Source of the DNA: Acholeplasmataceae bacterium
Lineage (GTDB): Bacteria > Bacillota_I > Bacilli_A > Acholeplasmatales > Acholeplasmataceae
DNA: 64,000 nt
Direction: 5' to 3'
NCBI GenBank assembly: GCA_963675245.1
Contig: OY775910.1
Location: forward strand, 1,088,001 to 1,152,000
Below the pieces are notes generated by a model. The model was not told where the DNA came from. It saw only the letters and a list, made by a program, of their open reading frames with translations, and made no database searches. This document shows, piece by piece, positions 1-64,000 of this stretch (within the stretch, counting starts at the first letter, position 1; every line of letters begins with the position of its first letter). A program made the position numbers and the translations under genes.

Positions 1-459
1 GTTGATTCAGCAACCATTAATCCTTCACTTGAAGTGATGACAGCTTTTGGTTTAAACGTTAACGTTGATAAACCATTAAAAGATGTAAAGTCATCTGATT
101 ATGATTTTCTAGTTATTCCTGGTGGTGCATATGTCTCACAAGTCGTTGATAAAGACAAAATAATCAAAAAACTAGCAACATCGTTTTTTGATCAGGATAA
201 ATTAATATGTGCGATTTGTGCTGGTCCGAGGTTCTTAGGACAAGCTGATTTGTTAGATGGTAAAAAGTTCACGTGTTTTCCTGGTAGTGAAATCGATATG
301 CCAAAGGGTAAATATCTACCTAAAAAGAAGGTCGTGAAAGATGGCAATATCATCACAGCACGTGGTGCTGGTGTCGTTTATGATTTCGCTTATGAAATCA
401 CGAAGACACTCAAAGGAGAGCCAGCAGCAAAAGAATTATTGAAACGAATTCAGTATTAA
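1..459 (+). CDS. DJ-1/PfpI (ThiJ/YajL-like) family protein, probably 5'-truncated by window edge
   Basis: IPGG, AICAGP nucleophile-Cys motif and ITARGAG; the frame is open from position 1. Confidence 0.85.
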   Translation, partial: VDSATINPSLEVMTAFGLNVNVDKPLKDVKSSDYDFLVIPGGAYVSQVVDKDKIIKKLATSFFDQDKLICAICAGPRFLGQADLLDGKKFTCFPGSEIDMPKGKYLPKKKVVKDGNIITARGAGVVYDFAYEITKTLKGEPAAKELLKRIQY

Positions 460-460
460 A

Positions 461-486
461 AAAATGATTTGAATAAACAAATCATT
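461..486. terminator. Bidirectional intrinsic terminator between convergent genes
   Basis: AAAATGATTTG-aataaa-CAAATCATTTT inverted repeat. Confidence 0.65.
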
Positions 487-1053
487 TTAGCTTGCTAGAG
501 ATGCTAAAGCAATAACAAAGCTAATAATCGTAATAATCACTAAAAATATAACAAAACCATAGATGAAATTAACTTGTGAGGACATCTTATCAATCGCGAG
601 CGTATTTTTGATTGTAATCTGTTCAATGATCTCATTATCACTTAATGGCGTTATTATTGTAAAAGTAAATGTATCTTTATAATAACCAAATTGATTATCA
701 TAATAATACGAACTCACCCAAACACCATCAACACCATTCCTTTTTTCATAAACATGATCTGGTAGATTAGCGTAATTAGCTTTATAATAGGCTTCGATGT
801 CATCAATGATAAGTGGATCTGTGATTTGTAAAGGTTCCTTTTTAACAAAAGGTGGTAATGTTTCTAGATGAGCATATTGCTCCTGATTATCTTCAAGAAT
901 GTGTCCTTTTATTTGGAAATGAATATCACTAGGTAAATCTAATCCCTGGTAAAGCATCTCAGCATATGATGATATAAGTTTTTCATCAACAATGTCGCTC
1001 TTATGCTCAGTTAAAATACCTAATTCATTTAACGCTTTAGATTGATACATCAT
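487..1053 (-). CDS. Hypothetical protein with C-terminal membrane anchor
   Basis: 188-aa ORF, GGAGGA RBS upstream on the minus strand, hydrophobic C-terminus. Confidence 0.7.
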   Translation of the reverse strand: MMYQSKALNELGILTEHKSDIVDEKLISSYAEMLYQGLDLPSDIHFQIKGHILEDNQEQYAHLETLPPFVKKEPLQITDPLIIDDIEAYYKANYANLPDHVYEKRNGVDGVWVSSYYYDNQFGYYKDTFTFTIITPLSDNEIIEQITIKNTLAIDKMSSQVNFIYGFVIFLVIITIISFVIALASLAS

Positions 1054-1198
1054 AATTCCTCCCCGTTGTATACATTCATTTCATTCTATCATGAATGAAA
1101 AAAAGGGTCAATAAGCAGTAAAAAACAAGGATTTGACGATATCAAATACATTGATAAAACGTATTCATTATCTATTGATAAAATATTAATTGATTGTC

Positions 1199-1226
1199 TT
1201 GACATTTTATAATTTGTTGGTATAAT
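1199..1226 (+). promoter_or_regulatory. Sigma70-type promoter of tRNA operon
   Basis: TTGACA-N16-TATAAT with extended TG. Confidence 0.7.
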
Positions 1227-1247
1227 TATATGTGCTGCTAGTTTGTT

Positions 1248-1323
1248 GGCCCGTTGGAGAAACGGTTAACTCACATGCCTTTCACGCATGCATTCACGGG
1301 TTCGAATCCCGTACGGGTCACCA
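1248..1323 (+). tRNA. tRNA-Glu(TTC)
   Basis: Cloverleaf GGCCCGT...ACGGGTC-ACCA, anticodon loop CTTTCAC, GTTCGAATC T-arm. Confidence 0.97.
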
Positions 1324-1377
1324 TCTTACCAACAACGCAGTAAGCGTTATACATATGAGTTATTTAACTCAGTTTAA

Positions 1378-1454
1378 GTACCCATAGCTCAATTGGATAG
1401 AGCGCTTGACTACGGATCAAGAGGTTGGGGGTTCAAGTCCTCTTGGGTACGCCA
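1378..1454 (+). tRNA. tRNA-Arg(ACG)
   Basis: GTACCCA...TGGGTAC-GCCA, anticodon loop CTACGGA. Confidence 0.97.
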
Positions 1455-1459
1455 TTTAT

Positions 1460-1536
1460 CGGGAAGTAGCTTAGCTTGGTAGAGCGCCTGGTTTGGGACC
1501 AGGAGGTCGCAGGTTCAAATCCTGTCTTCCCGACCA
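1460..1536 (+). tRNA. tRNA-Pro(TGG)
   Basis: CGGGAAG...CTTCCCG-ACCA, anticodon loop TTTGGGA. Confidence 0.97.
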
Positions 1537-1543
1537 TTCAATT

Positions 1544-1617
1544 GCGGGCGTAGTTCATCGGTAGAACCTCAGCCTTCCAAGCTGATGAGGTGGGTTCGAT
1601 TCCCATCGCCCGCTCCA
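1544..1617 (+). tRNA. tRNA-Gly(TCC)
   Basis: GCGGGCG...CGCCCGC-TCCA, anticodon loop CTTCCAA. Confidence 0.97.
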
Positions 1618-1629
1618 TAAGAGTAGAAT

Positions 1630-1662
1630 AGGTCTGATACATTCGGTATCATACCTTTTTTT
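1630..1662 (+). terminator. Intrinsic terminator carried by cassette 1 left end (terminates tRNA operon)
   Basis: AGGTCTGATAC-attcg-GTATCATACCT followed by T-run. Confidence 0.7.
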
Positions 1663-1770
1663 ATGCCTTTATTTAGCCGTTTCTATATTTTGACATTGTA
1701 CTAAAATAGATAATTCCATAGATGTGAAATACCCTGTTTTGATACAATTTTAGTAGAAATTAAGAATCCT

Positions 1771-1820
1771 TTACACGATTATATTTCAAAATACACGATT
1801 TAAATTGGATTTACACGATT
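1771..1820 (+). repeat. 3x (T/A)TACACGATT direct repeat, 20-bp period (putative recombinase arm sites)
   Basis: Copies at 1771, 1791, 1811; equivalent triads at 3511/3531/3551 and 5584/5604/5624. Confidence 0.8.
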
Positions 1821-1978
1821 TCAAAATTTTTAGGTTATAAGAGTTCTTTTAGTGTATAATATAACGTAGTATTTGGCCGTATTCGGCATATGCAACTTTC
1901 CGTTGCTAATATGTAAGTACATCTATTCTTGAGTAGGAATGTTCTTTTATGTAGTATTGAATCAAAGGAGGAATCAAC

Positions 1979-2308
1979 ATGGAATATTTTGGATTAAAAT
2001 TACAAACTTTAAGAAAAAAAGCATCTATGTCACAAGACGATTTAGCTTCATTAATAGGTGTTAGTAGACAAGCTATTAGTAAATGGGAAAGATCAGATGG
2101 ACTACCAGATTTATACAATGTCAAAAAAATTGCAGAGGTCTTCAATATCACTATTGATGAATTAATGGATATTGAGATAAAACCAATTGATATGGACAAA
2201 GTTAAAACAAATAAATTAGCACTTGCATTTTTAACTGTACCAGGAGCAATTTTAGCGTTTTTATCAATTATTGCTTTAATCGAATTTTTAGGAGGTATAG
2301 TGTTATGA
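1979..2308 (+). CDS. XRE-family HTH regulator with C-terminal TM helix
   Basis: LRKKASMSQDDLASLIGVSRQAISKWE; AGGAGG RBS. Confidence 0.85.
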   Translation: MEYFGLKLQTLRKKASMSQDDLASLIGVSRQAISKWERSDGLPDLYNVKKIAEVFNITIDELMDIEIKPIDMDKVKTNKLALAFLTVPGAILAFLSIIALIEFLGGIVL

Positions 2309-3171
2309 TTTTTCAAGGCGGATTTACAATCTCAACATTGTTTGCTTTAGTAGTACCAGTTATAGGTGTAACATATTTATTCTCGCTATATAATCTTTAC
2401 ATAGGTAGAAATGTTTTAAAACATAAGTACATTATTCTAGGAATGAACTTTACATTCTTGTTTGGGTATATTATTATTTTGTTCAATATACCTGAATACA
2501 ATCACATTCCACTTATAGTATTATTGATTTTGATTTTAGCTATAATAGTTTTAGGTATTATTGGTGGGTTTTTGTATGAACAAGAACGAAGTCGTAATTA
2601 TATTGATAAGTATGCTCATTTAACAAAAAGATTACTTTTTGCTGTAAAATCGACATATGGATTTGTTGGTCTAGTTTTTATTGCATTCTTTTCTTATACT
2701 TTGTTGACACATGAAATTGAAGTCGTAAACAGAATTTCATATTATTTTGAACAGCCAGATAATGTTGATACTCCATTGTATGGTTATGTCGAGGTGTCTA
2801 CTGATGATGAAGTTACTATTGTTGTTGAAGGTATACATTTGGATTACTCTATTGAGGAGATTAAACAAGTTGAAGTTTACATAAACGATACCTTAGTCCA
2901 CACAAGTGTTAATATTGAAGGGTTCTTGACTAATGAAAATTACAATAGTGAGTATATCGTAATAATTGAAGAACAACCTTCTCAAGGATTTATGTTGAAT
3001 TATGTTTTCGATTATGACTTTGATTCTATGGAAGATTTTGGATCAACTGTTAATGTTAGTATAGTGCTAAGTACTCAGGATAATGTATTCACTTATGATT
3101 ATTCTAGTGTGGATTATAGTTGTGGTTATCAAAACAAGATAGTACCAATTTGGATAAAAGAAGAAAATTAG
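2305..3171 (+). CDS. Hypothetical membrane protein (~4 TM plus extracellular domain)
   Basis: 288-aa ORF, ATGA overlap with upstream HTH gene. Confidence 0.7.
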   Translation: MIFQGGFTISTLFALVVPVIGVTYLFSLYNLYIGRNVLKHKYIILGMNFTFLFGYIIILFNIPEYNHIPLIVLLILILAIIVLGIIGGFLYEQERSRNYIDKYAHLTKRLLFAVKSTYGFVGLVFIAFFSYTLLTHEIEVVNRISYYFEQPDNVDTPLYGYVEVSTDDEVTIVVEGIHLDYSIEEIKQVEVYINDTLVHTSVNIEGFLTNENYNSEYIVIIEEQPSQGFMLNYVFDYDFDSMEDFGSTVNVSIVLSTQDNVFTYDYSSVDYSCGYQNKIVPIWIKEEN

Positions 3172-3180
3172 ATGTTAGAT

Positions 3181-3375
3181 TTAGGGTTTGATGCCCAGTA
3201 TTTAATAGATAGTTGAATAACCTATTTTGATACAAAGAAATTACTACCTGAAAAATATCCGAAAATAAAAAGCCTAAACTAAGCCATAATTTAGGGGTGT
3301 AATTTTTTCGGGTGGGGGTGTAAAAATTTTGGCTAGGGGTGTAAAATTGTAGCAAAATAGGTCATACAACCCATA
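3181..3375 (+). repeat. Cassette right-end element, copy 1
   Basis: Homologous to 5262-5434; imperfect 24-bp inverted repeat 3212-3235/3347-3370 and 3x GGGGTGTAA at 3294, 3315, 3336. Confidence 0.85.
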
Positions 3376-3578
3376 AGAGTAGAATAGGTTTGATACAATT
3401 GTATCAGGCTTTTTTTTACGCTATATAGCGCCGTTTCTCCATTCGCCAATATTTTTCGAAACTAAAAAACATACTAGTTTTAAGGGGTTTTTGACATTTC
3501 GATAGAATTTCTACACGAGTACATTTTAAAAAATACGATTTAAAATGGTTTTACACGATTTATTATACAAAGATATCA

Positions 3579-3607
3579 TTGCACTTATTTTAATTCTATT
3601 GTATAAT
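3579..3607 (+). promoter_or_regulatory. Promoter of TA operon
   Basis: TTGCAC-N17-TATAAT. Confidence 0.6.
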
Positions 3608-3649
3608 TATATTAGTAAGAAAGTAGGAAAGTGAGAAAAAGGTGATATT

Positions 3650-3949
3650 ATGATTATAGAATTAAGAAAGAAATCGCAGATTACGATACCTAAAGAAATT
3701 GTTGATCAATTACATCTCCAAGAAGGAGATCATCTTGAGATATCAGTTAAGGATGGTGCAGTCCTACTAGAACCGGTGGCAATATATTCTAAATCGTATA
3801 TTCAAAAATTAGAAGATACTGTTATGAGAATCAGTGAAGAACCAACCAAGTATAATGTTGGTCCTTTTAAATCTGTGGAAGATGCTATTAAATATTTAGA
3901 AGAATCTGATGAAGAAACTGAAGCTGCAGATAAAGTTAATAAACAATGA
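3650..3949 (+). CDS. AbrB/MazE/SpoVT-family antitoxin
   Basis: SQITIPKEIVDQLHLQEGD motif; C-terminal GPFKSVEDAIKYL typical of antitoxins partnering RelE-like toxins. Confidence 0.85.
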   Translation: MIIELRKKSQITIPKEIVDQLHLQEGDHLEISVKDGAVLLEPVAIYSKSYIQKLEDTVMRISEEPTKYNVGPFKSVEDAIKYLEESDEETEAADKVNKQ

Positions 3950-4212
3950 GATACGAAATACTGTTTTCAAATAAATTTAAGAAATCTTTTTCTAAACTTG
4001 AACTTTATGAAAAGAAATTATTCTATAAAAAGCTATCTTTATTTGTTGAAAATCATCAGCATCCCAGCTTGAGAACAAAAAAGATTCAAGGTAGCGAGAT
4101 ATTGTTTGAATCTAGCATAAATATGTCAATTAGAGTTATTTGGACATTTAAGGATGAATCCCTAATATTGATGTTAGATATTGGTCACCATGATATATTG
4201 AAAAGATTATAA
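3946..4212 (+). CDS. RelE/ParE/YafQ-superfamily toxin
   Basis: FSNKFKKSF...HPSLRTKKIQG...RVIW...DIGHHD; ATGA coupling to antitoxin. Confidence 0.85.
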   Translation: MRYEILFSNKFKKSFSKLELYEKKLFYKKLSLFVENHQHPSLRTKKIQGSEILFESSINMSIRVIWTFKDESLILMLDIGHHDILKRL

Positions 4213-4216
4213 TGTT

Positions 4217-4251
4217 AAACTTTGGTTTTTTGAAAAAACCAGAGTTTTTTT
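4217..4251 (+). terminator. Terminator after TA operon
   Basis: AAACTTTGGTTTTT...AAAAACCAGAGTTT followed by T-run. Confidence 0.65.
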
Positions 4252-4374
4252 GTAGTGAATTATTTTTTGTAAAATGTTATAATGTAAGAAAAATCTTACA
4301 AAAATTGTTGTATGTACTTGGTGGATGGATTATAAGATATATAATAAAATGGAAGCATCAGAGGAGGAATGAAA

Positions 4375-5247
4375 ATGAAATTCGAAAAAAATCTAGAGTT
4401 ATTAAGAAAAAGAAAAGGATTATCTCAAGAAGATCTAGCTTTAACTATTGGTGTTTCTAGGCAAACTATTTATACATGGGAAGGCGGATTAAACTATCCC
4501 AATATTCTTATGTTAAAAAAAATTGCGAATGTACTAGATGTATCAACAGATGACTTGCTTAATGGGTATGATGTTAGTAAACTACCAAAAAGATTTAAAT
4601 CTGTTGAGCTAAACTACATATCGAAACGACAAGGTGCGATTAAGTATAAAGAAGTTCCAAATTGGTTTATACCATTAAAAGAGGAAGAAGAAGTATGTAC
4701 TGCGTTATACGATGATGGTATAAAAAGTTATTCATATCACTTAACCGTTTTGAATAAGATTCTTTTACATGATAATGAGGGATATGAAGTAATGGTAGAA
4801 GAATATGACCCCCAGTTAAACAAGACAAAAACCTATTCATTAATTATTAATGAAGTTAATGATGAACTATTCTTTTTGGGGAGAATTCACTTCGAAGATG
4901 GTATTAAATGCATTGAAACATTTAAAGATAAAAAGTTTTTGAATCACTGGGGAATTGGGAAACAGTTTTTAGGACAATCAATGATTTATGATAATGCAGA
5001 AAACTATGAACTAACCATTGATGGTAAAAAGCAAAAAGCTATTAAAATTAGCTATTTCGATCCGGATGGTACAGATGATCCAAAAAATTCATATTTTGAA
5101 GTATTTTTAAATCAAGAACTACAGTCTATATTCTGGCAAAGATATACCACAGGGGTGAAATCGAAGATTCAAATCAATATTGATGGAAAGCAATATGGTT
5201 TAGGTTACCAATCATTAACAGATAGAATAAATTTGCATGAGAATTGA
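4375..5247 (+). CDS. XRE-family HTH protein with uncharacterised C-terminal domain
   Basis: LRKRKGLSQEDLALTIGVSRQTIYTWE; GAGGAGG RBS favours the ATG at 4375. Confidence 0.8.
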   Translation: MKFEKNLELLRKRKGLSQEDLALTIGVSRQTIYTWEGGLNYPNILMLKKIANVLDVSTDDLLNGYDVSKLPKRFKSVELNYISKRQGAIKYKEVPNWFIPLKEEEEVCTALYDDGIKSYSYHLTVLNKILLHDNEGYEVMVEEYDPQLNKTKTYSLIINEVNDELFFLGRIHFEDGIKCIETFKDKKFLNHWGIGKQFLGQSMIYDNAENYELTIDGKKQKAIKISYFDPDGTDDPKNSYFEVFLNQELQSIFWQRYTTGVKSKIQINIDGKQYGLGYQSLTDRINLHEN

Positions 5248-5261
5248 TTTCTGGATAAATA

Positions 5262-5434
5262 GAAGGGTTGGATACCCTACAATAAGTTGATTAGTTGAAT
5301 AACCTATTTTGACACAAGAGAATGACTACTAAAAAAATTGAAAAACAAAACCTCTAAACTAAGCCATAATTTAGGGGTGTAATTTTTTAGGATGGGGGTG
5401 TAAAATTGTAGCAAAATAGGTCACACAACCCATA
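5262..5434 (+). repeat. Cassette right-end element, copy 2 (one 21-bp repeat unit fewer)
   Basis: Shares GTTGAATAACCTATTTTGA, CTAAACTAAGCCATAATTTAGGGGTGTAATTTTTT and GGGGTGTAAAATTGTAGCAAAATAGGTCA with copy 1. Confidence 0.85.
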
Positions 5435-6260
5435 TTGAAAGCATTAGTCAGATACGATTAAGTATCAGACCTTTTTGGTCTTAATTAAACTATTTCTTGT
5501 TTATAGTGTTGTGTTAAAATAGGTAGTTTTACAGGTAGAGAATAATCTATTTTAATACATTCTTAGTAGAAAATTTGAATCTTCAACACGATTACATTTT
5601 AAAATTCATGTTTGAAATCGATTTTACTCGATTAAAGTAAAATAACTCTTTGACTAGTATGACTTGACAAAATAACCTTTAAATCCAACAAAGAAAAAGC
5701 TATAATAGAAATAGTAATAATAAATTTTTAACATAGTATTTATAGGAGGTATTTGTAGTGAAATATGTATTTAAAGATTATGATATAAGATATTTTGCAG
5801 GAATTAAATTGCCAAATGGAATTGCAGTTGAAGATACCGATAATGAAGCAGTCCCCACATTATGGAATAGATTAGTTAGTGAAGTTTTACATCATATTCC
5901 GAACATGATCCATCCTAATAAATTCATAGGCTTAGAATGTTTTAGCCCTGACTTTAAGGAGACTAGAAGATTTGATTATTATGCTTTAGTTCAAACGGAA
6001 TCATTTGTAGATAATGAAGAACATTTTGTTGCAAAGAAACTACCAAAAGGGAAATATATTTGTTTCGAAATACTGTTTAATAATTTAGATGAAGAAATAA
6101 GGAAGTGTCATAATTATATACAATCTAATAACATTAAAGTTAATACTGAATTTGACTATACCGAGTATTTAGATGGAGAAGACTATAGTAATGAAAAAGC
6201 TAAAGTACATTTTAGTTTTTTATTGATTTAGAAGTATATGATTCAAACAAGTCATACAAC
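5430..6260 (+). mobile_element. Degenerate cassette 3 (GyrI-like gene)
   Basis: Left CCATA + GATAC/GTATC hairpin + degenerate ACACGATT triad; right end GTCATACAAC-GCATA at 6251-6265. Confidence 0.55.
5758..6231 (+). CDS. GyrI-like small-molecule/effector-binding protein
   Basis: VPTLWNRL, IGLE, FDYYA, LPKGKY motifs; AGGAGG RBS with GTG start. Confidence 0.8.
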   Translation: MKYVFKDYDIRYFAGIKLPNGIAVEDTDNEAVPTLWNRLVSEVLHHIPNMIHPNKFIGLECFSPDFKETRRFDYYALVQTESFVDNEEHFVAKKLPKGKYICFEILFNNLDEEIRKCHNYIQSNNIKVNTEFDYTEYLDGEDYSNEKAKVHFSFLLI

Positions 6261-6750
6261 GCATAAGGAAATCATATGACCGATACATTATATCGGTCTT
6301 TTTGATATATTTATAAAGCATGACTTTTTTTATGAAGATTGAAGTAATAAAGTTGTTATTACTAGAGGGTTTATAAAGTTTCTTGATAAATTACGTTATC
6401 TTATACTTTTCTAAAATGAGATTAGATGATAGAATGATTCAAAAGGAAATAGTAATTTTTAAGATAATTAATACAAAAACAAGTGTTACTTATCGGCTAG
6501 AAGAGGTCATGACATAATAAAATACTGAACCTTGGACAAGTGTTGGCTTTTTATTTCACATATAAGATTACTTTTTAGATGTCAATAGATAGAATTTTCA
6601 TATATGTAGGTATGTCATTTGAACATATCATATCTAATCTAAAGAAAATAGAATATCAAGTATTAATGATAATTGAAATAACAAAATGTTATAGAATGGA
6701 TACTAAATTAATTAAAATACAATCAACTATTAAATAGGAGAAAGAAGTTA

Positions 6751-7398
6751 ATGAAAATAGAATGGAGAAAACAGTATAAGAATCTTTATTTACCAAAAAC
6801 GAAACCGGAAATTATTGAAACAGATGAAATGGCTTACATTGTTATTGAAGGTGAAGGTAGTCCAGATAGCTTACAATTTTCACAAGCAGTTGAAGCGTTA
6901 TATGCATTATCATATAGTCTTAAAATGGCTCCAAAAAAAGGGTATAACATCGATGGGTATCAAGCATATACTGTATTCCCTTTAGAAGGTGTCTGGTGTC
7001 TGAATAAAGAAGGGATAAAGATGAATGCTAAAGGTATTTCAGCAAATGATTTAAGAGACTATTATATGTTCAAAATGATGATTAGACAACCAGAATTTAC
7101 GACTAAATCACTATTTGAAGATATCAAAAAAAATGCGTATAAAAAGAAAAAGAATGAAAGCATTCTTAAAGCTGAATATAAACGTATTAAAGAACCCATG
7201 AGTTGTCAAATGATGCATATTGGTCCATATAAGACAGAGCCCAAAACATTTAAAATAATGGAAGATTTTGTCATCAAAGAAGGATATTCTAGAAAAGAGA
7301 AATATCATAAAGAAATCTATATTTCAGATCCTAGAAAAGTTGCTCCTGATAAAATGAAAACAGTACTTAGATTTGAACTTAAAAAAGAGGTTTTATAG
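6751..7398 (+). CDS. GyrI-like domain protein (Lin2189-like subgroup)
   Basis: KNLYLPK, G.G.P, AVEALY..SY, PLEG.W, MIRQP, MHIGPY..E, H.EIYISDPR motifs. Confidence 0.85.
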   Translation: MKIEWRKQYKNLYLPKTKPEIIETDEMAYIVIEGEGSPDSLQFSQAVEALYALSYSLKMAPKKGYNIDGYQAYTVFPLEGVWCLNKEGIKMNAKGISANDLRDYYMFKMMIRQPEFTTKSLFEDIKKNAYKKKKNESILKAEYKRIKEPMSCQMMHIGPYKTEPKTFKIMEDFVIKEGYSRKEKYHKEIYISDPRKVAPDKMKTVLRFELKKEVL

Positions 7399-7619
7399 TA
7401 GGGTATTCAACCCTTAATAAAGGCTTTTCTGATGAGGTTTTATCAGACTTCTTTGTCACTTTTTTAATCCTTATCTTTTGTGAATAAAACACTTGATTTC
7501 TACGCTAATGAAATGATTAAAATCGACAAATTATTGTTGTAACAATGCATATTTGATAGAGGATGACCGTAGACTGGATTAATTATTGACTTTTTATACA
7601 ATTTATGATAAACTTTTTT

Positions 7620-7695
7620 AAAGATAAAGGCAAAACTAGAGAAATCTAGTGACGCAAAGCTAAAGGGTCTTGAATAAAGATAGCCAGTTACCAAC
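7620..7695 (+). promoter_or_regulatory. c-di-GMP-I (GEMM) riboswitch
   Basis: GGCAAAA-CTAGA-GAAA-TCTAG-TGACGCAAAGCTA-AAGGG...ATAGCCAGTTACC matches the GEMM consensus; overlapping terminator ACCAAC/GTTGGT+T-run (7690-7714). Confidence 0.9.
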
Positions 7696-7727
7696 ATTTT
7701 TTTGTTGGTTTTTTGTTTGGTGCAGAA

Positions 7728-10700
7728 ATGAAAAGAAAATTGGTTAGTAAAAAATTAATCATAATTACATTATTACTCATCCTAGTGATTAGTAATTTTG
7801 GTCTTTCATTCGCATACTGGTCAGGACATATTGAAAGTAGTGAAGTCAATGCAAACCCTTCAATTCCAATTGGTTCTTGGAATTATGAAGATGTTGCATT
7901 AACTGTCGCAACCTTCCTCAGTGATCATTCAGACGTTTTAGCACTGACAACAGAGACAGTAACCGTGAATGATAAAGCAGCGGTTGAAGCAGCACTTGGC
8001 GCATATGGTTTATTAAGTGAAGAAGCGAAAGCAGCATTAACCAGTGAAGAAGCGTTACTGATTGAGTTATTCAATGAAATCACAGCGTATGAGCATAGTG
8101 TGTTCCTAGACTTTGAAGGATATGCCTATGATTCAGGGCTGACAGGCACCGTCGAAATTGATGGTAGAACATGGTATGGAAATGGTGTCTACATATCTAA
8201 TGATCCAAGTTATGATGTATGGATGGATACGCGTTCCTTAGCATTAAAAACAGGAGCTTATTTCCAATCACAAGACTACTTCATAAATGGTATTGAAAAG
8301 ATTAGCATATACAGTGGCGCATTACACTTTGATAATGGCACAAGTTTCGCCTATAAGATAGAATATGAACTACAGTCAAATCCAGGGGTTTGGCTAACGG
8401 TACAAGAAGGTGGTTCTGATAAGATTATCAGCGTTATTTCAGGCACCCCATTAGCACATGCAGAAGTAAACGTGAATATTACTGAGGCAGTAAATATTAG
8501 ATTCACACCAGTAATTGGAAATACATCTGATTATATTAACTTAGACAATATTCGTATTTATGAACACGTGGTGACAAGCGCACTGGAAGCAGCGACTTTC
8601 AGAACAGTTTATGCAGGACCACTAGCATTGACAACAAGCACCGTACAAATCAGTGATAAAGCAGCAATTGAAGCAGCATTATCAGCCTATGATTTATTGA
8701 GTATCGATGCTCAAACAGCGTTAATAGCTGAAAAAGCATTACTTGATAGTATCATGGCAGCAATTGAAACACAAGAAGCATATGAAAGTGCAACAGAAGC
8801 AGTCGTAATCGCAGAAGGAAGTCTCTTACAAACAGATGTTGATAGCGCACAAACATTAGTTACTAGCTTACCAAATGGTACAGCGAAGACAGCGCTTCAA
8901 GACCGCTTAAATGACGTGCAAGATATCATAAACGACATAGCAACCTTCATCGGTGATCACACCAGTGTATTATCGTTAAGTGTAGGAACTGTCACAACAG
9001 GTGATAAAGCAGCGGTTGAAGCAGCTTTAGCAGACTATGCATTACTGAGTGAAAGTGTAAAGGCAGAACTCACAAATGAGAAAGCCTTACTTGATAGTTT
9101 ATTAGCAGAAATTAATAATCAAATACCGACGGCGACGTTGGTCCAAGCATTCAGAACGACTTACGCAGATACTTTAGCCTTAACCATAGGTACGGTACAA
9201 ATGAGTGATCAAGCAGCGATTGAATTAGCGTTAGAGGCATATGACGTATTAACTGCTGAAGCGAAAGCTGAACTCACAGCTGAAAAAGCATTATTGGATA
9301 GTTTAATCGTAGAAGTGATGATACTCAAAGCAACAGAAGCAGTCGTGATCGCAGAAGGAAGTCTTTTACAAGCAGATGTTGATAGCGCACAAACATTAGT
9401 TATTAGCTTACCAAATGGTACAGCGAAGATAGCGCTTCAAGATCGACTTGATGATGTCCAAAATATGATTGATCATTTAATAACAATTGCTGAAGAGGTC
9501 GCAACCTTCCTCAGTGATCATTCAGACGTTTTAGCACTGACAACAGAGACAGTAACCGTGAATGATAAAGCAGCGGTTGAAGCAGCACTTGGCGCATATG
9601 GTTTATTAAGTGAAGAAGCGAAAGCAGCATTAACCAGTGAAGAAGCGTTACTGATTGAGTTATTCAATGAAATCACAGCGTATGAGCATAGTGTGTTCCT
9701 AGACTTTGAAGGATATGCCTATGATTCAGGGCTGACAGGCACCGTCGAAATTGATGGTAGAACATGGTATGGAAATGGTGTCTACATATCTAATGATCCA
9801 AGTTATGATGTATGGATGGATACGCGTTCCTTAGCATTAAAAACAGGAGCTTATTTCCAATCACAAGACTACTTCATAAATGGTATTGAAAAGATTAGCA
9901 TATACAGTGGCGCATTACACTTTGATAATGGCACAAGTTTCGCCTATAAGATAGAATATGAACTACAGTCAAATCCAGGGGTTTGGCTAACGGTACAAGA
10001 AGGTGGTTCTGATAAGATTATCAGCGTTATTTCAGGCACCCCATTAGCACATGCAGAAGTAAACGTGAATATTACTGAGGCAGTAAATATTAGATTCACA
10101 CCAGTAATTGGAAATACATCTGATTATATTAACTTAGACAATATTCGTATTTATGAACACGTGGTGACAAGCGCACTGGAAGCAGCGACTTTCAGAACAG
10201 TTTATGCAGGACCACTAGCATTGACAACAAGCACCGTACAAATCAGTGATAAAGCAGCAATTGAAGCAGCATTATCAGCCTATGATTTATTGAGTATCGA
10301 TGCTCAAACAGCGTTAATAGCTGAAAAAGCATTACTTGATAGTATCATGGCAGCAATTGAAACACAAGAAGCATATGAAAGTGCAACAGAAGCAGTCGTA
10401 ATCGCAGAAGGAAGTCTCTTACAAACAGATGTTGATAGCGCACAAACATTAGTTACTAGCTTACCAAATGGTACAGCGAAGACAGCGCTTCAAGACCGCT
10501 TAAATGACGTGCAAGATATCATAAACGACATAGCAACCTTCATCGGTGATCACACCAGTGTATTATCGTTAAGTGTAGGAACTGTCACAACAGGTGATAA
10601 AGCAGCGGTTGAAGCAGCTTTAGCAGACTATGCATTACTGAGTGAAAGTGTAAAGGCAGAACTCACAAATGAGAAAGCCTTACTTGATAGTTTATTAGCA

Positions 10701-11654
10701 GAAATTAATAATCAAATACCGACGGCGACGTTGGTCCAAGCATTCAGAACGACTTACGCAGATACTTTAGCCTTAACCATAGGTACGGTACAAATGAGTG
10801 ATCAAGCAGCGATTGAATTAGCGTTAGAGGCATATGACGTATTAACTGCTGAAGCGAAAGCTGAACTCACAGCTGAAAAAGCATTATTGGATAGTTTAAT
10901 CGTAGAAGTGATGATACTCAAAGCAACAGAAGCAGTCGTGATCGCAGAAGGAAGTCTTTTACAAGCAGATGTTGATAGCGCACAAACATTAGTTATTAGC
11001 TTACCAAATGGTACAGCGAAGATAGCGCTTCAAGATCGACTTGATGATGTCCAAAATATGATTAACGTGCTAGCTGCTGCTAATGTTGATGATTTGATCA
11101 CGGCTATACCTAGTGTGGGAGAAATCTCACTTAGCGATGAATCGCAAATTGTCGCAGCAAGAGTTGCATATGATATTTTAACGATAGCACAACAATCATT
11201 AGTCACAAATGAAGCAATATTATCATCAGCAGAAACGCAACTGACCTCATTACAAACTGCTACTGCTGCAGTTGTGAAAGCAGAAGAAAGTCTCTTACAA
11301 GTAGATGTCAATAGCGCACAAACATTAGTTACTAACCTACCAAATGGCACATCAAGAATAGCACTTCAAAATAGGTTAAATGCTGTTCAAGATGTGATTG
11401 ATGTTGAATCGGCAAGAACAATCATCATTAATTATTTTGCTGCAAACTCAGTTGTAGTATCAAGACTCAATAGCAATGCTATAAAAGAAAATGCAGTCTT
11501 GACAAAATCAAATGAAATCGTCAATGGGCTTGGTGTTAACATTACGATCACAAATTCTGTTTATAACAGTCGAACTAGTTCAACTTACACCATACAAGTT
11601 GTGAAGAATGGTGCAAACACATCGTTTGTTGTAGTTGTTACATTTACAAGATAA
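7728..11654 (+). CDS. Large exported surface protein with SipW-type signal-like N-terminus, Ala-rich helical repeats and duplicated beta-sandwich domain
   Basis: Signal peptide ending SFAYWS...IPIGSW; internal 531-aa period duplication. Confidence 0.8.
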   Translation: MKRKLVSKKLIIITLLLILVISNFGLSFAYWSGHIESSEVNANPSIPIGSWNYEDVALTVATFLSDHSDVLALTTETVTVNDKAAVEAALGAYGLLSEEAKAALTSEEALLIELFNEITAYEHSVFLDFEGYAYDSGLTGTVEIDGRTWYGNGVYISNDPSYDVWMDTRSLALKTGAYFQSQDYFINGIEKISIYSGALHFDNGTSFAYKIEYELQSNPGVWLTVQEGGSDKIISVISGTPLAHAEVNVNITEAVNIRFTPVIGNTSDYINLDNIRIYEHVVTSALEAATFRTVYAGPLALTTSTVQISDKAAIEAALSAYDLLSIDAQTALIAEKALLDSIMAAIETQEAYESATEAVVIAEGSLLQTDVDSAQTLVTSLPNGTAKTALQDRLNDVQDIINDIATFIGDHTSVLSLSVGTVTTGDKAAVEAALADYALLSESVKAELTNEKALLDSLLAEINNQIPTATLVQAFRTTYADTLALTIGTVQMSDQAAIELALEAYDVLTAEAKAELTAEKALLDSLIVEVMILKATEAVVIAEGSLLQADVDSAQTLVISLPNGTAKIALQDRLDDVQNMIDHLITIAEEVATFLSDHSDVLALTTETVTVNDKAAVEAALGAYGLLSEEAKAALTSEEALLIELFNEITAYEHSVFLDFEGYAYDSGLTGTVEIDGRTWYGNGVYISNDPSYDVWMDTRSLALKTGAYFQSQDYFINGIEKISIYSGALHFDNGTSFAYKIEYELQSNPGVWLTVQEGGSDKIISVISGTPLAHAEVNVNITEAVNIRFTPVIGNTSDYINLDNIRIYEHVVTSALEAATFRTVYAGPLALTTSTVQISDKAAIEAALSAYDLLSIDAQTALIAEKALLDSIMAAIETQEAYESATEAVVIAEGSLLQTDVDSAQTLVTSLPNGTAKTALQDRLNDVQDIINDIATFIGDHTSVLSLSVGTVTTGDKAAVEAALADYALLSESVKAELTNEKALLDSLLAEINNQIPTATLVQAFRTTYADTLALTIGTVQMSDQAAIELALEAYDVLTAEAKAELTAEKALLDSLIVEVMILKATEAVVIAEGSLLQADVDSAQTLVISLPNGTAKIALQDRLDDVQNMINVLAAANVDDLITAIPSVGEISLSDESQIVAARVAYDILTIAQQSLVTNEAILSSAETQLTSLQTATAAVVKAEESLLQVDVNSAQTLVTNLPNGTSRIALQNRLNAVQDVIDVESARTIIINYFAANSVVVSRLNSNAIKENAVLTKSNEIVNGLGVNITITNSVYNSRTSSTYTIQVVKNGANTSFVVVVTFTR
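7905..11063 (+). repeat. Near-exact 1566-bp intragenic tandem duplication (7905-9470 and 9498-11063)
   Basis: Identical at every position compared by eye; period 1593 bp; 27-bp unique spacer. Confidence 0.95.
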
Positions 11655-11691
11655 TTGTTATTAGCTTTGTTTGTTATTTAATATAACATTA

Positions 11692-11726
11692 AAAAAGTAG
11701 ACATTTATTCGGAGGTCTACTTTTTT
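11692..11726 (+). terminator. Intrinsic terminator
   Basis: AAAAAGTAGAC...GTCTACTTTTTT. Confidence 0.75.
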
Positions 11727-11822
11727 ATATAAATAATGAAATTTAAAAGTATTTAGACATGTTATACTTATTGTATAAACTATGTGAACATGTAGATATA
11801 GTCATCATTTTTGGAGAAAGAC

Positions 11823-12464
11823 ATGAAAAAATCAAAAACAATAATCAATATATTCGTTTATGCATTAGGTATATTTATGACAGGATTAGCGATAAATTTA
11901 TTAATTCGTAGTTCATTTGGTGCAGGGGCTTGGGATGCGGTTGCTGAAAATTTCAGCCAATTGGTTCATATAGAACTTGCATATGCATCAGCATTTTTTA
12001 GTCTTATCATTTTAACGTTTGTTATCATCTATAATAAGAATATTAAATTCTTAATTACTTTAATCCCCATCGTAGGTATTTTCTTATCGATTTATTTTTG
12101 GGATATTATTGTTTTAAACACTTATTTTCCACCTAACTTTTTACTTAAGTCTTTGTTCTTTGTTGTAGGTTTAGTCAGTTTGACGTTTGGATTAGCTGCC
12201 ATTGTCTCATCTACTTATCCTGCCATGGTGTATGATGAACTCACCATCGCGATGATGAAGATCTTAAAGATTAATAGTTTTTTTAAAACAAGAATTATCA
12301 TCGAAATGACAGCGGTCATCATTGGTACGATCATTGGATTTATTGCGGGTATTGGATTTGGTGTGGTTGGTTTAGGCACATTGTTGATGGCATTTGTCAT
12401 TGGACCGATGATCTCATTCCATATGATGTGGTTATCAAAAGTCCTAAAACAAAAGCGTGTTTAA
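11823..12464 (+). CDS. YczE/YyaS/YitT-family membrane protein
   Basis: Multi-TM; FGAGAWD and VGLGTLLMAFVIGPMI motifs. Confidence 0.75.
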   Translation: MKKSKTIINIFVYALGIFMTGLAINLLIRSSFGAGAWDAVAENFSQLVHIELAYASAFFSLIILTFVIIYNKNIKFLITLIPIVGIFLSIYFWDIIVLNTYFPPNFLLKSLFFVVGLVSLTFGLAAIVSSTYPAMVYDELTIAMMKILKINSFFKTRIIIEMTAVIIGTIIGFIAGIGFGVVGLGTLLMAFVIGPMISFHMMWLSKVLKQKRV

Positions 12465-12577
12465 TCATTTATATAAGGCCGATAAGGTCTTTTTTTATAT
12501 AAAAATGAGAATGATTTATATGTATATAAATGATACAATAGATATATAATTAGCAACAAGTCATAAAGGGGAAATGT

Positions 12578-13561
12578 ATGAAAGTTTTAGTGACAGGTGC
12601 GAATGGCTTTTTAGGCAGTCATATTATTAAAGTATTGAACAACAAAGGTTATGACGTTAAAGCATTCATTTTAACAGGGACAAGTGAACTAAGTTTAAAA
12701 GGACTTAAATGTGATGTGTTTGAAGGGAATCTTTTGAATTCCTTAGATATTGAACATGCATTAGATGGTTGTGATGCTGTGATCCATACAGCTGCTATTA
12801 CAGATGTATGGCCAAGTAGAAGTAAACTTTCATGGACACTAAATTTTGAACTTGTTAAAATTTTGGTGGATGCAGTAAAGAAAAAAGGCATTAAAAAATA
12901 TGTCCATGTAGGTACTGCTAATTCATTTGGTTTTGGTACGATTGAAAACCCTGGTACTGAAGAAAGTCCTTTTAATGGTGATATGTATGGCCTTGACTAT
13001 ATGGATTCAAAGAAAGCCGCTCAAGACCTTTTATTAGAAGAAGCGAAAAATGGCTTACCAGTAACGATTATTAATCCAACGTTTATGATTGGTGATAATG
13101 ATACGAAACCAGGATCTGGAGAAATGATTTTAAAAGTTATTGAAGAGAAAGTTCCGGGTTATGCGAAGGGTGGTAGATGCTTCGCCGCTGTTAAGGATGT
13201 TGCGGTTGCTGCAGTTAACGCGATTGAAAAGGGTAAGATTGGTGAATGCTATATTACTGGTGGCACCAATATGTGCTATAAAGATTTCTTTGAATTAGTC
13301 GCGCATATCGCCCATGTTAAACCGCCTAAGAAAATGATACCAACATGGCTTGCTGTGATGTTTGGTGGATTATTAGAATTTATTGCAAAGCTTAGAAGAA
13401 AGAAACCCATGTTAACAAGAACAATGGCTAAGATATCAGGAGATGGACATTATTATTCATCCAAGAAAGCGATAAAAGCACTTAATATGCCACAAACCAA
13501 ATTAGAAGACGCTGTCACAGAAGCGATTACGTGGTTTATGGTCAATGGGTATATCAAATAG
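12578..13561 (+). CDS. NAD-dependent epimerase/dehydratase (HpnA/dihydroflavonol reductase-like extended SDR)
   Basis: VTGANGFLG, YMDSK. Confidence 0.85.
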   Translation: MKVLVTGANGFLGSHIIKVLNNKGYDVKAFILTGTSELSLKGLKCDVFEGNLLNSLDIEHALDGCDAVIHTAAITDVWPSRSKLSWTLNFELVKILVDAVKKKGIKKYVHVGTANSFGFGTIENPGTEESPFNGDMYGLDYMDSKKAAQDLLLEEAKNGLPVTIINPTFMIGDNDTKPGSGEMILKVIEEKVPGYAKGGRCFAAVKDVAVAAVNAIEKGKIGECYITGGTNMCYKDFFELVAHIAHVKPPKKMIPTWLAVMFGGLLEFIAKLRRKKPMLTRTMAKISGDGHYYSSKKAIKALNMPQTKLEDAVTEAITWFMVNGYIK

Positions 13562-13569
13562 GAGGGACT

Positions 13570-14373
13570 ATGAAAAACCTTAAAGATAAAGTAGTGGTTA
13601 TTACAGGTGGATCAAAAGGGATTGGTCGTGAAACGGCGAAGTTATATGCTCAAGAAGGCGCGAAGGTCATCATTACAGGTAGACGTTTAGAGCCACTTCA
13701 AACCACCTCAAGATTAATCAATCAAACAGGAACATGTGATTATGTCCAAGGGGATGTGACAAGTATTGATGATTGTATGCATGTCGTTAATACAGTGGTT
13801 GATAAATATGGTCAAATTGATGTGTTAATTAATAATGCCGGCATGAGTATGCGTGGTTTATTTGAAAACACTACACTTGAACTATTTCATAAGATTATGG
13901 CTATTAATTTTAACGGGGCTGTCAATATGACAAAACTTGCCTTACCTCATTTAATAAAGAGTAAGGGTAATATCGTCTTTATTTCCAGTTTATCAGGTTT
14001 AAAAGGGATTCCTGGCATTGCCCCTTATGGCACAGCAAAAATGGCTTTAACGGGCTTTAGTGAGTCTTTGAGCGCTGAATTACATCATCATGGTGTTCGT
14101 GTTGGGATTGTATATGTTGGATTTACTGAAAATGACCCAGATAAGACGATATATTCAGCAACAGGTGAAAGCATGCCTATTCATAGACCGGTTAATAACG
14201 ATACCCAATTAGGGGTTGCCAAAAGCATATTAAAAGCAGTTAAAAAAAATAAAGCTGTGATGTATTTAACGGCTGCAGGTAAATTTGCACAATGCTTTTA
14301 TCGATTTTTTCCAAGGTTATCTGGTTATATATTAAGAAAATTCGCGATGAAAAGTGAGATGATGAAATCATGA
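13570..14373 (+). CDS. Classical SDR oxidoreductase
   Basis: TGGSKGIG, NNAG, YGTAK. Confidence 0.9.
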   Translation: MKNLKDKVVVITGGSKGIGRETAKLYAQEGAKVIITGRRLEPLQTTSRLINQTGTCDYVQGDVTSIDDCMHVVNTVVDKYGQIDVLINNAGMSMRGLFENTTLELFHKIMAINFNGAVNMTKLALPHLIKSKGNIVFISSLSGLKGIPGIAPYGTAKMALTGFSESLSAELHHHGVRVGIVYVGFTENDPDKTIYSATGESMPIHRPVNNDTQLGVAKSILKAVKKNKAVMYLTAAGKFAQCFYRFFPRLSGYILRKFAMKSEMMKS

Positions 14374-15095
14374 TATTATCACTGGATTTAGCACCGCTAT
14401 TAAATGATGAAATGATCGCGTTAATCGCGTATGTCTTTTTATATTTAACCTATTATTTTGGTAGTGATTTTCCATTTGTTAAGAAGTTTAGATTAAGATT
14501 TAATGAAACTGATGATCATATTGAACAATCTGTTTATTTTAGAAGAACTTTAGGATTTGTATTATTAGGCTTAGTGCCATTATTAATCGCGATTTTCGCA
14601 TTTGATAGACCTATCTTAGATTATGGTGTTGGTCTACCTTCAGGCGAGTTTGCTTGGTTATGGTTTTTAGCACCAGTCCTAGCCGTGATTGTCATTAGTA
14701 TCTTTAGACCAAGCAAAGGGATAGATACCACTTATTATCCAGAGGTCAGAAAAACTGATTGGACGAAAAAAAGAACATACTTAAATGCATTCTTCTGGAG
14801 TCTTTATTTATTAGGTTATGAATTCGCGATTCGTGGCTTTTTATTCTTCTCAACACTATACGCATTTGGATTGTGGCCAGCGATTATGATCAATAGTGTG
14901 ATGTATAGTTTTATCCATATATTTAAAGGTAGAGGAGAAGCGTATGGTGCATTCTTCCTTGGTGTACTCTTTTGTTTAATTACATATTATACGCATTCAA
15001 TTTGGATCGCATTTATTATTCATGTCATCTTAGCAGTGGCTAATGACATTAAGGCAGTAAAAGCGTCAGATGAGATGCACTATCAATTTAAATAA
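14370..15095 (+). CDS. CPBP (CAAX/Abi) intramembrane protease-family protein
   Basis: YEFAIRG, SFIH, HVILAVAND motifs; multi-TM. Confidence 0.8.
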   Translation: MILSLDLAPLLNDEMIALIAYVFLYLTYYFGSDFPFVKKFRLRFNETDDHIEQSVYFRRTLGFVLLGLVPLLIAIFAFDRPILDYGVGLPSGEFAWLWFLAPVLAVIVISIFRPSKGIDTTYYPEVRKTDWTKKRTYLNAFFWSLYLLGYEFAIRGFLFFSTLYAFGLWPAIMINSVMYSFIHIFKGRGEAYGAFFLGVLFCLITYYTHSIWIAFIIHVILAVANDIKAVKASDEMHYQFK

Positions 15096-15233
15096 GATTG
15101 AGTTATTGACATATTTACGATAATATATAAAATAGCAATTTAAATTTACAATCATGTAACTTATATGGATATGATTGATGATTCATCTGAAGCATGATAC
15201 TTTATAACTGTAAAAGGTAACTTGGGAGGATAT

Positions 15234-16337
15234 ATGAAAAAGTTAATAATGATCATACTCATTTTAATATCTTTCTTATGCGTAGGATGCCAACAAAAAG
15301 TAGCGTATCATGTCGAGATGCTTTATTCAGGGTCTATTGGAAGTTCACCATCACTTGTAGAAGTAGTTCAGATAATTGAAACATTTGAGGATTATGAAAC
15401 ATCTGGTTATGCACTTGATTTAGAAGCTTCGTTTTTCGATGAACAAATGCTCTATACTTATCAGTTTATAGCTGGTAGCACAGGGCAAAATCTATATAAA
15501 ATGGATCACTTTGTCTTTGAACATGATCGTTTAACGATATTTTATGAAATCAATCAAGTTCTTACAATTGATGTACTTAGTGCTTACGCGATGGTTTTTT
15601 CAGTTGATAAAGCGTTGTATGAAAAAACCAATCAAGTGACGGTTAAAAATGTATATGATTTTGATGACGTGAATCTCATTTATTCAGGTGATACTAGCAG
15701 TTATGGTGTCGTTACAAGTGCAGTTGAAATGATTGATTCGTATCGATCATATCAAACATCAAATTATGAATTAGGTCTTGAAGCGTCATTCTTTGAGAAT
15801 TATATATTATATACGTATGGTTTTTTAAATATGAATATTGGTCAAGATATATTTCTATATCATGATTATGACATATTTTCTAATATGCTCATTTTAAATT
15901 GTTATGAAAATGAAGATATTATCGTATCACCAGCATTTGGTGGCTATGTATTGGTATTTGCGATATCTAAAGATATTTATGAGCAAGTAAATAATATAAA
16001 AATAGATTTATTTAATCAACATACGGTTGATACATCAGAATATGATAACTTGTTACCATTAGTCAATCGCATATTCTATTTTGATTTTGAAGAATCATAT
16101 CGATTAAACATGTTTTTTGATAGTTATGACAGAGATCAATTGGAGGGCAATATTTCTAGTCATCTATACGATTTAAATACTGAATTAGAAGTCGATGTTG
16201 ATGAGCTTGACGGTTCATTTGGATTCTTTGTTGTCTTAGATCCTGGACAATATGTCTTAATGATTGATGTGGATGATCCGTTTTATGAGACTAGATATTT
16301 TGTTGATTATATTCTTACTTTGTTGCCAAATAATTAA
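15234..16337 (+). CDS. Hypothetical lipoprotein with two internal repeats
   Basis: Lipobox-like CVGC; duplicated LYSG...Y.L.LEASFF...LYTY.F segments. Confidence 0.7.
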   Translation: MKKLIMIILILISFLCVGCQQKVAYHVEMLYSGSIGSSPSLVEVVQIIETFEDYETSGYALDLEASFFDEQMLYTYQFIAGSTGQNLYKMDHFVFEHDRLTIFYEINQVLTIDVLSAYAMVFSVDKALYEKTNQVTVKNVYDFDDVNLIYSGDTSSYGVVTSAVEMIDSYRSYQTSNYELGLEASFFENYILYTYGFLNMNIGQDIFLYHDYDIFSNMLILNCYENEDIIVSPAFGGYVLVFAISKDIYEQVNNIKIDLFNQHTVDTSEYDNLLPLVNRIFYFDFEESYRLNMFFDSYDRDQLEGNISSHLYDLNTELEVDVDELDGSFGFFVVLDPGQYVLMIDVDDPFYETRYFVDYILTLLPNN

Positions 16338-16360
16338 TGATTAAAATGGAAGGTGATTTA

Positions 16361-17122
16361 ATGAAGACTGTTAAAAACATAAATACATATCAACATTATT
16401 TTAAAGACTACCCAGTGTTTGATCTTTTTGTCAAGCATAGTTTTACACATGGCAATCCCAAGTTATTTGTCGATCAAGAAGAAGACCCACAAACGATTGT
16501 ATTATATGAGAAGCCTGCTTACATGTTATTTGGGAAACCAACGAAGGATATCGAGGTGATCATTGAACCAAGTAGTTGGTTTATTTCACCTAATCAGTCT
16601 TGGGATGCATTATTAGAAGAATTGTATAAAGAGCATATCGATGGCTATCCACGTGTGTTACTTGATGAACAAACGATTGATGTCAACCAATTAAAAGCAT
16701 ATCAAAAAACATTGCCACCTGAATTGAAGATTGTACCTATTGAAGAAAAACATTTAAGAGAAGGTATGATTAAAGAAGATGTGCTTGATCGGTTTTTTCA
16801 AGGCAATGATTTCATGAAAACAGGATTTGGATTCGCGTTGGTGAATGAGAAAGAAGTGATTCATGGGTTCGCATTAACAAACTACCCCATACTGAGTAAA
16901 GACATAGAAGTTTATTATCGTGTGGGTTATGACAATTTTCAAACATATCGTCATCAAGGTATTGGAACCACATTGGCCGCTATGTTTGTAGAAGAAGCGA
17001 CGAAAAGAGGCTATCATCCGATTTGGGATGCCGCCACACCATTATCATTACATATTGCTAAAAAGCTAGGATATACTGAAAAGTATCATTGGAAGATGTA
17101 TCACTTAAAGAGTAATATATAG
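16361..17122 (+). CDS. GNAT-family acetyltransferase
   Basis: YRHQGIGT acetyl-CoA motif, AKKLGY. Confidence 0.8.
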   Translation: MKTVKNINTYQHYFKDYPVFDLFVKHSFTHGNPKLFVDQEEDPQTIVLYEKPAYMLFGKPTKDIEVIIEPSSWFISPNQSWDALLEELYKEHIDGYPRVLLDEQTIDVNQLKAYQKTLPPELKIVPIEEKHLREGMIKEDVLDRFFQGNDFMKTGFGFALVNEKEVIHGFALTNYPILSKDIEVYYRVGYDNFQTYRHQGIGTTLAAMFVEEATKRGYHPIWDAATPLSLHIAKKLGYTEKYHWKMYHLKSNI

Positions 17123-17179
17123 ATTTGATTGTTTAATACAGATATATTGATATTATATTATTGAATAAAAAGTTTAGTT

Positions 17180-17207
17180 GAAAAACCGAATTGATTCGGT
17201 TTTTTTT
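17180..17207 (+). terminator. Intrinsic terminator
   Basis: AAAAACCGAAT-tg-ATTCGGTTTTTTTT. Confidence 0.75.
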
Positions 17208-17223
17208 CTATTTCGAAAATAAT

Positions 17224-17274
17224 CCGTAAAAAAATTACGGTTCAGTTGACAAAAAATTACGGAAGATGTAAAAT
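17224..17274 (+). promoter_or_regulatory. Promoter with overlapping operator-like repeats
   Basis: TTGACA(17246)-N17-TAAAAT; CCGTAA-N5-TTACGG palindrome and 2x AAAAAATTACGG. Confidence 0.6.
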
Positions 17275-17299
17275 ACATATGAATGAGAGGTAATCTAAT

Positions 17300-18403
17300 A
17301 TGTTAAAATATTTTAGTGTTAGAAATTACAAGGGATTTAAGGATGAAATTAAATTCGATTTTTCAGACTATAAAGACTATCAGTTTAATACTTATGCGAT
17401 TAGAAACAAATTAATTAATAAAGCAGTCATATACGGAAAGAATGGTAGTGGTAAATCAAATTTTGGTTTAGCTATTTTTGATATTACACTTCATTTAGTT
17501 GACAGACAACAACATGCAGAGCAACTCACAAATTATTTAAATGCTGATAGCATAGAATCGAATGCAGTTTTTAAGTATGAATTTATTTTTAATGAGAAGA
17601 GTGTTGTTTATGAATATACAAAAGATGAATATGCTCAATTAACCAGCGAATCTTTTTCGATTAACAATGAAAAAATATTCGCTTATAATTTTTCAAGTAA
17701 GAAAGGTGATTTTTCTGGGTTAAAGATATTAAATTTAGGAAACTCTATAGTCAACACAACACAGATGAATATTTCAGTATTAAGATTTTTAGCAAAAAAC
17801 ACTAATATAGAAGCAACTTCGGAAATCTCTTTACTAATGGATTTTGTCGATCATATGTTATGGTTCAGATCAGCAGATGGTAACCAATTTATTGGTTTTA
17901 AAAATGGAGGAGATGATCTTTTAGCAACAATTATTAAAGATGGTCAAGTTGAAAAATTTGAAAAATATCTTAATGAAGCGGATATTAATTTAAAATTAAA
18001 ACAAATAGCAGATCCTTTAGGAAAATCCTCTATTTATGCGGAATTCTCAAATCGTCCATTATTGTTTTGGCAAATTGCTTCAAATGGTACAAAAACTTTA
18101 ACGCTATATTATTATTGGTTACAAAAGTTTAAAAAAGCTTCGTTTATATTCATTGACGAATTTGATGCGTTTTTTCACACTATATTAGCAGAAACATTGT
18201 TAATTGATATGAGAGATAAGATTAAAACACAGTTGATTATAACGACACACAATACAGATTTGATGTCTAATGCCATATTGAGACCTGATTGCTATTTTAT
18301 ATTGACTTCAGGGAAGTTATTATCTCTTCCTCATTGTACAGAAAGAGAATTACGAGAAGGTCATAATCTAGAAAAGATGTTTAAAAATGGCGAATTTAAC
18401 TGA
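17300..18403 (+). CDS. AAA_21/AAA_15 ABC-type ATPase (RloA/AriA-like)
   Basis: N-terminal VRNYKGF, Walker A GKNGSGKS, signature SNGT, Walker B FIDEFD, ITTH. Confidence 0.85.
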   Translation: MLKYFSVRNYKGFKDEIKFDFSDYKDYQFNTYAIRNKLINKAVIYGKNGSGKSNFGLAIFDITLHLVDRQQHAEQLTNYLNADSIESNAVFKYEFIFNEKSVVYEYTKDEYAQLTSESFSINNEKIFAYNFSSKKGDFSGLKILNLGNSIVNTTQMNISVLRFLAKNTNIEATSEISLLMDFVDHMLWFRSADGNQFIGFKNGGDDLLATIIKDGQVEKFEKYLNEADINLKLKQIADPLGKSSIYAEFSNRPLLFWQIASNGTKTLTLYYYWLQKFKKASFIFIDEFDAFFHTILAETLLIDMRDKIKTQLIITTHNTDLMSNAILRPDCYFILTSGKLLSLPHCTERELREGHNLEKMFKNGEFN

Positions 18404-19145
18404 GAAAAATATATTATTTATCGTTGAGGGAGAGAGTGCCGAACCAAAGCTAATAAGAATGATAAACAAGAATTTTGGTTTAGGAGATGAACATAATATA
18501 TATCCATATAAAACTACTATTCACACGTTATATGATGATCTAGTTCTAGATGAGTACTTGCAAGTCAATCTTCTATTAAGTGAAAAAACGACCCATAAAG
18601 GTGATAAAAAAATGCTATCAATGCATTTTATGGCAATATACCTTGTATTCGATTTTGATCCACACCATCCCAAATACAATTTGGAACATTTATTAGAAAT
18701 GGTTTCTTTTTTCAACGATCCACTTGATAAAGGGTTATTATTAATTAATTATCCAATGATTGAAGCGCATAGACATCATAAAATTATGCCTGATTTATCT
18801 TTCCTTGATAGAACTATTACTAAAGATGAGGTTTTAAGATATAAAGAACTTGTTGGTTGCGAATCAGATTATACAGCAATAAATAGATATCATAGGCGAA
18901 TTATAATTGAACAATTAGTGCATCATTTAGTTAAACTTAATTATTTAGTAACAAATGAAAAATCCATACCTGAAATTAAGGAAATGTATAAATTGATTTC
19001 AAATTTAGACTTCATCATAAAACAAGATGAAAACTATTATAATAATAGATTATACGTTTTGAGTACTGTATTTTTTTATTTGATAGATTTGAAACCGAAA
19101 ACCTTTTATGATGAAGTAAAGTCATATGAAACTATATTAATATGA
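18387..19145 (+). CDS. TOPRIM-like partner of ATPase
   Basis: LFIVEGESAE, VFDFD, NYPMIE; overlaps ATPase stop. Confidence 0.6.
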   Translation: MANLTEKNILFIVEGESAEPKLIRMINKNFGLGDEHNIYPYKTTIHTLYDDLVLDEYLQVNLLLSEKTTHKGDKKMLSMHFMAIYLVFDFDPHHPKYNLEHLLEMVSFFNDPLDKGLLLINYPMIEAHRHHKIMPDLSFLDRTITKDEVLRYKELVGCESDYTAINRYHRRIIIEQLVHHLVKLNYLVTNEKSIPEIKEMYKLISNLDFIIKQDENYYNNRLYVLSTVFFYLIDLKPKTFYDEVKSYETILI

Positions 19146-19158
19146 TTAGGAGAAGAAT

Positions 19159-19593
19159 ATGAAAAATAGAGCATTTCAAAAAACCACACAATATGATTTA
19201 TGCTATGGCAAGCGTAGTTATATTATCCCCGAAGAAGTAAAAAAAATAATTGATGAATTTGAAGAAGGTGTACAAATTTTATACCAACAATGGTGGCCTA
19301 AAAGAAAGTATAATTATATTAAAAATAAATTATTTGTATTAAATACAGAATTAGATAATCATGATACAGATCTTCAAAATGTTGAAGACAGAGAAAAATA
19401 TGACAGCTTAAGTGATTTTGAACAAACCATTTTTCTAATTAATGATATATTTGACAAATATAGACCTGCCAATTATGTTCAAATATATTTTCCAGATGAA
19501 AACCAAAAAATTAAGCATACACTTGAAGTGATTAAAACGCTTGTTAATATGAAGTGGTTAGATAGCCTTTTTTGCACATTCGATACTTTATGA
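19159..19593 (+). CDS. Hypothetical protein
   Basis: 144-aa ORF with AGGAG RBS. Confidence 0.6.
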   Translation: MKNRAFQKTTQYDLCYGKRSYIIPEEVKKIIDEFEEGVQILYQQWWPKRKYNYIKNKLFVLNTELDNHDTDLQNVEDREKYDSLSDFEQTIFLINDIFDKYRPANYVQIYFPDENQKIKHTLEVIKTLVNMKWLDSLFCTFDTL

Positions 19594-20081
19594 GTGAACT
19601 AATTAATAAAATAAAGACATTTATTATAAATAAGAAAGAAACAATAATAATAGCCATTTTAATAATAGTATTATTTTTTTCTGTTACGATTATTTATAAT
19701 TTATTAACGAGTTATGACATCTATTCAACATTATATTTTAATGATAGACTAGATGAGAATGATTTAATTATATTTAGAGTTCTAGTTATTTTTTATAGGA
19801 TCATAATATATCTTTTATTGCCTATTATTGCCTATTATTTAAATAAAGTCATTTGCAGAACTTTTCAAACTATGAAGAGTTCTCCGATTTCAAATTTTTA
19901 CTCAATAGAGTATATAATAATACCAATAACAAGAATTTTATACATATTTTTTGCATTTGATATTGTAAGACAACATATGATTTTTGCATCAGTAGATGTA
20001 TATGCACCGCTAGCAGCTTTTATTGTTATTAAAATTTTTAAACAAAAATTTAAAGATCAAAAAAACATTCCTAAATTATAG
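19590..20081 (+). CDS. Hypothetical membrane protein
   Basis: Several TM segments; ATGA overlap with upstream ORF. Confidence 0.55.
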   Translation: MSELINKIKTFIINKKETIIIAILIIVLFFSVTIIYNLLTSYDIYSTLYFNDRLDENDLIIFRVLVIFYRIIIYLLLPIIAYYLNKVICRTFQTMKSSPISNFYSIEYIIIPITRILYIFFAFDIVRQHMIFASVDVYAPLAAFIVIKIFKQKFKDQKNIPKL

Positions 20082-20087
20082 GAATGT

Positions 20088-21527
20088 TTAAAACCTATTT
20101 AATAATCTAATATAAAACTTTACACTGTTGATGACATTTTCATTTGACATACGTTCATCATCAGCGTGCATCCTTGATAAATCATCACTTGAGACATCCA
20201 TTGGAGAGAACTTATAGACCCGATCACTAATCTCATGATAATATCTTGAGTCGGTTGTCGCGACCATCAAATAAGGCGCGACAATCGTGTTTTGAAAGGT
20301 CTCATTAATCGCCTTTTCAACAGCATCATACCCTTCATCCATAAAGGAGACAGGAGAAGGTTCTGAAACTAAAATAGGCGTTACTGTAATATCATCATTG
20401 TTGATGATTTTTTTAATGCGGTTAATGATCACTTCAGATGGTTCATCTGGTCTTAAGCGAATATTAATACCAATCTTCGCTTCATTCGGTAAAACGTTAT
20501 ACGCTTTACTACCTTCAGAAATGGTAAATGCGAGGGTTGTTTTAAACATCGCTTTTAATTGACCACCTGAGAGTTTAGCAATCACATTGACAAGTGGTTT
20601 AAATAACCACATATTCGCGAAAATCATTCGGATAATGAAATTTTTAGAATGTGGTGTGATGTGATCAAACATAGCTCTAACAGGATAAGTCATTTTCATT
20701 TTAAACAGTTTTGATCGATTGAGCTTATTCACTGCATCTGCAAGTACGGTTACAGCCGTTTCTTTAGGTGGTGTGGACGCATGTCCACCTTTCGATCCCG
20801 CTTTAAGTTCTAAGTTTAAGAATCCTTTTTCAGCAATACCAACAGCCGCGACTTTTTCTTTCACACCAGGAAACATATTTGAGACAATCGCGCCACCTTC
20901 ATCTAAGACAAGATAAGGTCTGATGTGTTTTTCTTTAAAGTAGGAGGTGATGGCGATTTGTGATTTACCACCAATTTCTTCATCGCCTCCAAAAGATAAG
21001 TAAATATCTTGTTTGAATATTTTACCTTGAGTGAGCAAATATTCAACTGATTCCATAGCTGCGTTAATCGTTAATTTAGTATCGAGTGTGCCGCGACCAT
21101 ATACGTATGTCTCATCCATTTCAGCACCAAAGGGATCTTTAGTCCAATTGTTGGATACAGGTACGACATCAAAGTGAGACATTAAAACGATTGGGTTATC
21201 TGATGACTCTCCTTTAATCCTAAATAATACACCTGTACCAATTTCTTGATACTCAGCGACTTTATTAATTTCGGGATAATCATTTCTTAAGTGGGCTTTG
21301 AAATCTTTGAAAGCTTGTTGATTGATTTTTGACGAATCATCATATGAAATCGTTGGATATTTGATTTTTTTCACAAAACGTGCCAACACTTTTTTCTCAT
21401 CAATCTTAATATCTTGAATCGCTTCATTTTTAAAGTCGAGTTTAAACATCAAAGTTCTTATGACCAATACAATGATTAAAACAACCAATACCCCAAGAAC
21501 ACCATATAGATAATACATTACATCCAC
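20088..21527 (-). CDS. M20-family metallopeptidase/amidohydrolase with N-terminal membrane anchor
   Basis: SHFDVVP, YGRGTLDTK, GDEE, LDEGG, GGHAS, TDSR, MHADDE. Confidence 0.9.
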   Translation of the reverse strand: MDVMYYLYGVLGVLVVLIIVLVIRTLMFKLDFKNEAIQDIKIDEKKVLARFVKKIKYPTISYDDSSKINQQAFKDFKAHLRNDYPEINKVAEYQEIGTGVLFRIKGESSDNPIVLMSHFDVVPVSNNWTKDPFGAEMDETYVYGRGTLDTKLTINAAMESVEYLLTQGKIFKQDIYLSFGGDEEIGGKSQIAITSYFKEKHIRPYLVLDEGGAIVSNMFPGVKEKVAAVGIAEKGFLNLELKAGSKGGHASTPPKETAVTVLADAVNKLNRSKLFKMKMTYPVRAMFDHITPHSKNFIIRMIFANMWLFKPLVNVIAKLSGGQLKAMFKTTLAFTISEGSKAYNVLPNEAKIGINIRLRPDEPSEVIINRIKKIINNDDITVTPILVSEPSPVSFMDEGYDAVEKAINETFQNTIVAPYLMVATTDSRYYHEISDRVYKFSPMDVSSDDLSRMHADDERMSNENVINSVKFYIRLLNRF

Positions 21528-22171
21528 CCCTTCTTATGGAAGAAGTAAGCTGTTGTAACAGTTATCGCGACACCTACAGGTACCATAATACCAACAAGAC
21601 TACCAGAATCGGGTATAAACGCGAAGAAGACTAGCATAAAGATAAGTGGTATAATCGCGATCTTCCAACGCTTAGAAATAAAGACAACCCCTAACGCACC
21701 AAAGAGTGCGGGTAAGATATTATCAAATGCAGGTTGCAATACAGGTGCCTCTAATACAGGTGTTAAAGGAATGAGTAAGAAGATACCAACTAATATAATT
21801 AAGGTTGTTGTGATTGAAGAGGATGCGACAGCAATCATGGAAATAACTTCAGCTTCTTCAGATCCCTTTTCAATACCTAAAGCTTCTTGTGCATTAATCG
21901 CTGCTGGTACTTTCATACCGGTTAAGTTACCGGTGACAAATGCTAAATATGACGCACTACCGAGCATTGGTGAGAATGTGAAGACTTCAATCGTCGTGAC
22001 TGGCCAGAAGATTAATGCAGTTGCGAGAAAGCCAGTGATAAAATAATTGAATGGTGGCCATACACCTGTAACAATACTAATGGTTAAAGGAAGAGATAAG
22101 AATAAGAAAAGCGCACCTAACATCCAAAGACGACCTTCAATGTGAATTTGATCTTGATATGTTCTATTCAT
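21518..22171 (-). CDS. Conserved membrane protein (partner of DUF5058)
   Basis: YLAFVTGNL..MKVPAA, LPALFGALG; multi-TM. Confidence 0.7.
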   Translation of the reverse strand: MNRTYQDQIHIEGRLWMLGALFLFLSLPLTISIVTGVWPPFNYFITGFLATALIFWPVTTIEVFTFSPMLGSASYLAFVTGNLTGMKVPAAINAQEALGIEKGSEEAEVISMIAVASSSITTTLIILVGIFLLIPLTPVLEAPVLQPAFDNILPALFGALGVVFISKRWKIAIIPLIFMLVFFAFIPDSGSLVGIMVPVGVAITVTTAYFFHKKGWM

Positions 22172-22903
22172 TTATCTCACCCCCCAGGTTGCGAAAACAA
22201 TCGCTAAAGCCATGGATAAGACCATGGATAATGGTAAGGCATAACTCTTCAGCCAGCCTAATTTTTCTTTATTTGATAATAAACCTAAAACTGTCACTAA
22301 TAGAGCAGAAGTAATTAAAACAAGTATCGCTAAGATAGATATATATGAAGCACCACCATCTTCAGGTGTGATTGGTGCAATCACATATCCAACAAATGCC
22401 GAAATCATCCCGAGGAATAACGCATCCATTAAGATATCTTTCCACGCTGAATTCCTTTTTTTGATTTGATCAAATCGCGTGCTAATCTTTTTATAGAAAA
22501 AAGGCACTAACAGAAGAGGTGGAATACAACCTAAAGTCATGACCCATATAGCAGTAACACCCATTTCTAATGTGATGACACCATTAATATCAGCACCAAA
22601 TGCACCTTCAATCACATTGATTGCTGCAGGTAGTTCATATGTGACAGCACCTAATGTACCCAAACGCATACCAGCTATCCAAGGACCAAAGACCTGTGAT
22701 AAAACAACAAGACTAATGAGTATCGCGATAGAAGGAGCAATACTTAACACAGCAGATGACGTTATCGTTTTATTAATATTAGCATTCGAGAAACCTAGTA
22801 CTTTAGCCTGCTTCATCGCTTTTAATAAAGCCACTAAAGATTGTAATAAAACATATAAAAAAATGATTCCTACTAAAGCATAAATCCACCAATAGTCAAA
22901 CAT
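22172..22903 (-). CDS. DUF5058-family membrane protein
   Basis: RLGTLGAVTYELPAA, WVMTLG; multi-TM. Confidence 0.75.
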   Translation of the reverse strand: MFDYWWIYALVGIIFLYVLLQSLVALLKAMKQAKVLGFSNANINKTITSSAVLSIAPSIAILISLVVLSQVFGPWIAGMRLGTLGAVTYELPAAINVIEGAFGADINGVITLEMGVTAIWVMTLGCIPPLLLVPFFYKKISTRFDQIKKRNSAWKDILMDALFLGMISAFVGYVIAPITPEDGGASYISILAILVLITSALLVTVLGLLSNKEKLGWLKSYALPLSMVLSMALAIVFATWGVR

Positions 22904-23198
22904 ATCATCACTCCTTGACTCGTTTTCTTATTATTATACATGAAAGCACACATAATGTGATGATAATCAAGGTTTCATCAATTGTATTAGATGATTAATA
23001 TATATTAAACACCACCATATTTAGATACTTTACAAATAAGAAAACTTACATTGAAATTAAAATCCTTTTATAGTAAAATGTCTATATGGGAAAAAAGCAG
23101 CTATCAAAGACACAACCATGGATTAGGGACATTGAGGTTCTTAATCCATTTTTTATTTCATAAACTTGAAGAAAATTTGACAATTTTGGAGGATTAAT

Positions 23199-26100
23199 AT
23201 GAGAAAAATTAAGTGGTTAATCGTAGTGATGGTGACACTACTCATGGTGAGTTGTGGGGAAACTCCCTTGATTATTCGTATTCATTTTGAAACAAACAAT
23301 GGTACGTCAATTCAAACGATGTATTATCAAGAAAAACAAGAAATTGATTTGCCTGATTATTTGACAAAAGAAGGTTATATTTTTTCAGGTTGGTTTATCG
23401 ATGATGACACTTTTCAAACTGAGTTAACGCAGACAAATATTTTAACGTATCAAAAAGATAGAAACATAACCGTATATGCAAAATGGGAAGAACTTGAATA
23501 TACAATTAATTATCATTTAGAGGATGGAATTGAAAATCCAAATCTTACGACTTTCTATTCTGATACATTAGTTGTTGAACTAGAAAATCCTGAAAAAGAA
23601 GGATACTCTTTTTATGGTTGGTATGATAATCCTGAATGTGATGGATATATCACGACACAAATCGTTTTAGGTGAAGAAACAGTCATTGACCTATATCCAA
23701 AATGGGAGATTAATTTTTATTCAATTAATCTTAATACCAATGGTGGAGAAGGTGTACAAAAAATTAGACAAGCCTATCTGTTAGTGGTCAATAGACCAAC
23801 TGATCCAATAAGAGAAGGCTATACCTTTGATACATGGTATGAAGATGAAGCACTTACGGTACCATATATATTTGATGTGATGCAGGCAGAAAGTACAACC
23901 ATATATGCAGGATGGATTGTCAATCAATATACGATATTATTTGAAACCAATGGTTCAACAGAAATAGAAGCTTATGAATGTGAGTATGACCATACGATTG
24001 ATTTACCTGAAGAGCCATTAAGGGAAGGTTATTCGTTTGCTGGGTGGTTTCTTGATCGATCATTTTCAAGACCATTCACATATCAAACAATGCCAGCAAG
24101 AAATTTGATGTTGTATGCGAAATGGGTTATCAATCAATACACGATAAACTTCATTAGTAATGAAGGATCTGAGGTATTGGATATCATCGGAAACTATCAT
24201 AGTTATATCGTAGCACCAACTGATCCTGAAAGAGTAGGTTACACATTTGATGGCTGGTATAGTGATGAATCACTTCTAAATCCATATATCTTTGATGTGA
24301 TGCCAGCTAATGATTTAACACTTTATGCAAAGTGGACGGCTAATTCATATACAATAACATTTGATACTGAAGGCGGAACTCCTATCGTATCAATTACTCA
24401 AGATGTTGATACAACCATTAATGAACCTGATCAACCAACAAAATCCGGTTATACATTTAACGGTTGGTATCTTGATTTAAACGATATAAATGTTTTCACA
24501 TTTGATAAAATGCCAGCAGAAAATCTAACACTATATGCGAAATGGGTAGTAGCACAATATACGGTTTCATATGTAAATGAAAATAATGAAATACGAATAC
24601 TTATAACAGCTGATTATGGTAGTACCATTAACACACCAGACGATCCGGAAAGATTGGGTTATTCATTCGTTGGATGGTGGACTGATGAGACGTTATCCAA
24701 TCCATATACATTTGATATCATGCCAGCTGAAGATGTCATGATATATGCTAGTTGGCAAGTTAAACAGTATACAGTAACTTTCATGGATGGGTATGAAGTC
24801 ATAGCAACCATCACTCAAGATTATGGATCAACTATTAATCAACCTATTCATCCGGTTAAGCCAGGATATCAATTTGAAGGATGGGTGGACAAAGATAATC
24901 AATTATTTGTATTTGGTGTCTTAGAACAAGATGAAACAGTATATACAACGTGGTCATACGAAACATATCATCTTACATATGATTTAGATGGTGGATCGAA
25001 CAATTTAAATCCAACCAGTTACACAATTCTCGATGAAGATATCACATTGTTAGACCCTGTTAAAGATGGTTATCTTTTCGATGGATGGTATTTTGATGAA
25101 TCATTTAATGGTATGCCGATAACTACCATTTCAGTACATACATTATCAGATCTTCAACTGTACGCAAAATGGCGTGGTGGTGCATTTGAATTAACCTATT
25201 ATATCGTAAATGATGATACAGAAGCAGTCAATGATATCTTCTTATATCCTAATGAGCAAATCATTAATGTCTCTCACGGTTTTATGCATACGATTGTACT
25301 AACAAGCAAAGGTCGTATTTTCTCTTTTGGTACCAATGATTATGGACAACTTGGCGATGGTACATATGACTATCATGAGATTCCAATTGATATAACAAAT
25401 CAGTTTTCACTATTAGAAAATGAGTATATTAGTCGAGTAACATCAGGTTTAAATTTCTCGATGGTTTTAACAAATCTAGGACGTGTCTTTTCATGGGGTG
25501 AAAACAGTAATGGCCAATTAGGTACTGGTGATATGGTGAATGTCTTATCGCCATTGGATATCACATCTGCTTTCAATTTAGATGATGGTGATTATATTAC
25601 AGATATAACACTTGGTGCTTTTCATGGGATGGTCATCACCAATCATCATCATGTACTCACGTGGGGTATGAATTTCTATGGTCAATTAGGCAATGGTACC
25701 ATGAATGATCAATTAACACCACTGGATATCACTTCTCATTTCGCATTGAATGAAAATGAGACCATTGATCAAGTGTCTGTTGGATACTTACATTCAGCAG
25801 CGATTACAAGTGACAATAGATTATTTATATGGGGAGATAATGAATTTGGTCAACTAGGCAACAATACTTTAGATAATCAGGTAATACCACTTGATATTTC
25901 AACTGCTTTCACACTACAAGCTAGTGAATCAATTCTCGATATCATATTAGGTGGTGGTAATTCATCTGTTCTTACAAGCTTAGGAACCGTGTATATGTGG
26001 GGATTAAATGAAAATGGCCAATTAGGTACGAATGATACGATGAATCAACTCGCACCTATTAATATCACGTCAACTTTTGGTCTCAATGAAAATGAAATAA

Positions 26101-26597
26101 TTACACACGTTTCCTTAGGTTATGCACATTCATCCGCTTTATCAAGTGAAGGTAGATTATTCATGTGGGGTGATAATAGTTTTGGTCAATTAGGTAATGG
26201 TGACTTTTCACAAAGTTTAGTACCAATAGATATTACGACACAGTTTGTACTATCAGAGAATGATGTCATTGAACAAACAATATCACAATTCTATTTCTCG
26301 ACTGTCATCACGAGTTCTGAACAAATATATGCATGGGGATTAAACCAGTTTGGTTTCACCGGAACAGTTTCTAATGACATGATTGTGATCGTTCCATCAC
26401 CATTTAATAGTCAAGCACTTATTCGATCATTAGTTCGTTACTACGACAGCGGTGAAACAATTAATAACTATATACCTACCTTAGAAGGTTACACTTTCAT
26501 CGGTTGGTATTTAGATAATCAATTAACGATACCTTTTGACATAACGATTATGCCAGATCATGATGTCGTTGCTTATGGTGGTTATATCCCGAATTAA
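23199..26597 (+). CDS. Lipoprotein with multiple InlB B-repeats and an RCC1-like beta-propeller
   Basis: MVSC lipobox; about 9 repeats of P.R/KEGY.F.GWY...LYAKW; RCC1 repeats WG.N..GQLG. Confidence 0.9.
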   Translation: MRKIKWLIVVMVTLLMVSCGETPLIIRIHFETNNGTSIQTMYYQEKQEIDLPDYLTKEGYIFSGWFIDDDTFQTELTQTNILTYQKDRNITVYAKWEELEYTINYHLEDGIENPNLTTFYSDTLVVELENPEKEGYSFYGWYDNPECDGYITTQIVLGEETVIDLYPKWEINFYSINLNTNGGEGVQKIRQAYLLVVNRPTDPIREGYTFDTWYEDEALTVPYIFDVMQAESTTIYAGWIVNQYTILFETNGSTEIEAYECEYDHTIDLPEEPLREGYSFAGWFLDRSFSRPFTYQTMPARNLMLYAKWVINQYTINFISNEGSEVLDIIGNYHSYIVAPTDPERVGYTFDGWYSDESLLNPYIFDVMPANDLTLYAKWTANSYTITFDTEGGTPIVSITQDVDTTINEPDQPTKSGYTFNGWYLDLNDINVFTFDKMPAENLTLYAKWVVAQYTVSYVNENNEIRILITADYGSTINTPDDPERLGYSFVGWWTDETLSNPYTFDIMPAEDVMIYASWQVKQYTVTFMDGYEVIATITQDYGSTINQPIHPVKPGYQFEGWVDKDNQLFVFGVLEQDETVYTTWSYETYHLTYDLDGGSNNLNPTSYTILDEDITLLDPVKDGYLFDGWYFDESFNGMPITTISVHTLSDLQLYAKWRGGAFELTYYIVNDDTEAVNDIFLYPNEQIINVSHGFMHTIVLTSKGRIFSFGTNDYGQLGDGTYDYHEIPIDITNQFSLLENEYISRVTSGLNFSMVLTNLGRVFSWGENSNGQLGTGDMVNVLSPLDITSAFNLDDGDYITDITLGAFHGMVITNHHHVLTWGMNFYGQLGNGTMNDQLTPLDITSHFALNENETIDQVSVGYLHSAAITSDNRLFIWGDNEFGQLGNNTLDNQVIPLDISTAFTLQASESILDIILGGGNSSVLTSLGTVYMWGLNENGQLGTNDTMNQLAPINITSTFGLNENEIITHVSLGYAHSSALSSEGRLFMWGDNSFGQLGNGDFSQSLVPIDITTQFVLSENDVIEQTISQFYFSTVITSSEQIYAWGLNQFGFTGTVSNDMIVIVPSPFNSQALIRSLVRYYDSGETINNYIPTLEGYTFIGWYLDNQLTIPFDITIMPDHDVVAYGGYIPN

Positions 26598-26615
26598 TTA
26601 ACAAATCATTTATTG

Positions 26616-26655
26616 AAAGATGTTGGTCTTATGTTTGATAAGCCAACATCTTTTT
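26616..26655 (+). terminator. Intrinsic terminator
   Basis: AAAGATGTTGG...CCAACATCTTTTT. Confidence 0.75.
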
Positions 26656-26744
26656 ATTTGTCACTAATTATCACTATAGAAACACGCGACTCATGATAGA
26701 ATGATGGTAACTAGATTTAATCAACATGTGTAAGGAGATCAATC

Positions 26745-28883
26745 ATGAAATCACGTTATGTTAAAATATGTTTTCTTTTCATTATGATATCGATAATAAC
26801 TACCATGTTATATGCGTGTACTCGTCCTATCACTTTTCAAGTCGATGGTATTTCTTCAATCGCTGTCTCTCATCAAGGATCTTTTTATGTAAATGTCAAT
26901 GATGAGCCACAAGAAACATTTTTAAAGGGTGTTAATTTAGGCGCGACTATTCCTGGATATTTTCCGGGTCATTTAGCCATTTCAAAAGAGACATACCTTC
27001 GTTGGTTTGATCAAATTTATGATATGAACGCGAATGTTATTCGCGTTTATACCACCATGAGACCTATCTTTTATGAAGCACTTCATGAATTTAATGAAGG
27101 AAAGGAACAACCCCTATATGTCTTACAAGGTGTTTGGATTAATGAAGACTATATCAAAAATCTAAATGATGCATACGCAGAAGATGGACAAATTATCGAA
27201 GCGTTTATCTCAGACACGAAAGATTTAATTGATATTTTTCATGGAGATAAAATATTACCTGTAAGACCAGGATTCGCATCTGGTACCTATACAGCAGATA
27301 TTAGTGACTATGTTATCGGTTGGATCTTAGGCTTAGAATGGGGTCCTGATTTTGTCATAGGTACAAACGAAAACAACGCAGGTATGGCACAATTTTCTGG
27401 TGACTATTTATATACAAAAAGAGCAACACCATTTGAAATTTTCTTAGCAGAAGTAGGTGACACTATTCTTCAATATGAAGCCGAAACCTATCAAATGACA
27501 AGACCATTAAGTCTCACCAATTGGTTAACGACTGATATGTTAACACATTCGAATGAACCAGATGAAGATGAAGATAAAGTATCAGTCAACACAGAACACA
27601 TCAAAACGAAGAACACTGCATTTGCTGGCATGTTTGCAAGCTATCATGTGTACCCATATTATCCAGAGTTCATGAACTATGAACCAGAATACTTAGATTG
27701 GATTGATCCTAAAACAGGATCACCCAATCCCTACAAAGCGTATATCAATGATTTAATTGATGCGCATGATATGCCTGTGCTTATTGCTGAATTTGGATTA
27801 CCTTCTTCTAGAGGCGTGACCCACTTAAATCCAGATGGATACAATCAAGGTGGTTTTACAGAAGAAGAACAGGCAGATAGACTCATGTCTTTATTAACAT
27901 CAATTCATGAAACAGACGCGATGGGTGCACTGATCTTCTCATGGCAAGATGAATGGTTTAAACGTACGTGGAATACGATGGACTTTGATCTAGCGTGGCG
28001 AAGACCATACTGGTCTAATGTTGAGACGAATGAACAGTTCTTTGGCTTACTCGCGATGGATCCTGATGCACCAGAAAACATGCATCATGTGGATGGTAAT
28101 TTATCTGATTGGGAAAATATTGATCCCATTAGCGAGACTGATCAACAACAATTATATGTTGATAGTGATGAGAGATATCTTTATATCACATTAAAAGATG
28201 ATGCAATCGATTGGTCCAATCAAACTGTTTATATTCCAATTGACACGATTCCTAATCAAGGAAACAACCATGCCACATCAGAACAACTCACTTATACGAT
28301 CAATGCTGATTTCATGATTATAATCGATGGTGTACATGATAGTCGTATCATGGTTGATGCGTATTATGACGCCACCAACTACTTATATGCAAATGTCTTA
28401 GATATGATCACTGATGCGTTTCATAACATAGCGATCAATTCTGGTATTTACACACCAATTCATCATGTGTTAAATGCTGAATTTACACTACCAGAAACAC
28501 AGAACATCATTCCTTTTAATCAGTATGAAGCTGGTTTGTTAACATATGGTAATTCTCATCCATTAAGTCATGATTATGATTCACTAGCAGACTTTTATTT
28601 TGGTGATTCATTTGTTGAGATTAGAATCCCATGGTTATTACTCAATGTCATGGATCCAAGTACCAAACAAATCATATCTGATTTTCACACATTAAATGAA
28701 GATGTGTTCGTGCCAATGACAGCGACCGGTTTTTATTTTGAAGCACTGATTAAAACCAATCAAGAAACCATCACAATGCCAGTTGGTATGTATGATTGGG
28801 ATGAATGGCATGAAGTCATGTATTATGAAAGATTAAAACAAGCTTATTATGACGTTCAAGAAGCATTCTTATATATGAATTAA
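26745..28883 (+). CDS. Lipoprotein, clan GH-A-like glycoside hydrolase
   Basis: LYAC lipobox; LKGVNLG, NVIRVYT, GWILGLEW, IAEFG, FSWQDEWFK. Confidence 0.7.
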   Translation: MKSRYVKICFLFIMISIITTMLYACTRPITFQVDGISSIAVSHQGSFYVNVNDEPQETFLKGVNLGATIPGYFPGHLAISKETYLRWFDQIYDMNANVIRVYTTMRPIFYEALHEFNEGKEQPLYVLQGVWINEDYIKNLNDAYAEDGQIIEAFISDTKDLIDIFHGDKILPVRPGFASGTYTADISDYVIGWILGLEWGPDFVIGTNENNAGMAQFSGDYLYTKRATPFEIFLAEVGDTILQYEAETYQMTRPLSLTNWLTTDMLTHSNEPDEDEDKVSVNTEHIKTKNTAFAGMFASYHVYPYYPEFMNYEPEYLDWIDPKTGSPNPYKAYINDLIDAHDMPVLIAEFGLPSSRGVTHLNPDGYNQGGFTEEEQADRLMSLLTSIHETDAMGALIFSWQDEWFKRTWNTMDFDLAWRRPYWSNVETNEQFFGLLAMDPDAPENMHHVDGNLSDWENIDPISETDQQQLYVDSDERYLYITLKDDAIDWSNQTVYIPIDTIPNQGNNHATSEQLTYTINADFMIIIDGVHDSRIMVDAYYDATNYLYANVLDMITDAFHNIAINSGIYTPIHHVLNAEFTLPETQNIIPFNQYEAGLLTYGNSHPLSHDYDSLADFYFGDSFVEIRIPWLLLNVMDPSTKQIISDFHTLNEDVFVPMTATGFYFEALIKTNQETITMPVGMYDWDEWHEVMYYERLKQAYYDVQEAFLYMN

Positions 28884-29000
28884 CACACTAAAAACATCAC
28901 AAATCAACTTGTGGTGTTTTCTTTTAAGTATTCTACACAAACATATATCTATGATATAATGACAGTAAGAAATGTCTTTGTAATAGGGAAGAGGTGTTTC

Positions 29001-30971
29001 ATGACGATTAAGTCAATTCTCATTGAACCAGAAGTAAAACGCCATGCCTTTCTTCTCATCAATGGGAAAGATTCAGTTTTGATTGATCCAGGTGCGAAGT
29101 ATCATGCAGAAATACTCATACCTGAAATTGAAAAAAATATTGAGATTAAAAATCTCAAATATATCATTTTACAATCAAACGACTATTTAAATATTACATC
29201 TATAGAGTTACTGGTGAAAGCGGGATTTGACGGTAGCATTATTTGTAATGAGACCTCTTTTAGATTTATAGAAGACGCACTTAAACATAAAGTCACTTGT
29301 ATTAGTGATTTAGATAATGAATTACATATTGAAGGTATTAATTTGGCGTTTATAACTGCGCCATTTTTGCCATATCATGAAGGTTTTGTTACCTATGATT
29401 TGGATCATTATGTCATCTTTTCTGGTCATCTTTTCTCTCAAGATAAAGAGATAGATGGTGATACACTTGAGATGATGGTGAATCGGTTCCACGAGCATAC
29501 ATTGCCAAGTATAGAATTCGTAAGATCAGCCATTAAAAAATTAAGAAAATATCGTATTAAAGCGATATACCCAAGACTAGGTCGCAAGATAGAACTTGCT
29601 GAGATCAATGATTTAGTCATTGATGTCATGAAATATGATTTTTATAACACCACGCAAGTCGTTGAACGCGTGAATGCGAAAAATGTGACATACAATTATG
29701 AAATGATTTGTAATCACATGCTTAAAAAATTGACGTCAGTTTATCACAGAAGTGATGTCTTAAATGTGTTTGCTGATTCTAAGATAATGCTCACTTTAGC
29801 ACCTGATATTGAAATAGATGCATCAGAGCTTTCTAGTTATAAACTATATAATTATTTCTTTGAACACATCTTTGAGAAAAAAGGTGTCACGTGGCTTGTT
29901 ATCTTAGAACCAATCGTTAAAAAATATAAACAACTCTATAAAATTAAACGTCCTGTTATATACACAACAGATGCTTATAAACAGCAATCTAAAATTGTAA
30001 AACTCAATGAAACCACTTCTGAATTAACAGAACAGGTTAAAGCGCTACAATTAGAGATTAATGAAACCACCGATAAAATGTTAAGAGATGAGACGACCGA
30101 ATTATATAATGAACGTTTCATGAAAGAATATCTTTATCAAGAGCTTGAAAAAGACATCTCGCCAGCACATGTTCATGTGCTAGCCCTTTTCCATATCGAT
30201 AATTTATTAAGCATTAATAAAAAATATGGCACACCACAAGGTGATGAAACCTTAAGAAGTCTCGCCTATGATTTAAACAACCACAAGTTTGAACGAAGTA
30301 TGCTTTTTAAGCAAAGTGGACCTGGCATATTCGCGTTTATTCCTAATATCAAATTAGATGATGTTCAACAAAACTTATTAACATGCAGAAATAGCATTCA
30401 AGAATCAGATATTTTTGTTGAACCTGTTACCGTTTCTTTAAGTGTCGCTTTATCTAATGAAATTGATTCACGTTTTGATACACGTACTCGCGTATCATCA
30501 CTCATTGAATTAACTTTAAAACGGATGGAACTCGCAAAATCATTAGGTAAGAGCCAAATCATTGATTATACATCAAGTGAGAGAGACTATATTGATGGGA
30601 CAGTTTTGTTAGTAGATGAAGATGAAACATATCAAAACATGATGGTTAAGATTTTTGAACGCATTAATTATAAAGTTATGATCACAAGTGATATCTATGA
30701 AGCCTATGAGAAACTAAAAAATGAACCGATTGATATGATTATTTCGGAAATCAATTTAAGCAAGCTTGATGGTTTCCAATTTAAACATATGATTAATCAG
30801 ACAAAAGATTATAAAGATATACCATTTATTATTGTCAGTCATCATAAAAATTTAGAGGTGGTCACACGCGCTAACTTATTGGATATCGATATGATCCTCC
30901 AAAAACCAATCATTCCTGAAGAATTACTGGGACTCATTAACCGCATGCGTCAATGGAAGAATCGCCTATGA
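29001..30971 (+). CDS. MBL/ODP-like + degenerate GGDEF + pseudo-receiver signalling protein
   Basis: LIDPG...FVTYD...FSGHLF; DETTELYN..., INKKYGTPQGDETL, SGPGIF; VLLVDED...IISE...KP. Confidence 0.75.
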   Translation: MTIKSILIEPEVKRHAFLLINGKDSVLIDPGAKYHAEILIPEIEKNIEIKNLKYIILQSNDYLNITSIELLVKAGFDGSIICNETSFRFIEDALKHKVTCISDLDNELHIEGINLAFITAPFLPYHEGFVTYDLDHYVIFSGHLFSQDKEIDGDTLEMMVNRFHEHTLPSIEFVRSAIKKLRKYRIKAIYPRLGRKIELAEINDLVIDVMKYDFYNTTQVVERVNAKNVTYNYEMICNHMLKKLTSVYHRSDVLNVFADSKIMLTLAPDIEIDASELSSYKLYNYFFEHIFEKKGVTWLVILEPIVKKYKQLYKIKRPVIYTTDAYKQQSKIVKLNETTSELTEQVKALQLEINETTDKMLRDETTELYNERFMKEYLYQELEKDISPAHVHVLALFHIDNLLSINKKYGTPQGDETLRSLAYDLNNHKFERSMLFKQSGPGIFAFIPNIKLDDVQQNLLTCRNSIQESDIFVEPVTVSLSVALSNEIDSRFDTRTRVSSLIELTLKRMELAKSLGKSQIIDYTSSERDYIDGTVLLVDEDETYQNMMVKIFERINYKVMITSDIYEAYEKLKNEPIDMIISEINLSKLDGFQFKHMINQTKDYKDIPFIIVSHHKNLEVVTRANLLDIDMILQKPIIPEELLGLINRMRQWKNRL

Positions 30972-33817
30972 TTTATGATATTGTAATAGGCATCGCGATA
31001 TCGCTAATTATTATATCTTTGGTTTTAGTGTGTGCCATACTCATTCAAAAAAAGAGACATGATCGACATATCAAAAATGTCGATAAAGCGAGAACCTACT
31101 TAATCAAAAGGTATCTCGATAAAGAAGCTATACCATTAAACGTTTCTAAGCGTTTCTTTTTTAATGCGTTAATTGACGTGGATGAACAAATTCACCTAGA
31201 ACCTGACATCAGAGAAGCGATTGTTAGAGACTTTGAAAACGTTCATTTCATGAGAAAGATGAAACGTCAGATCAATTCAAAGATTGCTTTTAAACGAAAG
31301 ATCGCATTATATTACGTTTCTAAGTTAAGAACAAAAGACGCCTACCAAAGACTCATGAAACGGTTTAGTGTCGAAAAGAATGAAGCCGTTAAATTAAGAA
31401 TTATATATAACATGCGTTATGGGATGAATGAGACGTATTTGATGCAAATCATGGAAAGCTTTGTCGGTGCATCTAACATGTATCAACGAAGACTCGCAAC
31501 GGTGTTAGGATCTAACATTAAACGCATTTATGATATATTTCCTAAATATGCTAAGGATGATCGGTCGGAGATTAGACATGCGCTCATCCGCATGAGTTCC
31601 TTTTTTGCTGATAGTTTCATGACGGCTTATATGTTAGAACACATGAATAATTTATTAAACCAAACATATTTAGACCAGGAACAACAAGACACCTTAGAAA
31701 CGATTCTAAAAAATCTTTTAAAATTCACTCCAGAGTTTTTGAATCATAAAGATTATATTGTTCATCAAAATCCACTCCTTAGAAAATACGCGATCAAAGC
31801 CTATGAGTATAAAACGACGAAAGAAGCGATTGATGAACTGATGGCTAGTTTTGATGTCAGCGAATTAGATGATGTTCGAATTGAAACATTATCACAAATG
31901 GTCTTTAAGGAACAACAACTCTTTGATGATTTACTCAATAAATTTCCAAGATATAATTTATATCAAAAACAACGAACGGCTGTTATTTTCAATGAACGTT
32001 TAGAATACATTATCTTAAAACTTTATTATACGAAACCAGAACGATTAAGAGAAATCATATCGATCTTATTAGATCAGATGGTGATTGAGTCCTTAATCGA
32101 TTTCATCAACCATAATAAAAATGAAAAACTTGAGCGCTTTTTATTAGCCATCATGAAGAATCATGCCGGTCTTAATGAAGAGATGACAAGACAGTTTAGA
32201 ATCTATTTGGATCCAGAAATACTCGCGACCATGGGACTGGATAAACTCGTTCCAGAGCGAAAAACAAGAGATAAACCACCCATTGAAAAAACAAAGATTA
32301 GATGGATATTTAAATGGGTCGCGTTCACGATCATCTTACTACCTTTAATTTATATGATCCTTCATATTAATACCATTTGGACGACAGATATTAATGACAC
32401 CTTAAAAGGGTATGTCATTGGTGTTAATGAGTACATGGTTGTTTATTTTGGGGTCATTAATATCATTTATACAGTTTTGTTGTTACTATCATTTGTGGGG
32501 TCTAGAAGACAAGTCGCTCTCGCTAATACAAGAAAGAAAACATTATTATTCTCAGAAAAGCTTCTACCAGGTATTTCTATTATCGCACCTGCTTATAATG
32601 AGTCATTATCAATCATTGAGAGTGTAACAAGCTTACTTAATTTAAAGTATCCTGATTATGAAGTCGTTGTCGTTAATGACGGTTCTAAAGATAATACGTT
32701 ACAAATATTAATTGACCATTTTGAATTAGAAAGAAAACACGCACCTGTTAATTTGTCATTGAACACTAAAAACATTCGGGCTATTTATTTAACGAAAACC
32801 ATTCCGAATCTTTTAGTGGTTGATAAAGAAAATGGTGGGAAAGCAGACGCGTTAAATGTCGGTATTAACGTCAGTAAGAAATCATTTGTTTGCGGGATTG
32901 ACGCAGATAGTATTTTAGAAGGGGACGCATTATTAAAACTCGCATCAGCGATGCTTGATGATACCAATACGTATGTGGCATTAGGTGGTAATATTTATCC
33001 AGCTAATGGGTTTAAGTTTGATAAAGGTAAAGCAGAATATAGAGGGATCCCAGAAGAGAATGTGTGTCGTTTCCAATCCATTGAATACTTAAGAGCATTC
33101 ACGAGTGGTCGGATCGGATGGAGCATGATGAATTCACTCATGATCATTTCTGGTGCTTTCGGGTTATTTAAAAAGGATTTGCTCATTGAGACAGGTGGTT
33201 ATTTAACCAGCAGTAGTAAACTAAAAAAAGATACTGTTGGTGAAGATATGGAGCTTGTTGTAAGACTCACAAGACAAGCCTTAGAAAGAAAAGATAAATA
33301 TAAAGTTAAATATGTCTATAATGCTTATTGTTATACAGAACTACCGAGTGATATGAAGACGCTTTTAAAGCAGAGAAATCGTTGGCAACGTGGATTAATT
33401 GATATCTTGTCATATCATAGAAAGATAGGCTTTAATCCTAAATATAAACAAATAGGCTTAATCGGTTATCCTTATTTCTTCATCTTTGAATTCTTAGGAC
33501 CATTCTTTGAAACACAAGGGTATATCATGTTAGCCTTAGGGTTAATCTTTGGTTGGTTGACACCTACAGTCATATTAGCGATATTCACGGTATCAATATT
33601 GTTTGGTGTGGTGATCTCATTATCATCATTATTCATGTCAGAAAAAGAAATTAAGATGATGAGTACTAGTGAGTTAATGGTGATGTTAGGCTACGCAATT
33701 ATGGAGAATTTCGGATATCGACAATTGATTAGTGTGCACCGGATGTTCTCAACATTTAGTGCAATTAGAGAAACGGGTCAATGGGGTGCACAGAAGCGTA
33801 AAGGATTCAACACATAA
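30968..33817 (+). CDS. HEAT-like helical domain fused to processive GT2 synthase (IcaA/PgaC-like)
   Basis: PAYNE, DGSKD, NGGKA, IDAD, GED, QRNRW; flanking TM helices. Confidence 0.85.
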   Translation: MIYDIVIGIAISLIIISLVLVCAILIQKKRHDRHIKNVDKARTYLIKRYLDKEAIPLNVSKRFFFNALIDVDEQIHLEPDIREAIVRDFENVHFMRKMKRQINSKIAFKRKIALYYVSKLRTKDAYQRLMKRFSVEKNEAVKLRIIYNMRYGMNETYLMQIMESFVGASNMYQRRLATVLGSNIKRIYDIFPKYAKDDRSEIRHALIRMSSFFADSFMTAYMLEHMNNLLNQTYLDQEQQDTLETILKNLLKFTPEFLNHKDYIVHQNPLLRKYAIKAYEYKTTKEAIDELMASFDVSELDDVRIETLSQMVFKEQQLFDDLLNKFPRYNLYQKQRTAVIFNERLEYIILKLYYTKPERLREIISILLDQMVIESLIDFINHNKNEKLERFLLAIMKNHAGLNEEMTRQFRIYLDPEILATMGLDKLVPERKTRDKPPIEKTKIRWIFKWVAFTIILLPLIYMILHINTIWTTDINDTLKGYVIGVNEYMVVYFGVINIIYTVLLLLSFVGSRRQVALANTRKKTLLFSEKLLPGISIIAPAYNESLSIIESVTSLLNLKYPDYEVVVVNDGSKDNTLQILIDHFELERKHAPVNLSLNTKNIRAIYLTKTIPNLLVVDKENGGKADALNVGINVSKKSFVCGIDADSILEGDALLKLASAMLDDTNTYVALGGNIYPANGFKFDKGKAEYRGIPEENVCRFQSIEYLRAFTSGRIGWSMMNSLMIISGAFGLFKKDLLIETGGYLTSSSKLKKDTVGEDMELVVRLTRQALERKDKYKVKYVYNAYCYTELPSDMKTLLKQRNRWQRGLIDILSYHRKIGFNPKYKQIGLIGYPYFFIFEFLGPFFETQGYIMLALGLIFGWLTPTVILAIFTVSILFGVVISLSSLFMSEKEIKMMSTSELMVMLGYAIMENFGYRQLISVHRMFSTFSAIRETGQWGAQKRKGFNT

Positions 33818-33860
33818 TACAATATTTATTGATGATCTGATAAAAGAATAGATACATTCT

Positions 33861-33897
33861 AAAAACTGCAATATACATAAAGTGATTGCAGTTTTTT
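33861..33897 (+). terminator. Intrinsic terminator
   Basis: AAAAACTGCAAT...ATTGCAGTTTTTT. Confidence 0.75.
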
Positions 33898-34078
33898 ATT
33901 TTGTGCTAGTAATAATTATACAGAATTAATATAATAAATCATTGCGAAAATAATGAAATCAAAGTAGAATAGATTTAACGGGGAACATAATCGGCAACTT
34001 TTGTAAATTAACAGATAGGTCAAAGATATGTGTCTTTGATTATTTTTTATTTAAAGCATATGATAATGGAGATTTAGA

Positions 34079-35059
34079 ATGAGCGCAAAAAATTTTCTAA
34101 AATTAACTGATCAAATTGATAAATTAAATGATGAGAAAAAAATACTTGTAAAAGGAAAAGTGTCTAGAGAGTATCTAGTTAGAAACGGCTACTTTAATTT
34201 AATAAATGGTTATAAAGATTATTTTTGCAGATCAAATAGTGGTACAAGAGTATATTATGATAACATTAAAATTGATCAATTTAAATCTGTAATGAATTTT
34301 GATAGAAATTTACGAAAAATCATATTTAAATATGTAACACAGATAGAAGAAGAGATTGGAGCAATATTTGGTTATTTCTTTGAGATGGATATGGTTGCCC
34401 GTGATAAAAATTGGGGAGATATGTCATTATATTGTTATAAAAATAGAAAAACTGGAAGAGAGATGCTTTCTAGAATCTATGGAGATATTTCAAAACGAAG
34501 TAATGAATATTTATATCATTATGAAAATAAGCACAGTTATTTGCCTTCGTGGATAATGATTAAGGCTTTGACGTTTGGGAACTTAATAAAATTGATTAGC
34601 TACACTGATGACAAGTATAAGATGAAAATATGTGATTTATATAAAATTGATTACAAAAAGCAAAAGCAAACGTATAGAAGAATTGTGTCAATGCTAAGTT
34701 TAATCAACGCATTAAGAAATAAAATCGCCCATTCAGAAAGAATTATTGATTTCAAAGGACACAAAGATAATAATAGAGTGATTACAAAGTACCACAAAAC
34801 ATTAACATATGATAATATTCAACAAGAATCACTAATTGATGCTATATTATATATGAAAATGTTAATTCCGGGAAAAGAATACGTACATTTAATAAATGAG
34901 ATAGGACATGAATTAAATAACCTTAAAGAAAATATCCACAATAATGCTTTTTTAAAAATTTGTAACAATATTGGTTTAGACACTAGTAAGAATCATAAAA
35001 AAGCACTTAATGATATGAAAGTACCATCTCATATAATTAATTATGTTGAATTAATATAG
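34079..35059 (+). CDS. Abi_2 (AbiD/AbiF-like) HEPN-family protein
   Basis: GYFNLINGYK, FDRNLR...IEEEI, LPSW...LTFG, LRNKIAH (RxxxxH). Confidence 0.85.
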   Translation: MSAKNFLKLTDQIDKLNDEKKILVKGKVSREYLVRNGYFNLINGYKDYFCRSNSGTRVYYDNIKIDQFKSVMNFDRNLRKIIFKYVTQIEEEIGAIFGYFFEMDMVARDKNWGDMSLYCYKNRKTGREMLSRIYGDISKRSNEYLYHYENKHSYLPSWIMIKALTFGNLIKLISYTDDKYKMKICDLYKIDYKKQKQTYRRIVSMLSLINALRNKIAHSERIIDFKGHKDNNRVITKYHKTLTYDNIQQESLIDAILYMKMLIPGKEYVHLINEIGHELNNLKENIHNNAFLKICNNIGLDTSKNHKKALNDMKVPSHIINYVELI

Positions 35060-35100
35060 TGTTACTATTGCAATTATTAATACAATGCTATATACTACAT

Positions 35101-35160
35101 GTAGAGAATCCGGTTTATACTGGATGAAGGTGCTTTCGTTTAGAAGGCACTTTCTTTTTT
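35101..35160 (+). ncRNA. Candidate small RNA (AbiF-associated antitoxin-like)
   Basis: Own promoter TTGCAA-N17-TATACT (35068-35096), hairpin ATCCGG/CTGGAT, terminator AAGGTGCTTTC/GAAGGCACTTT+T-run. Confidence 0.5.
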
Positions 35161-35254
35161 ATGTAGAGCAATAATAAATACAATATATATTTCAATTTAT
35201 TTGTTTTAAAAAAATTTTTTTTTGATATAATGTTCAAAAGGGATAAGTAGGGAA

Positions 35255-38200
35255 GTGGATTTATTGAAAAAACAAGGTTTATATAATCCTATTTTCGAGC
35301 ATGATGCTTGTGGTATAGGAGTTATAGCTAATATAGATGGACATAAAGATCATCAAACCATTGATGATGCTTTGTCTGTGATTGAAAACCTCAATCACAG
35401 AGGCGCATCAGGATCTGATATGGTCACTGGAGATGGGGCAGGTATATTAATCCAAATGCCTCACTCTTTTTTTAATGACGTCTTATCATTTGATGTCCCT
35501 GATCAAGGAAAATATGCCGTTATCCAATCCTTCCTTTCACAAAATAGATCTATTGCAGAAAAACAATTAAAAATCATTGAAGTCCTATTACCTCAATATA
35601 ACTATCAATTACTAGGTATTAGAGAAGTACCTTCAGCTAAACATATACTAGGTAAGATAGCCATCGATTCTATGCCTACAATGATGCAGCTATTTATCAC
35701 ATCACGTCAATCATTTAAAGATAATGAAGCATTTGAATTTGATTTATATAAGTTAAGAAAGAATATCGAAAACCATTTTAAGAGATATAACAAAAATGAG
35801 TATTTCTATATTGCTTCACTAAGTAGTAAAACAATCGTTTATAAAGGGATGCTGACATCCCTACAATTAAGACATTTCTTTATTGACCTACAAGACTTAA
35901 GGTTTGAATCTGCGTTTGCGTTAGTGCATGCCCGTTTTTCAACCAATACATTTCCATCATGGCATCGCGCTCATCCGAACCGCTACATGATTCACAATGG
36001 CGAGATTAATACCATTAGAGGAAATGTTAACTGGATGAAATCCAGACAAGATCGTTTAAAGAAAGATAATCAAGAGATTCAAGATATGTTACCGATCATC
36101 GATGAAACAGGGTCTGATTCATCGATGTTTGATAATGCCTTAGAATTCCTACATATATCTGGTAGAAGTTTACCTCACGCACTCATGATGATGATTCCTG
36201 AACCATGGGAAAACAATTTAGAGATGAATGAAGAGAAGAAAGCCTTCTATGAATTCCATAACTTCTTAATGGAACCATGGGAAGGACCTGCAGCGATTGC
36301 TGCATCCGATGGTGATGTCATTGTCGCTTCCTTAGACCGTAATGGCTTACGTCCTTCTAGATACACCATCACAAAAGATAACCGTCTCATTCTTGCGAGT
36401 GAAGTGGGTGTTCTAGATATTAAACCAGAAAACATCTTACAAAAGGGAAGACTCATGCCAGGTAAGATGCTTGTTGTAGATCTTCATCAGAAACGAATCA
36501 TTTCTGATGAAGAGATGAAAATGTCACTAGCGAAGAAACATGACTATCAAAGTTATATCAATAAACATTTAATATCCTTAAAGGATTTTGAAACGACACC
36601 GCAAGCAAGACCGATTGAAAAGGCGAATCTTATCACGCTTCAAAAAGCTTATGGATACACCAATGAAGACATTGAAAAGATCATCACACCCATGGCGGAA
36701 TATGGTAAAGAACCGATTGGCTCCATGGGCTTTGACGCGCCACTTGCCATACTATCTAGTAAACCCCATTTGCTTTATAATTATTTTCAACATACTTTCG
36801 CACAAGTCACGAATCCTCCTTTAGATGGTTTAAGAGAAAAGATTATCACCTCATCCAAAGTGATGATGGGTAATATGGGACATCTCTTAAATCCGTTTAG
36901 AGAGTCTAAATACGCAACCTTATTAGATGGACCCATTATCACCAATGGTCAACTCGCGGATATTAAATCATTTGACAATAAAATCTTTAAAACAAAGACG
37001 ATATCGACCTTATATCCTAAAGCGTATGGGACATCCTATTTAAAAAAACATTTAGATCATATGTTTGAAGAAGTGCTTGATGCTTATAATGATGGTTATA
37101 ATCTATTTATCTTATCCGATAGAGGATTAGATAAAGATCATGTATCAGCACCGATGTTGCTCGCTGTTGCAGGATTACATCATTTCTTTATCAATGAAGA
37201 AATCAGAACGGAAGTCACCATTATATGTGAAACAGCAGATGCACGTGAAGTACATCACTTTGCTGCTTTATTTGGCTATGGTGTGACACTGATTAACCCA
37301 TACCTTGCTTATGAAACGTTAAAAGATTTAACGTATTCAGGTAAACTTAAAAACCATACACACTATACACCCGCAAAACATCAATACATCAAAGCGTCTG
37401 TGGATGGCATGATGAAGATCTTATCGAAGATGGGCATTTCCACTTTAAGAAGTTATCATGGCACGCAACTATTTGAAGCGGTAGGTATTCATGAAGATGT
37501 CATTAACGCATACTTCACTGGTACTGTCACGAGAATTGGTGGCCTAAACTTAGAAGATATTGCACGTGAGATGCATAAGCTTCATGATCTTGCTTATAAA
37601 GCAGAAGAACCACTTGATTTAGGGAGCAGGTACTTTAGAAAGAAACATGGTGAACCACATCTCATCACACCTCAAGTCGTTAATCTCATGCATAAAGCTG
37701 CGAGAGAAAACGATCTTGATGCTTATCAAAAAGTCACTAAAGAACTTTATGACATGGCACCTGTTTATCTACGCCACTTATTAGCCTTTAAAGAACATTC
37801 AAATCCGATAGACATTCATGACGTAGAACCAGTTGAAAGTATTTTAAAAACCTTTAAATCTGGTGCGATGAGTTATGGCTCTATTTCACAAGAAGCGCAT
37901 GAGACAGTCGCGATCGCGATGAACCGGATGCAGGCGAAATCTAATTCAGGTGAAGGTGGCGAAGATCCTTCTAGATATGAAGCGAAAGATCCACGCTTTA
38001 ATAAATCATCAGCGATTAAACAAATCGCTTCAGGTCGATTCGGTGTGACCTTAGATTATTTAATTCACGCGAAAGAAATTCAAATCAAAATGGCACAAGG
38101 TGCGAAACCTGGTGAAGGTGGTCATCTTCCTGGTGAAAAGGTGTATCCATGGATCGCGAAAACGAGACATGCGAAACCTTGGGTGAGTTTGATCTCTCCA

Positions 38201-39655
38201 CCACCGCATCATGATATCTATTCCATTGAGGATTTAGCAGAACTCATTTATGATTTAAAGAAAGCGAATCACGATGCGAAGATTAGTGTGAAACTCGTTT
38301 CGCAAATGGGTGTCGGTACGGTCGCGGTAGGGGTAGCTAAAGGATTCGCTGATAAGATCTTAGTGTCTGGTTATGATGGTGGAACTGGGGCTGCACCTTT
38401 AAGCTCTCTTCAACATGCAGGACTTCCTTGGGAGCTCGGACTTTCAGAAGTGCATCAAACGCTTCAATTAAATAAATTAAGACATAGAGTTATTTTAGAA
38501 ACGGATGGAAAACTATTAACGGGTCGAGATGTCGCGATTGCGGCAATCTTAGGAGCGGAAGAATTTGGGTTCGCAACACTCCCATTATTACTCGTCGGTT
38601 GTGTGATGCTTAGACGTTGTCATGAAAACACGTGTCCTGTCGGTATCGCGACACAAAATGAAGACTTAAGAAAGAAGTTTAAAGGTGAACCAGAACATAT
38701 CACTAACTATTTTCATTTTGTCGCGAATGAGTTGAGAGAGATTATGGCCTCATTAGGCGTAAGATCATTAAAAGAACTTGTTGGTAGAACGGACTTGTTA
38801 GGATTGAAAGACAATATTGAAAGTGATAAATTAAAGACCATCGATTTTTCAAAGATCTTACATCAATCAACGTCTACGCAAGAGACAAACCAGATGACAC
38901 AAGATACAGAAACATCGTTAGATGAAGAAGTACTCATGCCAATCATTCGGTCCCTTCCTCATCTTGATCAACCAAAAAACTATCAATTCAATATTATTAA
39001 CACCAATCGAAGTGTTGGTACATATGTCGGTTCTTATATGAAGAAGCATTATAAAGACACGTTAAATGATGATACATTAACGATTGACTTTAAAGGCTCA
39101 GCTGGTCAATCATTTGGGGCATTTCTTCCTAAAGGAATTACACTTCGTTTAGAAGGAGATGCGAACGATTATTTAGGTAAAGGTTTATCTGGAGGAAAGA
39201 TCGTCGTCAAACCATCTAAACATATGAGTTATAAACCTGAAGATAATATCATTATCGGTAATGTCGCTTTTTATGGTGCGACATCAGGGATTGGTTATAT
39301 TCGTGGTGTTGTCGGTGAAAGGTTCGCAGTTAGAAACTCTGGTGCGACCCTCATCGTCGAAGGTGTAGGTGATCACGCCTGTGAGTACATGACGGGTGGC
39401 ACAGTCATGATATTAGGTGAAACTGGTAGAAATATGAGTGCTGGTATGAGTGGTGGCACACTTTATGTCTACAACTTAGATAAACATAAACTTAATACAG
39501 CGATGGTTGAAGCAGTTGCCTTAGATGAGTCAGATGATAATTTCATTAAAGATATCCTAAAAGATTACATCATTAAAACAGAATCATCTTATGCTAAATC
39601 AATTTTAGAGACGTATCAATCATCTTCGTTTCATAAGATAACTGCCAAAGTTTAA
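35255..39655 (+). CDS. gltB: Glutamate synthase large subunit
   Basis: EHDA-CGIG, HARFSTNT, HNGEINT, MSYGSIS, SGEGGE, QGAKPGEGG, CVMLRRCHENTCPVG, GXGXG domain. Confidence 0.97.
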   Translation: MDLLKKQGLYNPIFEHDACGIGVIANIDGHKDHQTIDDALSVIENLNHRGASGSDMVTGDGAGILIQMPHSFFNDVLSFDVPDQGKYAVIQSFLSQNRSIAEKQLKIIEVLLPQYNYQLLGIREVPSAKHILGKIAIDSMPTMMQLFITSRQSFKDNEAFEFDLYKLRKNIENHFKRYNKNEYFYIASLSSKTIVYKGMLTSLQLRHFFIDLQDLRFESAFALVHARFSTNTFPSWHRAHPNRYMIHNGEINTIRGNVNWMKSRQDRLKKDNQEIQDMLPIIDETGSDSSMFDNALEFLHISGRSLPHALMMMIPEPWENNLEMNEEKKAFYEFHNFLMEPWEGPAAIAASDGDVIVASLDRNGLRPSRYTITKDNRLILASEVGVLDIKPENILQKGRLMPGKMLVVDLHQKRIISDEEMKMSLAKKHDYQSYINKHLISLKDFETTPQARPIEKANLITLQKAYGYTNEDIEKIITPMAEYGKEPIGSMGFDAPLAILSSKPHLLYNYFQHTFAQVTNPPLDGLREKIITSSKVMMGNMGHLLNPFRESKYATLLDGPIITNGQLADIKSFDNKIFKTKTISTLYPKAYGTSYLKKHLDHMFEEVLDAYNDGYNLFILSDRGLDKDHVSAPMLLAVAGLHHFFINEEIRTEVTIICETADAREVHHFAALFGYGVTLINPYLAYETLKDLTYSGKLKNHTHYTPAKHQYIKASVDGMMKILSKMGISTLRSYHGTQLFEAVGIHEDVINAYFTGTVTRIGGLNLEDIAREMHKLHDLAYKAEEPLDLGSRYFRKKHGEPHLITPQVVNLMHKAARENDLDAYQKVTKELYDMAPVYLRHLLAFKEHSNPIDIHDVEPVESILKTFKSGAMSYGSISQEAHETVAIAMNRMQAKSNSGEGGEDPSRYEAKDPRFNKSSAIKQIASGRFGVTLDYLIHAKEIQIKMAQGAKPGEGGHLPGEKVYPWIAKTRHAKPWVSLISPPPHHDIYSIEDLAELIYDLKKANHDAKISVKLVSQMGVGTVAVGVAKGFADKILVSGYDGGTGAAPLSSLQHAGLPWELGLSEVHQTLQLNKLRHRVILETDGKLLTGRDVAIAAILGAEEFGFATLPLLLVGCVMLRRCHENTCPVGIATQNEDLRKKFKGEPEHITNYFHFVANELREIMASLGVRSLKELVGRTDLLGLKDNIESDKLKTIDFSKILHQSTSTQETNQMTQDTETSLDEEVLMPIIRSLPHLDQPKNYQFNIINTNRSVGTYVGSYMKKHYKDTLNDDTLTIDFKGSAGQSFGAFLPKGITLRLEGDANDYLGKGLSGGKIVVKPSKHMSYKPEDNIIIGNVAFYGATSGIGYIRGVVGERFAVRNSGATLIVEGVGDHACEYMTGGTVMILGETGRNMSAGMSGGTLYVYNLDKHKLNTAMVEAVALDESDDNFIKDILKDYIIKTESSYAKSILETYQSSSFHKITAKV

Positions 39656-39779
39656 CAATGAAAACACTTTCTTAACACATAATGTAGGAAATCAAAAAAA
39701 CATCCTTTTATTTACAGGTCATATACGATAAAATGTGTTCATATAAATCTATACAATTCATTATACGAGGTAATAGGCA

Positions 39780-40835
39780 ATGAAACTTTTTATCCCAGGA
39801 CCCGTCGATGTAAGACCAGAAGTACTTGACGCACTCCGTCACGAACAAATTAGTCATCGTAGTAAAGATATATCAATACTACAAGCACGTATTGAATCAA
39901 ACTTACAAAAAATATGGTATACAAAAAACGCAGTTCTTCTATCTTCGTCCTCTGGGACGGGTGCCATGGAAATGGCACTTCGTTCACTGACAAAGAAAAA
40001 GGCTGCGGTTTTTTCTTGTGGGGCATTTGGTGATCGCTTTTATGAGATTGCAACATATAATGCGTTAGATGTTGATTTTTACCGGTTTGATGATGGTAAA
40101 CCGATTGATCTAAATGTCTTTGAAGAAGTGTTAAATAAAGGGATATATGACACCATTACCGTTACCCATAATGAAACATCCACCGGTGTCATGAATGATT
40201 TAGATTCATTAAGTAAGATTTGGGGAAAACATCCAGAAGTGGTTGTTATCGTGGATGCTGTGTCAAGCTTCGCGGGTGTGAAAATCCCCGTTGATGACTT
40301 AAAGATAGATGTTTGTGTCGCGTCTTCTCAAAAAGCGTTAGGACTGCCTCCTGGGCTTGCTGTGTTATCTGCGAGTGATAAGGCAGTTAAACGTATGAAT
40401 GAAATTGGCTATCGTGGTTATTATCTTGACTTAAAACGTGTCTATGAAAAACACATCCAATCTCATCAGTATCCAACAACGCCTAATACCGCGTTAATGC
40501 ACGCGCTTGATGTGCAATTAGACTATATTGTGAATGTCGAGGGGATAGAAAACAGATTTAAGCGTCATAAGGAGCTTGCTGAGTACACGAGAGATTGGGT
40601 AAACAAACATTTTGAATGTTTTGCAGAAGAGGGTTACCGGTCAGATACAGTCACGTCAGTCATTAATTCAAAAGGGTTAGACTTAGATGACGTTAAAGCG
40701 ACACTCAAAGCGAAGGGTTACATATTTTCTCAAGGTTATGGAAAATACAAACAAAGAGCCTTTAGAATTCCACATATGGCTGATCGGACGTTAGATGACT
40801 TAAAAGCGTATTTAAAGGAGATTGAATCCTTATGA
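39780..40835 (+). CDS. Class V aminotransferase (serine-pyruvate/phosphoserine aminotransferase-like)
   Basis: FIPGP, HNETSTG, VDAVSS, SSQKALGLPPG. Confidence 0.85.
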   Translation: MKLFIPGPVDVRPEVLDALRHEQISHRSKDISILQARIESNLQKIWYTKNAVLLSSSSGTGAMEMALRSLTKKKAAVFSCGAFGDRFYEIATYNALDVDFYRFDDGKPIDLNVFEEVLNKGIYDTITVTHNETSTGVMNDLDSLSKIWGKHPEVVVIVDAVSSFAGVKIPVDDLKIDVCVASSQKALGLPPGLAVLSASDKAVKRMNEIGYRGYYLDLKRVYEKHIQSHQYPTTPNTALMHALDVQLDYIVNVEGIENRFKRHKELAEYTRDWVNKHFECFAEEGYRSDTVTSVINSKGLDLDDVKATLKAKGYIFSQGYGKYKQRAFRIPHMADRTLDDLKAYLKEIESL

Positions 40836-42559
40836 TTAACATCTTATTAAATGATGGTTTAGAACAAGAAATCATTGATCAATTAAAAGCATTATATGAT
40901 GTCGAAGATCATCATTATCCAAAACCAGAATTATTAGAAAAAATAAAAGAAGTCGATATTATCGTCATTAGATCCAAAACGACCATTGATCAAGATGTCA
41001 TTGATGCAGCATTAGAAACAAACCAATTAAAGCTCATTATACGCGCTGGTGTTGGTGTCGATAACATTGATTGTAGGTATGCTGAATCAAAAGGCATTAC
41101 CGTGAGAAACACCCCTAAAGCGAGCACACAAGTGGTTGCTGAATTAACGTTATCCTTTATGCTCGCTTTATCAAGAAATATTTCATACGCGGACGCGTCC
41201 ATGAAACAAATGGCATGGGAGAAAAAAGCGTTAGTGGGTAGTGAGTTAAATGGTAAGACATTAGGGATTATCGGCTTTGGAAGAATTGGGAAGAAAGTCG
41301 CAGCATTCGCCTCGATCTTTGATATGCGTATCTTATTCTATGACGTGTATCCTGTGGAATCAGCATATGAACAAGTTGATTTAAATACCCTATATCAGGA
41401 AAGTGATTATATCACCTTACACGCACCTGCTCAAGATAAACCGTTTATTAATGAAGATGTATTAACCCTTTTAAAACCAGGTGTGAAGATCATTAACACA
41501 TCAAGAGGGTCTGCTATTGATGAAGACGTGTTGATGAAAGGGATTGATGAAGGGATTATTTCAGGTGCAGCCCTTGATGTCTATCAAACAGAACCTAATA
41601 GAAATGAAAAACTCACAACCTATCAAGATATCATTTTAACTCCTCATATTGGCGCGAATACATTGGAAGCGAGTAAACGTATTGGAGAAGAAGTATATGA
41701 CACAATCATTAAATTCATGGAGAGAAGAGAAATGCCTAAACGTCTGCAAGTAGGAATGCCAGTCTTAATGGAATATAAAACAATAGAAGAGAACATCGCT
41801 TTAGCCAAAAAGCTAAAACTTGACTTTATTGAACTTAATATGAACTTTTTATATTGTTATCCATCCAAATCATTAAGGGATAAACTAGAAAAAGTTCATC
41901 AAGAAGATGGCATCGGGTTTTCATTCCATTATTATGATAATATCGATATCTCCTCACCAAATGAAAACTATATGACATACCTTAAAGCAGATATGACCTT
42001 AATCGGTGAAACATTAAATGGTCTAATTCATAAAATGGTTCTACATATTGAACCAGGCTCATTTATGACCATCTTTAGTGAAAAACATTATGTCTATAAA
42101 TATGATGATGAATACGTTGAAAGAACCGTTAAGAATGTGAAGGAACTTCAAGATATCTTAGATCAATACGACATTATGATCGTCTTAGAAAACGTTCCGA
42201 TTCACCCGTATATGGAATCTCTTTATAAAGCCCTACAAGAGGCAGGTTTTCATTTTACATGGGACATTGGGCATGATGTCATTTATGAACATTATTTATA
42301 CTCAACCTTTAGAACAAAATATCATCTTGATGTGAGACATATGCATATGCATAATGTCTTAGATTATGCCGATCATCAACGACTCACATCAGGAAAATTA
42401 AAGATTAAAGAATATATCAATTACGCGATCAATCACAAACTCTCAGTGGTGATTGAAGTCAAAGATAAAGAAAACTTAGAAGAGTCTGTGAAATATCTTT
42501 ATGATTATTTGGAAGCAGTCGGTAATCAAGATGTAGAAGATAAGATTTGGACACCTTAA
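40832..42559 (+). CDS. serA: D-3-phosphoglycerate dehydrogenase-like domain fused to xylose isomerase/AP-endonuclease-2 TIM barrel
   Basis: RAGVGVDNID, GFGRIG, NTSRG, LDVY..EP, TPHIGA; C-terminal LEN, WDIGH, HMHN, DH, VIE. Confidence 0.75.
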   Translation: MINILLNDGLEQEIIDQLKALYDVEDHHYPKPELLEKIKEVDIIVIRSKTTIDQDVIDAALETNQLKLIIRAGVGVDNIDCRYAESKGITVRNTPKASTQVVAELTLSFMLALSRNISYADASMKQMAWEKKALVGSELNGKTLGIIGFGRIGKKVAAFASIFDMRILFYDVYPVESAYEQVDLNTLYQESDYITLHAPAQDKPFINEDVLTLLKPGVKIINTSRGSAIDEDVLMKGIDEGIISGAALDVYQTEPNRNEKLTTYQDIILTPHIGANTLEASKRIGEEVYDTIIKFMERREMPKRLQVGMPVLMEYKTIEENIALAKKLKLDFIELNMNFLYCYPSKSLRDKLEKVHQEDGIGFSFHYYDNIDISSPNENYMTYLKADMTLIGETLNGLIHKMVLHIEPGSFMTIFSEKHYVYKYDDEYVERTVKNVKELQDILDQYDIMIVLENVPIHPYMESLYKALQEAGFHFTWDIGHDVIYEHYLYSTFRTKYHLDVRHMHMHNVLDYADHQRLTSGKLKIKEYINYAINHKLSVVIEVKDKENLEESVKYLYDYLEAVGNQDVEDKIWTP

Positions 42560-42633
42560 ATTAAAAAAAATGTCAATTAGACACTTGAATGGTAAAATTG
42601 TTTCATAAAAATAACCTAAAGGAAAACTATATT

Positions 42634-43371
42634 ATGGTTAAAATATATGAGTTTTATACTGAGCTAAGAGACTCAAACCCCAAAATCTTTAGAACAATAC
42701 AAGTGATTTCCAAAATCACAGTAGCTGAATTTGTATATATTCTGTTATCGTTGTATGACATGCAAGCCACACACCTGTTTAAAGTCATTGTTCCAAAGGG
42801 ACAAACTCTCGTTGAAGCATATAAAAGAAAAATAGGGAATGACTTTGATGAAGTAACATTTAAAAATGAACATCCAGACATTTCTAATGTCAGATATCGA
42901 TATGAACTGCTTGATATCATTGATGATTTTCCAGAAAGAGAAAATGATGTCGTTTTAAACGTAACAAAAGAAAAGCTAAAACAAGCGATATCAATCATAG
43001 GAGAACAAATGGTATTATGGTATGACTTTGGGGATGATTGGTTTGTTGATATTAAACTCATCAATATTATTGAGACCGAAGATGATGTGATAACACCCAA
43101 TGTATTAAAAGGAGCAGGTTTTGGCATTATTGAAGACTGTGGTGGTTCATGGCGATTAAATGATATTATCATTGCATTTCAGAACAAAAAGGGGAAATTA
43201 TACAAGGAGATCTGTGATTGGCTAGATATAGATGATTTTGATTTTTCTAAATTTGATATTGATGAGATGAATAAAAGGCTACAAGTCATCCCTCAAATCT
43301 ATAAACGAAGTTATGAAAAAAAGATAGTACCTTCACAAGAAGAGATAGATTACATTGAAAGAAGATATTAA
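42634..43371 (+). CDS. Plasmid pRiA4b ORF-3 family protein
   Basis: IFRTIQV, HLF, YDFGDDW, EDCGG. Confidence 0.85.
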   Translation: MVKIYEFYTELRDSNPKIFRTIQVISKITVAEFVYILLSLYDMQATHLFKVIVPKGQTLVEAYKRKIGNDFDEVTFKNEHPDISNVRYRYELLDIIDDFPERENDVVLNVTKEKLKQAISIIGEQMVLWYDFGDDWFVDIKLINIIETEDDVITPNVLKGAGFGIIEDCGGSWRLNDIIIAFQNKKGKLYKEICDWLDIDDFDFSKFDIDEMNKRLQVIPQIYKRSYEKKIVPSQEEIDYIERRY

Positions 43372-43374
43372 CAT

Positions 43375-43414
43375 AAAAAAGTTCCTATCGGAGAAATCTC
43401 CAAGGAACTTTTTT
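43375..43414 (+). terminator. Intrinsic terminator
   Basis: AAAAAAGTTCCT...AGGAACTTTTTT. Confidence 0.7.
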
Positions 43415-43523
43415 GATTGATCCAACAAACCATCTAATAAATTAAAAAACTGAAATTAAAGTAAAAAGGATGTTATATGAATAGTATATGATAGAGCACT
43501 TTTTGTGATTGGAGGTTTATTGA

Positions 43524-44495
43524 TTGAACATACATCCGTTAGATTCATTAATCATGCAATATCTTGCAGAAAAAGATATTACAAGAGGTTCATTCGAATT
43601 ATATGACACCATTTTGAAACAATTCACGACATACCTAAAAGAACATCACATACTATTCGCGAAGACAAGTGATATCATCAATTATCGACAATGGAAAAGA
43701 AATCAAGGGTATTCTACGCGTTGGATTTATCATCAAATGAGTGCAATTAAGGGACTCTATCAATATTTAAAATATAATCAAAAAAGATTAAATCTATCAG
43801 AAGAATATGCAAACGACATTACGGAACTCATAAAAAACGAACGTATTAAAAAAGGTATTTCAAAACCAATATTAACGATTGATCAAGCAAAACATTTAAT
43901 ATTATGTAGTAAAGAAAACCGAAAGTATATTTGGCATTATCGTGATCACGCAATGCTTTATCTGATGTTAACGACAGGTATGAGAAGTGTTGAATTAAGA
44001 CGTGCTAAAAAGAAAGACTTAAAAATAATTGAAAACCAATCAATATTATATATACAAGGTAAAGGTAGACAAATAGCAAATGAGTATGTCAAAATCACGC
44101 CAAGTGTTAAGCGTGCTATTGATGAATATCTAAAGAAAAGAAAAGATAAGAATCCTTATCTATTTGTATCACATTCTAAGCATACGGATACGCCATATCT
44201 GTCAAGAACATTTTTCACTAGAATGCTTAAACGTGTATTATCATCATGTGATTTAACTTATACAAAGATAAAACCCCACTCTTTAAGACATACTGCTGCC
44301 ACATTTAACCTACTTAGAGGTGGTTCCCTAGAACAGACCAAACAGTTCATGAGACACACTAATATATCTACGACACTTGTCTATGCTCATCATGTGAAAC
44401 GATTGAAGGATGACTCGGTGAATCAAATTGAAAACTATATTTTAAATGAAGATATATATCATTATCATGATGAATACATCATCATTGATCTATGA
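43524..44495 (+). CDS. Tyrosine recombinase (XerC/D-like)
   Basis: RDHAML..TGMRSVE, GKG, HSLRH, MRH, LVY. Confidence 0.92.
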   Translation: MNIHPLDSLIMQYLAEKDITRGSFELYDTILKQFTTYLKEHHILFAKTSDIINYRQWKRNQGYSTRWIYHQMSAIKGLYQYLKYNQKRLNLSEEYANDITELIKNERIKKGISKPILTIDQAKHLILCSKENRKYIWHYRDHAMLYLMLTTGMRSVELRRAKKKDLKIIENQSILYIQGKGRQIANEYVKITPSVKRAIDEYLKKRKDKNPYLFVSHSKHTDTPYLSRTFFTRMLKRVLSSCDLTYTKIKPHSLRHTAATFNLLRGGSLEQTKQFMRHTNISTTLVYAHHVKRLKDDSVNQIENYILNEDIYHYHDEYIIIDL

Positions 44496-45448
44496 GAGAT
44501 GAGGAAAAGATAATGGAAGCACATCCGCTAAAAGAATTATGCGAACGATATATTTTAGATCATAATTTTTCTGAATCGACTATCAATTCGTATCGAATAG
44601 TATTTAAGAAATATATAAATTTTTTGATAGAACATGATATTGAATACGCGAAAACAAGCGATGTTATTAAATACCGTGAAAATAAGAGGAAAAAAGGTTA
44701 TTCGAGCCACTATATCTATGTGCACATCTCTGCGTTAAAAGGGTTATATCGATATTTAAGACATAATCGATCTCGTTTTAATCTACGAGATGATTATGCA
44801 TATGATATTATGATGCCTATAAAAAATGAACGAATTAAGTATCATATAAAAAAACCAATTTTAACGATTGAACAAGCTAAACATATGATCCTTCATACGA
44901 AGAGAAATAGAACGTCAATTTGGCAATACCGCGATCACGCAATTATTTATTTGATGTTAACTGCTGGCATTAGAAGATATGAAATTAAAGAAGCGAAAAA
45001 AGAAGATTTTCAAATAGTTCATGGTGAATGTTTGTTATATATAAGACATAATAACGAAAGAACAAATGATGATTTTGTTAAAATCGCACCGGGCGTCAAT
45101 GATGCAATTAACGATTATTTATATATGCGTAAAGATGACAACCCCTATTTGTTTGTGACGACTAAAAACACGTCACCTAACCAACATCTATCTAGAACAT
45201 TCTTTAGAGAGATGTTTAGAAGAGTCATTAAAACATGTGGCTTAGAAAATATGGGAATTACACCACACTGTTTAAGACACACAGCGGGAGTGATCAACCT
45301 ACTTAGAGGCGGTTCATTAGAACAGACAAGACAACTTTTAAGACATAAAGATATTAAATCGACCATCATCTATAAAGAGCATATCGAACGGATGAATGAT
45401 GATTCAGAATTACAAATCGAAAAATTCATACTCGGAGACAAGGGTTAA
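44492..45448 (+). CDS. Tyrosine recombinase, tandem paralog
   Basis: RDHAII..AGIRRYE, HCLRH, LRH, IIY. Confidence 0.9.
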   Translation: MRDEEKIMEAHPLKELCERYILDHNFSESTINSYRIVFKKYINFLIEHDIEYAKTSDVIKYRENKRKKGYSSHYIYVHISALKGLYRYLRHNRSRFNLRDDYAYDIMMPIKNERIKYHIKKPILTIEQAKHMILHTKRNRTSIWQYRDHAIIYLMLTAGIRRYEIKEAKKEDFQIVHGECLLYIRHNNERTNDDFVKIAPGVNDAINDYLYMRKDDNPYLFVTTKNTSPNQHLSRTFFREMFRRVIKTCGLENMGITPHCLRHTAGVINLLRGGSLEQTRQLLRHKDIKSTIIYKEHIERMNDDSELQIEKFILGDKG

Positions 45449-45571
45449 GTTTCAAATGTAAAAGATAACATCCTAAATTGATTAAAATATCTATAAATAT
45501 TAGATTTCAAACAAATAAAACGTTTAAAACTAAATTTTTATGGTAAAATACAATTGGTGGGAGGTTATAAC

Positions 45572-46732
45572 ATGAAAATTTTAAAAATTAGAGTGTCAGG
45601 TTTTAAGTTATTAGAGGATAACTTTGAAATTGATTTTTTGAGTAAAGCGAGAGTAGGTGCGAATGATAAAGAAGATGAAATCATCGAATATTATAACAAT
45701 CTATACATACCAACAACGATTGTTTTTACAGGGAAGAATGCGAGCGGTAAATCATCTGTTTTATCACTATTAACATTTGTGAATGAATTGCTGAATGAAG
45801 GGCGTATTAGATTTAATGTGCTTGATTTCAGAGATGATCTCATGCATTTAGATCTATTTTTTGCATTAGATAATAAAATTTACAATTACAAAACAGATAT
45901 CATTAAACCTGAAACAAAATTACTTGATAAAGCCAATTATTGTAGTTTTAGAAATGAACGATTACTGGATAAAAAATATTCTAAAACCTATGGGAAAAAT
46001 ATTCTCAACAATGATTTTAATAAAGTTACTTTATATAAATCAGATGTTGGAGATACATCATTACTTTATAAACTTGTAGCGAGAAAATCACTATTTATAA
46101 ATTCAAATAACTGGTTTCACGATACTTCAATTGAGTCAATATTTAAGTTGTTTGAAATGTTTGATGTTAATGAAAATTTGATGATAAAAATTGCCAGATT
46201 ATTTGATGATAGCATTGATAAATTCACGTATGATAAGAATAAAAGGTTATATACCTTGTCATTAAAGGGGTTAGGAAAGAAAAATTATAGTGAATCTGAA
46301 ATGCGGATTTTATTATCAGACGGTACGATTAAAGGAATGACGATGTTTGGTCTAATTATTGCAGTATTAAAAACTGGAGGAAGTTTAATGATTGATGAAA
46401 TTGAGAATAGTTTTCATAAAAATTTAGTTGAAAATATCATCATGATTTTTAATGATAAACGGATCAACAAAAATAAAGCGAATCTTTTATTTAGCACCCA
46501 TTATGTTGAAATTCTTGACATCTTTAGAAGAAGAGACAATATCTTTATCACATCAAAAAAAGATGGTTATATTACCAATTGTAATCTATATGAAGACTAT
46601 GATGAAAGAATCGAATTATCCAAAAGTAATCAATTTAACAATAACACCTTTGGTACCCTTATCAATTATGATCAATTGATGGCATTAAAGAAAGAACTCA
46701 TCAATGAAATACCTGGTTTTAATAGAGGGTAA
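45572..46732 (+). CDS. AAA_21 ABC-type ATPase (RloA-like)
   Basis: GKNASGKS, LSDGT, MIDEIE, FSTH. Confidence 0.85.
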   Translation: MKILKIRVSGFKLLEDNFEIDFLSKARVGANDKEDEIIEYYNNLYIPTTIVFTGKNASGKSSVLSLLTFVNELLNEGRIRFNVLDFRDDLMHLDLFFALDNKIYNYKTDIIKPETKLLDKANYCSFRNERLLDKKYSKTYGKNILNNDFNKVTLYKSDVGDTSLLYKLVARKSLFINSNNWFHDTSIESIFKLFEMFDVNENLMIKIARLFDDSIDKFTYDKNKRLYTLSLKGLGKKNYSESEMRILLSDGTIKGMTMFGLIIAVLKTGGSLMIDEIENSFHKNLVENIIMIFNDKRINKNKANLLFSTHYVEILDIFRRRDNIFITSKKDGYITNCNLYEDYDERIELSKSNQFNNNTFGTLINYDQLMALKKELINEIPGFNRG

Positions 46733-47237
46733 CACAGATAAAGCACTTATTGAGATATTAATGGGTAAGGGGATATTTAAAATAAGTGCAGATGATATGT
46801 TGGACTTGCGACCACATCAAAAAAGACAGATTGATACGTATTTAGCAGCGTTAATTAGACAGTTGAATGCCGATGAAAAGGTTAAAATCATTAGAATTGG
46901 GGATAAAATATCTGACAACTTGCGTATACCAAAAGATATCATAAGCAAAATTGATTCAATCATTAAGTATTGCACAAAGCCAGAATTTGAAATGTTACTT
47001 ATCATGGCGGAAAACATGACAGATGTGTATGAAAAACAAAAAAGTACAGTAAAACCGAAAACATTTGCTAAAACGTTTATTGTGTTTAATAAAAAAAGGT
47101 ATAATAATACGCCTGATTGGGTACATATGTATTTCGACAAATGGCTTAATAAAGACATCAAAGAATTACTTAAAGCGTATAAGCAATATAAGAAACATGA
47201 AACAGATGAGATGTATCTTTATGATTTAGTAAAGTGA
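46704..47237 (+). CDS. TOPRIM/RloB-like partner protein
   Basis: LIEGNTD, IGD, CTKPEFEMLLI. Confidence 0.6.
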   Translation: MKYLVLIEGNTDKALIEILMGKGIFKISADDMLDLRPHQKRQIDTYLAALIRQLNADEKVKIIRIGDKISDNLRIPKDIISKIDSIIKYCTKPEFEMLLIMAENMTDVYEKQKSTVKPKTFAKTFIVFNKKRYNNTPDWVHMYFDKWLNKDIKELLKAYKQYKKHETDEMYLYDLVK

Positions 47238-47253
47238 TATTAACGCATGACAT

Positions 47254-47290
47254 CAAACTAGCATCACTCACTAAAGTGTGCTAGTTTTTT
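47254..47290 (+). terminator. Intrinsic terminator
   Basis: AAACTAGCA...TGCTAGTTTTTT. Confidence 0.7.
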
Positions 47291-47423
47291 ACTTAAGTTT
47301 TACAGGTTTGTTCGATTTACAAACAAAATGGTGTTATTACCTTGTAATAAGGTGTGAATTGATGTAAAATGATGTCAAACAAAATTATTCAGTTATCGAA
47401 CAAAGATAACCAGAGGTGACGAT

Positions 47424-47636
47424 ATGCCAGTTTATGAATTATATGTCAATGAAGAAACTGATGAATTTGAAGTGCGTGATGAGTCCTGTCCTAAAAGTAA
47501 AAATAAATCAGAAAAGTCATTGAAACTGATCGATCGACTAGATGCTGATATAACGATTGAAGAAGCGTATAAACGTTATTATCTTGCATATCCACACAGA
47601 AAAGTTGTGATTGCGGATTGTTGTAAGAGAAAATAG
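47424..47636 (+). CDS. Small hypothetical protein
   Basis: 70 aa, GAGGTG RBS, three Cys. Confidence 0.55.
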   Translation: MPVYELYVNEETDEFEVRDESCPKSKNKSEKSLKLIDRLDADITIEEAYKRYYLAYPHRKVVIADCCKRK

Positions 47637-47657
47637 TTATATCAATGATCGGAGGAT

Positions 47658-48287
47658 ATGAGATTGAATCATAATCTATTTTTCAAACCCACACCCTTAT
47701 ATAAAGAGTTTCTCATATTAGATCTTATTGAAAAAGATCCTAACATCACTCAACGTGTCATGAGTGATGCTATTGGTGTGTCTGTTTCTATGATTAATAG
47801 TTATTTAGAATCTTATGAAAAAGAAGGTTATATTTTAAGGAAATATCATTCTACAAAAACGGTTGAATATTATGTCACCAAAAAAGGAATTGAAAGAAGA
47901 AAATTACTAAATATTTGGTATTTACAATCTTCTCATGGTGTTTATATGTCTGCAAAAAATAATATTATTATGTTCTTAAACCAAATCATTGAGCGTGGTT
48001 TTAAGAACATTTTATTATATGGTGCGGGGGAGGTTGCTGAAATCATGCTTCAAACGATGAACGACGATCAAACTTTACCTTTGAAAGTATTAGCAGTGAT
48101 TGATGATGACATTGGCAAAAAGAACCAGGTAATTGTTAATTTACCAGTTATTTCAATTGAAGATATATCAAAATATAATATTGATGGTATTTTGGTTTCA
48201 AGTTATAAACATCATATCGCAATCCATCAACATTTAAAAAATATTAATTATCCAGAAGAAAAAATTGTCAACTTCTTTGACAACTGA
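47658..48287 (+). CDS. MarR-like winged-HTH regulator (EPS-locus associated) with C-terminal Rossmann domain
   Basis: ITQRVMSDAIGVSVSMINSYL, Y.VT.KG; LLYGAGE. Confidence 0.8.
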   Translation: MRLNHNLFFKPTPLYKEFLILDLIEKDPNITQRVMSDAIGVSVSMINSYLESYEKEGYILRKYHSTKTVEYYVTKKGIERRKLLNIWYLQSSHGVYMSAKNNIIMFLNQIIERGFKNILLYGAGEVAEIMLQTMNDDQTLPLKVLAVIDDDIGKKNQVIVNLPVISIEDISKYNIDGILVSSYKHHIAIHQHLKNINYPEEKIVNFFDN

Positions 48288-48300
48288 TAGAGGAAAAAAT

Positions 48301-48912
48301 ATGTACTTTATATTTAAAAGAATGTGTGATACTGTCATAGCTTTTATAGGATTAATCGTCCTTTCACCAATATTTCTTGTATTGATGATTCTTATAAAGA
48401 TTGATTCAAATGGCCCCATTCTATTTAAACAAAAAAGAATTGGTAGACACAAAAAGCATTTCAATATCTTGAAATTTAGAACAATGAGAATAGATACTCC
48501 GAAAGATGTTCCCACACATCAACTCGAAAATCCAGATCAATGGATTACTAAAATGGGTAAATTCTTAAGAAAAATAAGTTTAGATGAATTGCCTCAAATT
48601 ATCAATATCCTAAAAGGTGATATGTCAATTGTTGGTCCTAGACCTGCATTATGGAATCAAGATGATTTGGTTACCGAAAGAGATAAATATGATGTATACA
48701 AGTTATATCCCGGGTTGACAGGTTATGCACAAATTAATGGTAGAGATGAGTTACCTATACCTGAAAAAGCTTCACTTGATGGTTTTTATGTAGAACATAT
48801 TGGATTGTGTATTGACATAAAAATATTCTTTGGAACAATCATTAAAATTTTTAAATCAGAAGGTGTCGTTGAAGGTGGCACGGGAACACTTGAAAAGAAG
48901 GACAGACAATAG
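48301..48912 (+). CDS. Priming sugar-phosphate transferase
   Basis: KRMCD, KFRTM, LDELPQ, GDMSIVGPRP, PGLTGYAQINGR. Confidence 0.92.
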   Translation: MYFIFKRMCDTVIAFIGLIVLSPIFLVLMILIKIDSNGPILFKQKRIGRHKKHFNILKFRTMRIDTPKDVPTHQLENPDQWITKMGKFLRKISLDELPQIINILKGDMSIVGPRPALWNQDDLVTERDKYDVYKLYPGLTGYAQINGRDELPIPEKASLDGFYVEHIGLCIDIKIFFGTIIKIFKSEGVVEGGTGTLEKKDRQ

Positions 48913-48921
48913 GAGTTACAT

Positions 48922-49776
48922 ATGAAACGTGTTTTAATTACTGGTGCAAACAGTTATATTGGTACTAATGTAGAAAAATGGTTAATGAGAGAACCAGACA
49001 AATATTATGTTGAAACATTAGATATGCAGAATTCTAAATGGAGAGAGTTTAATTTCTCAAATTTTGATGTTGTAATTCATGTGGCAGGAATAGCCCATGT
49101 TTCAACTAAAAAAAATATGAAAGACTTGTATTTTAAAGTAAATAGAGACTTAACTATTGAAACTGCTGAGAAAGCTAAAGCTGATGGTGTAAAACAATTT
49201 CTTTTTATGAGTAGTATTATTGTATATGGTGATAGTAGTATTAGAAAAAGAATTATTGACAATAAAACAGTTCCTACACCAAGCAATTTTTATGGGCAAA
49301 GTAAATTATTTGCAGAACAAGGGATTAAGAATTTAGAATCAGATGACTTTAAAATAGTTATTTTGAGACCACCTATGATTTATGGAAAAGGATCTAAAGG
49401 TAACTTTCATAGATTAGTGAATCTAATTTTGAAAATTCCAGTGTTTCCTGAATTTAACAATGAGAGAAGTATGCTTTATATAGATAATTTATGTGAATTC
49501 ATTAGATTAATGATAATTAATAAAGAAAGTGGTTTGTTCTTTCCACAAAATAGTGAATATGTGAAGACAAGTGATATGGTTAGATTGATCTCAGAAATCT
49601 ATATGAAGAAGATTAAATTTACACGAGTTTTTAATTGGATAATTAGATTGATGTTTGTAATAAATTCTGTAAATAAAGTCTTTGGTAATTTGGTTTATGT
49701 AAAATCCATAAGTGAGTACAAAGAGGATTATAGTATTAGGAGTTTTAGAGAATCAATTGTACATACACTAGAATAG
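48922..49776 (+). CDS. NAD-dependent epimerase (UDP-hexose/HexNAc 4-epimerase-like)
   Basis: TGANSYIG, YGQSK, RPPMIYG. Confidence 0.85.
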   Translation: MKRVLITGANSYIGTNVEKWLMREPDKYYVETLDMQNSKWREFNFSNFDVVIHVAGIAHVSTKKNMKDLYFKVNRDLTIETAEKAKADGVKQFLFMSSIIVYGDSSIRKRIIDNKTVPTPSNFYGQSKLFAEQGIKNLESDDFKIVILRPPMIYGKGSKGNFHRLVNLILKIPVFPEFNNERSMLYIDNLCEFIRLMIINKESGLFFPQNSEYVKTSDMVRLISEIYMKKIKFTRVFNWIIRLMFVINSVNKVFGNLVYVKSISEYKEDYSIRSFRESIVHTLE

Positions 49777-49805
49777 TTTAAATAAGAGCGAACAAAGGTG
49801 ATTAT

Positions 49806-50969
49806 ATGAAAAAAGCATTAGTGATGGCTTCGGTTGCTTCGATGATTGATTTGTTTAATATGGAAAACATTAAAATACTGAGAGATTTGGGTTTTGATGT
49901 TCATGTTGCTTGCAATTTTAAATTTGGAAGTATAACTAGTCAAAAACGTGTCAATGAGTTCCGGGTTGAATTAGAATCTAGTGGAATAAAAACATTCCAA
50001 TTACCTGTTCCTAGAAGAATATCAGCGTTTAGTGATATTATAAAATCCTTTAAATTAATGAGACAATTATGTCAAGATAATAGTTATCAAATTGTTCATT
50101 GCCATTCCCCAATTGGTGGCGTCATTGCTAGATTTGCATGTAAAAATCAGAGAAAAAATGGCACAAAAATCATTTACACAGCTCATGGATTTCATTTTTT
50201 TAAAGGAGCTTCAATAAAAAATTGGATGATTTATTATCCAGTTGAAAAATTTCTTGCAAAATATACAGATATATTAATTACTATGAATGAAGAGGATTAT
50301 AAAACAGCAAACAAGTTCAAGTCTACAACAGTTAAATACGTTCCTGGAATAGGAGTTGATACAGATGAAATCAAGAATGTTAAAGTTGATAGAGTATCAA
50401 AGAGATTAGAATTTGGAATAAAATATAATGATTTCATTCTACTTAGTGTTGGACAACTATCTAAGAGAAAAAATCACAAAGTTATAGTTAATGCTCTATC
50501 GAAAATTACAGATGAAAAGGTAAAGTTATTAATTTGTGGGTTAGGAGAACTCGAAAACTATTTAAGTGATTTGGTAAAGCAATTAAACTTAGAAGAAAGA
50601 GTTGTATTTGCTGGATATCGAAATGATATAAAGGAACTATTATATATAGCTGATTGCTTTGTCTTTCCTTCTTTACAAGAAGGATTACCTGTAGCTTTGA
50701 TGGAGGCAATGTCAGCTGGGCTTCCTGTAGTTTGTTCAAAAATCAGAGGGAATACAGATTTAATTGAAAATGGAAAAGGTGGGTTTTTAGTTGATTCACA
50801 AGATGTTGGGGGTTTTGCAAAGGCACTAAGTGATATAATAAATGATAAAAAAATAAGTAAGCAGATGAGCGCGTATAACTTGACTGAAATTAATAAATTT
50901 GATTCAAAGTCTGTTAATAAAATTATGAAGCAAATCTATGTGGATATTGATAAAAAAATTGAGTTTTAA
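49806..50969 (+). CDS. GT4 glycosyltransferase
   Basis: HCHSPIGG, YTAHGFHF, EGLPVALMEAM. Confidence 0.9.
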   Translation: MKKALVMASVASMIDLFNMENIKILRDLGFDVHVACNFKFGSITSQKRVNEFRVELESSGIKTFQLPVPRRISAFSDIIKSFKLMRQLCQDNSYQIVHCHSPIGGVIARFACKNQRKNGTKIIYTAHGFHFFKGASIKNWMIYYPVEKFLAKYTDILITMNEEDYKTANKFKSTTVKYVPGIGVDTDEIKNVKVDRVSKRLEFGIKYNDFILLSVGQLSKRKNHKVIVNALSKITDEKVKLLICGLGELENYLSDLVKQLNLEERVVFAGYRNDIKELLYIADCFVFPSLQEGLPVALMEAMSAGLPVVCSKIRGNTDLIENGKGGFLVDSQDVGGFAKALSDIINDKKISKQMSAYNLTEINKFDSKSVNKIMKQIYVDIDKKIEF

Positions 50970-51108
50970 ATATTAAAATATAAATTATAAGCGAAACTGA
51001 TTCGACTATATGAAAAATATCTAAAATACTGAAAAAATTATAGAAAGGAAAGTATGCTCTAAAAGGAATAAAGACATCTTAATTTAGAGTGTACAAGAAA
51101 TCACACAC

Positions 51109-52128
51109 ATGAATATTTTAATAACAGGTGGGGCAGGTTTTATTGGTAGTAACTTTATTTTTTATATGAGGGAAAAACACCCAAATTATAGATTGGTTTG
51201 CATAGATGCATTAACCTATGCAGGCAATTTATCTACTTTAGATTCTATAATTAATGATGACAACTTTAGATTTGTTGAAGGAAACATCACAGATAGACGA
51301 GTTGTCGATTCACTTTTTAAAGAAGAGTCTTTTGATTTTGTCGTGAATTTTGCAGCAGAATCACATGTAGATAGATCAATAGAAAATCCCGGGATATTTC
51401 TAAATACAAATATCATTGGAACACAGGTTCTCATGGATGCATGTAGAAAATTTGGAATAAAAAGATATCATCAAGTATCTACGGACGAGGTTTATGGTGA
51501 TTTACCATTAAATAGGCCAGATTTGCTTTTTACTGAAGAAACACCTATTCATACTTCATCACCATATTCAGCATCAAAAGCGTCAGCTGATCTTTTGGTT
51601 CAAGCGTATTTTAGAACATATAATTTACCCACAACGATTTCAAGGTGTTCAAATAATTATGGGCCATATCATTTTCCTGAAAAACTTATTCCTTTGATAA
51701 TAACTAGAGCACTCAATAATCAAACTATCCCTATTTATGGTGTAGGAGAAAATGTCAGAGACTGGTTATATGTTAAAGATCATTGTTCTGCATTAGATTT
51801 AATTTTACATAAAGGAACAAATGGGGAAGTGTATAATATTGGTGGAAATAATGAAAGAACAAATCTACAAGTTGTGAAAACTATTTTAAGAGAACTAGGA
51901 AAACCAGAAACTCTAATAACTTATGTTACTGATAGAGCAGGACATGATATGAGATATGCAATCGACTCCTCAAAAACTAAAAAAGCTTTAAAATGGGAGC
52001 CAACAACTTCCTTTGAGGAAGGAATAAAAAGGACGGTAAAATGGTATCTTGATCATAAAACTTGGTGGAGAAAAATACTTAGTGGAGAATACATCAAATA
52101 TTATAATAAGATGTATAAACATAAATAG
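51109..52128 (+). CDS. rmlB: dTDP-glucose 4,6-dehydratase
   Basis: GGAGFIG, AAESHVDRSI, STDEVYG, YSASK. Confidence 0.95.
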   Translation: MNILITGGAGFIGSNFIFYMREKHPNYRLVCIDALTYAGNLSTLDSIINDDNFRFVEGNITDRRVVDSLFKEESFDFVVNFAAESHVDRSIENPGIFLNTNIIGTQVLMDACRKFGIKRYHQVSTDEVYGDLPLNRPDLLFTEETPIHTSSPYSASKASADLLVQAYFRTYNLPTTISRCSNNYGPYHFPEKLIPLIITRALNNQTIPIYGVGENVRDWLYVKDHCSALDLILHKGTNGEVYNIGGNNERTNLQVVKTILRELGKPETLITYVTDRAGHDMRYAIDSSKTKKALKWEPTTSFEEGIKRTVKWYLDHKTWWRKILSGEYIKYYNKMYKHK

Positions 52129-52986
52129 ATGAAAAAAATGAAAGTATTAGTTACAGGATATAATGGACAACTTGGATATGATGTAATAAAGCTTCTCAAA
52201 GAAAAGAATATCGACTGCATTGGTGTTGATAAAGACGATTTTGATTTATTGAATGAAACAGAAACAAAGACTTTTATAATCAATCAAGAACCAAATGTTA
52301 TCATTCATTGTGCAGCATATACTAATGTTGATAAAGCTGAAGATGAGAAGAGATTATGCTACAACATTAATGTTAATGGTACAAAATATGTAGCAGAAGC
52401 TGCAAAAATCTTAAAATGTAAAATCATATATATCAGTACTGACTATATATTTAGTGGAGATGGTGATAAACCATTTAATGTTACAGATAAAGCAAAACCT
52501 ATTAATTACTATGGTAAGACAAAATACTTAGGAGAATTGGAAGTAAAAAATGCTACAGATAGTTATTTTATTGTTCGCGTATCTTGGGTTTTTGGCATAA
52601 ATGGTCATAATTTTGTTAAAACAATGCTTAGATTAGGAAACACAAAAGATAATATAAATGTTGTTGATGATCAAATTGGTTCACCAACGTACACTGTTGA
52701 TTTAGCAAAATTATTATTGGAAATGTTGTACTCTGATAAATACGGTATTTATCATGCCACAAACGAAGGATTTTGTTCTTGGTATGATTTTGCGGTTAAA
52801 ATATTTGAGTATTCCAGGAAAAATATTGATGTAAAAAAGGTTGATTCAAGTGCTTTTAAAACTATTGCATCAAGACCACTTAATAGCAGATTAAGTAAGT
52901 CATCACTACAAGAAAATGGATTTTGCAGATTAAGAAAATGGGAAGATGCTTTAAAAGAGTATATCGAAACTATTACCGATAATTAG
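52129..52986 (+). CDS. rmlD: dTDP-4-dehydrorhamnose reductase
   Basis: GYNGQLG, AAYTNVD, STDY, YGKTK, DQIGSPT. Confidence 0.93.
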   Translation: MKKMKVLVTGYNGQLGYDVIKLLKEKNIDCIGVDKDDFDLLNETETKTFIINQEPNVIIHCAAYTNVDKAEDEKRLCYNINVNGTKYVAEAAKILKCKIIYISTDYIFSGDGDKPFNVTDKAKPINYYGKTKYLGELEVKNATDSYFIVRVSWVFGINGHNFVKTMLRLGNTKDNINVVDDQIGSPTYTVDLAKLLLEMLYSDKYGIYHATNEGFCSWYDFAVKIFEYSRKNIDVKKVDSSAFKTIASRPLNSRLSKSSLQENGFCRLRKWEDALKEYIETITDN

Positions 52987-53058
52987 AAAATGAATAAGAG
53001 ACAATACTAAATTAGTCTTGCTCTTACTTTTGTTTCAGCTTCTTAGAGAGGAATTAGG

Positions 53059-54495
53059 ATGAATTTATATAAAAGTGCATTAAAAACTTTTGTTTTCAAA
53101 ATAGTAGGATTATCATTAGCATTTTTAATTCAAATCTTGTTTGGTAGACTTCTACCAAAAGAATTATATGGAGAATATACCGTTTTTGTTTCTTATCTCA
53201 ATCTTTTTACTATAATAACAGTATTTGGGATGGACACAAATCTGATAAGAGAAATCTCAAGGAGAGATGATGGGAGTAGTTTTTCTTTATTAAAATATGC
53301 GATTATATTTTCAGTAATTTTATCAATTTTAATTTCAACAGTTTTATTTTTTGCAAAATACATTAATATATTCCAAATTAAATACATTATCATGTTTATT
53401 GTACTGCTGATTGGAATTACTATTGGAAAGATTATTGATGGATTTTTACAAGGAAAGCACTTAGTCGAGAAAGTAACAATAGTTAATCAAATAATAAAGA
53501 ATATTTTCAAAATATTATTGTTTTTGTTTTTCAAAGTTATTGGAAGTGATTTATTTTTTGCAACGATTATAAGTCATTTTATTGCAGAATTATTTTCACT
53601 TCTAATAAGAATATTTTTGTGTAAAAATATTGTTTCAAAAAATCATTATATGTTATCTAAAAATGAAAAATCAATATTTATTAGATATTCATTATCGCTG
53701 GGAATTATTTCTGGATTAGTATTATTGATGACTACTATTGATAAATTAATCATCTCAGAATTTTTATCTTTTGCTGATGTTGCAAACTATATGGTTTCAC
53801 AAAATTATGGACTATTATTAAGTGTTTTTGTTATGCCATCAATTGTATTCTGGCCTAAAATATCTCGATGTTTTAGTGATGGAGAATTTAATCAGATAAA
53901 AACAGATCTACAAAATATAGTAAAAATGATTTTATTTCTTACTGTACCTATGTTTTTTTTGATTAGTTTTAAATCGACTAATTTATTAATGATATTTGGT
54001 ATTGATTATGTAACAAGTAATGGAAAATATGTCCTTATTATTTTGAGTTTTGCTGTTCTATATGATGCATTATCAGGACCAATTGGTTCGATTATGACTA
54101 TGTCAAATTATGCGACTTTAAATTTAATTAGTAATATCATTTCTTTAATACTAAACATTGTAATAAGCATAGTTTTATTAAATTACTTCGGTATTATAGG
54201 GGTAGCAATTGGTACTGCAATAAGCATAATATTTAGGAATGTATTTGCTATGGTTTTAGTGAGAATAAAACTTAAAATCATTGCATATGATAAGAAATTC
54301 TTTCTATTATTAATCTTTAGTATATTTTTTAATGTATTAGTATACATTTTTTACAATTCTTTGTTTGATATCAGTAGCTATCTTTTGGATTTAATATTGT
54401 ATTTTATTGTAACTTATTTTATGAATGGACTATTATTGCTAATATTTAAAAAAGAAGTTAAAACACTTATTAGTTCATTTGTAAATGAAGATTAA
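53059..54495 (+). CDS. wzx: Wzx-like polysaccharide flippase
   Basis: About 14 TM segments, LLPKELYG, FGIIGVAIGT. Confidence 0.8.
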   Translation: MNLYKSALKTFVFKIVGLSLAFLIQILFGRLLPKELYGEYTVFVSYLNLFTIITVFGMDTNLIREISRRDDGSSFSLLKYAIIFSVILSILISTVLFFAKYINIFQIKYIIMFIVLLIGITIGKIIDGFLQGKHLVEKVTIVNQIIKNIFKILLFLFFKVIGSDLFFATIISHFIAELFSLLIRIFLCKNIVSKNHYMLSKNEKSIFIRYSLSLGIISGLVLLMTTIDKLIISEFLSFADVANYMVSQNYGLLLSVFVMPSIVFWPKISRCFSDGEFNQIKTDLQNIVKMILFLTVPMFFLISFKSTNLLMIFGIDYVTSNGKYVLIILSFAVLYDALSGPIGSIMTMSNYATLNLISNIISLILNIVISIVLLNYFGIIGVAIGTAISIIFRNVFAMVLVRIKLKIIAYDKKFFLLLIFSIFFNVLVYIFYNSLFDISSYLLDLILYFIVTYFMNGLLLLIFKKEVKTLISSFVNED

Positions 54496-54542
54496 AATAG
54501 TACAAATGCAAGTATAAACATTTTAAATAATGGAGGATTTGT

Positions 54543-55769
54543 ATGAGAAGGATTTTATTTAGACTAAGAGAACTTTTATTTTTCTTTCTCTCCAAACTTA
54601 TAATAAAAAAGAAGAATAGATGGGTATTTGGTTCCTGGATAGGTGAAAAAGTATCTGACAATAGTAAGTGGTTCTATAAGTATGTTGTTACAAATTATCC
54701 GAGTTTAGATTGTATTTATATAACAAAAGATATATCTGAAATAAAAATGTTGAATTTGAAAGGAGGAAGAGCGTTTAAATACGGGTCTTTAAAGTCTTAC
54801 TATTATATTTTGACAAGCAAAGTAGCTTTGATGACACATGGATATCAAGATTTATCTAGAATATATTTAGTGGGATCTGCTTTTAAAGTAAATTTCTGGC
54901 ATGCTTCAATTCTAATAAAAAAATTGAAATACGAAACCGTAAAGTATAAAGAACAGAGTAATATTAAAAAGAAGATTTCTAGAACTCTTGACAAAATGCA
55001 TCAACATCAAATGTACATTGCATCAAGCATTGAATATCAGAACTCATTAATAAATGATTTTGGAGCAGATATTAGATATATTTATCTATCGGGATTTCCA
55101 AAAGCAAGTCTTTTTAATAACGAATTATCTCCATTACCTTATGCCACCATAGCACATGAAATTTTCAAGACAACTGGTTTCAATATTACTGGAAAAAAAA
55201 TAATATTATATATGCCAACCTATAGAGATGATTCGACTGTTTTTTCATTTTTAAACATGAATAAAAAACAGAATGATCTTATCACACAAATTCTAAATAA
55301 ATTTAATGCTGTTATTTTAGAAAAAAATCATTATGTCGATTCAGTTATAAGAAAAATTGATACAAAAACATCTAAGATCGATATTCTAAATATAAATAAT
55401 GTTAAATATATAGATATCCAGGAAATATTGTTTCGTTCAGATATGTTGATAACAGATTATTCAAGTTCATATGCTGATTTTGTTTTACTGGACAGACCGA
55501 TAATTCATTATGCGTACGACTATGAATACTACAAAAATCGCGATAAAGGTTTTTACCGTGATATTACTCAGTTCGCAGCGGGGTCAATTACATATGATTT
55601 TGAATCATTGATTAGTGAAATATTATTGAATTTAGAACAACCACAGCTTCATAAAAACACGAGAGATTTGTTTATCAAAAGATTTTTGATATATAACACC
55701 TATAATAATTGCTCCAATATATTTAATGAAATAAAACAAAGAATAAATTTTGAAAGTAAACTTGATTAA
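54543..55769 (+). CDS. CDP-glycerol/ribitol glycerophosphotransferase family protein
   Basis: DNSK, NFWH, YMPTYR, LITDYSS, RPII. Confidence 0.85.
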   Translation: MRRILFRLRELLFFFLSKLIIKKKNRWVFGSWIGEKVSDNSKWFYKYVVTNYPSLDCIYITKDISEIKMLNLKGGRAFKYGSLKSYYYILTSKVALMTHGYQDLSRIYLVGSAFKVNFWHASILIKKLKYETVKYKEQSNIKKKISRTLDKMHQHQMYIASSIEYQNSLINDFGADIRYIYLSGFPKASLFNNELSPLPYATIAHEIFKTTGFNITGKKIILYMPTYRDDSTVFSFLNMNKKQNDLITQILNKFNAVILEKNHYVDSVIRKIDTKTSKIDILNINNVKYIDIQEILFRSDMLITDYSSSYADFVLLDRPIIHYAYDYEYYKNRDKGFYRDITQFAAGSITYDFESLISEILLNLEQPQLHKNTRDLFIKRFLIYNTYNNCSNIFNEIKQRINFESKLD

Positions 55770-56061
55770 AATGAATTACCTCACAAACAAAAACAATAAT
55801 CTTATGTGTATTTTTAATTATCAAATTTAATTTCAATAAATTAGCGTTTGTAAGACCATAGGAATAATGCTAAAATATGATTGTTTGGTAACAGAATATA
55901 TAAATATGTATATTTATTAGTATTTTCTACAAAAAAAAGACTATATTTTTAATAAAGATTATGTAATATTATTTTTGAAATGATTTGTTCATATCATAAG
56001 GAAAATATTCTATAATTTTTGTCAAAATAAAGCACTTAAAGTGATTGAAGGATGTGAAAAA

Positions 56062-56973
56062 ATGGAAAAGAATAAGAAAGTAACTGTATTATTATCGAGC
56101 TTTAACGGTGAAAAATACTTAGAGAACCAATTAAAAAGTATAATATCTCAGAGAGGTGTTGATACAAAAATACTTGTTAGAGATGATGGTTCAACAGATG
56201 ATACAATCAATATATTGGATAGATATAAGGAATCTGGATATCTTGATTGGTATACAGGAGATAATTTAAAACCTGCTCGCAGTTTTTTAGATCTAATATC
56301 ACACACGTCTAATTCTGATTACTTTGCTTTTTGTGATCAAGATGATATATGGGATGAGAATAAACTAGAGATAGCCGTTAATATTTTAGATAAATTTGAT
56401 CCCAGTCAGCCTTCTTTATATTTTTCAAATGTTAAAGTTGTAGATGAGAATTTGGTTTTTATTGAAAAGACTTCATTAAATCCTGATTTAGATTTAGCTC
56501 ACTCTCTTATTCACTATTCTGCCTTTGGTTGTACTGAAGTATTTAATCAAAATTTAGTAAACCATATTAAAGAGTATAAAAGTGATAAGATTGAGTCACA
56601 TGATAATTGGATTTATAAAGTATGTTTATCGTTAGATGGCAATGTATTTTTTGACGAGAATTCATACATATTATATAGGCAACATTCACACAACTTCATT
56701 GGTATAAATAATTCTTTTTGGAAAACTACTTGGAATAGATTTTTAACTCCGTTTAAGAAAAAAGATCGACAAAGAATGCTAGATGCAAAACAAATTATCA
56801 GTGGATATTGGATGAAAATCACACCAGCTAATAGAGAAATATTAAATAGAATTGTCAATTATAGAACAAGTTTAAAGAATAAATTGGCATTACTATTTGA
56901 TAAAAGATTTAAATCAAAAAATCGAAAAAGAAATATATTATTTTATTTATCAGTATTATTTGGATCATTATAA
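56062..56973 (+). CDS. GT2 glycosyltransferase (rhamnosyltransferase-like)
   Basis: FNGEKYL, RDDGS, FCDQDD, HD, YRQH. Confidence 0.88.
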   Translation: MEKNKKVTVLLSSFNGEKYLENQLKSIISQRGVDTKILVRDDGSTDDTINILDRYKESGYLDWYTGDNLKPARSFLDLISHTSNSDYFAFCDQDDIWDENKLEIAVNILDKFDPSQPSLYFSNVKVVDENLVFIEKTSLNPDLDLAHSLIHYSAFGCTEVFNQNLVNHIKEYKSDKIESHDNWIYKVCLSLDGNVFFDENSYILYRQHSHNFIGINNSFWKTTWNRFLTPFKKKDRQRMLDAKQIISGYWMKITPANREILNRIVNYRTSLKNKLALLFDKRFKSKNRKRNILFYLSVLFGSL

Positions 56974-57022
56974 TTATTTCATTAACTTATTAAGTAAAAT
57001 AACATAGAAAGGATAGGTGTTT

Positions 57023-58219
57023 ATGAATAAATCAATGAAAATAGAAAAAATGAGTGGACTTGTTTTAACACTTGTTCTTTTATCATTTATAGTAGATATG
57101 GGTGGAGCTTTTCATATTAAAGATTTTGCATTTATTATTGTGATAATTTATGATTTTTACCTTTTGACAGTTATTGCTTTAAAACTACCTTCAAAATTAT
57201 TTTTGGTCGAAGGAGTTATATTCGGAGTGTTTCCCGTGATTCTTATGTTAACTAGTTATATTCTTTTTAACATTCCATTTTCAATTTCAATTAATGAATT
57301 AAGCTCATTTTTATTGTTTGCACTTTTTCCTATATTTTTGACTTTGGATTCAAATATAATATACAAAAAAATTAAGAATATGCTGTATTATGCAAGTTTA
57401 ATTGTAATTTTCACTTTTATTATGTTATTGATTTTTGGTGTTTTAAATCTAACTGGATACCTAACAGCAATAGATAGTTTTACTAGAAAATATAACATAG
57501 GTTATATTGGACAAGCAGGATTTTTAGGATTACCATTTTTCGCTCCTAATGTATATTATAAATGGAGCATGTGGCTTATTGGTAGTGTCATATTTAATAT
57601 TGAAAATAGAAAGAGATTATTAGTTTCTTTATTTGCAATGGCATTAACATTTTCTACAGCAGTTATTTTGTTTTCAGTTTTAGGAGTCATAATATGGTTA
57701 ATTATTAATAGAAAATACACGAGTCTAATTAAAATGACATTTATTTCATTATTTATTATTGGGATTTTCCTATCAATAAGTAGCACATCAAATATCATTT
57801 TTGGTATCTTCAGTAAATTTTCTATAAACAATATCTCGACCTTAAGAAAAGTGGAAACAATTAAGTCAATATTACCTCTTTTTAAAGATGGGACAACGGC
57901 AATTATTGGGATGGGAATTGGATCTGAATTCTATAGTTTTGGTGTTAATAGATTTGTATCAAGTGTTGAAGTTAGTCATTTTAATATGATGAGGCAATTT
58001 GGACTAATATATAGTTTTTTGTTTTTTGGATTTATAATTTGGAGATCAATTAGTTTTCTTAGAAGGGACACTTTTAAAATGAAATTAGGTCTAACTCTAC
58101 TGCTACTATTTTTTGCAGCTGGGACAAACCCCTTGTTATTATCTCCAATTGTATTCCTATTTATAGTACTGAGTTCAAGCGAAGAATATAAAAAAAAGAT
58201 TAATAGAAAGGTGGTATAA
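57023..58219 (+). CDS. wzy: Putative Wzy polymerase
   Basis: About 10-11 TM segments, large loop with IIGMGIG, position in locus. Confidence 0.6.
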
Positions 58220-58220
58220 A

Positions 58221-59105
58221 ATGAAAGGTATTATTTTAGCGGGAGGCAGCGGTACTAGACTATATCCATTAACAAAAGTAATAAGTAAGCAACTGTTGCC
58301 TATTCATGATAAACCTATGATTTACTATCCTTTAAGCATTCTTATGCTTGCAGGAATACAGGAAATATTGATAATATCAACTCCCACAGATACTCCAAGA
58401 TTTAAGGAACTTTTTGGCAATGGAGAATCATTTGGAATCAAGTTACATTATGCAGTTCAACACAATCCTGATGGACTTGCCCAAGCTTTTATTATTGGAG
58501 GTGAATTTATTGGAGATGATAATGTAGCGATGATACTTGGGGATAACATCTTCTATGGAAATGGATTGACTAATAAACTTAAAATGGCAGTTGAAAATGC
58601 CAACAATGGAAAAGCAACCATATTTGGATATCATGTACATGATCCAGAGCGTTTTGGAATTGTTGAACTCGATAAAGACGGTAGAGCAATATCAATAGAA
58701 GAAAAACCACTAAATCCTAAATCAAATTATTGCGTAACAGGACTTTATTTTTATGATAATAGAGTCGTAGAGTTCTCGAAGAAAGTTAAACCAAGTTCTA
58801 GAGGAGAACTTGAAATAACTTCACTAAATCAGATGTATTTAAATCATAATGACTTGAACGTGATTACTCTTGGTAGGGGATTCACATGGTTAGATACTGG
58901 AACTCATGATTCACTAGTGGATGCAACAAATTTTGTGAAAATGACTGAAGAACATCAAAATTTAAAAATTTCTTGTTTAGAAGAAATAGCATACAAAAAT
59001 AATTGGATTTCGAAAAGTAAATTAATTGAACAGGGTAATTTTTTATCAAAAAGCAAATATGGTCAACACTTGCTGGCCGTTGCAAACAATGAAATTAAAT
59101 ATTGA
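58221..59105 (+). CDS. rmlA: Glucose-1-phosphate thymidylyltransferase
   Basis: [33 protein letters not shown]. Confidence 0.96.
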
Positions 59106-59113
59106 GGTTTAGT

Positions 59114-59659
59114 ATGAAAAAAATTAAAACAAAATTAAATGAAGTATTTATAATCGAACCAGATGTATATGAAGATAATAGAGGGTGGTTCTGTGAAACA
59201 TTTAATAAAGAAAAATATAGACAGATTGGGATTAACGATGATTTTTTACAAGATAATCACTCGTATAGTGCTGAAAAAGAAACATTAAGAGGAATTCATT
59301 TTCAGATAGGTGACTCTGCTCAAACTAAATTAGTTAGATGTACAAAAGGTAGAGTTCTTGATGTGGTAGTCGATTTACGAAGACTGTCAAATACTTTCGG
59401 ACAATGGATATCTGTTGAATTGAATGAAGTAAATAAAAGACAAATATATATACCTAGAGGTTTTGGACATGGGTTTGTAACCTTAACAGATAATTGCGAG
59501 TTCGTTTACAAGGTTGATAATTATTACTCAAGAGATAATGACAGAAGTTTACTTTGGAATGATAAGACCTTAAGTATTGATTGGCAAACGAGTAATCCCA
59601 AATTATCTGATAAAGATAAATATGCGAAAAACCTCAAAGAAATTGGGGAATTATTTTGA
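59114..59659 (+). CDS. rmlC: dTDP-4-dehydrorhamnose 3,5-epimerase
   Basis: DNRGWF, QDNHS, LRGIH, GFGHGF, YKVD. Confidence 0.95.
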   Translation: MKKIKTKLNEVFIIEPDVYEDNRGWFCETFNKEKYRQIGINDDFLQDNHSYSAEKETLRGIHFQIGDSAQTKLVRCTKGRVLDVVVDLRRLSNTFGQWISVELNEVNKRQIYIPRGFGHGFVTLTDNCEFVYKVDNYYSRDNDRSLLWNDKTLSIDWQTSNPKLSDKDKYAKNLKEIGELF

Positions 59660-59830
59660 GAATTGTTTTATTATTAAGACCGATGACAAAAATAGGATGC
59701 AAATGCAAACAAATTTTAATTGAATTATGTTGTAATCATATTATTTCAAAATTTAGTTGTATAAAACAATTAAAAACAGTTTAAATAGGATTATTACAGA
59801 ATGAAATTGGTTAAATTGGAGGGAAATAAT

Positions 59831-60715
59831 GTGATTTATGCTGTTGTTGTTATATTTTATAATCCTGATGAAAATGCCATAGATAGAATTAGTACATACT
59901 CTGATAATTTTGATGATATTTTAATTATTGATAACTCAGAGATATATTCTAATAAAACCGTTGAAAGGTTAGTTCAATATAATAATTGTACATATCATAA
60001 AATGAATGGAAACGAAGGTATGGCAAAAGCTTTAAACTATGCATTTTATAGAGCCATCGATAAAAATTTCGATTTTATTCTTTCAATGGATCAAGATAGT
60101 ATTTATAGTATAGAAAATATTAATAACATGAAGAAGTATATTGAATTTAATTTTGATGAAGCAATAGGCATATTTTCACCATCATATTCAAAATTATATT
60201 TTGATGAAAATAGTCAAGAATTTATTGCTGCAAAAAGCAGCATTAAAAGAAACGAAATTAAAAAGGTTTCATTTTGTATGACGTCTGGTAGTTTTGTGAA
60301 TGTGAAAGCATTAACCAAAATATTACCTTTAGAAGACTATTTTATCTCATATGTAGATAACCTTTTGTCTACAAAACTAAAAGAGAACGGTTATGAGTTA
60401 ATTAGAGTTGGTACGTCTTATTTTTCTCAACAAGTTGGAGGCATAGTTAAAAATACTATATTTAATCGATTATTTAGGATTGTACATCATGATGACATTA
60501 GATATTATTATATGGTTAGAAATAATTTGCTATTAGGAGAAAGATTTAAAAAGTTCAGTATTAAGAGGATAAAAAACAGAATTGGTTTATTTAGAATTCT
60601 AGGCAATTTACTAATTGGTGAAAAAAACAAAACAAAAAAACTAAAGGCTTGTTGGAAAGGTTATAAAGATTTTAAACAAAAAGTTATGGGAAAGGCAAAT
60701 TGTGATTTTAATTAA
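59831..60715 (+). CDS. GT2 glycosyltransferase (rhamnosyltransferase-like)
   Basis: IIDNS, GMAKALN, MDQDS, TSGS, RYYYMVRN. Confidence 0.85.
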   Translation: MIYAVVVIFYNPDENAIDRISTYSDNFDDILIIDNSEIYSNKTVERLVQYNNCTYHKMNGNEGMAKALNYAFYRAIDKNFDFILSMDQDSIYSIENINNMKKYIEFNFDEAIGIFSPSYSKLYFDENSQEFIAAKSSIKRNEIKKVSFCMTSGSFVNVKALTKILPLEDYFISYVDNLLSTKLKENGYELIRVGTSYFSQQVGGIVKNTIFNRLFRIVHHDDIRYYYMVRNNLLLGERFKKFSIKRIKNRIGLFRILGNLLIGEKNKTKKLKACWKGYKDFKQKVMGKANCDFN

Positions 60716-60757
60716 ACTAATTATAAAATGAACATTAACAAAAAAAGGAGTGATATT

Positions 60758-61717
60758 ATGTATAATCCATTAGTTTCCATTATTATACCTGTATATAACG
60801 GTACCAATTATTTAAACGAAAGCATTAATTCCGCACTAGCTCAAACTTATGACAATATCGAGATTATTGTTGTAAATGATGGTTCTACCGACAACGGAGA
60901 AACTGAAAAATTAATCCTTTCTTATCAAGATAAAGTTAAGTATTTGAAGAAAGACAATGGTGGGGTTGCTTCAGCACTAAATTTGGGAATCCAAAATATG
61001 AAAGGGGACTGGTTTTCATGGTTAAGCCATGATGATTTATATTATCCAAGTAAGATCGAAGAACAAATAAAAATATTAAGGAGAAAATTAGATCTTAATC
61101 CTCAAATAGATTTAACAAAAGAAGTAGTTTACACAAACAGTGAAATAATCGATAAAAATGGTAAGTTATTATTCAAGTGGAAAAATAGAACTATTGATAA
61201 CCTGTCTAACATTGAAATTGTTATTGAAGCGTTGAGAGTGATCAAATTAAATGGATGTTCATTTTTATTAAACAAAAAATGTTTTGAGCAAATTGGAACT
61301 TTTAGAGAAGATATGAAATTACTAAATGATTTTGAATATTGGAATCGTTTGCTATATAACGAATATAAATTTAATTATGTTCCACAAATTTTAGTTCAAG
61401 GTAGAATGCACAGTGCTCAAGTTTCGGCGACTATTGGATATTCAAAGGATAACTGGGAACAAGACGAATTTTGGGGAAAAATTATTAGTTTCACATTTGA
61501 AGGCTCTGAACCTAAAAAAAGTAAATATTTGTATAAAATAGGTAAATATGCTTTAATAAATGGAAGAAATGATGCTGCACATATATCATTTAAGCATGCA
61601 AAAACTTTGTCTAAAAAATACAAATATCTTATTCCTATAACAAGTAGTTATATAAAGACTTATAGATGCTTTCGTGAAATAGCAAAAAAAATTTATATAA
61701 AAATTAAGTTTGGTTAG
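60758..61717 (+). CDS. GT2 glycosyltransferase
   Basis: SIIIPVYN, VNDGSTD, NGGVASALN, WLSHDD. Confidence 0.9.
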   Translation: MYNPLVSIIIPVYNGTNYLNESINSALAQTYDNIEIIVVNDGSTDNGETEKLILSYQDKVKYLKKDNGGVASALNLGIQNMKGDWFSWLSHDDLYYPSKIEEQIKILRRKLDLNPQIDLTKEVVYTNSEIIDKNGKLLFKWKNRTIDNLSNIEIVIEALRVIKLNGCSFLLNKKCFEQIGTFREDMKLLNDFEYWNRLLYNEYKFNYVPQILVQGRMHSAQVSATIGYSKDNWEQDEFWGKIISFTFEGSEPKKSKYLYKIGKYALINGRNDAAHISFKHAKTLSKKYKYLIPITSSYIKTYRCFREIAKKIYIKIKFG

Positions 61718-61793
61718 AAAACTGTTCGACTTAGAATATATTATATTCTTGTTTTATTTGGAAAATTAAATGTACTTTTAGGAGATGAAACTA

Positions 61794-62813
61794 ATGTTTA
61801 AAAATAAAATACTATTGATAACTGGTGGAACTGGATCATTTGGAAATGCTGTTATGAGAAGATTTTTAGATTCAGAAGTAAAAGAGATTAGAATTTTTTC
61901 TAGAGACGAAAAGAAGCAAGATGATATGAGGAAACTATACAATAATGACAAATTAAAATTTTTCATTGGGGATGTACGTGATATTACTAGCATAAAAAAT
62001 GCCATGAGGAATGTTGATTTTGTTTTTCATGCTGCTGCTTTAAAACAAGTACCATCGTGTGAGTTTTTTCCTTTAGAAGCGGTGAAAACAAACATTATAG
62101 GAACTGATAATGTTCTTACTGCTGCAATTGAATTAAATGTTAAGAAAGTGATTTGTTTATCTACCGATAAAGCAGCATATCCAATTAATGCAATGGGAAT
62201 ATCGAAAGCAATGATGGAAAAAGTTTTTGTTGCAAAAGCAAAAACAGTTTTAGAGGGAGAAACCTTAATATGTGGCACACGATATGGAAATGTCATGGCT
62301 TCAAGAGGATCAGTTATTCCTTTATTTGTGAATCAAATTAAGTCGAAAAAATCATTGACAATTACCAATCCAAAAATGACTAGATTTTTAATGAGTTTAG
62401 AAGAGGCAGTAGATTTGGTAGTATTTGCTTTTCAATATGCAAAATCTGGTGATATTATGGTTCAAAAAGCTGATGCATGCACAATTGAAGATTTAGCTGA
62501 GGCAATCAAACAACTTTTTCAATCTGATGTTGGAACAAAAATTATTGGAACAAGACATGGCGAAAAATTATACGAAACATTACTTACAAAAGAAGAATTA
62601 TTAGTTGCAGAAGACAAAGGTAATTTTTTTCGTATCCCATCGGATAAGAGAACTCTAAATTATGAAAAGTATTTTGATAAGGGTAATGTTGAATTAGAAG
62701 AAAAATCTGACTATAATTCTCACAATACTAGATTGCTTTCTGTTAACGAAATCAAAGAAAAATTACTAAAACTAGAATACATACAAAATGAATTGAAGAA
62801 TTTTGGTCTATAA
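61794..62813 (+). CDS. fnlA: UDP-GlcNAc 4,6-dehydratase/5-epimerase (FnlA/CapE/WbjB)
   Basis: TGGTGSFG, SRDEKKQ, AALKQVPSCE, STDKA, MGISK, RYGNV. Confidence 0.9.
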   Translation: MFKNKILLITGGTGSFGNAVMRRFLDSEVKEIRIFSRDEKKQDDMRKLYNNDKLKFFIGDVRDITSIKNAMRNVDFVFHAAALKQVPSCEFFPLEAVKTNIIGTDNVLTAAIELNVKKVICLSTDKAAYPINAMGISKAMMEKVFVAKAKTVLEGETLICGTRYGNVMASRGSVIPLFVNQIKSKKSLTITNPKMTRFLMSLEEAVDLVVFAFQYAKSGDIMVQKADACTIEDLAEAIKQLFQSDVGTKIIGTRHGEKLYETLLTKEELLVAEDKGNFFRIPSDKRTLNYEKYFDKGNVELEEKSDYNSHNTRLLSVNEIKEKLLKLEYIQNELKNFGL

Positions 62814-62815
62814 AG

Positions 62816-63661
62816 ATGAACATACTATTGATAGACGGTAATGGAAAGACTGGTCATGTAACTAAAAAAATTATGGAGAATTCTGGAATAAATATTGATA
62901 ATTTTGATTTAAATTATGAGAATGATATTGGAACTATTCAGTTTGATGAAATAGTCAAGTATATTTTAAAAAACACTCCTGATTATGTTATTAATTTTTC
63001 TAGAGTAATTAATCAAGAGGCTGAAAGAAAAAAGTTATTGGCTATATCAGTTAACTCATTCTTTCCACATTTGTTAGAATATATCACAAAAAATATGGAT
63101 ACTAAAATTATACATATCAGTACTGATTGTGTTTTTTCAGGAAACAACGGGCCATATATTGAAACAGATACAAAAGATGGAAATAGTTTTTATGCTTTAA
63201 CAAAAAGTGTAGGTGAGTTGGAGAATGAAAAAGACCTAACGATTAGAGTATCAATTATTGGTCCTGATCCCAATCCACAAGGTACTAGACTATTTAATTG
63301 GTTTATGAATCAAAATAATGAAATATTTGGATACGGGAAAAATATGTGGAATGGTGTGACTTCTATTGAGCTGGCAAGAATATTAATTCAACTAATTGAA
63401 TATAATACAAAAGGGATAGTACATATTGCATCTAAACCAATTAGTAAACTAGGTTTATTAGAAAAATTTAATGAGTATTTTAGAAATAATTCGATTACCA
63501 TCACAAATAGCAATGAAGTTATAAGTAACAAAGTATTAATAGACACTAAATTAAGCAATAAAATTTTTGTAAAATCATACGATGATCAAATGAGTGAAAT
63601 GAAGAAGTGGATTGAAGAGAATAAGGATTTATATAAACATTACTCAAATAAAGGAGATTGA
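62816..63661 (+). CDS. RmlD-like nucleotide-sugar 4-reductase (QnlA/WbvR-like)
   Basis: NSFFPH, HISTDCVFSG, YALTK, WNGVT; no C-terminal cupin domain. Confidence 0.7.
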   Translation: MNILLIDGNGKTGHVTKKIMENSGINIDNFDLNYENDIGTIQFDEIVKYILKNTPDYVINFSRVINQEAERKKLLAISVNSFFPHLLEYITKNMDTKIIHISTDCVFSGNNGPYIETDTKDGNSFYALTKSVGELENEKDLTIRVSIIGPDPNPQGTRLFNWFMNQNNEIFGYGKNMWNGVTSIELARILIQLIEYNTKGIVHIASKPISKLGLLEKFNEYFRNNSITITNSNEVISNKVLIDTKLSNKIFVKSYDDQMSEMKKWIEENKDLYKHYSNKGD

Positions 63662-63664
63662 AAA

Positions 63665-64000
63665 ATGGGAAAATTAAAACTTATGACGGTTGTTGGAACA
63701 AGACCAGAAATCATTAAACTGTCAGAAATAATTAAGAAAGCAGATTTATATTTCGATCATATATTGGTACATACAGGTCAAAATTATGACTATACTTTAA
63801 ATCAAATATTTTTTGAGGAATTAGGTATAAGAAGCCCAGATTATTTTTTAAATGTTGTCGGAGATAATCTTGGAGAAACTATTGGAAATGTTATTTCAAA
63901 ATCATATAATATTTTAACAGAGTTGAAACCAGATGCTATACTTGTTTTAGGAGATACAAATTCTTGTTTGAGTGTTATTTCAGCAAAAAGACTAAAAATA
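63665..64000 (+). CDS. UDP-HexNAc 2-epimerase (FnlC/CapG/WbjD-like), 3'-truncated
   Basis: Not in ORF track; read directly as MGKLKLMTVVGTRPEIIKL...HTGQNYD...LGDTNS after AGGAG RBS. Confidence 0.88.
   Translation, partial: MGKLKLMTVVGTRPEIIKLSEIIKKADLYFDHILVHTGQNYDYTLNQIFFEELGIRSPDYFLNVVGDNLGETIGNVISKSYNILTELKPDAILVLGDTNSCLSVISAKRLKI

Follow-up and report, generated by a model that had tools for sequence, protein, structure and literature searches.

The window, a stretch of 64,000 nucleotides from an Acholeplasmataceae bacterium (GCA_963675245.1, OY775910.1:1088001-1152000), carries at 1615 to about 7450 a tandem array of cassettes anchored on the CCA of a tRNA-Gly(TCC) gene (1615-1617; proposed crossover dinucleotide CA, 1616-1617). 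All the cargo lies on the + strand and the Pfam scan detected no recombinase domain among the scanned ORFs of positions 1-12000. The earlier note had described a tRNA-anchored tandem array of recombinase-less cassettes separated by att-like junctions, and our analysis supports this description. The features are as follows, L and R being the parts of the junction module that follow and precede the CCA, respectively.

1544..1617, + strand: tRNA-Gly(TCC), last gene of a Glu-Arg-Pro-Gly tRNA cluster (ARAGORN, Rfam tRNA)
1615..1863, + strand: L module 1, attL-type (tRNA end joined to the left end of an element; nhmmer L, E 3e-54), with in order the CCA, a P' half-site overlapping a GATAC/GTATC terminator hairpin (1630-1657), a 24-mer-like site (1724-1747), three TACACGATT (at 1772, 1792 and 1812) and a promoter-like stretch
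1979..3171, + strand: cassette 1 cargo, an XRE-type HTH protein with a C-terminal membrane segment (1979-2308; Pfam HTH_3) and a 288-aa membrane protein (2305-3171)
3184..3373, + strand: R module 1 (nhmmer R, match at 3198, E 2e-28; repeats, inverted repeat I3), with a T-arm-like motif (3184-3196), a left 24-mer (3212-3235), three GGGGTGTAA (at 3294, 3315 and 3336), a right 24-mer that is the P half-site (3347-3370) and the CCA (3371-3373)
3371..3610, + strand: L module 2 (nhmmer L, E 3e-47), with the CCA, a hairpin (3386-3411), a triad (3512-3560) and a promoter-like stretch
3650..5247, + strand: cassette 2 cargo (Pfam), a MazE/AbrB-type antitoxin-like gene (3650-3949), an 88-aa ORF (3946-4212), a terminator-like hairpin (4217-4247) and a 292-aa XRE-domain protein (4369-5247)
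5264..5432, + strand: R module 2 (nhmmer R, match at 5279, E 9e-39), with a T-arm-like motif, a left 24-mer (5294-5317), two GGGGTGTAA (at 5374 and 5395), the P half-site (5406-5429) and the CCA (5430-5432)
5430..5706, + strand: L module 3 (nhmmer L, E 1e-47), with the CCA, a hairpin, a decayed triad (5585-5634) and a promoter-like stretch
5758..6231, + strand: cassette 3 cargo, a GyrI-like/Cass2 small-molecule-binding protein of 157 aa (Pfam PF14526, PF06445)
6245..6298, + strand: decayed junction 4 (repeat family D1, terminator scan, fold), with a P half-site remnant (AAACAAGTCATACAAC), GCA (6261-6263) and a related hairpin (6278-6298)
6751..7398, + strand: last unit, a GyrI-like protein of 215 aa (Pfam); its right border is undefined, the sole feature being a hairpin at about 7428-7447 (RNA fold)

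The whole junction module spans about 400 bp and is much larger than previously described. Its R part (about 130-180 bp) contains a T-arm-like motif, a 24-bp inverted repeat and two or three GGGGTGTAA at 21-bp spacing, and R module 1 is conserved among relatives. On the L side of junctions 1615, 3371 and 5430 there is a hairpin of GATAC/GTATC form followed by a T-run; behind 6261 the hairpin is of a related type. These hairpins fold at -9.9 to -16 kcal/mol (z -2.2 to -6.4; -13 kcal/mol in L module 1 and -16 kcal/mol in L module 2), and the simple terminator scan is positive at 3386-3411 and 6278-6298. The 19-bp exact match reported earlier, CCATAAGAGTAGAATAGGT, is indeed present at 1615-1633 and 3371-3389, and the three claimed TACACGATT-type triads (20-bp spacing) were retrieved at 1772-1820, 3512-3560 and, as a decayed copy, 5585-5634. 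Elsewhere in the genome, at 1599470-1599600, both repeat motifs alternate in an arrangement resembling an operator array. Five junctions had been proposed. Those at 1615, 3371 and 5430 match the profiles, while the one at 6261 is decayed, retaining about 18 bp of the R end (72% identity to the reference copy of repeat family D1) and neither the GGGGTG repeats nor the triad. The fifth, at about 7400-7450, could not be upheld: a hairpin is found there alone, with no R end, no CCA core and no R or L profile match.

Taken by themselves, the 9-mers are not rare, since TACACGATT has 23 exact copies genome-wide for about 20 expected from base composition (our own arithmetic). The L and R profiles, which were made from module copies (only four for R), match the window with E values of 3e-54 to 3e-47 for L and of 2e-28 and 9e-39 for R. 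Therefore, the recurrence of these modules is far beyond chance. Each L module also places its terminator hairpin and its own -35/-10-like stretch ahead of the first gene of the cassette; the promoter scan returned 38 promoter-like sites versus 41 +/- 6 in shuffles, i.e. no excess.

The cargo had been interpreted as XRE/membrane, toxin-antitoxin (TA) with XRE, and GyrI-like units. The XRE/membrane and GyrI-like assignments hold, whereas the TA assignment is half supported, by an antitoxin-like gene and an adjacent 88-aa ORF that matched no family in the Pfam scan. Some of these cassettes are shared with other genomes. For instance, window positions 1772-3182 (cassette 1) are 80% identical to positions 20329-21737 of locus L068 of CP017949.1, where they follow an internal R|L junction, and positions 3613-4208 (cassette 2) are 76% identical to a locus from another genus (L029). 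Furthermore, G008 holds in its tRNA-Gly array a GntR-ABC cassette that is 73% identical over 2.2 kb to the one located behind tRNA-Leu(GAG) in this genome.

The module is widespread. The profile search retrieved five L copies, four R copies and one weak R in this 1.6-Mb genome, with L following the CCA of tRNA-Gly(TCC) and of tRNA-Leu(GAG) and R closing an 8-kb island at tRNA-Ser(GGA); at least three tRNA loci are occupied. The DNA search found matches (E<=0.001) in 37 of 61 genomes, this one included (10/10 of the genus and 26/36 others of the family), some of them matching by the hairpin part only. The matches as a whole are clustered, usually in arrays behind tRNA genes. In all tRNA-adjacent cases examined, L starts at the tRNA CCA, and seven tRNA species are concerned: Gly(TCC) in G008 and G003, Ser(CGA) and Ser(GGA) in G055, Leu(TAG) in G014, G059, G009 and G017, Leu(CAA) in G014, Leu(GAG) in G007 and Trp in G059. 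Unoccupied tRNAs are followed by unrelated terminators and lack the module, indicating that the hairpin comes with the element.

These data bear on a first alternative, in which the module has a regulatory role: it would be a conserved unit combining terminator, insulator and promoter, and its repeats would serve as operators for a common regulator. Homologous recombination would have spread it, tRNA genes being hot spots for other reasons. In L, the terminator hairpin is followed by three repeats at regular spacing and then by a promoter-like stretch before the first cassette gene, which fits such a unit, as does the alternation of the two motifs at 1599470-1599600. However, a regulatory unit would account neither for a boundary located exactly at the CCA in seven tRNA species and a palindrome centred on CA, nor for whole prophages bounded by the same ends and the absence of the module behind unoccupied tRNAs. 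Hence, we regard this alternative as highly improbable.

Among relatives, the locus varies and the same cassettes are found at other positions and behind other tRNAs. This makes movement in trans plausible. Another possibility is that each unit is the remnant of a separate full-length phage or island, integrated at the tRNA by these serine recombinases and later deprived of its interior, the cassettes never having been mobile as such. Autonomous elements do bear accessory or defence genes beside both ends, and internal deletion would leave units made of L, cargo and R; moreover, decay is visible in junction 4 and in the last unit, and the genome has no recombinase to move cassettes. Against this, the same small two-ended cassettes are found in other species (73-80% identity), where they occupy different array positions and follow different tRNAs, and arrays of many 0.8-7-kb units are found repeatedly across genera. 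Independent decay to the same unit is unlikely, while vertical inheritance plus rearrangement would be compatible with these data. On the whole, accretion followed by decay appears unlikely.

The earlier note had likened the array to the tandem accretion of tyrosine-recombinase elements (CIME/MIC type). Such a mechanism is not supported: the genome has six tyrosine recombinases, not one of which is near or linked to a module, and in relatives the same ends enclose pairs of serine recombinases. A tyrosine recombinase acting in trans in an integron- or CIME-like manner, possibly the host XerC/XerD, with the triple repeats as arm-type binding sites, nevertheless had to be considered. Triple direct repeats flanking a core resemble the arm-type sites of lambda-like attP, which counts in its favour, and XerC and XerD are the only recombinases with clear orthologues among those of the fetched module-bearing genomes. 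However, the adjacent tyrosine recombinase pair of the window (43524-45448) has close orthologues in only 9 of the 61 genomes and precedes the same regulator gene in most of the eight orthologous loci inspected. In addition, the L/R-bounded elements examined carry no cognate tyrosine integrase, only a type I R-M shufflon recombinase and an integrase on an inserted element that, by our own reading of its sequence, appears to be Tn916-like. Finally, the site and the tRNA have only CCA in common, with no duplicated tRNA segment. Hence, this alternative seems very unlikely.

An integrase gene within the same ends was found in relatives and viral contigs, in the form of a serine recombinase pair. 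There, prophages and defence islands extending from a tRNA CCA to the same R carry tandem large serine recombinases (LSRa, about 435 aa, and LSRb, about 525 aa), both with Resolvase, Recombinase and Zn_ribbon_recom domains. Of the ten serine-pair loci examined, five begin at the CCA of a tRNA. In eight of the ten, a same-strand R, or a variant of it, lies about 2-11 kb downstream (G007, G014, G017, G050, G009, the viral contigs L106 and L089, and CP017949.1); R was not seen at those of G059 (9 kb searched, to the contig start) and G003. For instance, contig 38 of G017 contains a complete element of about 17 kb, from tRNA-Leu(TAG) to R, that encloses the serine pair and in which no other recombinase was recognised (five ORFs scanned with Pfam, the rest compared with recombinase seeds). 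Moreover, G007, G050, G014 and CP017949.1 harbor arrays with one serine pair and several recombinase-less L/R cassettes.

Other counts argue against this link. In viral contigs, an R match was obtained at only eight of the 28 loci whose sequence continues for 3 kb or more past an LSRb relative on the downstream side, although in one of the misses R actually lies 13.7 kb downstream, past the examined flank. Likewise, co-occurrence of the module with large serine recombinases, counted with a family model that takes any member of this class, is weak in the 61 genomes (both in 24, module only in 13 including this genome, recombinase only in nine and neither in 15). The association of the serine pair with the module is positional only. 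The genome search found no serine recombinase in this genome, nor in the array, which would therefore be frozen at present.

The junction core is an imperfect palindrome of about 52 bp, TTGTAnCAAAATAGGTCATACAACC-CA-TATTGAAAGCATAGGTTTGATACAA, centred on the CA of CCA. Dyad symmetry reaches its maximum exactly at CA (12.9/25 positions; the highest value for 36 other centres is 10.5, and shuffles give 7.2 +/- 0.3) over 44 distinct R|L junctions, which are related sequences, so that the comparison with shuffles is not a probability. Symmetry is concentrated in two blocks, an inner one at positions 3-9 and an outer one at positions 16-25. The core thus resembles the attP of a serine integrase, with the CA of CCA at its centre. 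Each 24-bp arm of R has a sequence conserved from genus to genus, the left one differing from the right one in a fixed manner, and inspection of the listed copies revealed no compensatory changes. Several properties count against a plain serine-integrase site. Such sites need only about 40-50 bp, while about 350 bp of conserved arms with triple repeats lie beyond the core. In addition, internal array junctions are attP-like on both sides, and a canonical serine integrase would not recombine two attP-like sites. Furthermore, seven tRNA species serve as targets and virgin targets have no conserved right half-site. As for products of excision or recombination (circles, empty sites and other joints), none was found in contigs of the strain's own runs, which only break at R modules; contigs are blind to rare forms.

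Taking all this together, we consider it probable that 1615 to about 7450 is an orphan array of recombinase-less cassettes belonging to an SCC-like family that targets tRNA ends, movable only in trans. This family would consist of integrative elements of wall-less Bacilli (Acholeplasmataceae, Mariniplasma and Izemoplasmatales, by record label) inserting exactly at the tRNA 3' CCA. Its autonomous members are prophages and defence islands of about 17-55 kb, with a small HTH gene, often a SHOCT-domain gene, and adjacent LSRa and LSRb genes. In the circular form, R would abut L to give attP, the palindrome of about 52 bp flanked by accessory repeats, and the serine pair would exchange strands between the CA of attP and that of the tRNA CCA, leaving the tRNA intact and providing it with the hairpin of the element as terminator. 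Repeated insertion at the same tRNA end would generate a tandem array with internal R-CA-L junctions. The small cassettes, which retain L (terminator, repeats and a putative promoter of their own) and R without recombinase, could move only with a recombinase pair provided in trans, like the recombinase-less cassettes located beside SCCmec.

The integron-like platform proposed earlier stands as far as a co-oriented array of recombinase-less cassettes is concerned; the integron-type mechanism is not supported, and the cassettes have their own terminator and promoter-like sequence. A bolder extension, which we put forward tentatively, is a "tRNA-end integron". By cutting the universal CA of CCA, the serine pair would turn nearly any tRNA gene into a docking platform for cassettes each equipped with terminator, promoter and repeat arms. 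R, a pseudo-tRNA end plus a half-site, would be a landing pad or its fossil, letting arrays extend and new cassettes form, and phages, defence islands and 1-2-kb cassettes would be one continuum across Acholeplasmatales and Izemoplasmatales.

If the serine pair acts at the CA of CCA, SCC-like cassette chromosomes would have a second lineage, independent of the first, whose hosts are free-living bacteria that lack a cell wall and have small genomes. A single exchange system would then connect minimal cassettes for stress response or regulation with defence islands and temperate phages, which would help to explain the flexible accessory gene pool of reduced genomes. It would also provide compact, naturally multi-target serine-integrase sites to study. 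Their conserved arms of about 350 bp, in which two repeat motifs alternate, suggest accessory DNA-binding factors, which are not part of the serine-integrase picture.

No description of this tRNA-end cassette system was found in the literature searched; several known systems can be compared with it. A CIME-type tyrosine island does not fit, since there is neither a duplicated tRNA 3' stretch nor a cognate tyrosine integrase on the L/R-bounded elements examined. Integrons and CALINs (attC clusters without an integrase) have co-oriented cassettes with a conserved closing site, in arrays that persist without recombinase. The present array likewise has co-oriented unrelated cassettes each closed by a conserved site and, again as in integrons, GyrI-like/Cass2 cargo. 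However, there is no IntI-type tyrosine recombinase and no attI at the array head, which is a tRNA end; the 24-bp arms, conserved in sequence and free of visible compensatory changes, do not fit an attC-type site, an imperfect palindrome that functions as a folded single strand and conserves pairing but not sequence; and integron cassettes are mostly promoterless and expressed from a common promoter, while the present ones carry a terminator and may have a promoter of their own. Tycheposons include degenerate members without recombinases, employ mostly tyrosine recombinases and have sites that duplicate part of the tRNA, whereas the present site shares only CCA with it. As with the tycheposons of Prochlorococcus (10.1101/2020.12.28.424599), cargo-carrying elements accumulate at tRNA genes.

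With phage large serine integrases, the family has in common the domain set and an imperfect palindrome of about 50 bp whose symmetry falls into an inner and an outer block on either side of a central dinucleotide, the half-site geometry expected of serine-integrase attP/attB. It differs from them by two recombinases instead of one, long conserved arms outside the core, many tRNA targets and internal junctions that are attP-like on both sides. The family also resembles the SCC/SCCmec elements of staphylococci (CcrA/CcrB). SCC targets the 3' end of rlmH and the present family the CCA end of several tRNA genes; unlike SCC, the latter counts whole prophages among its autonomous members, lives in wall-less Bacilli and has a junction module of about 400 bp that combines triple repeats with a terminator of its own and a promoter-like stretch. 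The LSRs are not Ccr equivalogs (best NCBIfam scores of 111-133 bits for CcrB, cut-off 900, and 72-81 bits for CcrA, cut-off 700). Nevertheless, both families have two adjacent large serine recombinase genes of unequal size (here in relatives, not in the window). Both also insert into the 3' end of conserved genes, carry defence and stress functions and include tandem recombinase-less cassettes that share their ends with a recombinase-bearing one. In SCCmec, according to PMC11470126, neighbours devoid of ccr but with the same att sites as the ccr-bearing cassette are excised in trans.

The array borne by the source genome (G000, a single contig of 1.63 Mb with 33.9% G+C) consists of cassettes bounded by a junction module of about 400 bp, whose left and right parts are called L and R hereafter. 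Its features in the window are:

1544-1617: tRNA-Gly(TCC), the last of a Glu-Arg-Pro-Gly tRNA cluster; the composite module recurs from its CCA onward
1615, 3371 and 5430: L modules (profile search, E 3e-54 to 3e-47)
3198-3374 and 5279-5433: R modules (profile search, E 2e-28 and 9e-39, respectively)
Cassette 1: XRE protein and membrane protein (Pfam)
Cassette 2: MazE/AbrB-like antitoxin gene, 88-aa ORF without match, XRE-domain protein (Pfam)
Cassettes 3 and 4: one GyrI-like protein each, that of cassette 3 also matching Cass2 (Pfam)

The L and R profiles were built from the module copies themselves. In L, some 14 nt separate CCA from a GATAC/GTATC hairpin with a T-run; another ~60 nt lead to a 24-mer-like site, after which come three TACACGATT repeats spaced by 20 bp and a -35/-10-like stretch. 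RNA folding of the hairpins gives -9.9 to -16 kcal/mol, and two of them are also called by the terminator scan. R begins with a tRNA T-arm-like motif, continues with a 24-bp inverted repeat around two or three GGGGTGTAA repeats (spacing of 21 bp) and ends with ...AAAATAGGTCATACAAC-CCA. Neither L nor R matches an Rfam family, and R was ruled out as a folded structure since inspection of the copies revealed no compensatory change. The module recurrence reported in the earlier note is real, but R was absent from that description. A further junction had been placed at 6261: a related hairpin and the last ~18 bp of R are indeed found there, but the rest of R is gone. The weak junction proposed at about 7400-7450 is not supported, the hairpin alone being present. 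A c-di-GMP-I riboswitch (7619-7695; 67.8 bits versus a gathering score of 35 in Rfam) marks ordinary chromosome past the array. Behind it, a gene at 7713-11654 encodes a 1313-aa repetitive surface-type protein with a long internal duplication.

The module is also found elsewhere in G000. At genome position 1254700, the CCA of tRNA-Leu(GAG) leads into L, which is succeeded by an HTH-Fic and GNAT cassette, an R|L junction (R of one cassette abutting L of the next) and a GntR-ABC cassette. Furthermore, an 8-kb island beginning at tRNA-Ser(GGA) has R as its right end, and the hairpin behind this R is nearly identical to the one behind the tRNA. A decayed hybrid copy lies on the minus strand, outside the window (G000:C1:1599400-1599620), downstream of an ArsR and P-type ATPase gene pair. 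At 1599470-1599600, GGGGTGCTAAA and TTTACACGATT alternate for three rounds before three copies of GAGTAAAACTCCGT. The end of this copy matches the left border of a serine recombinase element of the related genome G003, and its sequence looks like that of a second family of R ends.

A DNA search with the junction (window 3196-3615) gave mostly clustered matches in 37 of the 61 genomes compared, G000 included. These comprise all 10 genomes of the genus, 26 of the 36 others of the family and some genomes in three further families of the order; in a few genomes, the hairpin part alone matched. The exact junction pattern occurs in 111 stretches of the species-representative genome collection, overwhelmingly in records of Acholeplasmataceae, Mariniplasma, Izemoplasma/Izimaplasma or 'Tenericutes/Mycoplasmatota bacterium'; the few stretches found in MAGs under other labels are possibly binning errors. 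The phage collection gave no DNA match to the module. The sole matching record of the plasmid collection, CP017949.1, matches at six places and looks like chromosome-type DNA.

In the arrays that were fetched, the CCA overlapped by the first L is that of tRNA-Gly(TCC) in G008 and G003, and that of tRNA-Ser(CGA) and tRNA-Ser(GGA) in G055. Other tRNA ends that meet L are Leu(TAG), Leu(CAA), Leu(GAG) and Trp. The genes downstream of tRNA-Gly(TCC) differ in G001, G002 and G006. Element-free tRNAs, namely tRNA-Leu(TAG) in G000 and tRNA-Gly(TCC) in these three genomes, are followed by unrelated terminators. Therefore, the hairpin comes in with the element and homology starts at CCA. No conserved right half-site was seen in virgin tRNA targets. 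Away from any tRNA, an L in G007 (locus L064, 6082-14761; G007:C1:1686082-1694761) heads a type I restriction-modification locus of the shufflon type, in which two hsdS genes lie on either side of a tyrosine recombinase gene.

No recombinase was detected by Pfam in the array cassettes. The cargo of six arrays in relatives is mixed, including regulators, GNATs, GyrI-like proteins, Fic, ABC and metal transporters and groES-groEL, the only mobile-element enzymes being IS transposases. The groES-groEL genes (L050, 7479-9383; G009:C14) occupy a cassette position, with an R|L junction on one side and a partial R on the other. Window 1772-3182 shares 80% identity with an internal cassette of CP017949.1, and the GntR-ABC cassette of the tRNA-Leu array of G000 shares 73% over 2.2 kb with a cassette of the tRNA-Gly array of G008. 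Moreover, the antitoxin-like pair of cassette 2 is 76% identical to a locus in another genus. By these identities, different genomes share cassettes, in differing contexts.

Which enzyme moves the cassettes was sought among the recombinases of G000, which include six tyrosine recombinases and no serine recombinase. XerD and XerC were assigned from gene context and ~70% orthologues, and they alone have clear orthologues among the recombinases fetched from other module-bearing genomes. Movement of the cassettes by XerC/XerD, as IMEX-like elements, is improbable; a loose dif-like pattern has a single match, which is far from the skew maximum and unlike the junction. The integrases at genome positions 128407 and 993346 are those of ordinary islands lacking the module, which lie at tRNA-Lys and tRNA-Gln. 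The adjacent tyrosine recombinase genes at window 43524-45448 (~49% identical) were also rejected as the cassette enzyme: close orthologues exist in just nine of the 61 genomes and, in most of the eight orthologous loci inspected, they lie in front of one and the same regulator gene, and neither L nor R is close by. This HTH regulator heads a polysaccharide gene cluster, and the pair may serve phase variation or locus-specific recombination. An HUH single-strand transposase was ruled out, Y1_Tnp being absent from G000. Likewise, the rve matches correspond merely to one ordinary IS (356-aa transposase) in three identical copies (G000:C1:1253139, 303128 and 1449739), one of them ~1.2 kb upstream of the occupied tRNA-Leu(GAG).

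The lead came from viral contigs with the R-end pattern; in several of these, R is preceded by two large serine recombinase genes lying side by side. Their products, LSRa (~435 aa) and LSRb (~525 aa), both carry Resolvase, Recombinase and Zn_ribbon_recom domains (Pfam), and their best NCBIfam models, CcrB, XisF, CcrC and CcrA, all score far under the cut-offs. A small HTH protein, often with a SHOCT_2 protein, is encoded upstream of the pair. Loci carrying the pair in relatives and viral contigs include:

G017, contig 38: complete ~17-kb element, from tRNA-Leu(TAG)-CCA to R, then the next hairpin
G007: tRNA-Leu(GAG) and L, ~44 kb including a prophage with the pair, then R and L
G014: tRNA-Leu(CAA), related prophage with the pair (LSRb interrupted), then R and L
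G059 and G009: start at tRNA-Leu(TAG); the end in G009 is a variant R
G050, two viral contigs and CP017949.1: the pair, then cargo, then R

The G017 element contains, in order, the hairpin, ACGATTA repeats, a type I R-M system, an AAA_25 protein gene, the HTH gene, LSRa, LSRb, two genes and R. Beyond the R and L of G007 lie at least four further junctions of recombinase-less cassettes. LSRb of the G014 prophage (L108/L109, G014:C1:1356001-1390000) is split by a ~17-kb stretch that includes further R/L pieces; from a reading of the sequence rather than a family scan, we take part of this stretch to be a Tn916-like element that bears its own integrase and a tet(M)-like ribosomal-protection gene.

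The earlier note had envisaged an integrase-bearing element with the same ends. In eight of the ten pair loci examined, R or a variant R lies ~2-11 kb downstream of the pair, on the same strand; by position, the candidate enzyme is this serine pair of relatives and viral contigs. R was not seen downstream of the pair in G003, nor in the 9 kb that separate it from the contig's start in G059. A tRNA CCA forms the start of five of the ten loci. LSRb relatives occur at 79 viral loci, of which 28 extend for 3 kb or more downstream, and R matches, always downstream and on the same strand, occur in eight of these; among the misses, one has R 13.7 kb away, past the flank, and another has its R cut by the contig end. 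The 79 loci yielded nothing usable as a free-phage form (an R|L junction with phage genes on both sides). Across the 61 genomes, co-occurrence is only modest: 24 have both the module and a large serine recombinase, 13 the module only, nine the recombinase only and 15 neither.

The core site also points to such enzymes. We aligned 44 distinct R|L junctions on CCA and scanned symmetry over 37 centers. The aligned junctions are well conserved between about -36 and +27, and dyad symmetry is maximal exactly at the CA of CCA (12.9 of 25 positions versus at most 10.5 at other centers). Shuffles gave 7.2 +/- 0.3; the junction sequences are related, hence no probability is attached. The symmetric positions cluster in two blocks, inner (3-9) and outer (16-25), and the right copy of the outer one doubles as the left arm of the terminator hairpin. 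The attP site of large serine integrases has two ~25-bp half-sites flanking the crossover dinucleotide, which must match between the recombining partners, and by analogy the junction core can be read as having this geometry. Internal array junctions are attP-like on both sides, and canonical serine integrases are not known to recombine two attP-like sites. About 350 bp of the module lie outside the core. TTACAC is common to the two repeat motifs, in opposite orientation, and these motifs alternate at the 1599470-1599600 locus. Every long R (window 3184-3235 and 5266-5317, and in relatives) begins with T-arm-like GGGTTCGATACCC, followed by 11 nt, GA and a half-site-like 24-mer; counted on the sequences, this spacing equals that of a real tRNA-CA-L junction within 1 nt. 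This start, absent from short R forms, looks like a fossil or built-in attL (a pseudo-attL within the module).

We propose that autonomous elements would circularize with R abutting L, and that the recombinase pair would exchange strands at CA with the CCA of a tRNA, which would be kept intact and acquire the terminator of the element. Successive insertions would lead to arrays of a tRNA and several elements with R-CA-L junctions, and cassettes without the pair would rely on a resident autonomous element. Under this model, the arrays of G000 are orphaned. Our confidence in the model is kept only a little above even by the lack of excision joints, the ~350-bp arms, the fossil-like attL, the attP-like junctions and the lack of a target half-site. 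Contigs from the strain's own public runs cover the array, with breaks at the R modules and no joints. A second sample of the same organism gave identical pieces at low depth, and two metagenomes contain related modules joined to other content and, at about 94-98% identity, cassettes 1 and 2. These run data speak neither for nor against excision.

No description of this system was found in the literature searched, PMC8632094 and PMC12205969 included. Its logic is the same as that of SCC composite islands and resembles that of integrons. For cassettes without ccr beside SCCmec, dependence on a resident element was shown experimentally (PMC11470126). What sets the present system apart is its target (tRNA CCA ends), together with its recombinase lineage, its phage members, its host group and the architecture of its site.

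Follow-up and report, generated by a model that had tools for sequence, protein, structure and literature searches.

A conserved 24-bp box with an optional inverted partner as the putative right attachment region of recombinase-less, tRNA-targeting gene cassettes in an Acholeplasmataceae bacterium

Background

A stretch of 64,000 nucleotides from an Acholeplasmataceae bacterium (assembly GCA_963675245.1, contig OY775910.1, positions 1,088,001 to 1,152,000; hereafter the window) carries a row of gene cassettes behind a tRNA gene, two of which end in an element of approximately 160 bp bounded by a 24-bp imperfect inverted repeat. This element is probably the right attachment region of non-autonomous cassettes that target tRNA genes, the arms of the repeat being putative half-sites for serine recombinases that would be supplied in trans. 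We describe here the anatomy of the element, its conservation, its position at the crossover, the lack of a pairing constraint on its arms and the linkage of serine recombinase gene pairs to the cassette ends.

Arrays of cassettes that lack an integrase of their own are known from the integrons of Proteobacteria and from CIME or SCC composites in a few Firmicutes. A description of the present system in Acholeplasma-like or Izemoplasma-like bacteria was not found in open-access papers and preprints.

Results and discussion

The cassette array behind tRNA-Gly(tcc)

The source genome is a single contig of 1.63 Mb with 34% G+C. The array of the window comprises three or four cassettes and starts behind tRNA-Gly(tcc), which ends at position 1617 and is the last gene of a four-gene Glu-Arg-Pro-Gly tRNA cluster identified by ARAGORN and Rfam. 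Its features, all on the + strand, are as follows.

1544..1617, +, tRNA-Gly(tcc) (ARAGORN, Rfam); the array starts at its 3' CCA (putative attB-side half-site)
1618..1662, +, 13-nt spacer, hairpin GGTCTGATAC...GTATCATACC and T-run, terminator-like; right half of the junction site formed by the 5' hairpin arm
1696..1747, +, head-to-head pair of 24-bp boxes with a 4-bp centre, 52 bp in all; attP-like or circle-junction-like
1772..1820, +, three TACACGATT repeats at 20 bp spacing, upstream of the cassette 1 genes
1979..3171, +, cassette 1 cargo: XRE-type HTH protein (1979-2308) and a 288-aa protein without clear family (2305-3171)
3184..3211, +, mimic of a tRNA 3' end: T-arm-like box GGGTTTGATGCCC and 15 nt, up to the start of the left arm
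3212..3235, +, left arm (IR-L), putative optional inverted copy of the half-site
3292..3346, +, 21-bp tandem repeat with GGGGTGTAA at 3294, 3315 and 3336; the last copy adjoins the right arm
3347..3370, +, right arm (IR-R), the universal box beside the crossover, TTGTAGCAAAATAGGTCATACAAC
3347..3398, +, 52-bp junction of cassettes 1 and 2: IR-R, CCAT and 24 bp ending in TTTGATACAA; the dyad centre is the CA of CCA
3371..5429, +, cassette 2, with a hairpin at 3386-3411 and degenerate ACACGATT repeats at 3512-3560
3650..5247, +, cassette 2 genes: MazE-like (3650-3949), small ORF (3946-4212) and XRE-domain gene (4369-5247)
5265..5429, +, cassette 2 right end: T-arm-like box 5265-5277, IR-L 5294-5317, two 21-bp repeats, IR-R 5406-5429
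5430..6260, +, cassette 3: hairpin, head-to-head site 5509-5560, degenerate repeats 5585-5634
5758..6260, +, cassette 3 cargo and end: Cass2/GyrI-like gene (5758-6231); right arm truncated to its last 16 nt (6245-6260) and followed by GCA; left arm absent
6261..7415, +, distal part of the locus: terminator-like hairpin 6278-6298, GyrI-like gene 6751-7398, inverted T-arm-like box 7393-7415

All three units follow one plan, in which a CCA is succeeded by a 13-nt spacer, a terminator-like hairpin with a T-run, three TACACGATT repeats and one to three genes. Behind their genes, units 1 and 2 have the inverted-repeat element, whose terminal ...CAAC lies immediately 5' of the next CCA. The distal part of the locus may be a fourth, decayed cassette or else native flank. 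The cargo is of an accessory kind according to Pfam (XRE-type regulators, a MazE-like antitoxin with a small partner ORF, and Cass2/GyrI-like ligand-binding proteins), and no recombinase gene was found among the cassette ORFs. Terminator-like sites were predicted at 3386-3411 and 6278-6298. Promoter-like sites were no commoner than in shuffled sequences (38 versus 41.2) and therefore no cassette promoters are claimed. An Rfam scan at gathering thresholds returned only tRNAs and one c-di-GMP-I riboswitch.

The same right end recurs at two other tRNA genes of the source genome. Behind tRNA-Leu(gag) it is present together with the left repeats and a second cassette comes next, and at tRNA-Ser(gga) it closes an island of 8 kb; no recombinase gene was found at either locus.

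Anatomy of the inverted-repeat element

The original prediction, made from the letters of the window, described an element of about 160 bp bounded by a 24-bp imperfect inverted repeat, and a repeat search of the window recovered it in full: the arms at 3212-3235 and 3347-3370 in cassette 1 are complementary at 21 of 24 positions (88%), and those at 5294-5317 and 5406-5429 in cassette 2 at 19 of 24 (79%). The reverse complement of the right arm, searched for with up to 3 mismatches in the 64-kb window, matches only at 3212, 3347 and 5406, and the number of matches expected by chance is 0.00 (100 shuffles). The related box that was said to lie upstream of the left arm is present in both cassettes (3184-3196 and 5265-5277), and the inverted relation noted between the surroundings of 5263 and 7415 proved to extend over 23 nt at 91% (5263-5285 against 7393-7415). 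The element was also correctly placed close behind the cargo genes, as its onset is 10-16 nt past their stop codons, which end at 3171 and 5247. The spacer between the arms holds 2.6 copies of a 21-bp tandem repeat, and the right arm extends into a 52-bp dyad with the sequence past the crossover.

The sequence at the outer ends is GTTGAAT...ATACAAC (+ strand) or GTTGTAT...ATTCAAC (- strand), that is, GTTG...CAAC on both. The polarity is thus GTT...AAC, as originally proposed, and not the AAC...GTT of integron attC sites, in which RYYYAAC stands at the 5' side (R'') and GTTRRRY at the 3' side (R'); here both strands have the opposite order.

The arms are conserved as sequence and not as a hairpin

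One explanation for the inverted repeat would be that it acts as a single-stranded hairpin in the manner of attC, the folded site being the substrate of an integron- or Xer-type tyrosine recombinase encoded elsewhere. Several features speak for such a site: the cassettes lack an integrase, the site follows the cargo stop codon, the cargo is of the type found in chromosomal integrons (GNAT, toxin-antitoxin, Cass2), and in single-strand DNA folding both strands of both copies pair their arms, albeit with the modest z scores of -2.79, -2.80, -2.36 and -1.90. Conservation of the pairing, however, was not seen. Among 33 distinct copies with an arm spacing of 105-113 bp, aligned from the window, relatives, viral contigs and unrelated public genomes, standard pairs occupy 79.5% of the cells as against 79.3% when the 3' letters are shuffled among the sequences; a two-sided, compensatory change occurs in one cell only, which was equalled in 162 of 500 shuffles. 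Half of the arm pairs (12/24) vary solely through loss of the pair, the pair at arm position 8 is formed in 0/33 copies and that at position 5 in 3/33.

Across the copies the right arm hardly varies, the left arm is subject to drift, and each arm has letters specific to it. Moreover, the left arm was found in 16 of the 73 independent right ends with sufficient upstream sequence and is absent from the other 57, as it is from cassette 3 of the window. Because the pairing is under no constraint, the right arm is nearly invariant and the left arm is optional, we read the arms as putative protein-binding boxes that are conserved as sequence and not as structure. The proposal of repeated core-type recombinase boxes, which formed part of the original prediction, fits well with the arm-specific letters in an otherwise conserved sequence, with the position at the crossover and with the recurrence of the box in other orientations and spacings, whereas the hairpin, together with the covariation that it called for, fails on the 33 copies. 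Taken with the reversed polarity and with the recombinase content described below, an attC-like hairpin is highly improbable.

The crossover and the 52-bp dyad

The claim that the element end adjoins the crossover holds for every copy: all 43 have NCA directly behind the right arm (36 CCA, 5 ACA, 1 GCA and 1 TCA), a count for which the copies were found without requiring those letters but which is partly biased, the arrays having first been located through the CCA pattern. Past the CA, junctions in the window and in relatives have a spacer and then the 5' arm of a homologous hairpin at a fixed offset. In the relative G002 (related genomes and viral records are given by G-numbers), an island begins directly past the CCA of tRNA-Gly(tcc) and ends in the right-end box, which is followed by the hairpin.

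Mirror symmetry of the outer 10 nt of the junction appears only at a site length of 52 bp. At this length at least 8 of the 10 positions agree in 26 of 77 independent junctions, while other lengths from 46 to 59 give only 0-4 junctions of 77 with such symmetry, and the centre of the 52-bp dyad is the CA of the tRNA-type CCA. The half-site on the tRNA side does not mirror the half-site past the crossover. Head-to-head boxes with a 4-bp centre, likewise 52 bp in length, occur in the left regions of cassettes at 1696-1747 and 5509-5560 of the window and also in G053, G041, G008 and one viral contig. In four sequencing runs the contigs end where the element is repeated, and the joints in them were few, with sides of 21 nt and a low depth; neither an excised circle nor an empty site was seen in these contigs.

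The tRNA mimic and the possibility of a mini-insertion

The box upstream of the left arm has the consensus GGGTTCGATACCC and resembles the T-arm of a tRNA, 24 of 28 copies having no more than 2 mismatches when tallied by eye. It starts 28 nt 5' of the left arm, which compares with 27 nt from the T-arm of the real tRNA-Gly to the half-site after CCAT. The DNA examined held 34 T-arm-like boxes, of which 22 are followed by the left arm, 4 belong to real tRNA-Gly genes followed by the hairpin and 8 are chance-like. Read in this manner, the 160 bp with the mimic to the left and the CCA and hairpin to the right would follow the grammar of a tRNA-side junction plus a distal junction that enclose almost nothing.

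Such a layout raises the question of a MITE-like end or mini-cassette, that is, of a 160-bp unit integrated by the same recombinase into a cassette-borne copy of a tRNA 3' end, as a passenger with no role in mobility. The part of the original prediction that pointed to a MITE-like end is half right, in that the arms of the inverted repeat lie as the left and right ends of a very small integrated unit would; if abutted, they would yield a 52-bp site like those at 1696-1747 and 5509-5560, and the T-arm mimic lies at the right distance on the left. A homologue of cassette 1 that lacks the element was found in CP017949.1, and an 8-bp direct repeat, GGTTTGAT, is present at 3186-3193 and 3388-3395, where it flanks the larger segment 3186-3395 in this one comparison only. 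Other observations speak against the proposal. A genome-wide search of the source genome found boxes only at cassette ends and none dispersed away from them; all 22 T-arm mimics are followed by the left arm and an empty site, with the mimic directly followed by the hairpin, was seen in 0 of 22. Furthermore, the segment absent from CP017949.1 includes the mimic and the CCA spacer and is therefore no clean excision, and the right arm is found at every junction, with or without the left arm. We regard a mini-insertion of this kind as unlikely.

CP017949.1 is a record labelled as a plasmid that holds an array with five right ends, and its gene table names no integrase or recombinase between 8 and 93 kb. 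The cassette 1 homologue in it, 80% identical over 1.4 kb, lies behind the right end of another cassette and not behind a tRNA; the hairpin comes directly next, with nothing present of the T-arm mimic, the two arms, the repeats or the CCA spacer. The genes can therefore stay in place without the element, and it follows from the position of the homologue and from its missing element that cassettes occupy different contexts and that the element can be lost. A BLAST search of phage records with positions 3150-3650 gave no match, and among plasmid records CP017949.1 was the single one found.

Distribution of the right end and of the arrays

A 27-nt pattern made up of the right arm and CCA was searched for with up to 2 mismatches in 101 related genomes, alongside a reversed control. 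The pattern was matched in 34 of the 101 genomes, which belong to two families, and the control in none. In public genomes, taken one per species, the exact pattern occurs in at least 129 stretches; among the matches listed nearly all are from Mycoplasmatota, with titles that name mostly Acholeplasmataceae, Izemoplasmatales/Izimaplasma, Mariniplasma and Mycoplasmatota.

Eight arrays in five relatives stand behind the same tRNA cluster or behind tRNA-Leu(gag) and have the same left repeats and right ends with different cargo. The Glu-Arg-Pro-Gly cluster heads arrays in G041, G003, G002 and G053 as well, clusters of TACACGATT-type repeats mark the left ends of cassettes in relatives, and the MazE-like pair of cassette 2 recurs in cassettes of G041 and G053. 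A Pfam scan of the 105 ORFs in the eight arrays detected no PF00589 or PF00239 domain; three of the ORFs are IS transposases.

Tyrosine recombinases

The source genome encodes six tyrosine recombinases, namely XerD, XerC, two small Xer-like proteins and an adjacent pair at window positions 43524-45448. For an attC-like site, the four Xer-like recombinases besides XerC and XerD would be candidates, yet the best scores against the integron integrase model TIGR02249 were 158 and 132 bits, below the cut-off of 265, and came from XerD and XerC themselves. A canonical dif-like site lies near the skew maximum, the replication terminus and XerD, and is unlike the cassette junction; Xer/dif recombination was accordingly rejected as a source of the arrays. 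With the six proteins as queries, no match was obtained near 30 right ends or eight arrays, with the exception of broken pieces in G002. For the accessory tyrosine recombinase at genome position 993346, the 100 relatives yielded no orthologue above 38% identity, the accessory tyrosine recombinases of the source genome have no close orthologues in array-rich genomes (38% identity or less), and the pair within the window is without visible link to the array. In G053, a genome with 11 right ends, the only tyrosine recombinases are XerC, XerD and one short fragment (three PF00589 matches), which speaks against the attC-like hairpin.

A second reading with a tyrosine recombinase is a lambda-type tyrosine integrase acting in trans, with the 24-bp boxes as core and the GGGGTGTAA and ACACGATT repeats as oppositely oriented arm-type sites. 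The arrangement itself invites it, in that three phased direct repeats stand on each side of the crossover in inverted orientation with GTGTA in common, the target is the 3' end of a tRNA, and the G002 island at the same site holds two tyrosine recombinase gene fragments. Phased direct repeats on both sides of a crossover are generally a better fit to the arm sites of a tyrosine integrase, to a replication origin or to iterons, and to our knowledge large serine integrases need no flanking direct repeats. The enzyme itself, however, was not found: there is no tyrosine recombinase in the eight arrays, at the 30 right-end loci or in the complete 30-kb element of G053 described below, and to this are added the short list of such genes in G053 and the low identities of the accessory enzymes in relatives. 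Half-sites of 24 bp with a 4-bp centre also do not fit the cores of tyrosine recombinases, so far as we know them. A lambda-type integrase is for these reasons improbable.

The repeats can also be viewed as iterons and the inverted repeat as the hairpin of a relaxase or Rep protein, which would make the element an oriT or the replication origin of a circle. The inverted repeat does lie beside a conserved block of 25 nt, three or four phased repeats and, past the hairpin, an A+T-rich stretch; islands without an integrase that hitch a ride by an oriT alone are described in a recent preprint (10.64898/2026.01.13.699239). Against this, no relaxase or Rep family was found among the Pfam-scanned ORFs of the window, the arrays, the viral contigs and the G053 element, and the presence of the right arm at the recombination junction in every copy is needless for an oriT, which could still be a second role. 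As the primary function of the element an oriT or origin is extremely improbable.

Paired serine recombinases at cassette ends

We therefore return to the favoured reading, in which the boxes are half-sites of serine recombinases. The first unit behind tRNA-Leu(gag) in G053 is 30 kb long; it starts with CCA, the hairpin and four ACACGATT repeats and ends with three 21-bp repeats and the right-end box, and no further junction was found inside. This element carries two adjacent genes for large serine recombinases of 437 aa and 529 aa, with Resolvase, Recombinase and Zn_ribbon_recom domains, and no tyrosine recombinase, all three PF00589 matches of G053 being elsewhere. A small HTH/zinc-ribbon protein is encoded ahead of the serine recombinases. 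A box match beside the recombinase pair was discarded, as it lies inside coding sequence. A second serine recombinase pair of G053, near 475 kb, has no box in the surrounding 14 kb.

Of the 101 genomes, 16 encode orthologues of the 437-aa protein (at least 50% identity), at 17 loci in all, and the larger partner is usually adjacent. Five of the 17 loci (G053, G007, G003, G057 and G081) have a right end on the same strand, 2-21 kb downstream, and at the G015 locus a box lies 138 nt upstream of the gene and not downstream. At the other 11 loci a right end with up to 2 mismatches is absent from the contig, many such contigs being short, and three of these 11 are in genomes without any right end. 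Counted by genome, a serine recombinase match is present in about 18 of the 34 box-bearing genomes and in about 17 of the 67 others, figures that come from related and hence not independent genomes. Among the viral records, G101 has two right ends with the serine recombinase pair ahead of them and G105 has one, and in G102 a single gene for a 449-aa serine recombinase ends 81 nt before the box. The serine recombinases score best against the CcrB, CcrC and XisF models, all far below the cut-offs (136.5, 114.8 and 271.5 bits for CcrB, with a cut-off of 900).

The linkage of serine recombinases to right ends is suggestive, and the enzyme is probably a pair of large serine recombinases that act in trans. 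Serine recombinases were not found in the source genome, and because of this its cassettes are at present probably immobile passengers.

A model for cassette insertion

The identity of the enzyme, its action in trans and the roles of the left arm and of the repeats are parts of the model that we infer from these comparisons. Cassettes would insert one behind another at the 3' CCA of a tRNA, each bringing a terminator-like hairpin, ACACGATT repeats, its own genes and a near-invariant 24-bp right box that abuts the crossover. The right arm would be bound in double-stranded form as the half-site of a site-specific recombinase, and together with the 24 bp past the crossover it would make up the 52-bp dyad, which has the invariant CA at its centre. 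The left arm may be a second, inverted half-site that, with the T-arm mimic, imitates the junction on the tRNA side, in which case the 160 bp would represent a minimal attL...attR pair around one to three 21-bp repeats. The cassettes themselves being devoid of a recombinase, the enzyme would be provided by large relatives that have the same ends and two adjacent large serine recombinase genes.

Comparison with known systems

The nearest counterparts in terms of organisation are the CIMEs next to ICESt1 and ICESt3 of Streptococcus thermophilus, which have kept attL and attR, have lost or never possessed the genes for integration and transfer and accrete in tandem (PMC5704250). The cassettes resemble them in the lack of integration and transfer genes, in tandem stacking at one site and in att sites common to complete elements: a box in direct orientation with CCA bounds each cassette and also ends the 30-kb element of G053, and genes for integration or transfer are absent from the window cargo, as are PF00589 and PF00239 domains from the array ORFs. 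They differ from CIMEs in being small (0.8-2 kb in the window) and numerous, in using several tRNA CCA ends and in a junction module of about 400 bp with a T-arm mimic; the enzymes linked to them are paired large serine recombinases and not a tyrosine integrase.

In terms of enzymes the likeness is to the staphylococcal SCC (SCCmec composite islands), in which paired large serine recombinases are accompanied by recombinase-less cassettes in tandem at the 3' end of one gene, the junctions have very short direct repeats and the element ends carry inverted repeats. The two systems share a recombinase pair in a large element, tandem cassettes without recombinase, a short junction repeat and terminal inverted repeats. 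In contrast to SCC and to the enterococcal cassette chromosomes (ECC; PMC6222049), the target here is the 3' end of tRNA genes (Gly(tcc), Leu(gag), Ser(gga)) and not rlmH, the host belongs to the Mycoplasmatota, and the recombinases are not Ccr equivalogs, with 136 and 115 bits against the CcrB cut-off of 900.

As to the site, the attP and attB sites of serine integrases such as Bxb1, phiC31 and the A118 type are imperfect dyads of about 50 bp with a fixed central dinucleotide. The 52-bp dyad has a central CA in 43 of 43 copies, a figure with some ascertainment bias, and differs from such sites in the additional phased direct repeats, in the odd half on the tRNA side and in the hybrid sites that are apparently reused for insertions.

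Integrons share with the arrays an ordered set of small integrase-less cassettes, a site after the stop codon with imperfect inverted repeats of variable spacing, and similar cargo. Apart from the differences from attC in polarity and pairing, there is neither an IntI nor an integrase adjacent to an array, the cassettes seem to bring their own terminator and upstream repeats, and the head of the array is a tRNA gene. It is conceivable, although we consider it doubtful, that the arrays constitute an integron-like platform with different chemistry, in which the CCA of certain tRNA genes is the dock, small cassettes with expression signals of their own have composite sites that imitate the tRNA 3' end and a heteromeric pair of large serine recombinases borne by occasional large helpers acts in trans. 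Were this so, the inverted repeat would supply each cassette with a second dock, behind which the next one could insert, and the recombinases of helper elements would shuffle, insert and excise cassettes in trans. The arrays described here would add a widespread system to the small-genome Mycoplasmatota of sediments, lakes and bioreactors, in which the routes of gene gain are poorly known. The compact sites (52-bp dyad and tRNA end) with the candidate paired serine recombinases may provide genetic tools for such organisms, and the 27-nt box may serve as a simple annotation marker that delimits accessory gene cassettes.

Variation of the short repeats

The number of 21-bp repeats, from one to three, tracks the spacing of the arms, which is 39, 67, 88-89 or 105-112 bp. 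The repeats exist in the variants GTGTAA, GTGCGTAA, GTGCCAA and GTGCTAA, which are uniform inside one element and differ between elements. Another class of right end, with AAAACTCCGT-type repeats, is present in G003.

Right-end sequences of the cassettes

Within the ~160-bp element that forms the right end of the cassettes, a block of ~25 nt, CTAAACTAAGCCATAATTTAGGGGTG, was almost unchanging in 33 copies from many genomes (alignment A1, the alignment of distinct element copies), and it was present too in right ends that do not have the left arm.

Window 3260-3300 (alignment A1 columns 55-90): ~25-nt block CTAAACTAAGCCATAATTTAGGGGTG

A distinct right-end class was found in the related genome G003, in which three AAAACTCCGT-type repeats at ~21 bp spacing lead into ...GACA, after which come the usual hairpin and ACACGATT repeats of the left end. 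The cassette family seems to have one left-end type that is common to several right-end types.

Analysed G003 region, positions 11200-11350 (reverse complement): AAAACTCCGT-type right end

Cargo genes and a public record with a cassette array

The array locus behind tRNA-Gly(tcc) includes the following genes, the last of which may be either cargo of a decayed fourth cassette or native flank.

Window 3650-4212: MazE-like antitoxin gene and overlapping 88-aa ORF
Window 5758-6231: GyrI-like small-molecule-binding protein
Window 6751-7398: GyrI-like small-molecule-binding protein

No Pfam match was obtained for the 88-aa ORF, which with the MazE-like gene probably constitutes a toxin-antitoxin pair; this pair recurs in cassettes of two related genomes (G041 and G053) at ~77% DNA identity, with other genes alongside. 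The GyrI-like protein at 5758-6231 was also a match to Cass2, a family that takes its name from integron cassettes, and the same family is among the cargo of an array in G003.

The public record CP017949.1, a plasmid by its label, combines a cassette array with housekeeping-type genes (pnp, adhE, clpB) and a block of phage-like character, and across 3.2 kb it is 99.8% identical to a chromosomal locus of G008, another related genome.

Riboswitch downstream of the array

Just past the cassette array, a c-di-GMP-I riboswitch directly precedes a long ORF, the product of which is probably a surface protein controlled by c-di-GMP.

Window 7619-7695: c-di-GMP-I riboswitch (67.8 bits; gathering score 35)
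Window 7713-11654: 1313-aa ORF with SbsC_C and Endotoxin_C2-like repeats

Tyrosine recombinase loci and dif-like site

The window contains a pair of neighbouring genes for tyrosine recombinases of 323 and 318 aa, both with a SAM-like N-terminal domain. An AAA_21 ATPase and a PRiA4_ORF3-like gene border the pair, and the region is possibly a small island with a mobile or defence character. G008 has a pair that resembles it, and no link was seen between the pair in the window and the cassette sites.

Window 42589-47237: tyrosine recombinase pair with bordering genes

Beyond the window, the same genome has a small island at 992800-995300, where tRNA-Gln has its 3' end. In it are genes for an Xer-like recombinase of 293 aa and an XRE-type protein, together with a 27-nt motif that is repeated; this island is unrelated to the cassette sites. 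A canonical dif-like 28-mer, also outside the window, is located at genome position 1494095, where it adjoins the GC-skew maximum, with XerD 3 kb away.
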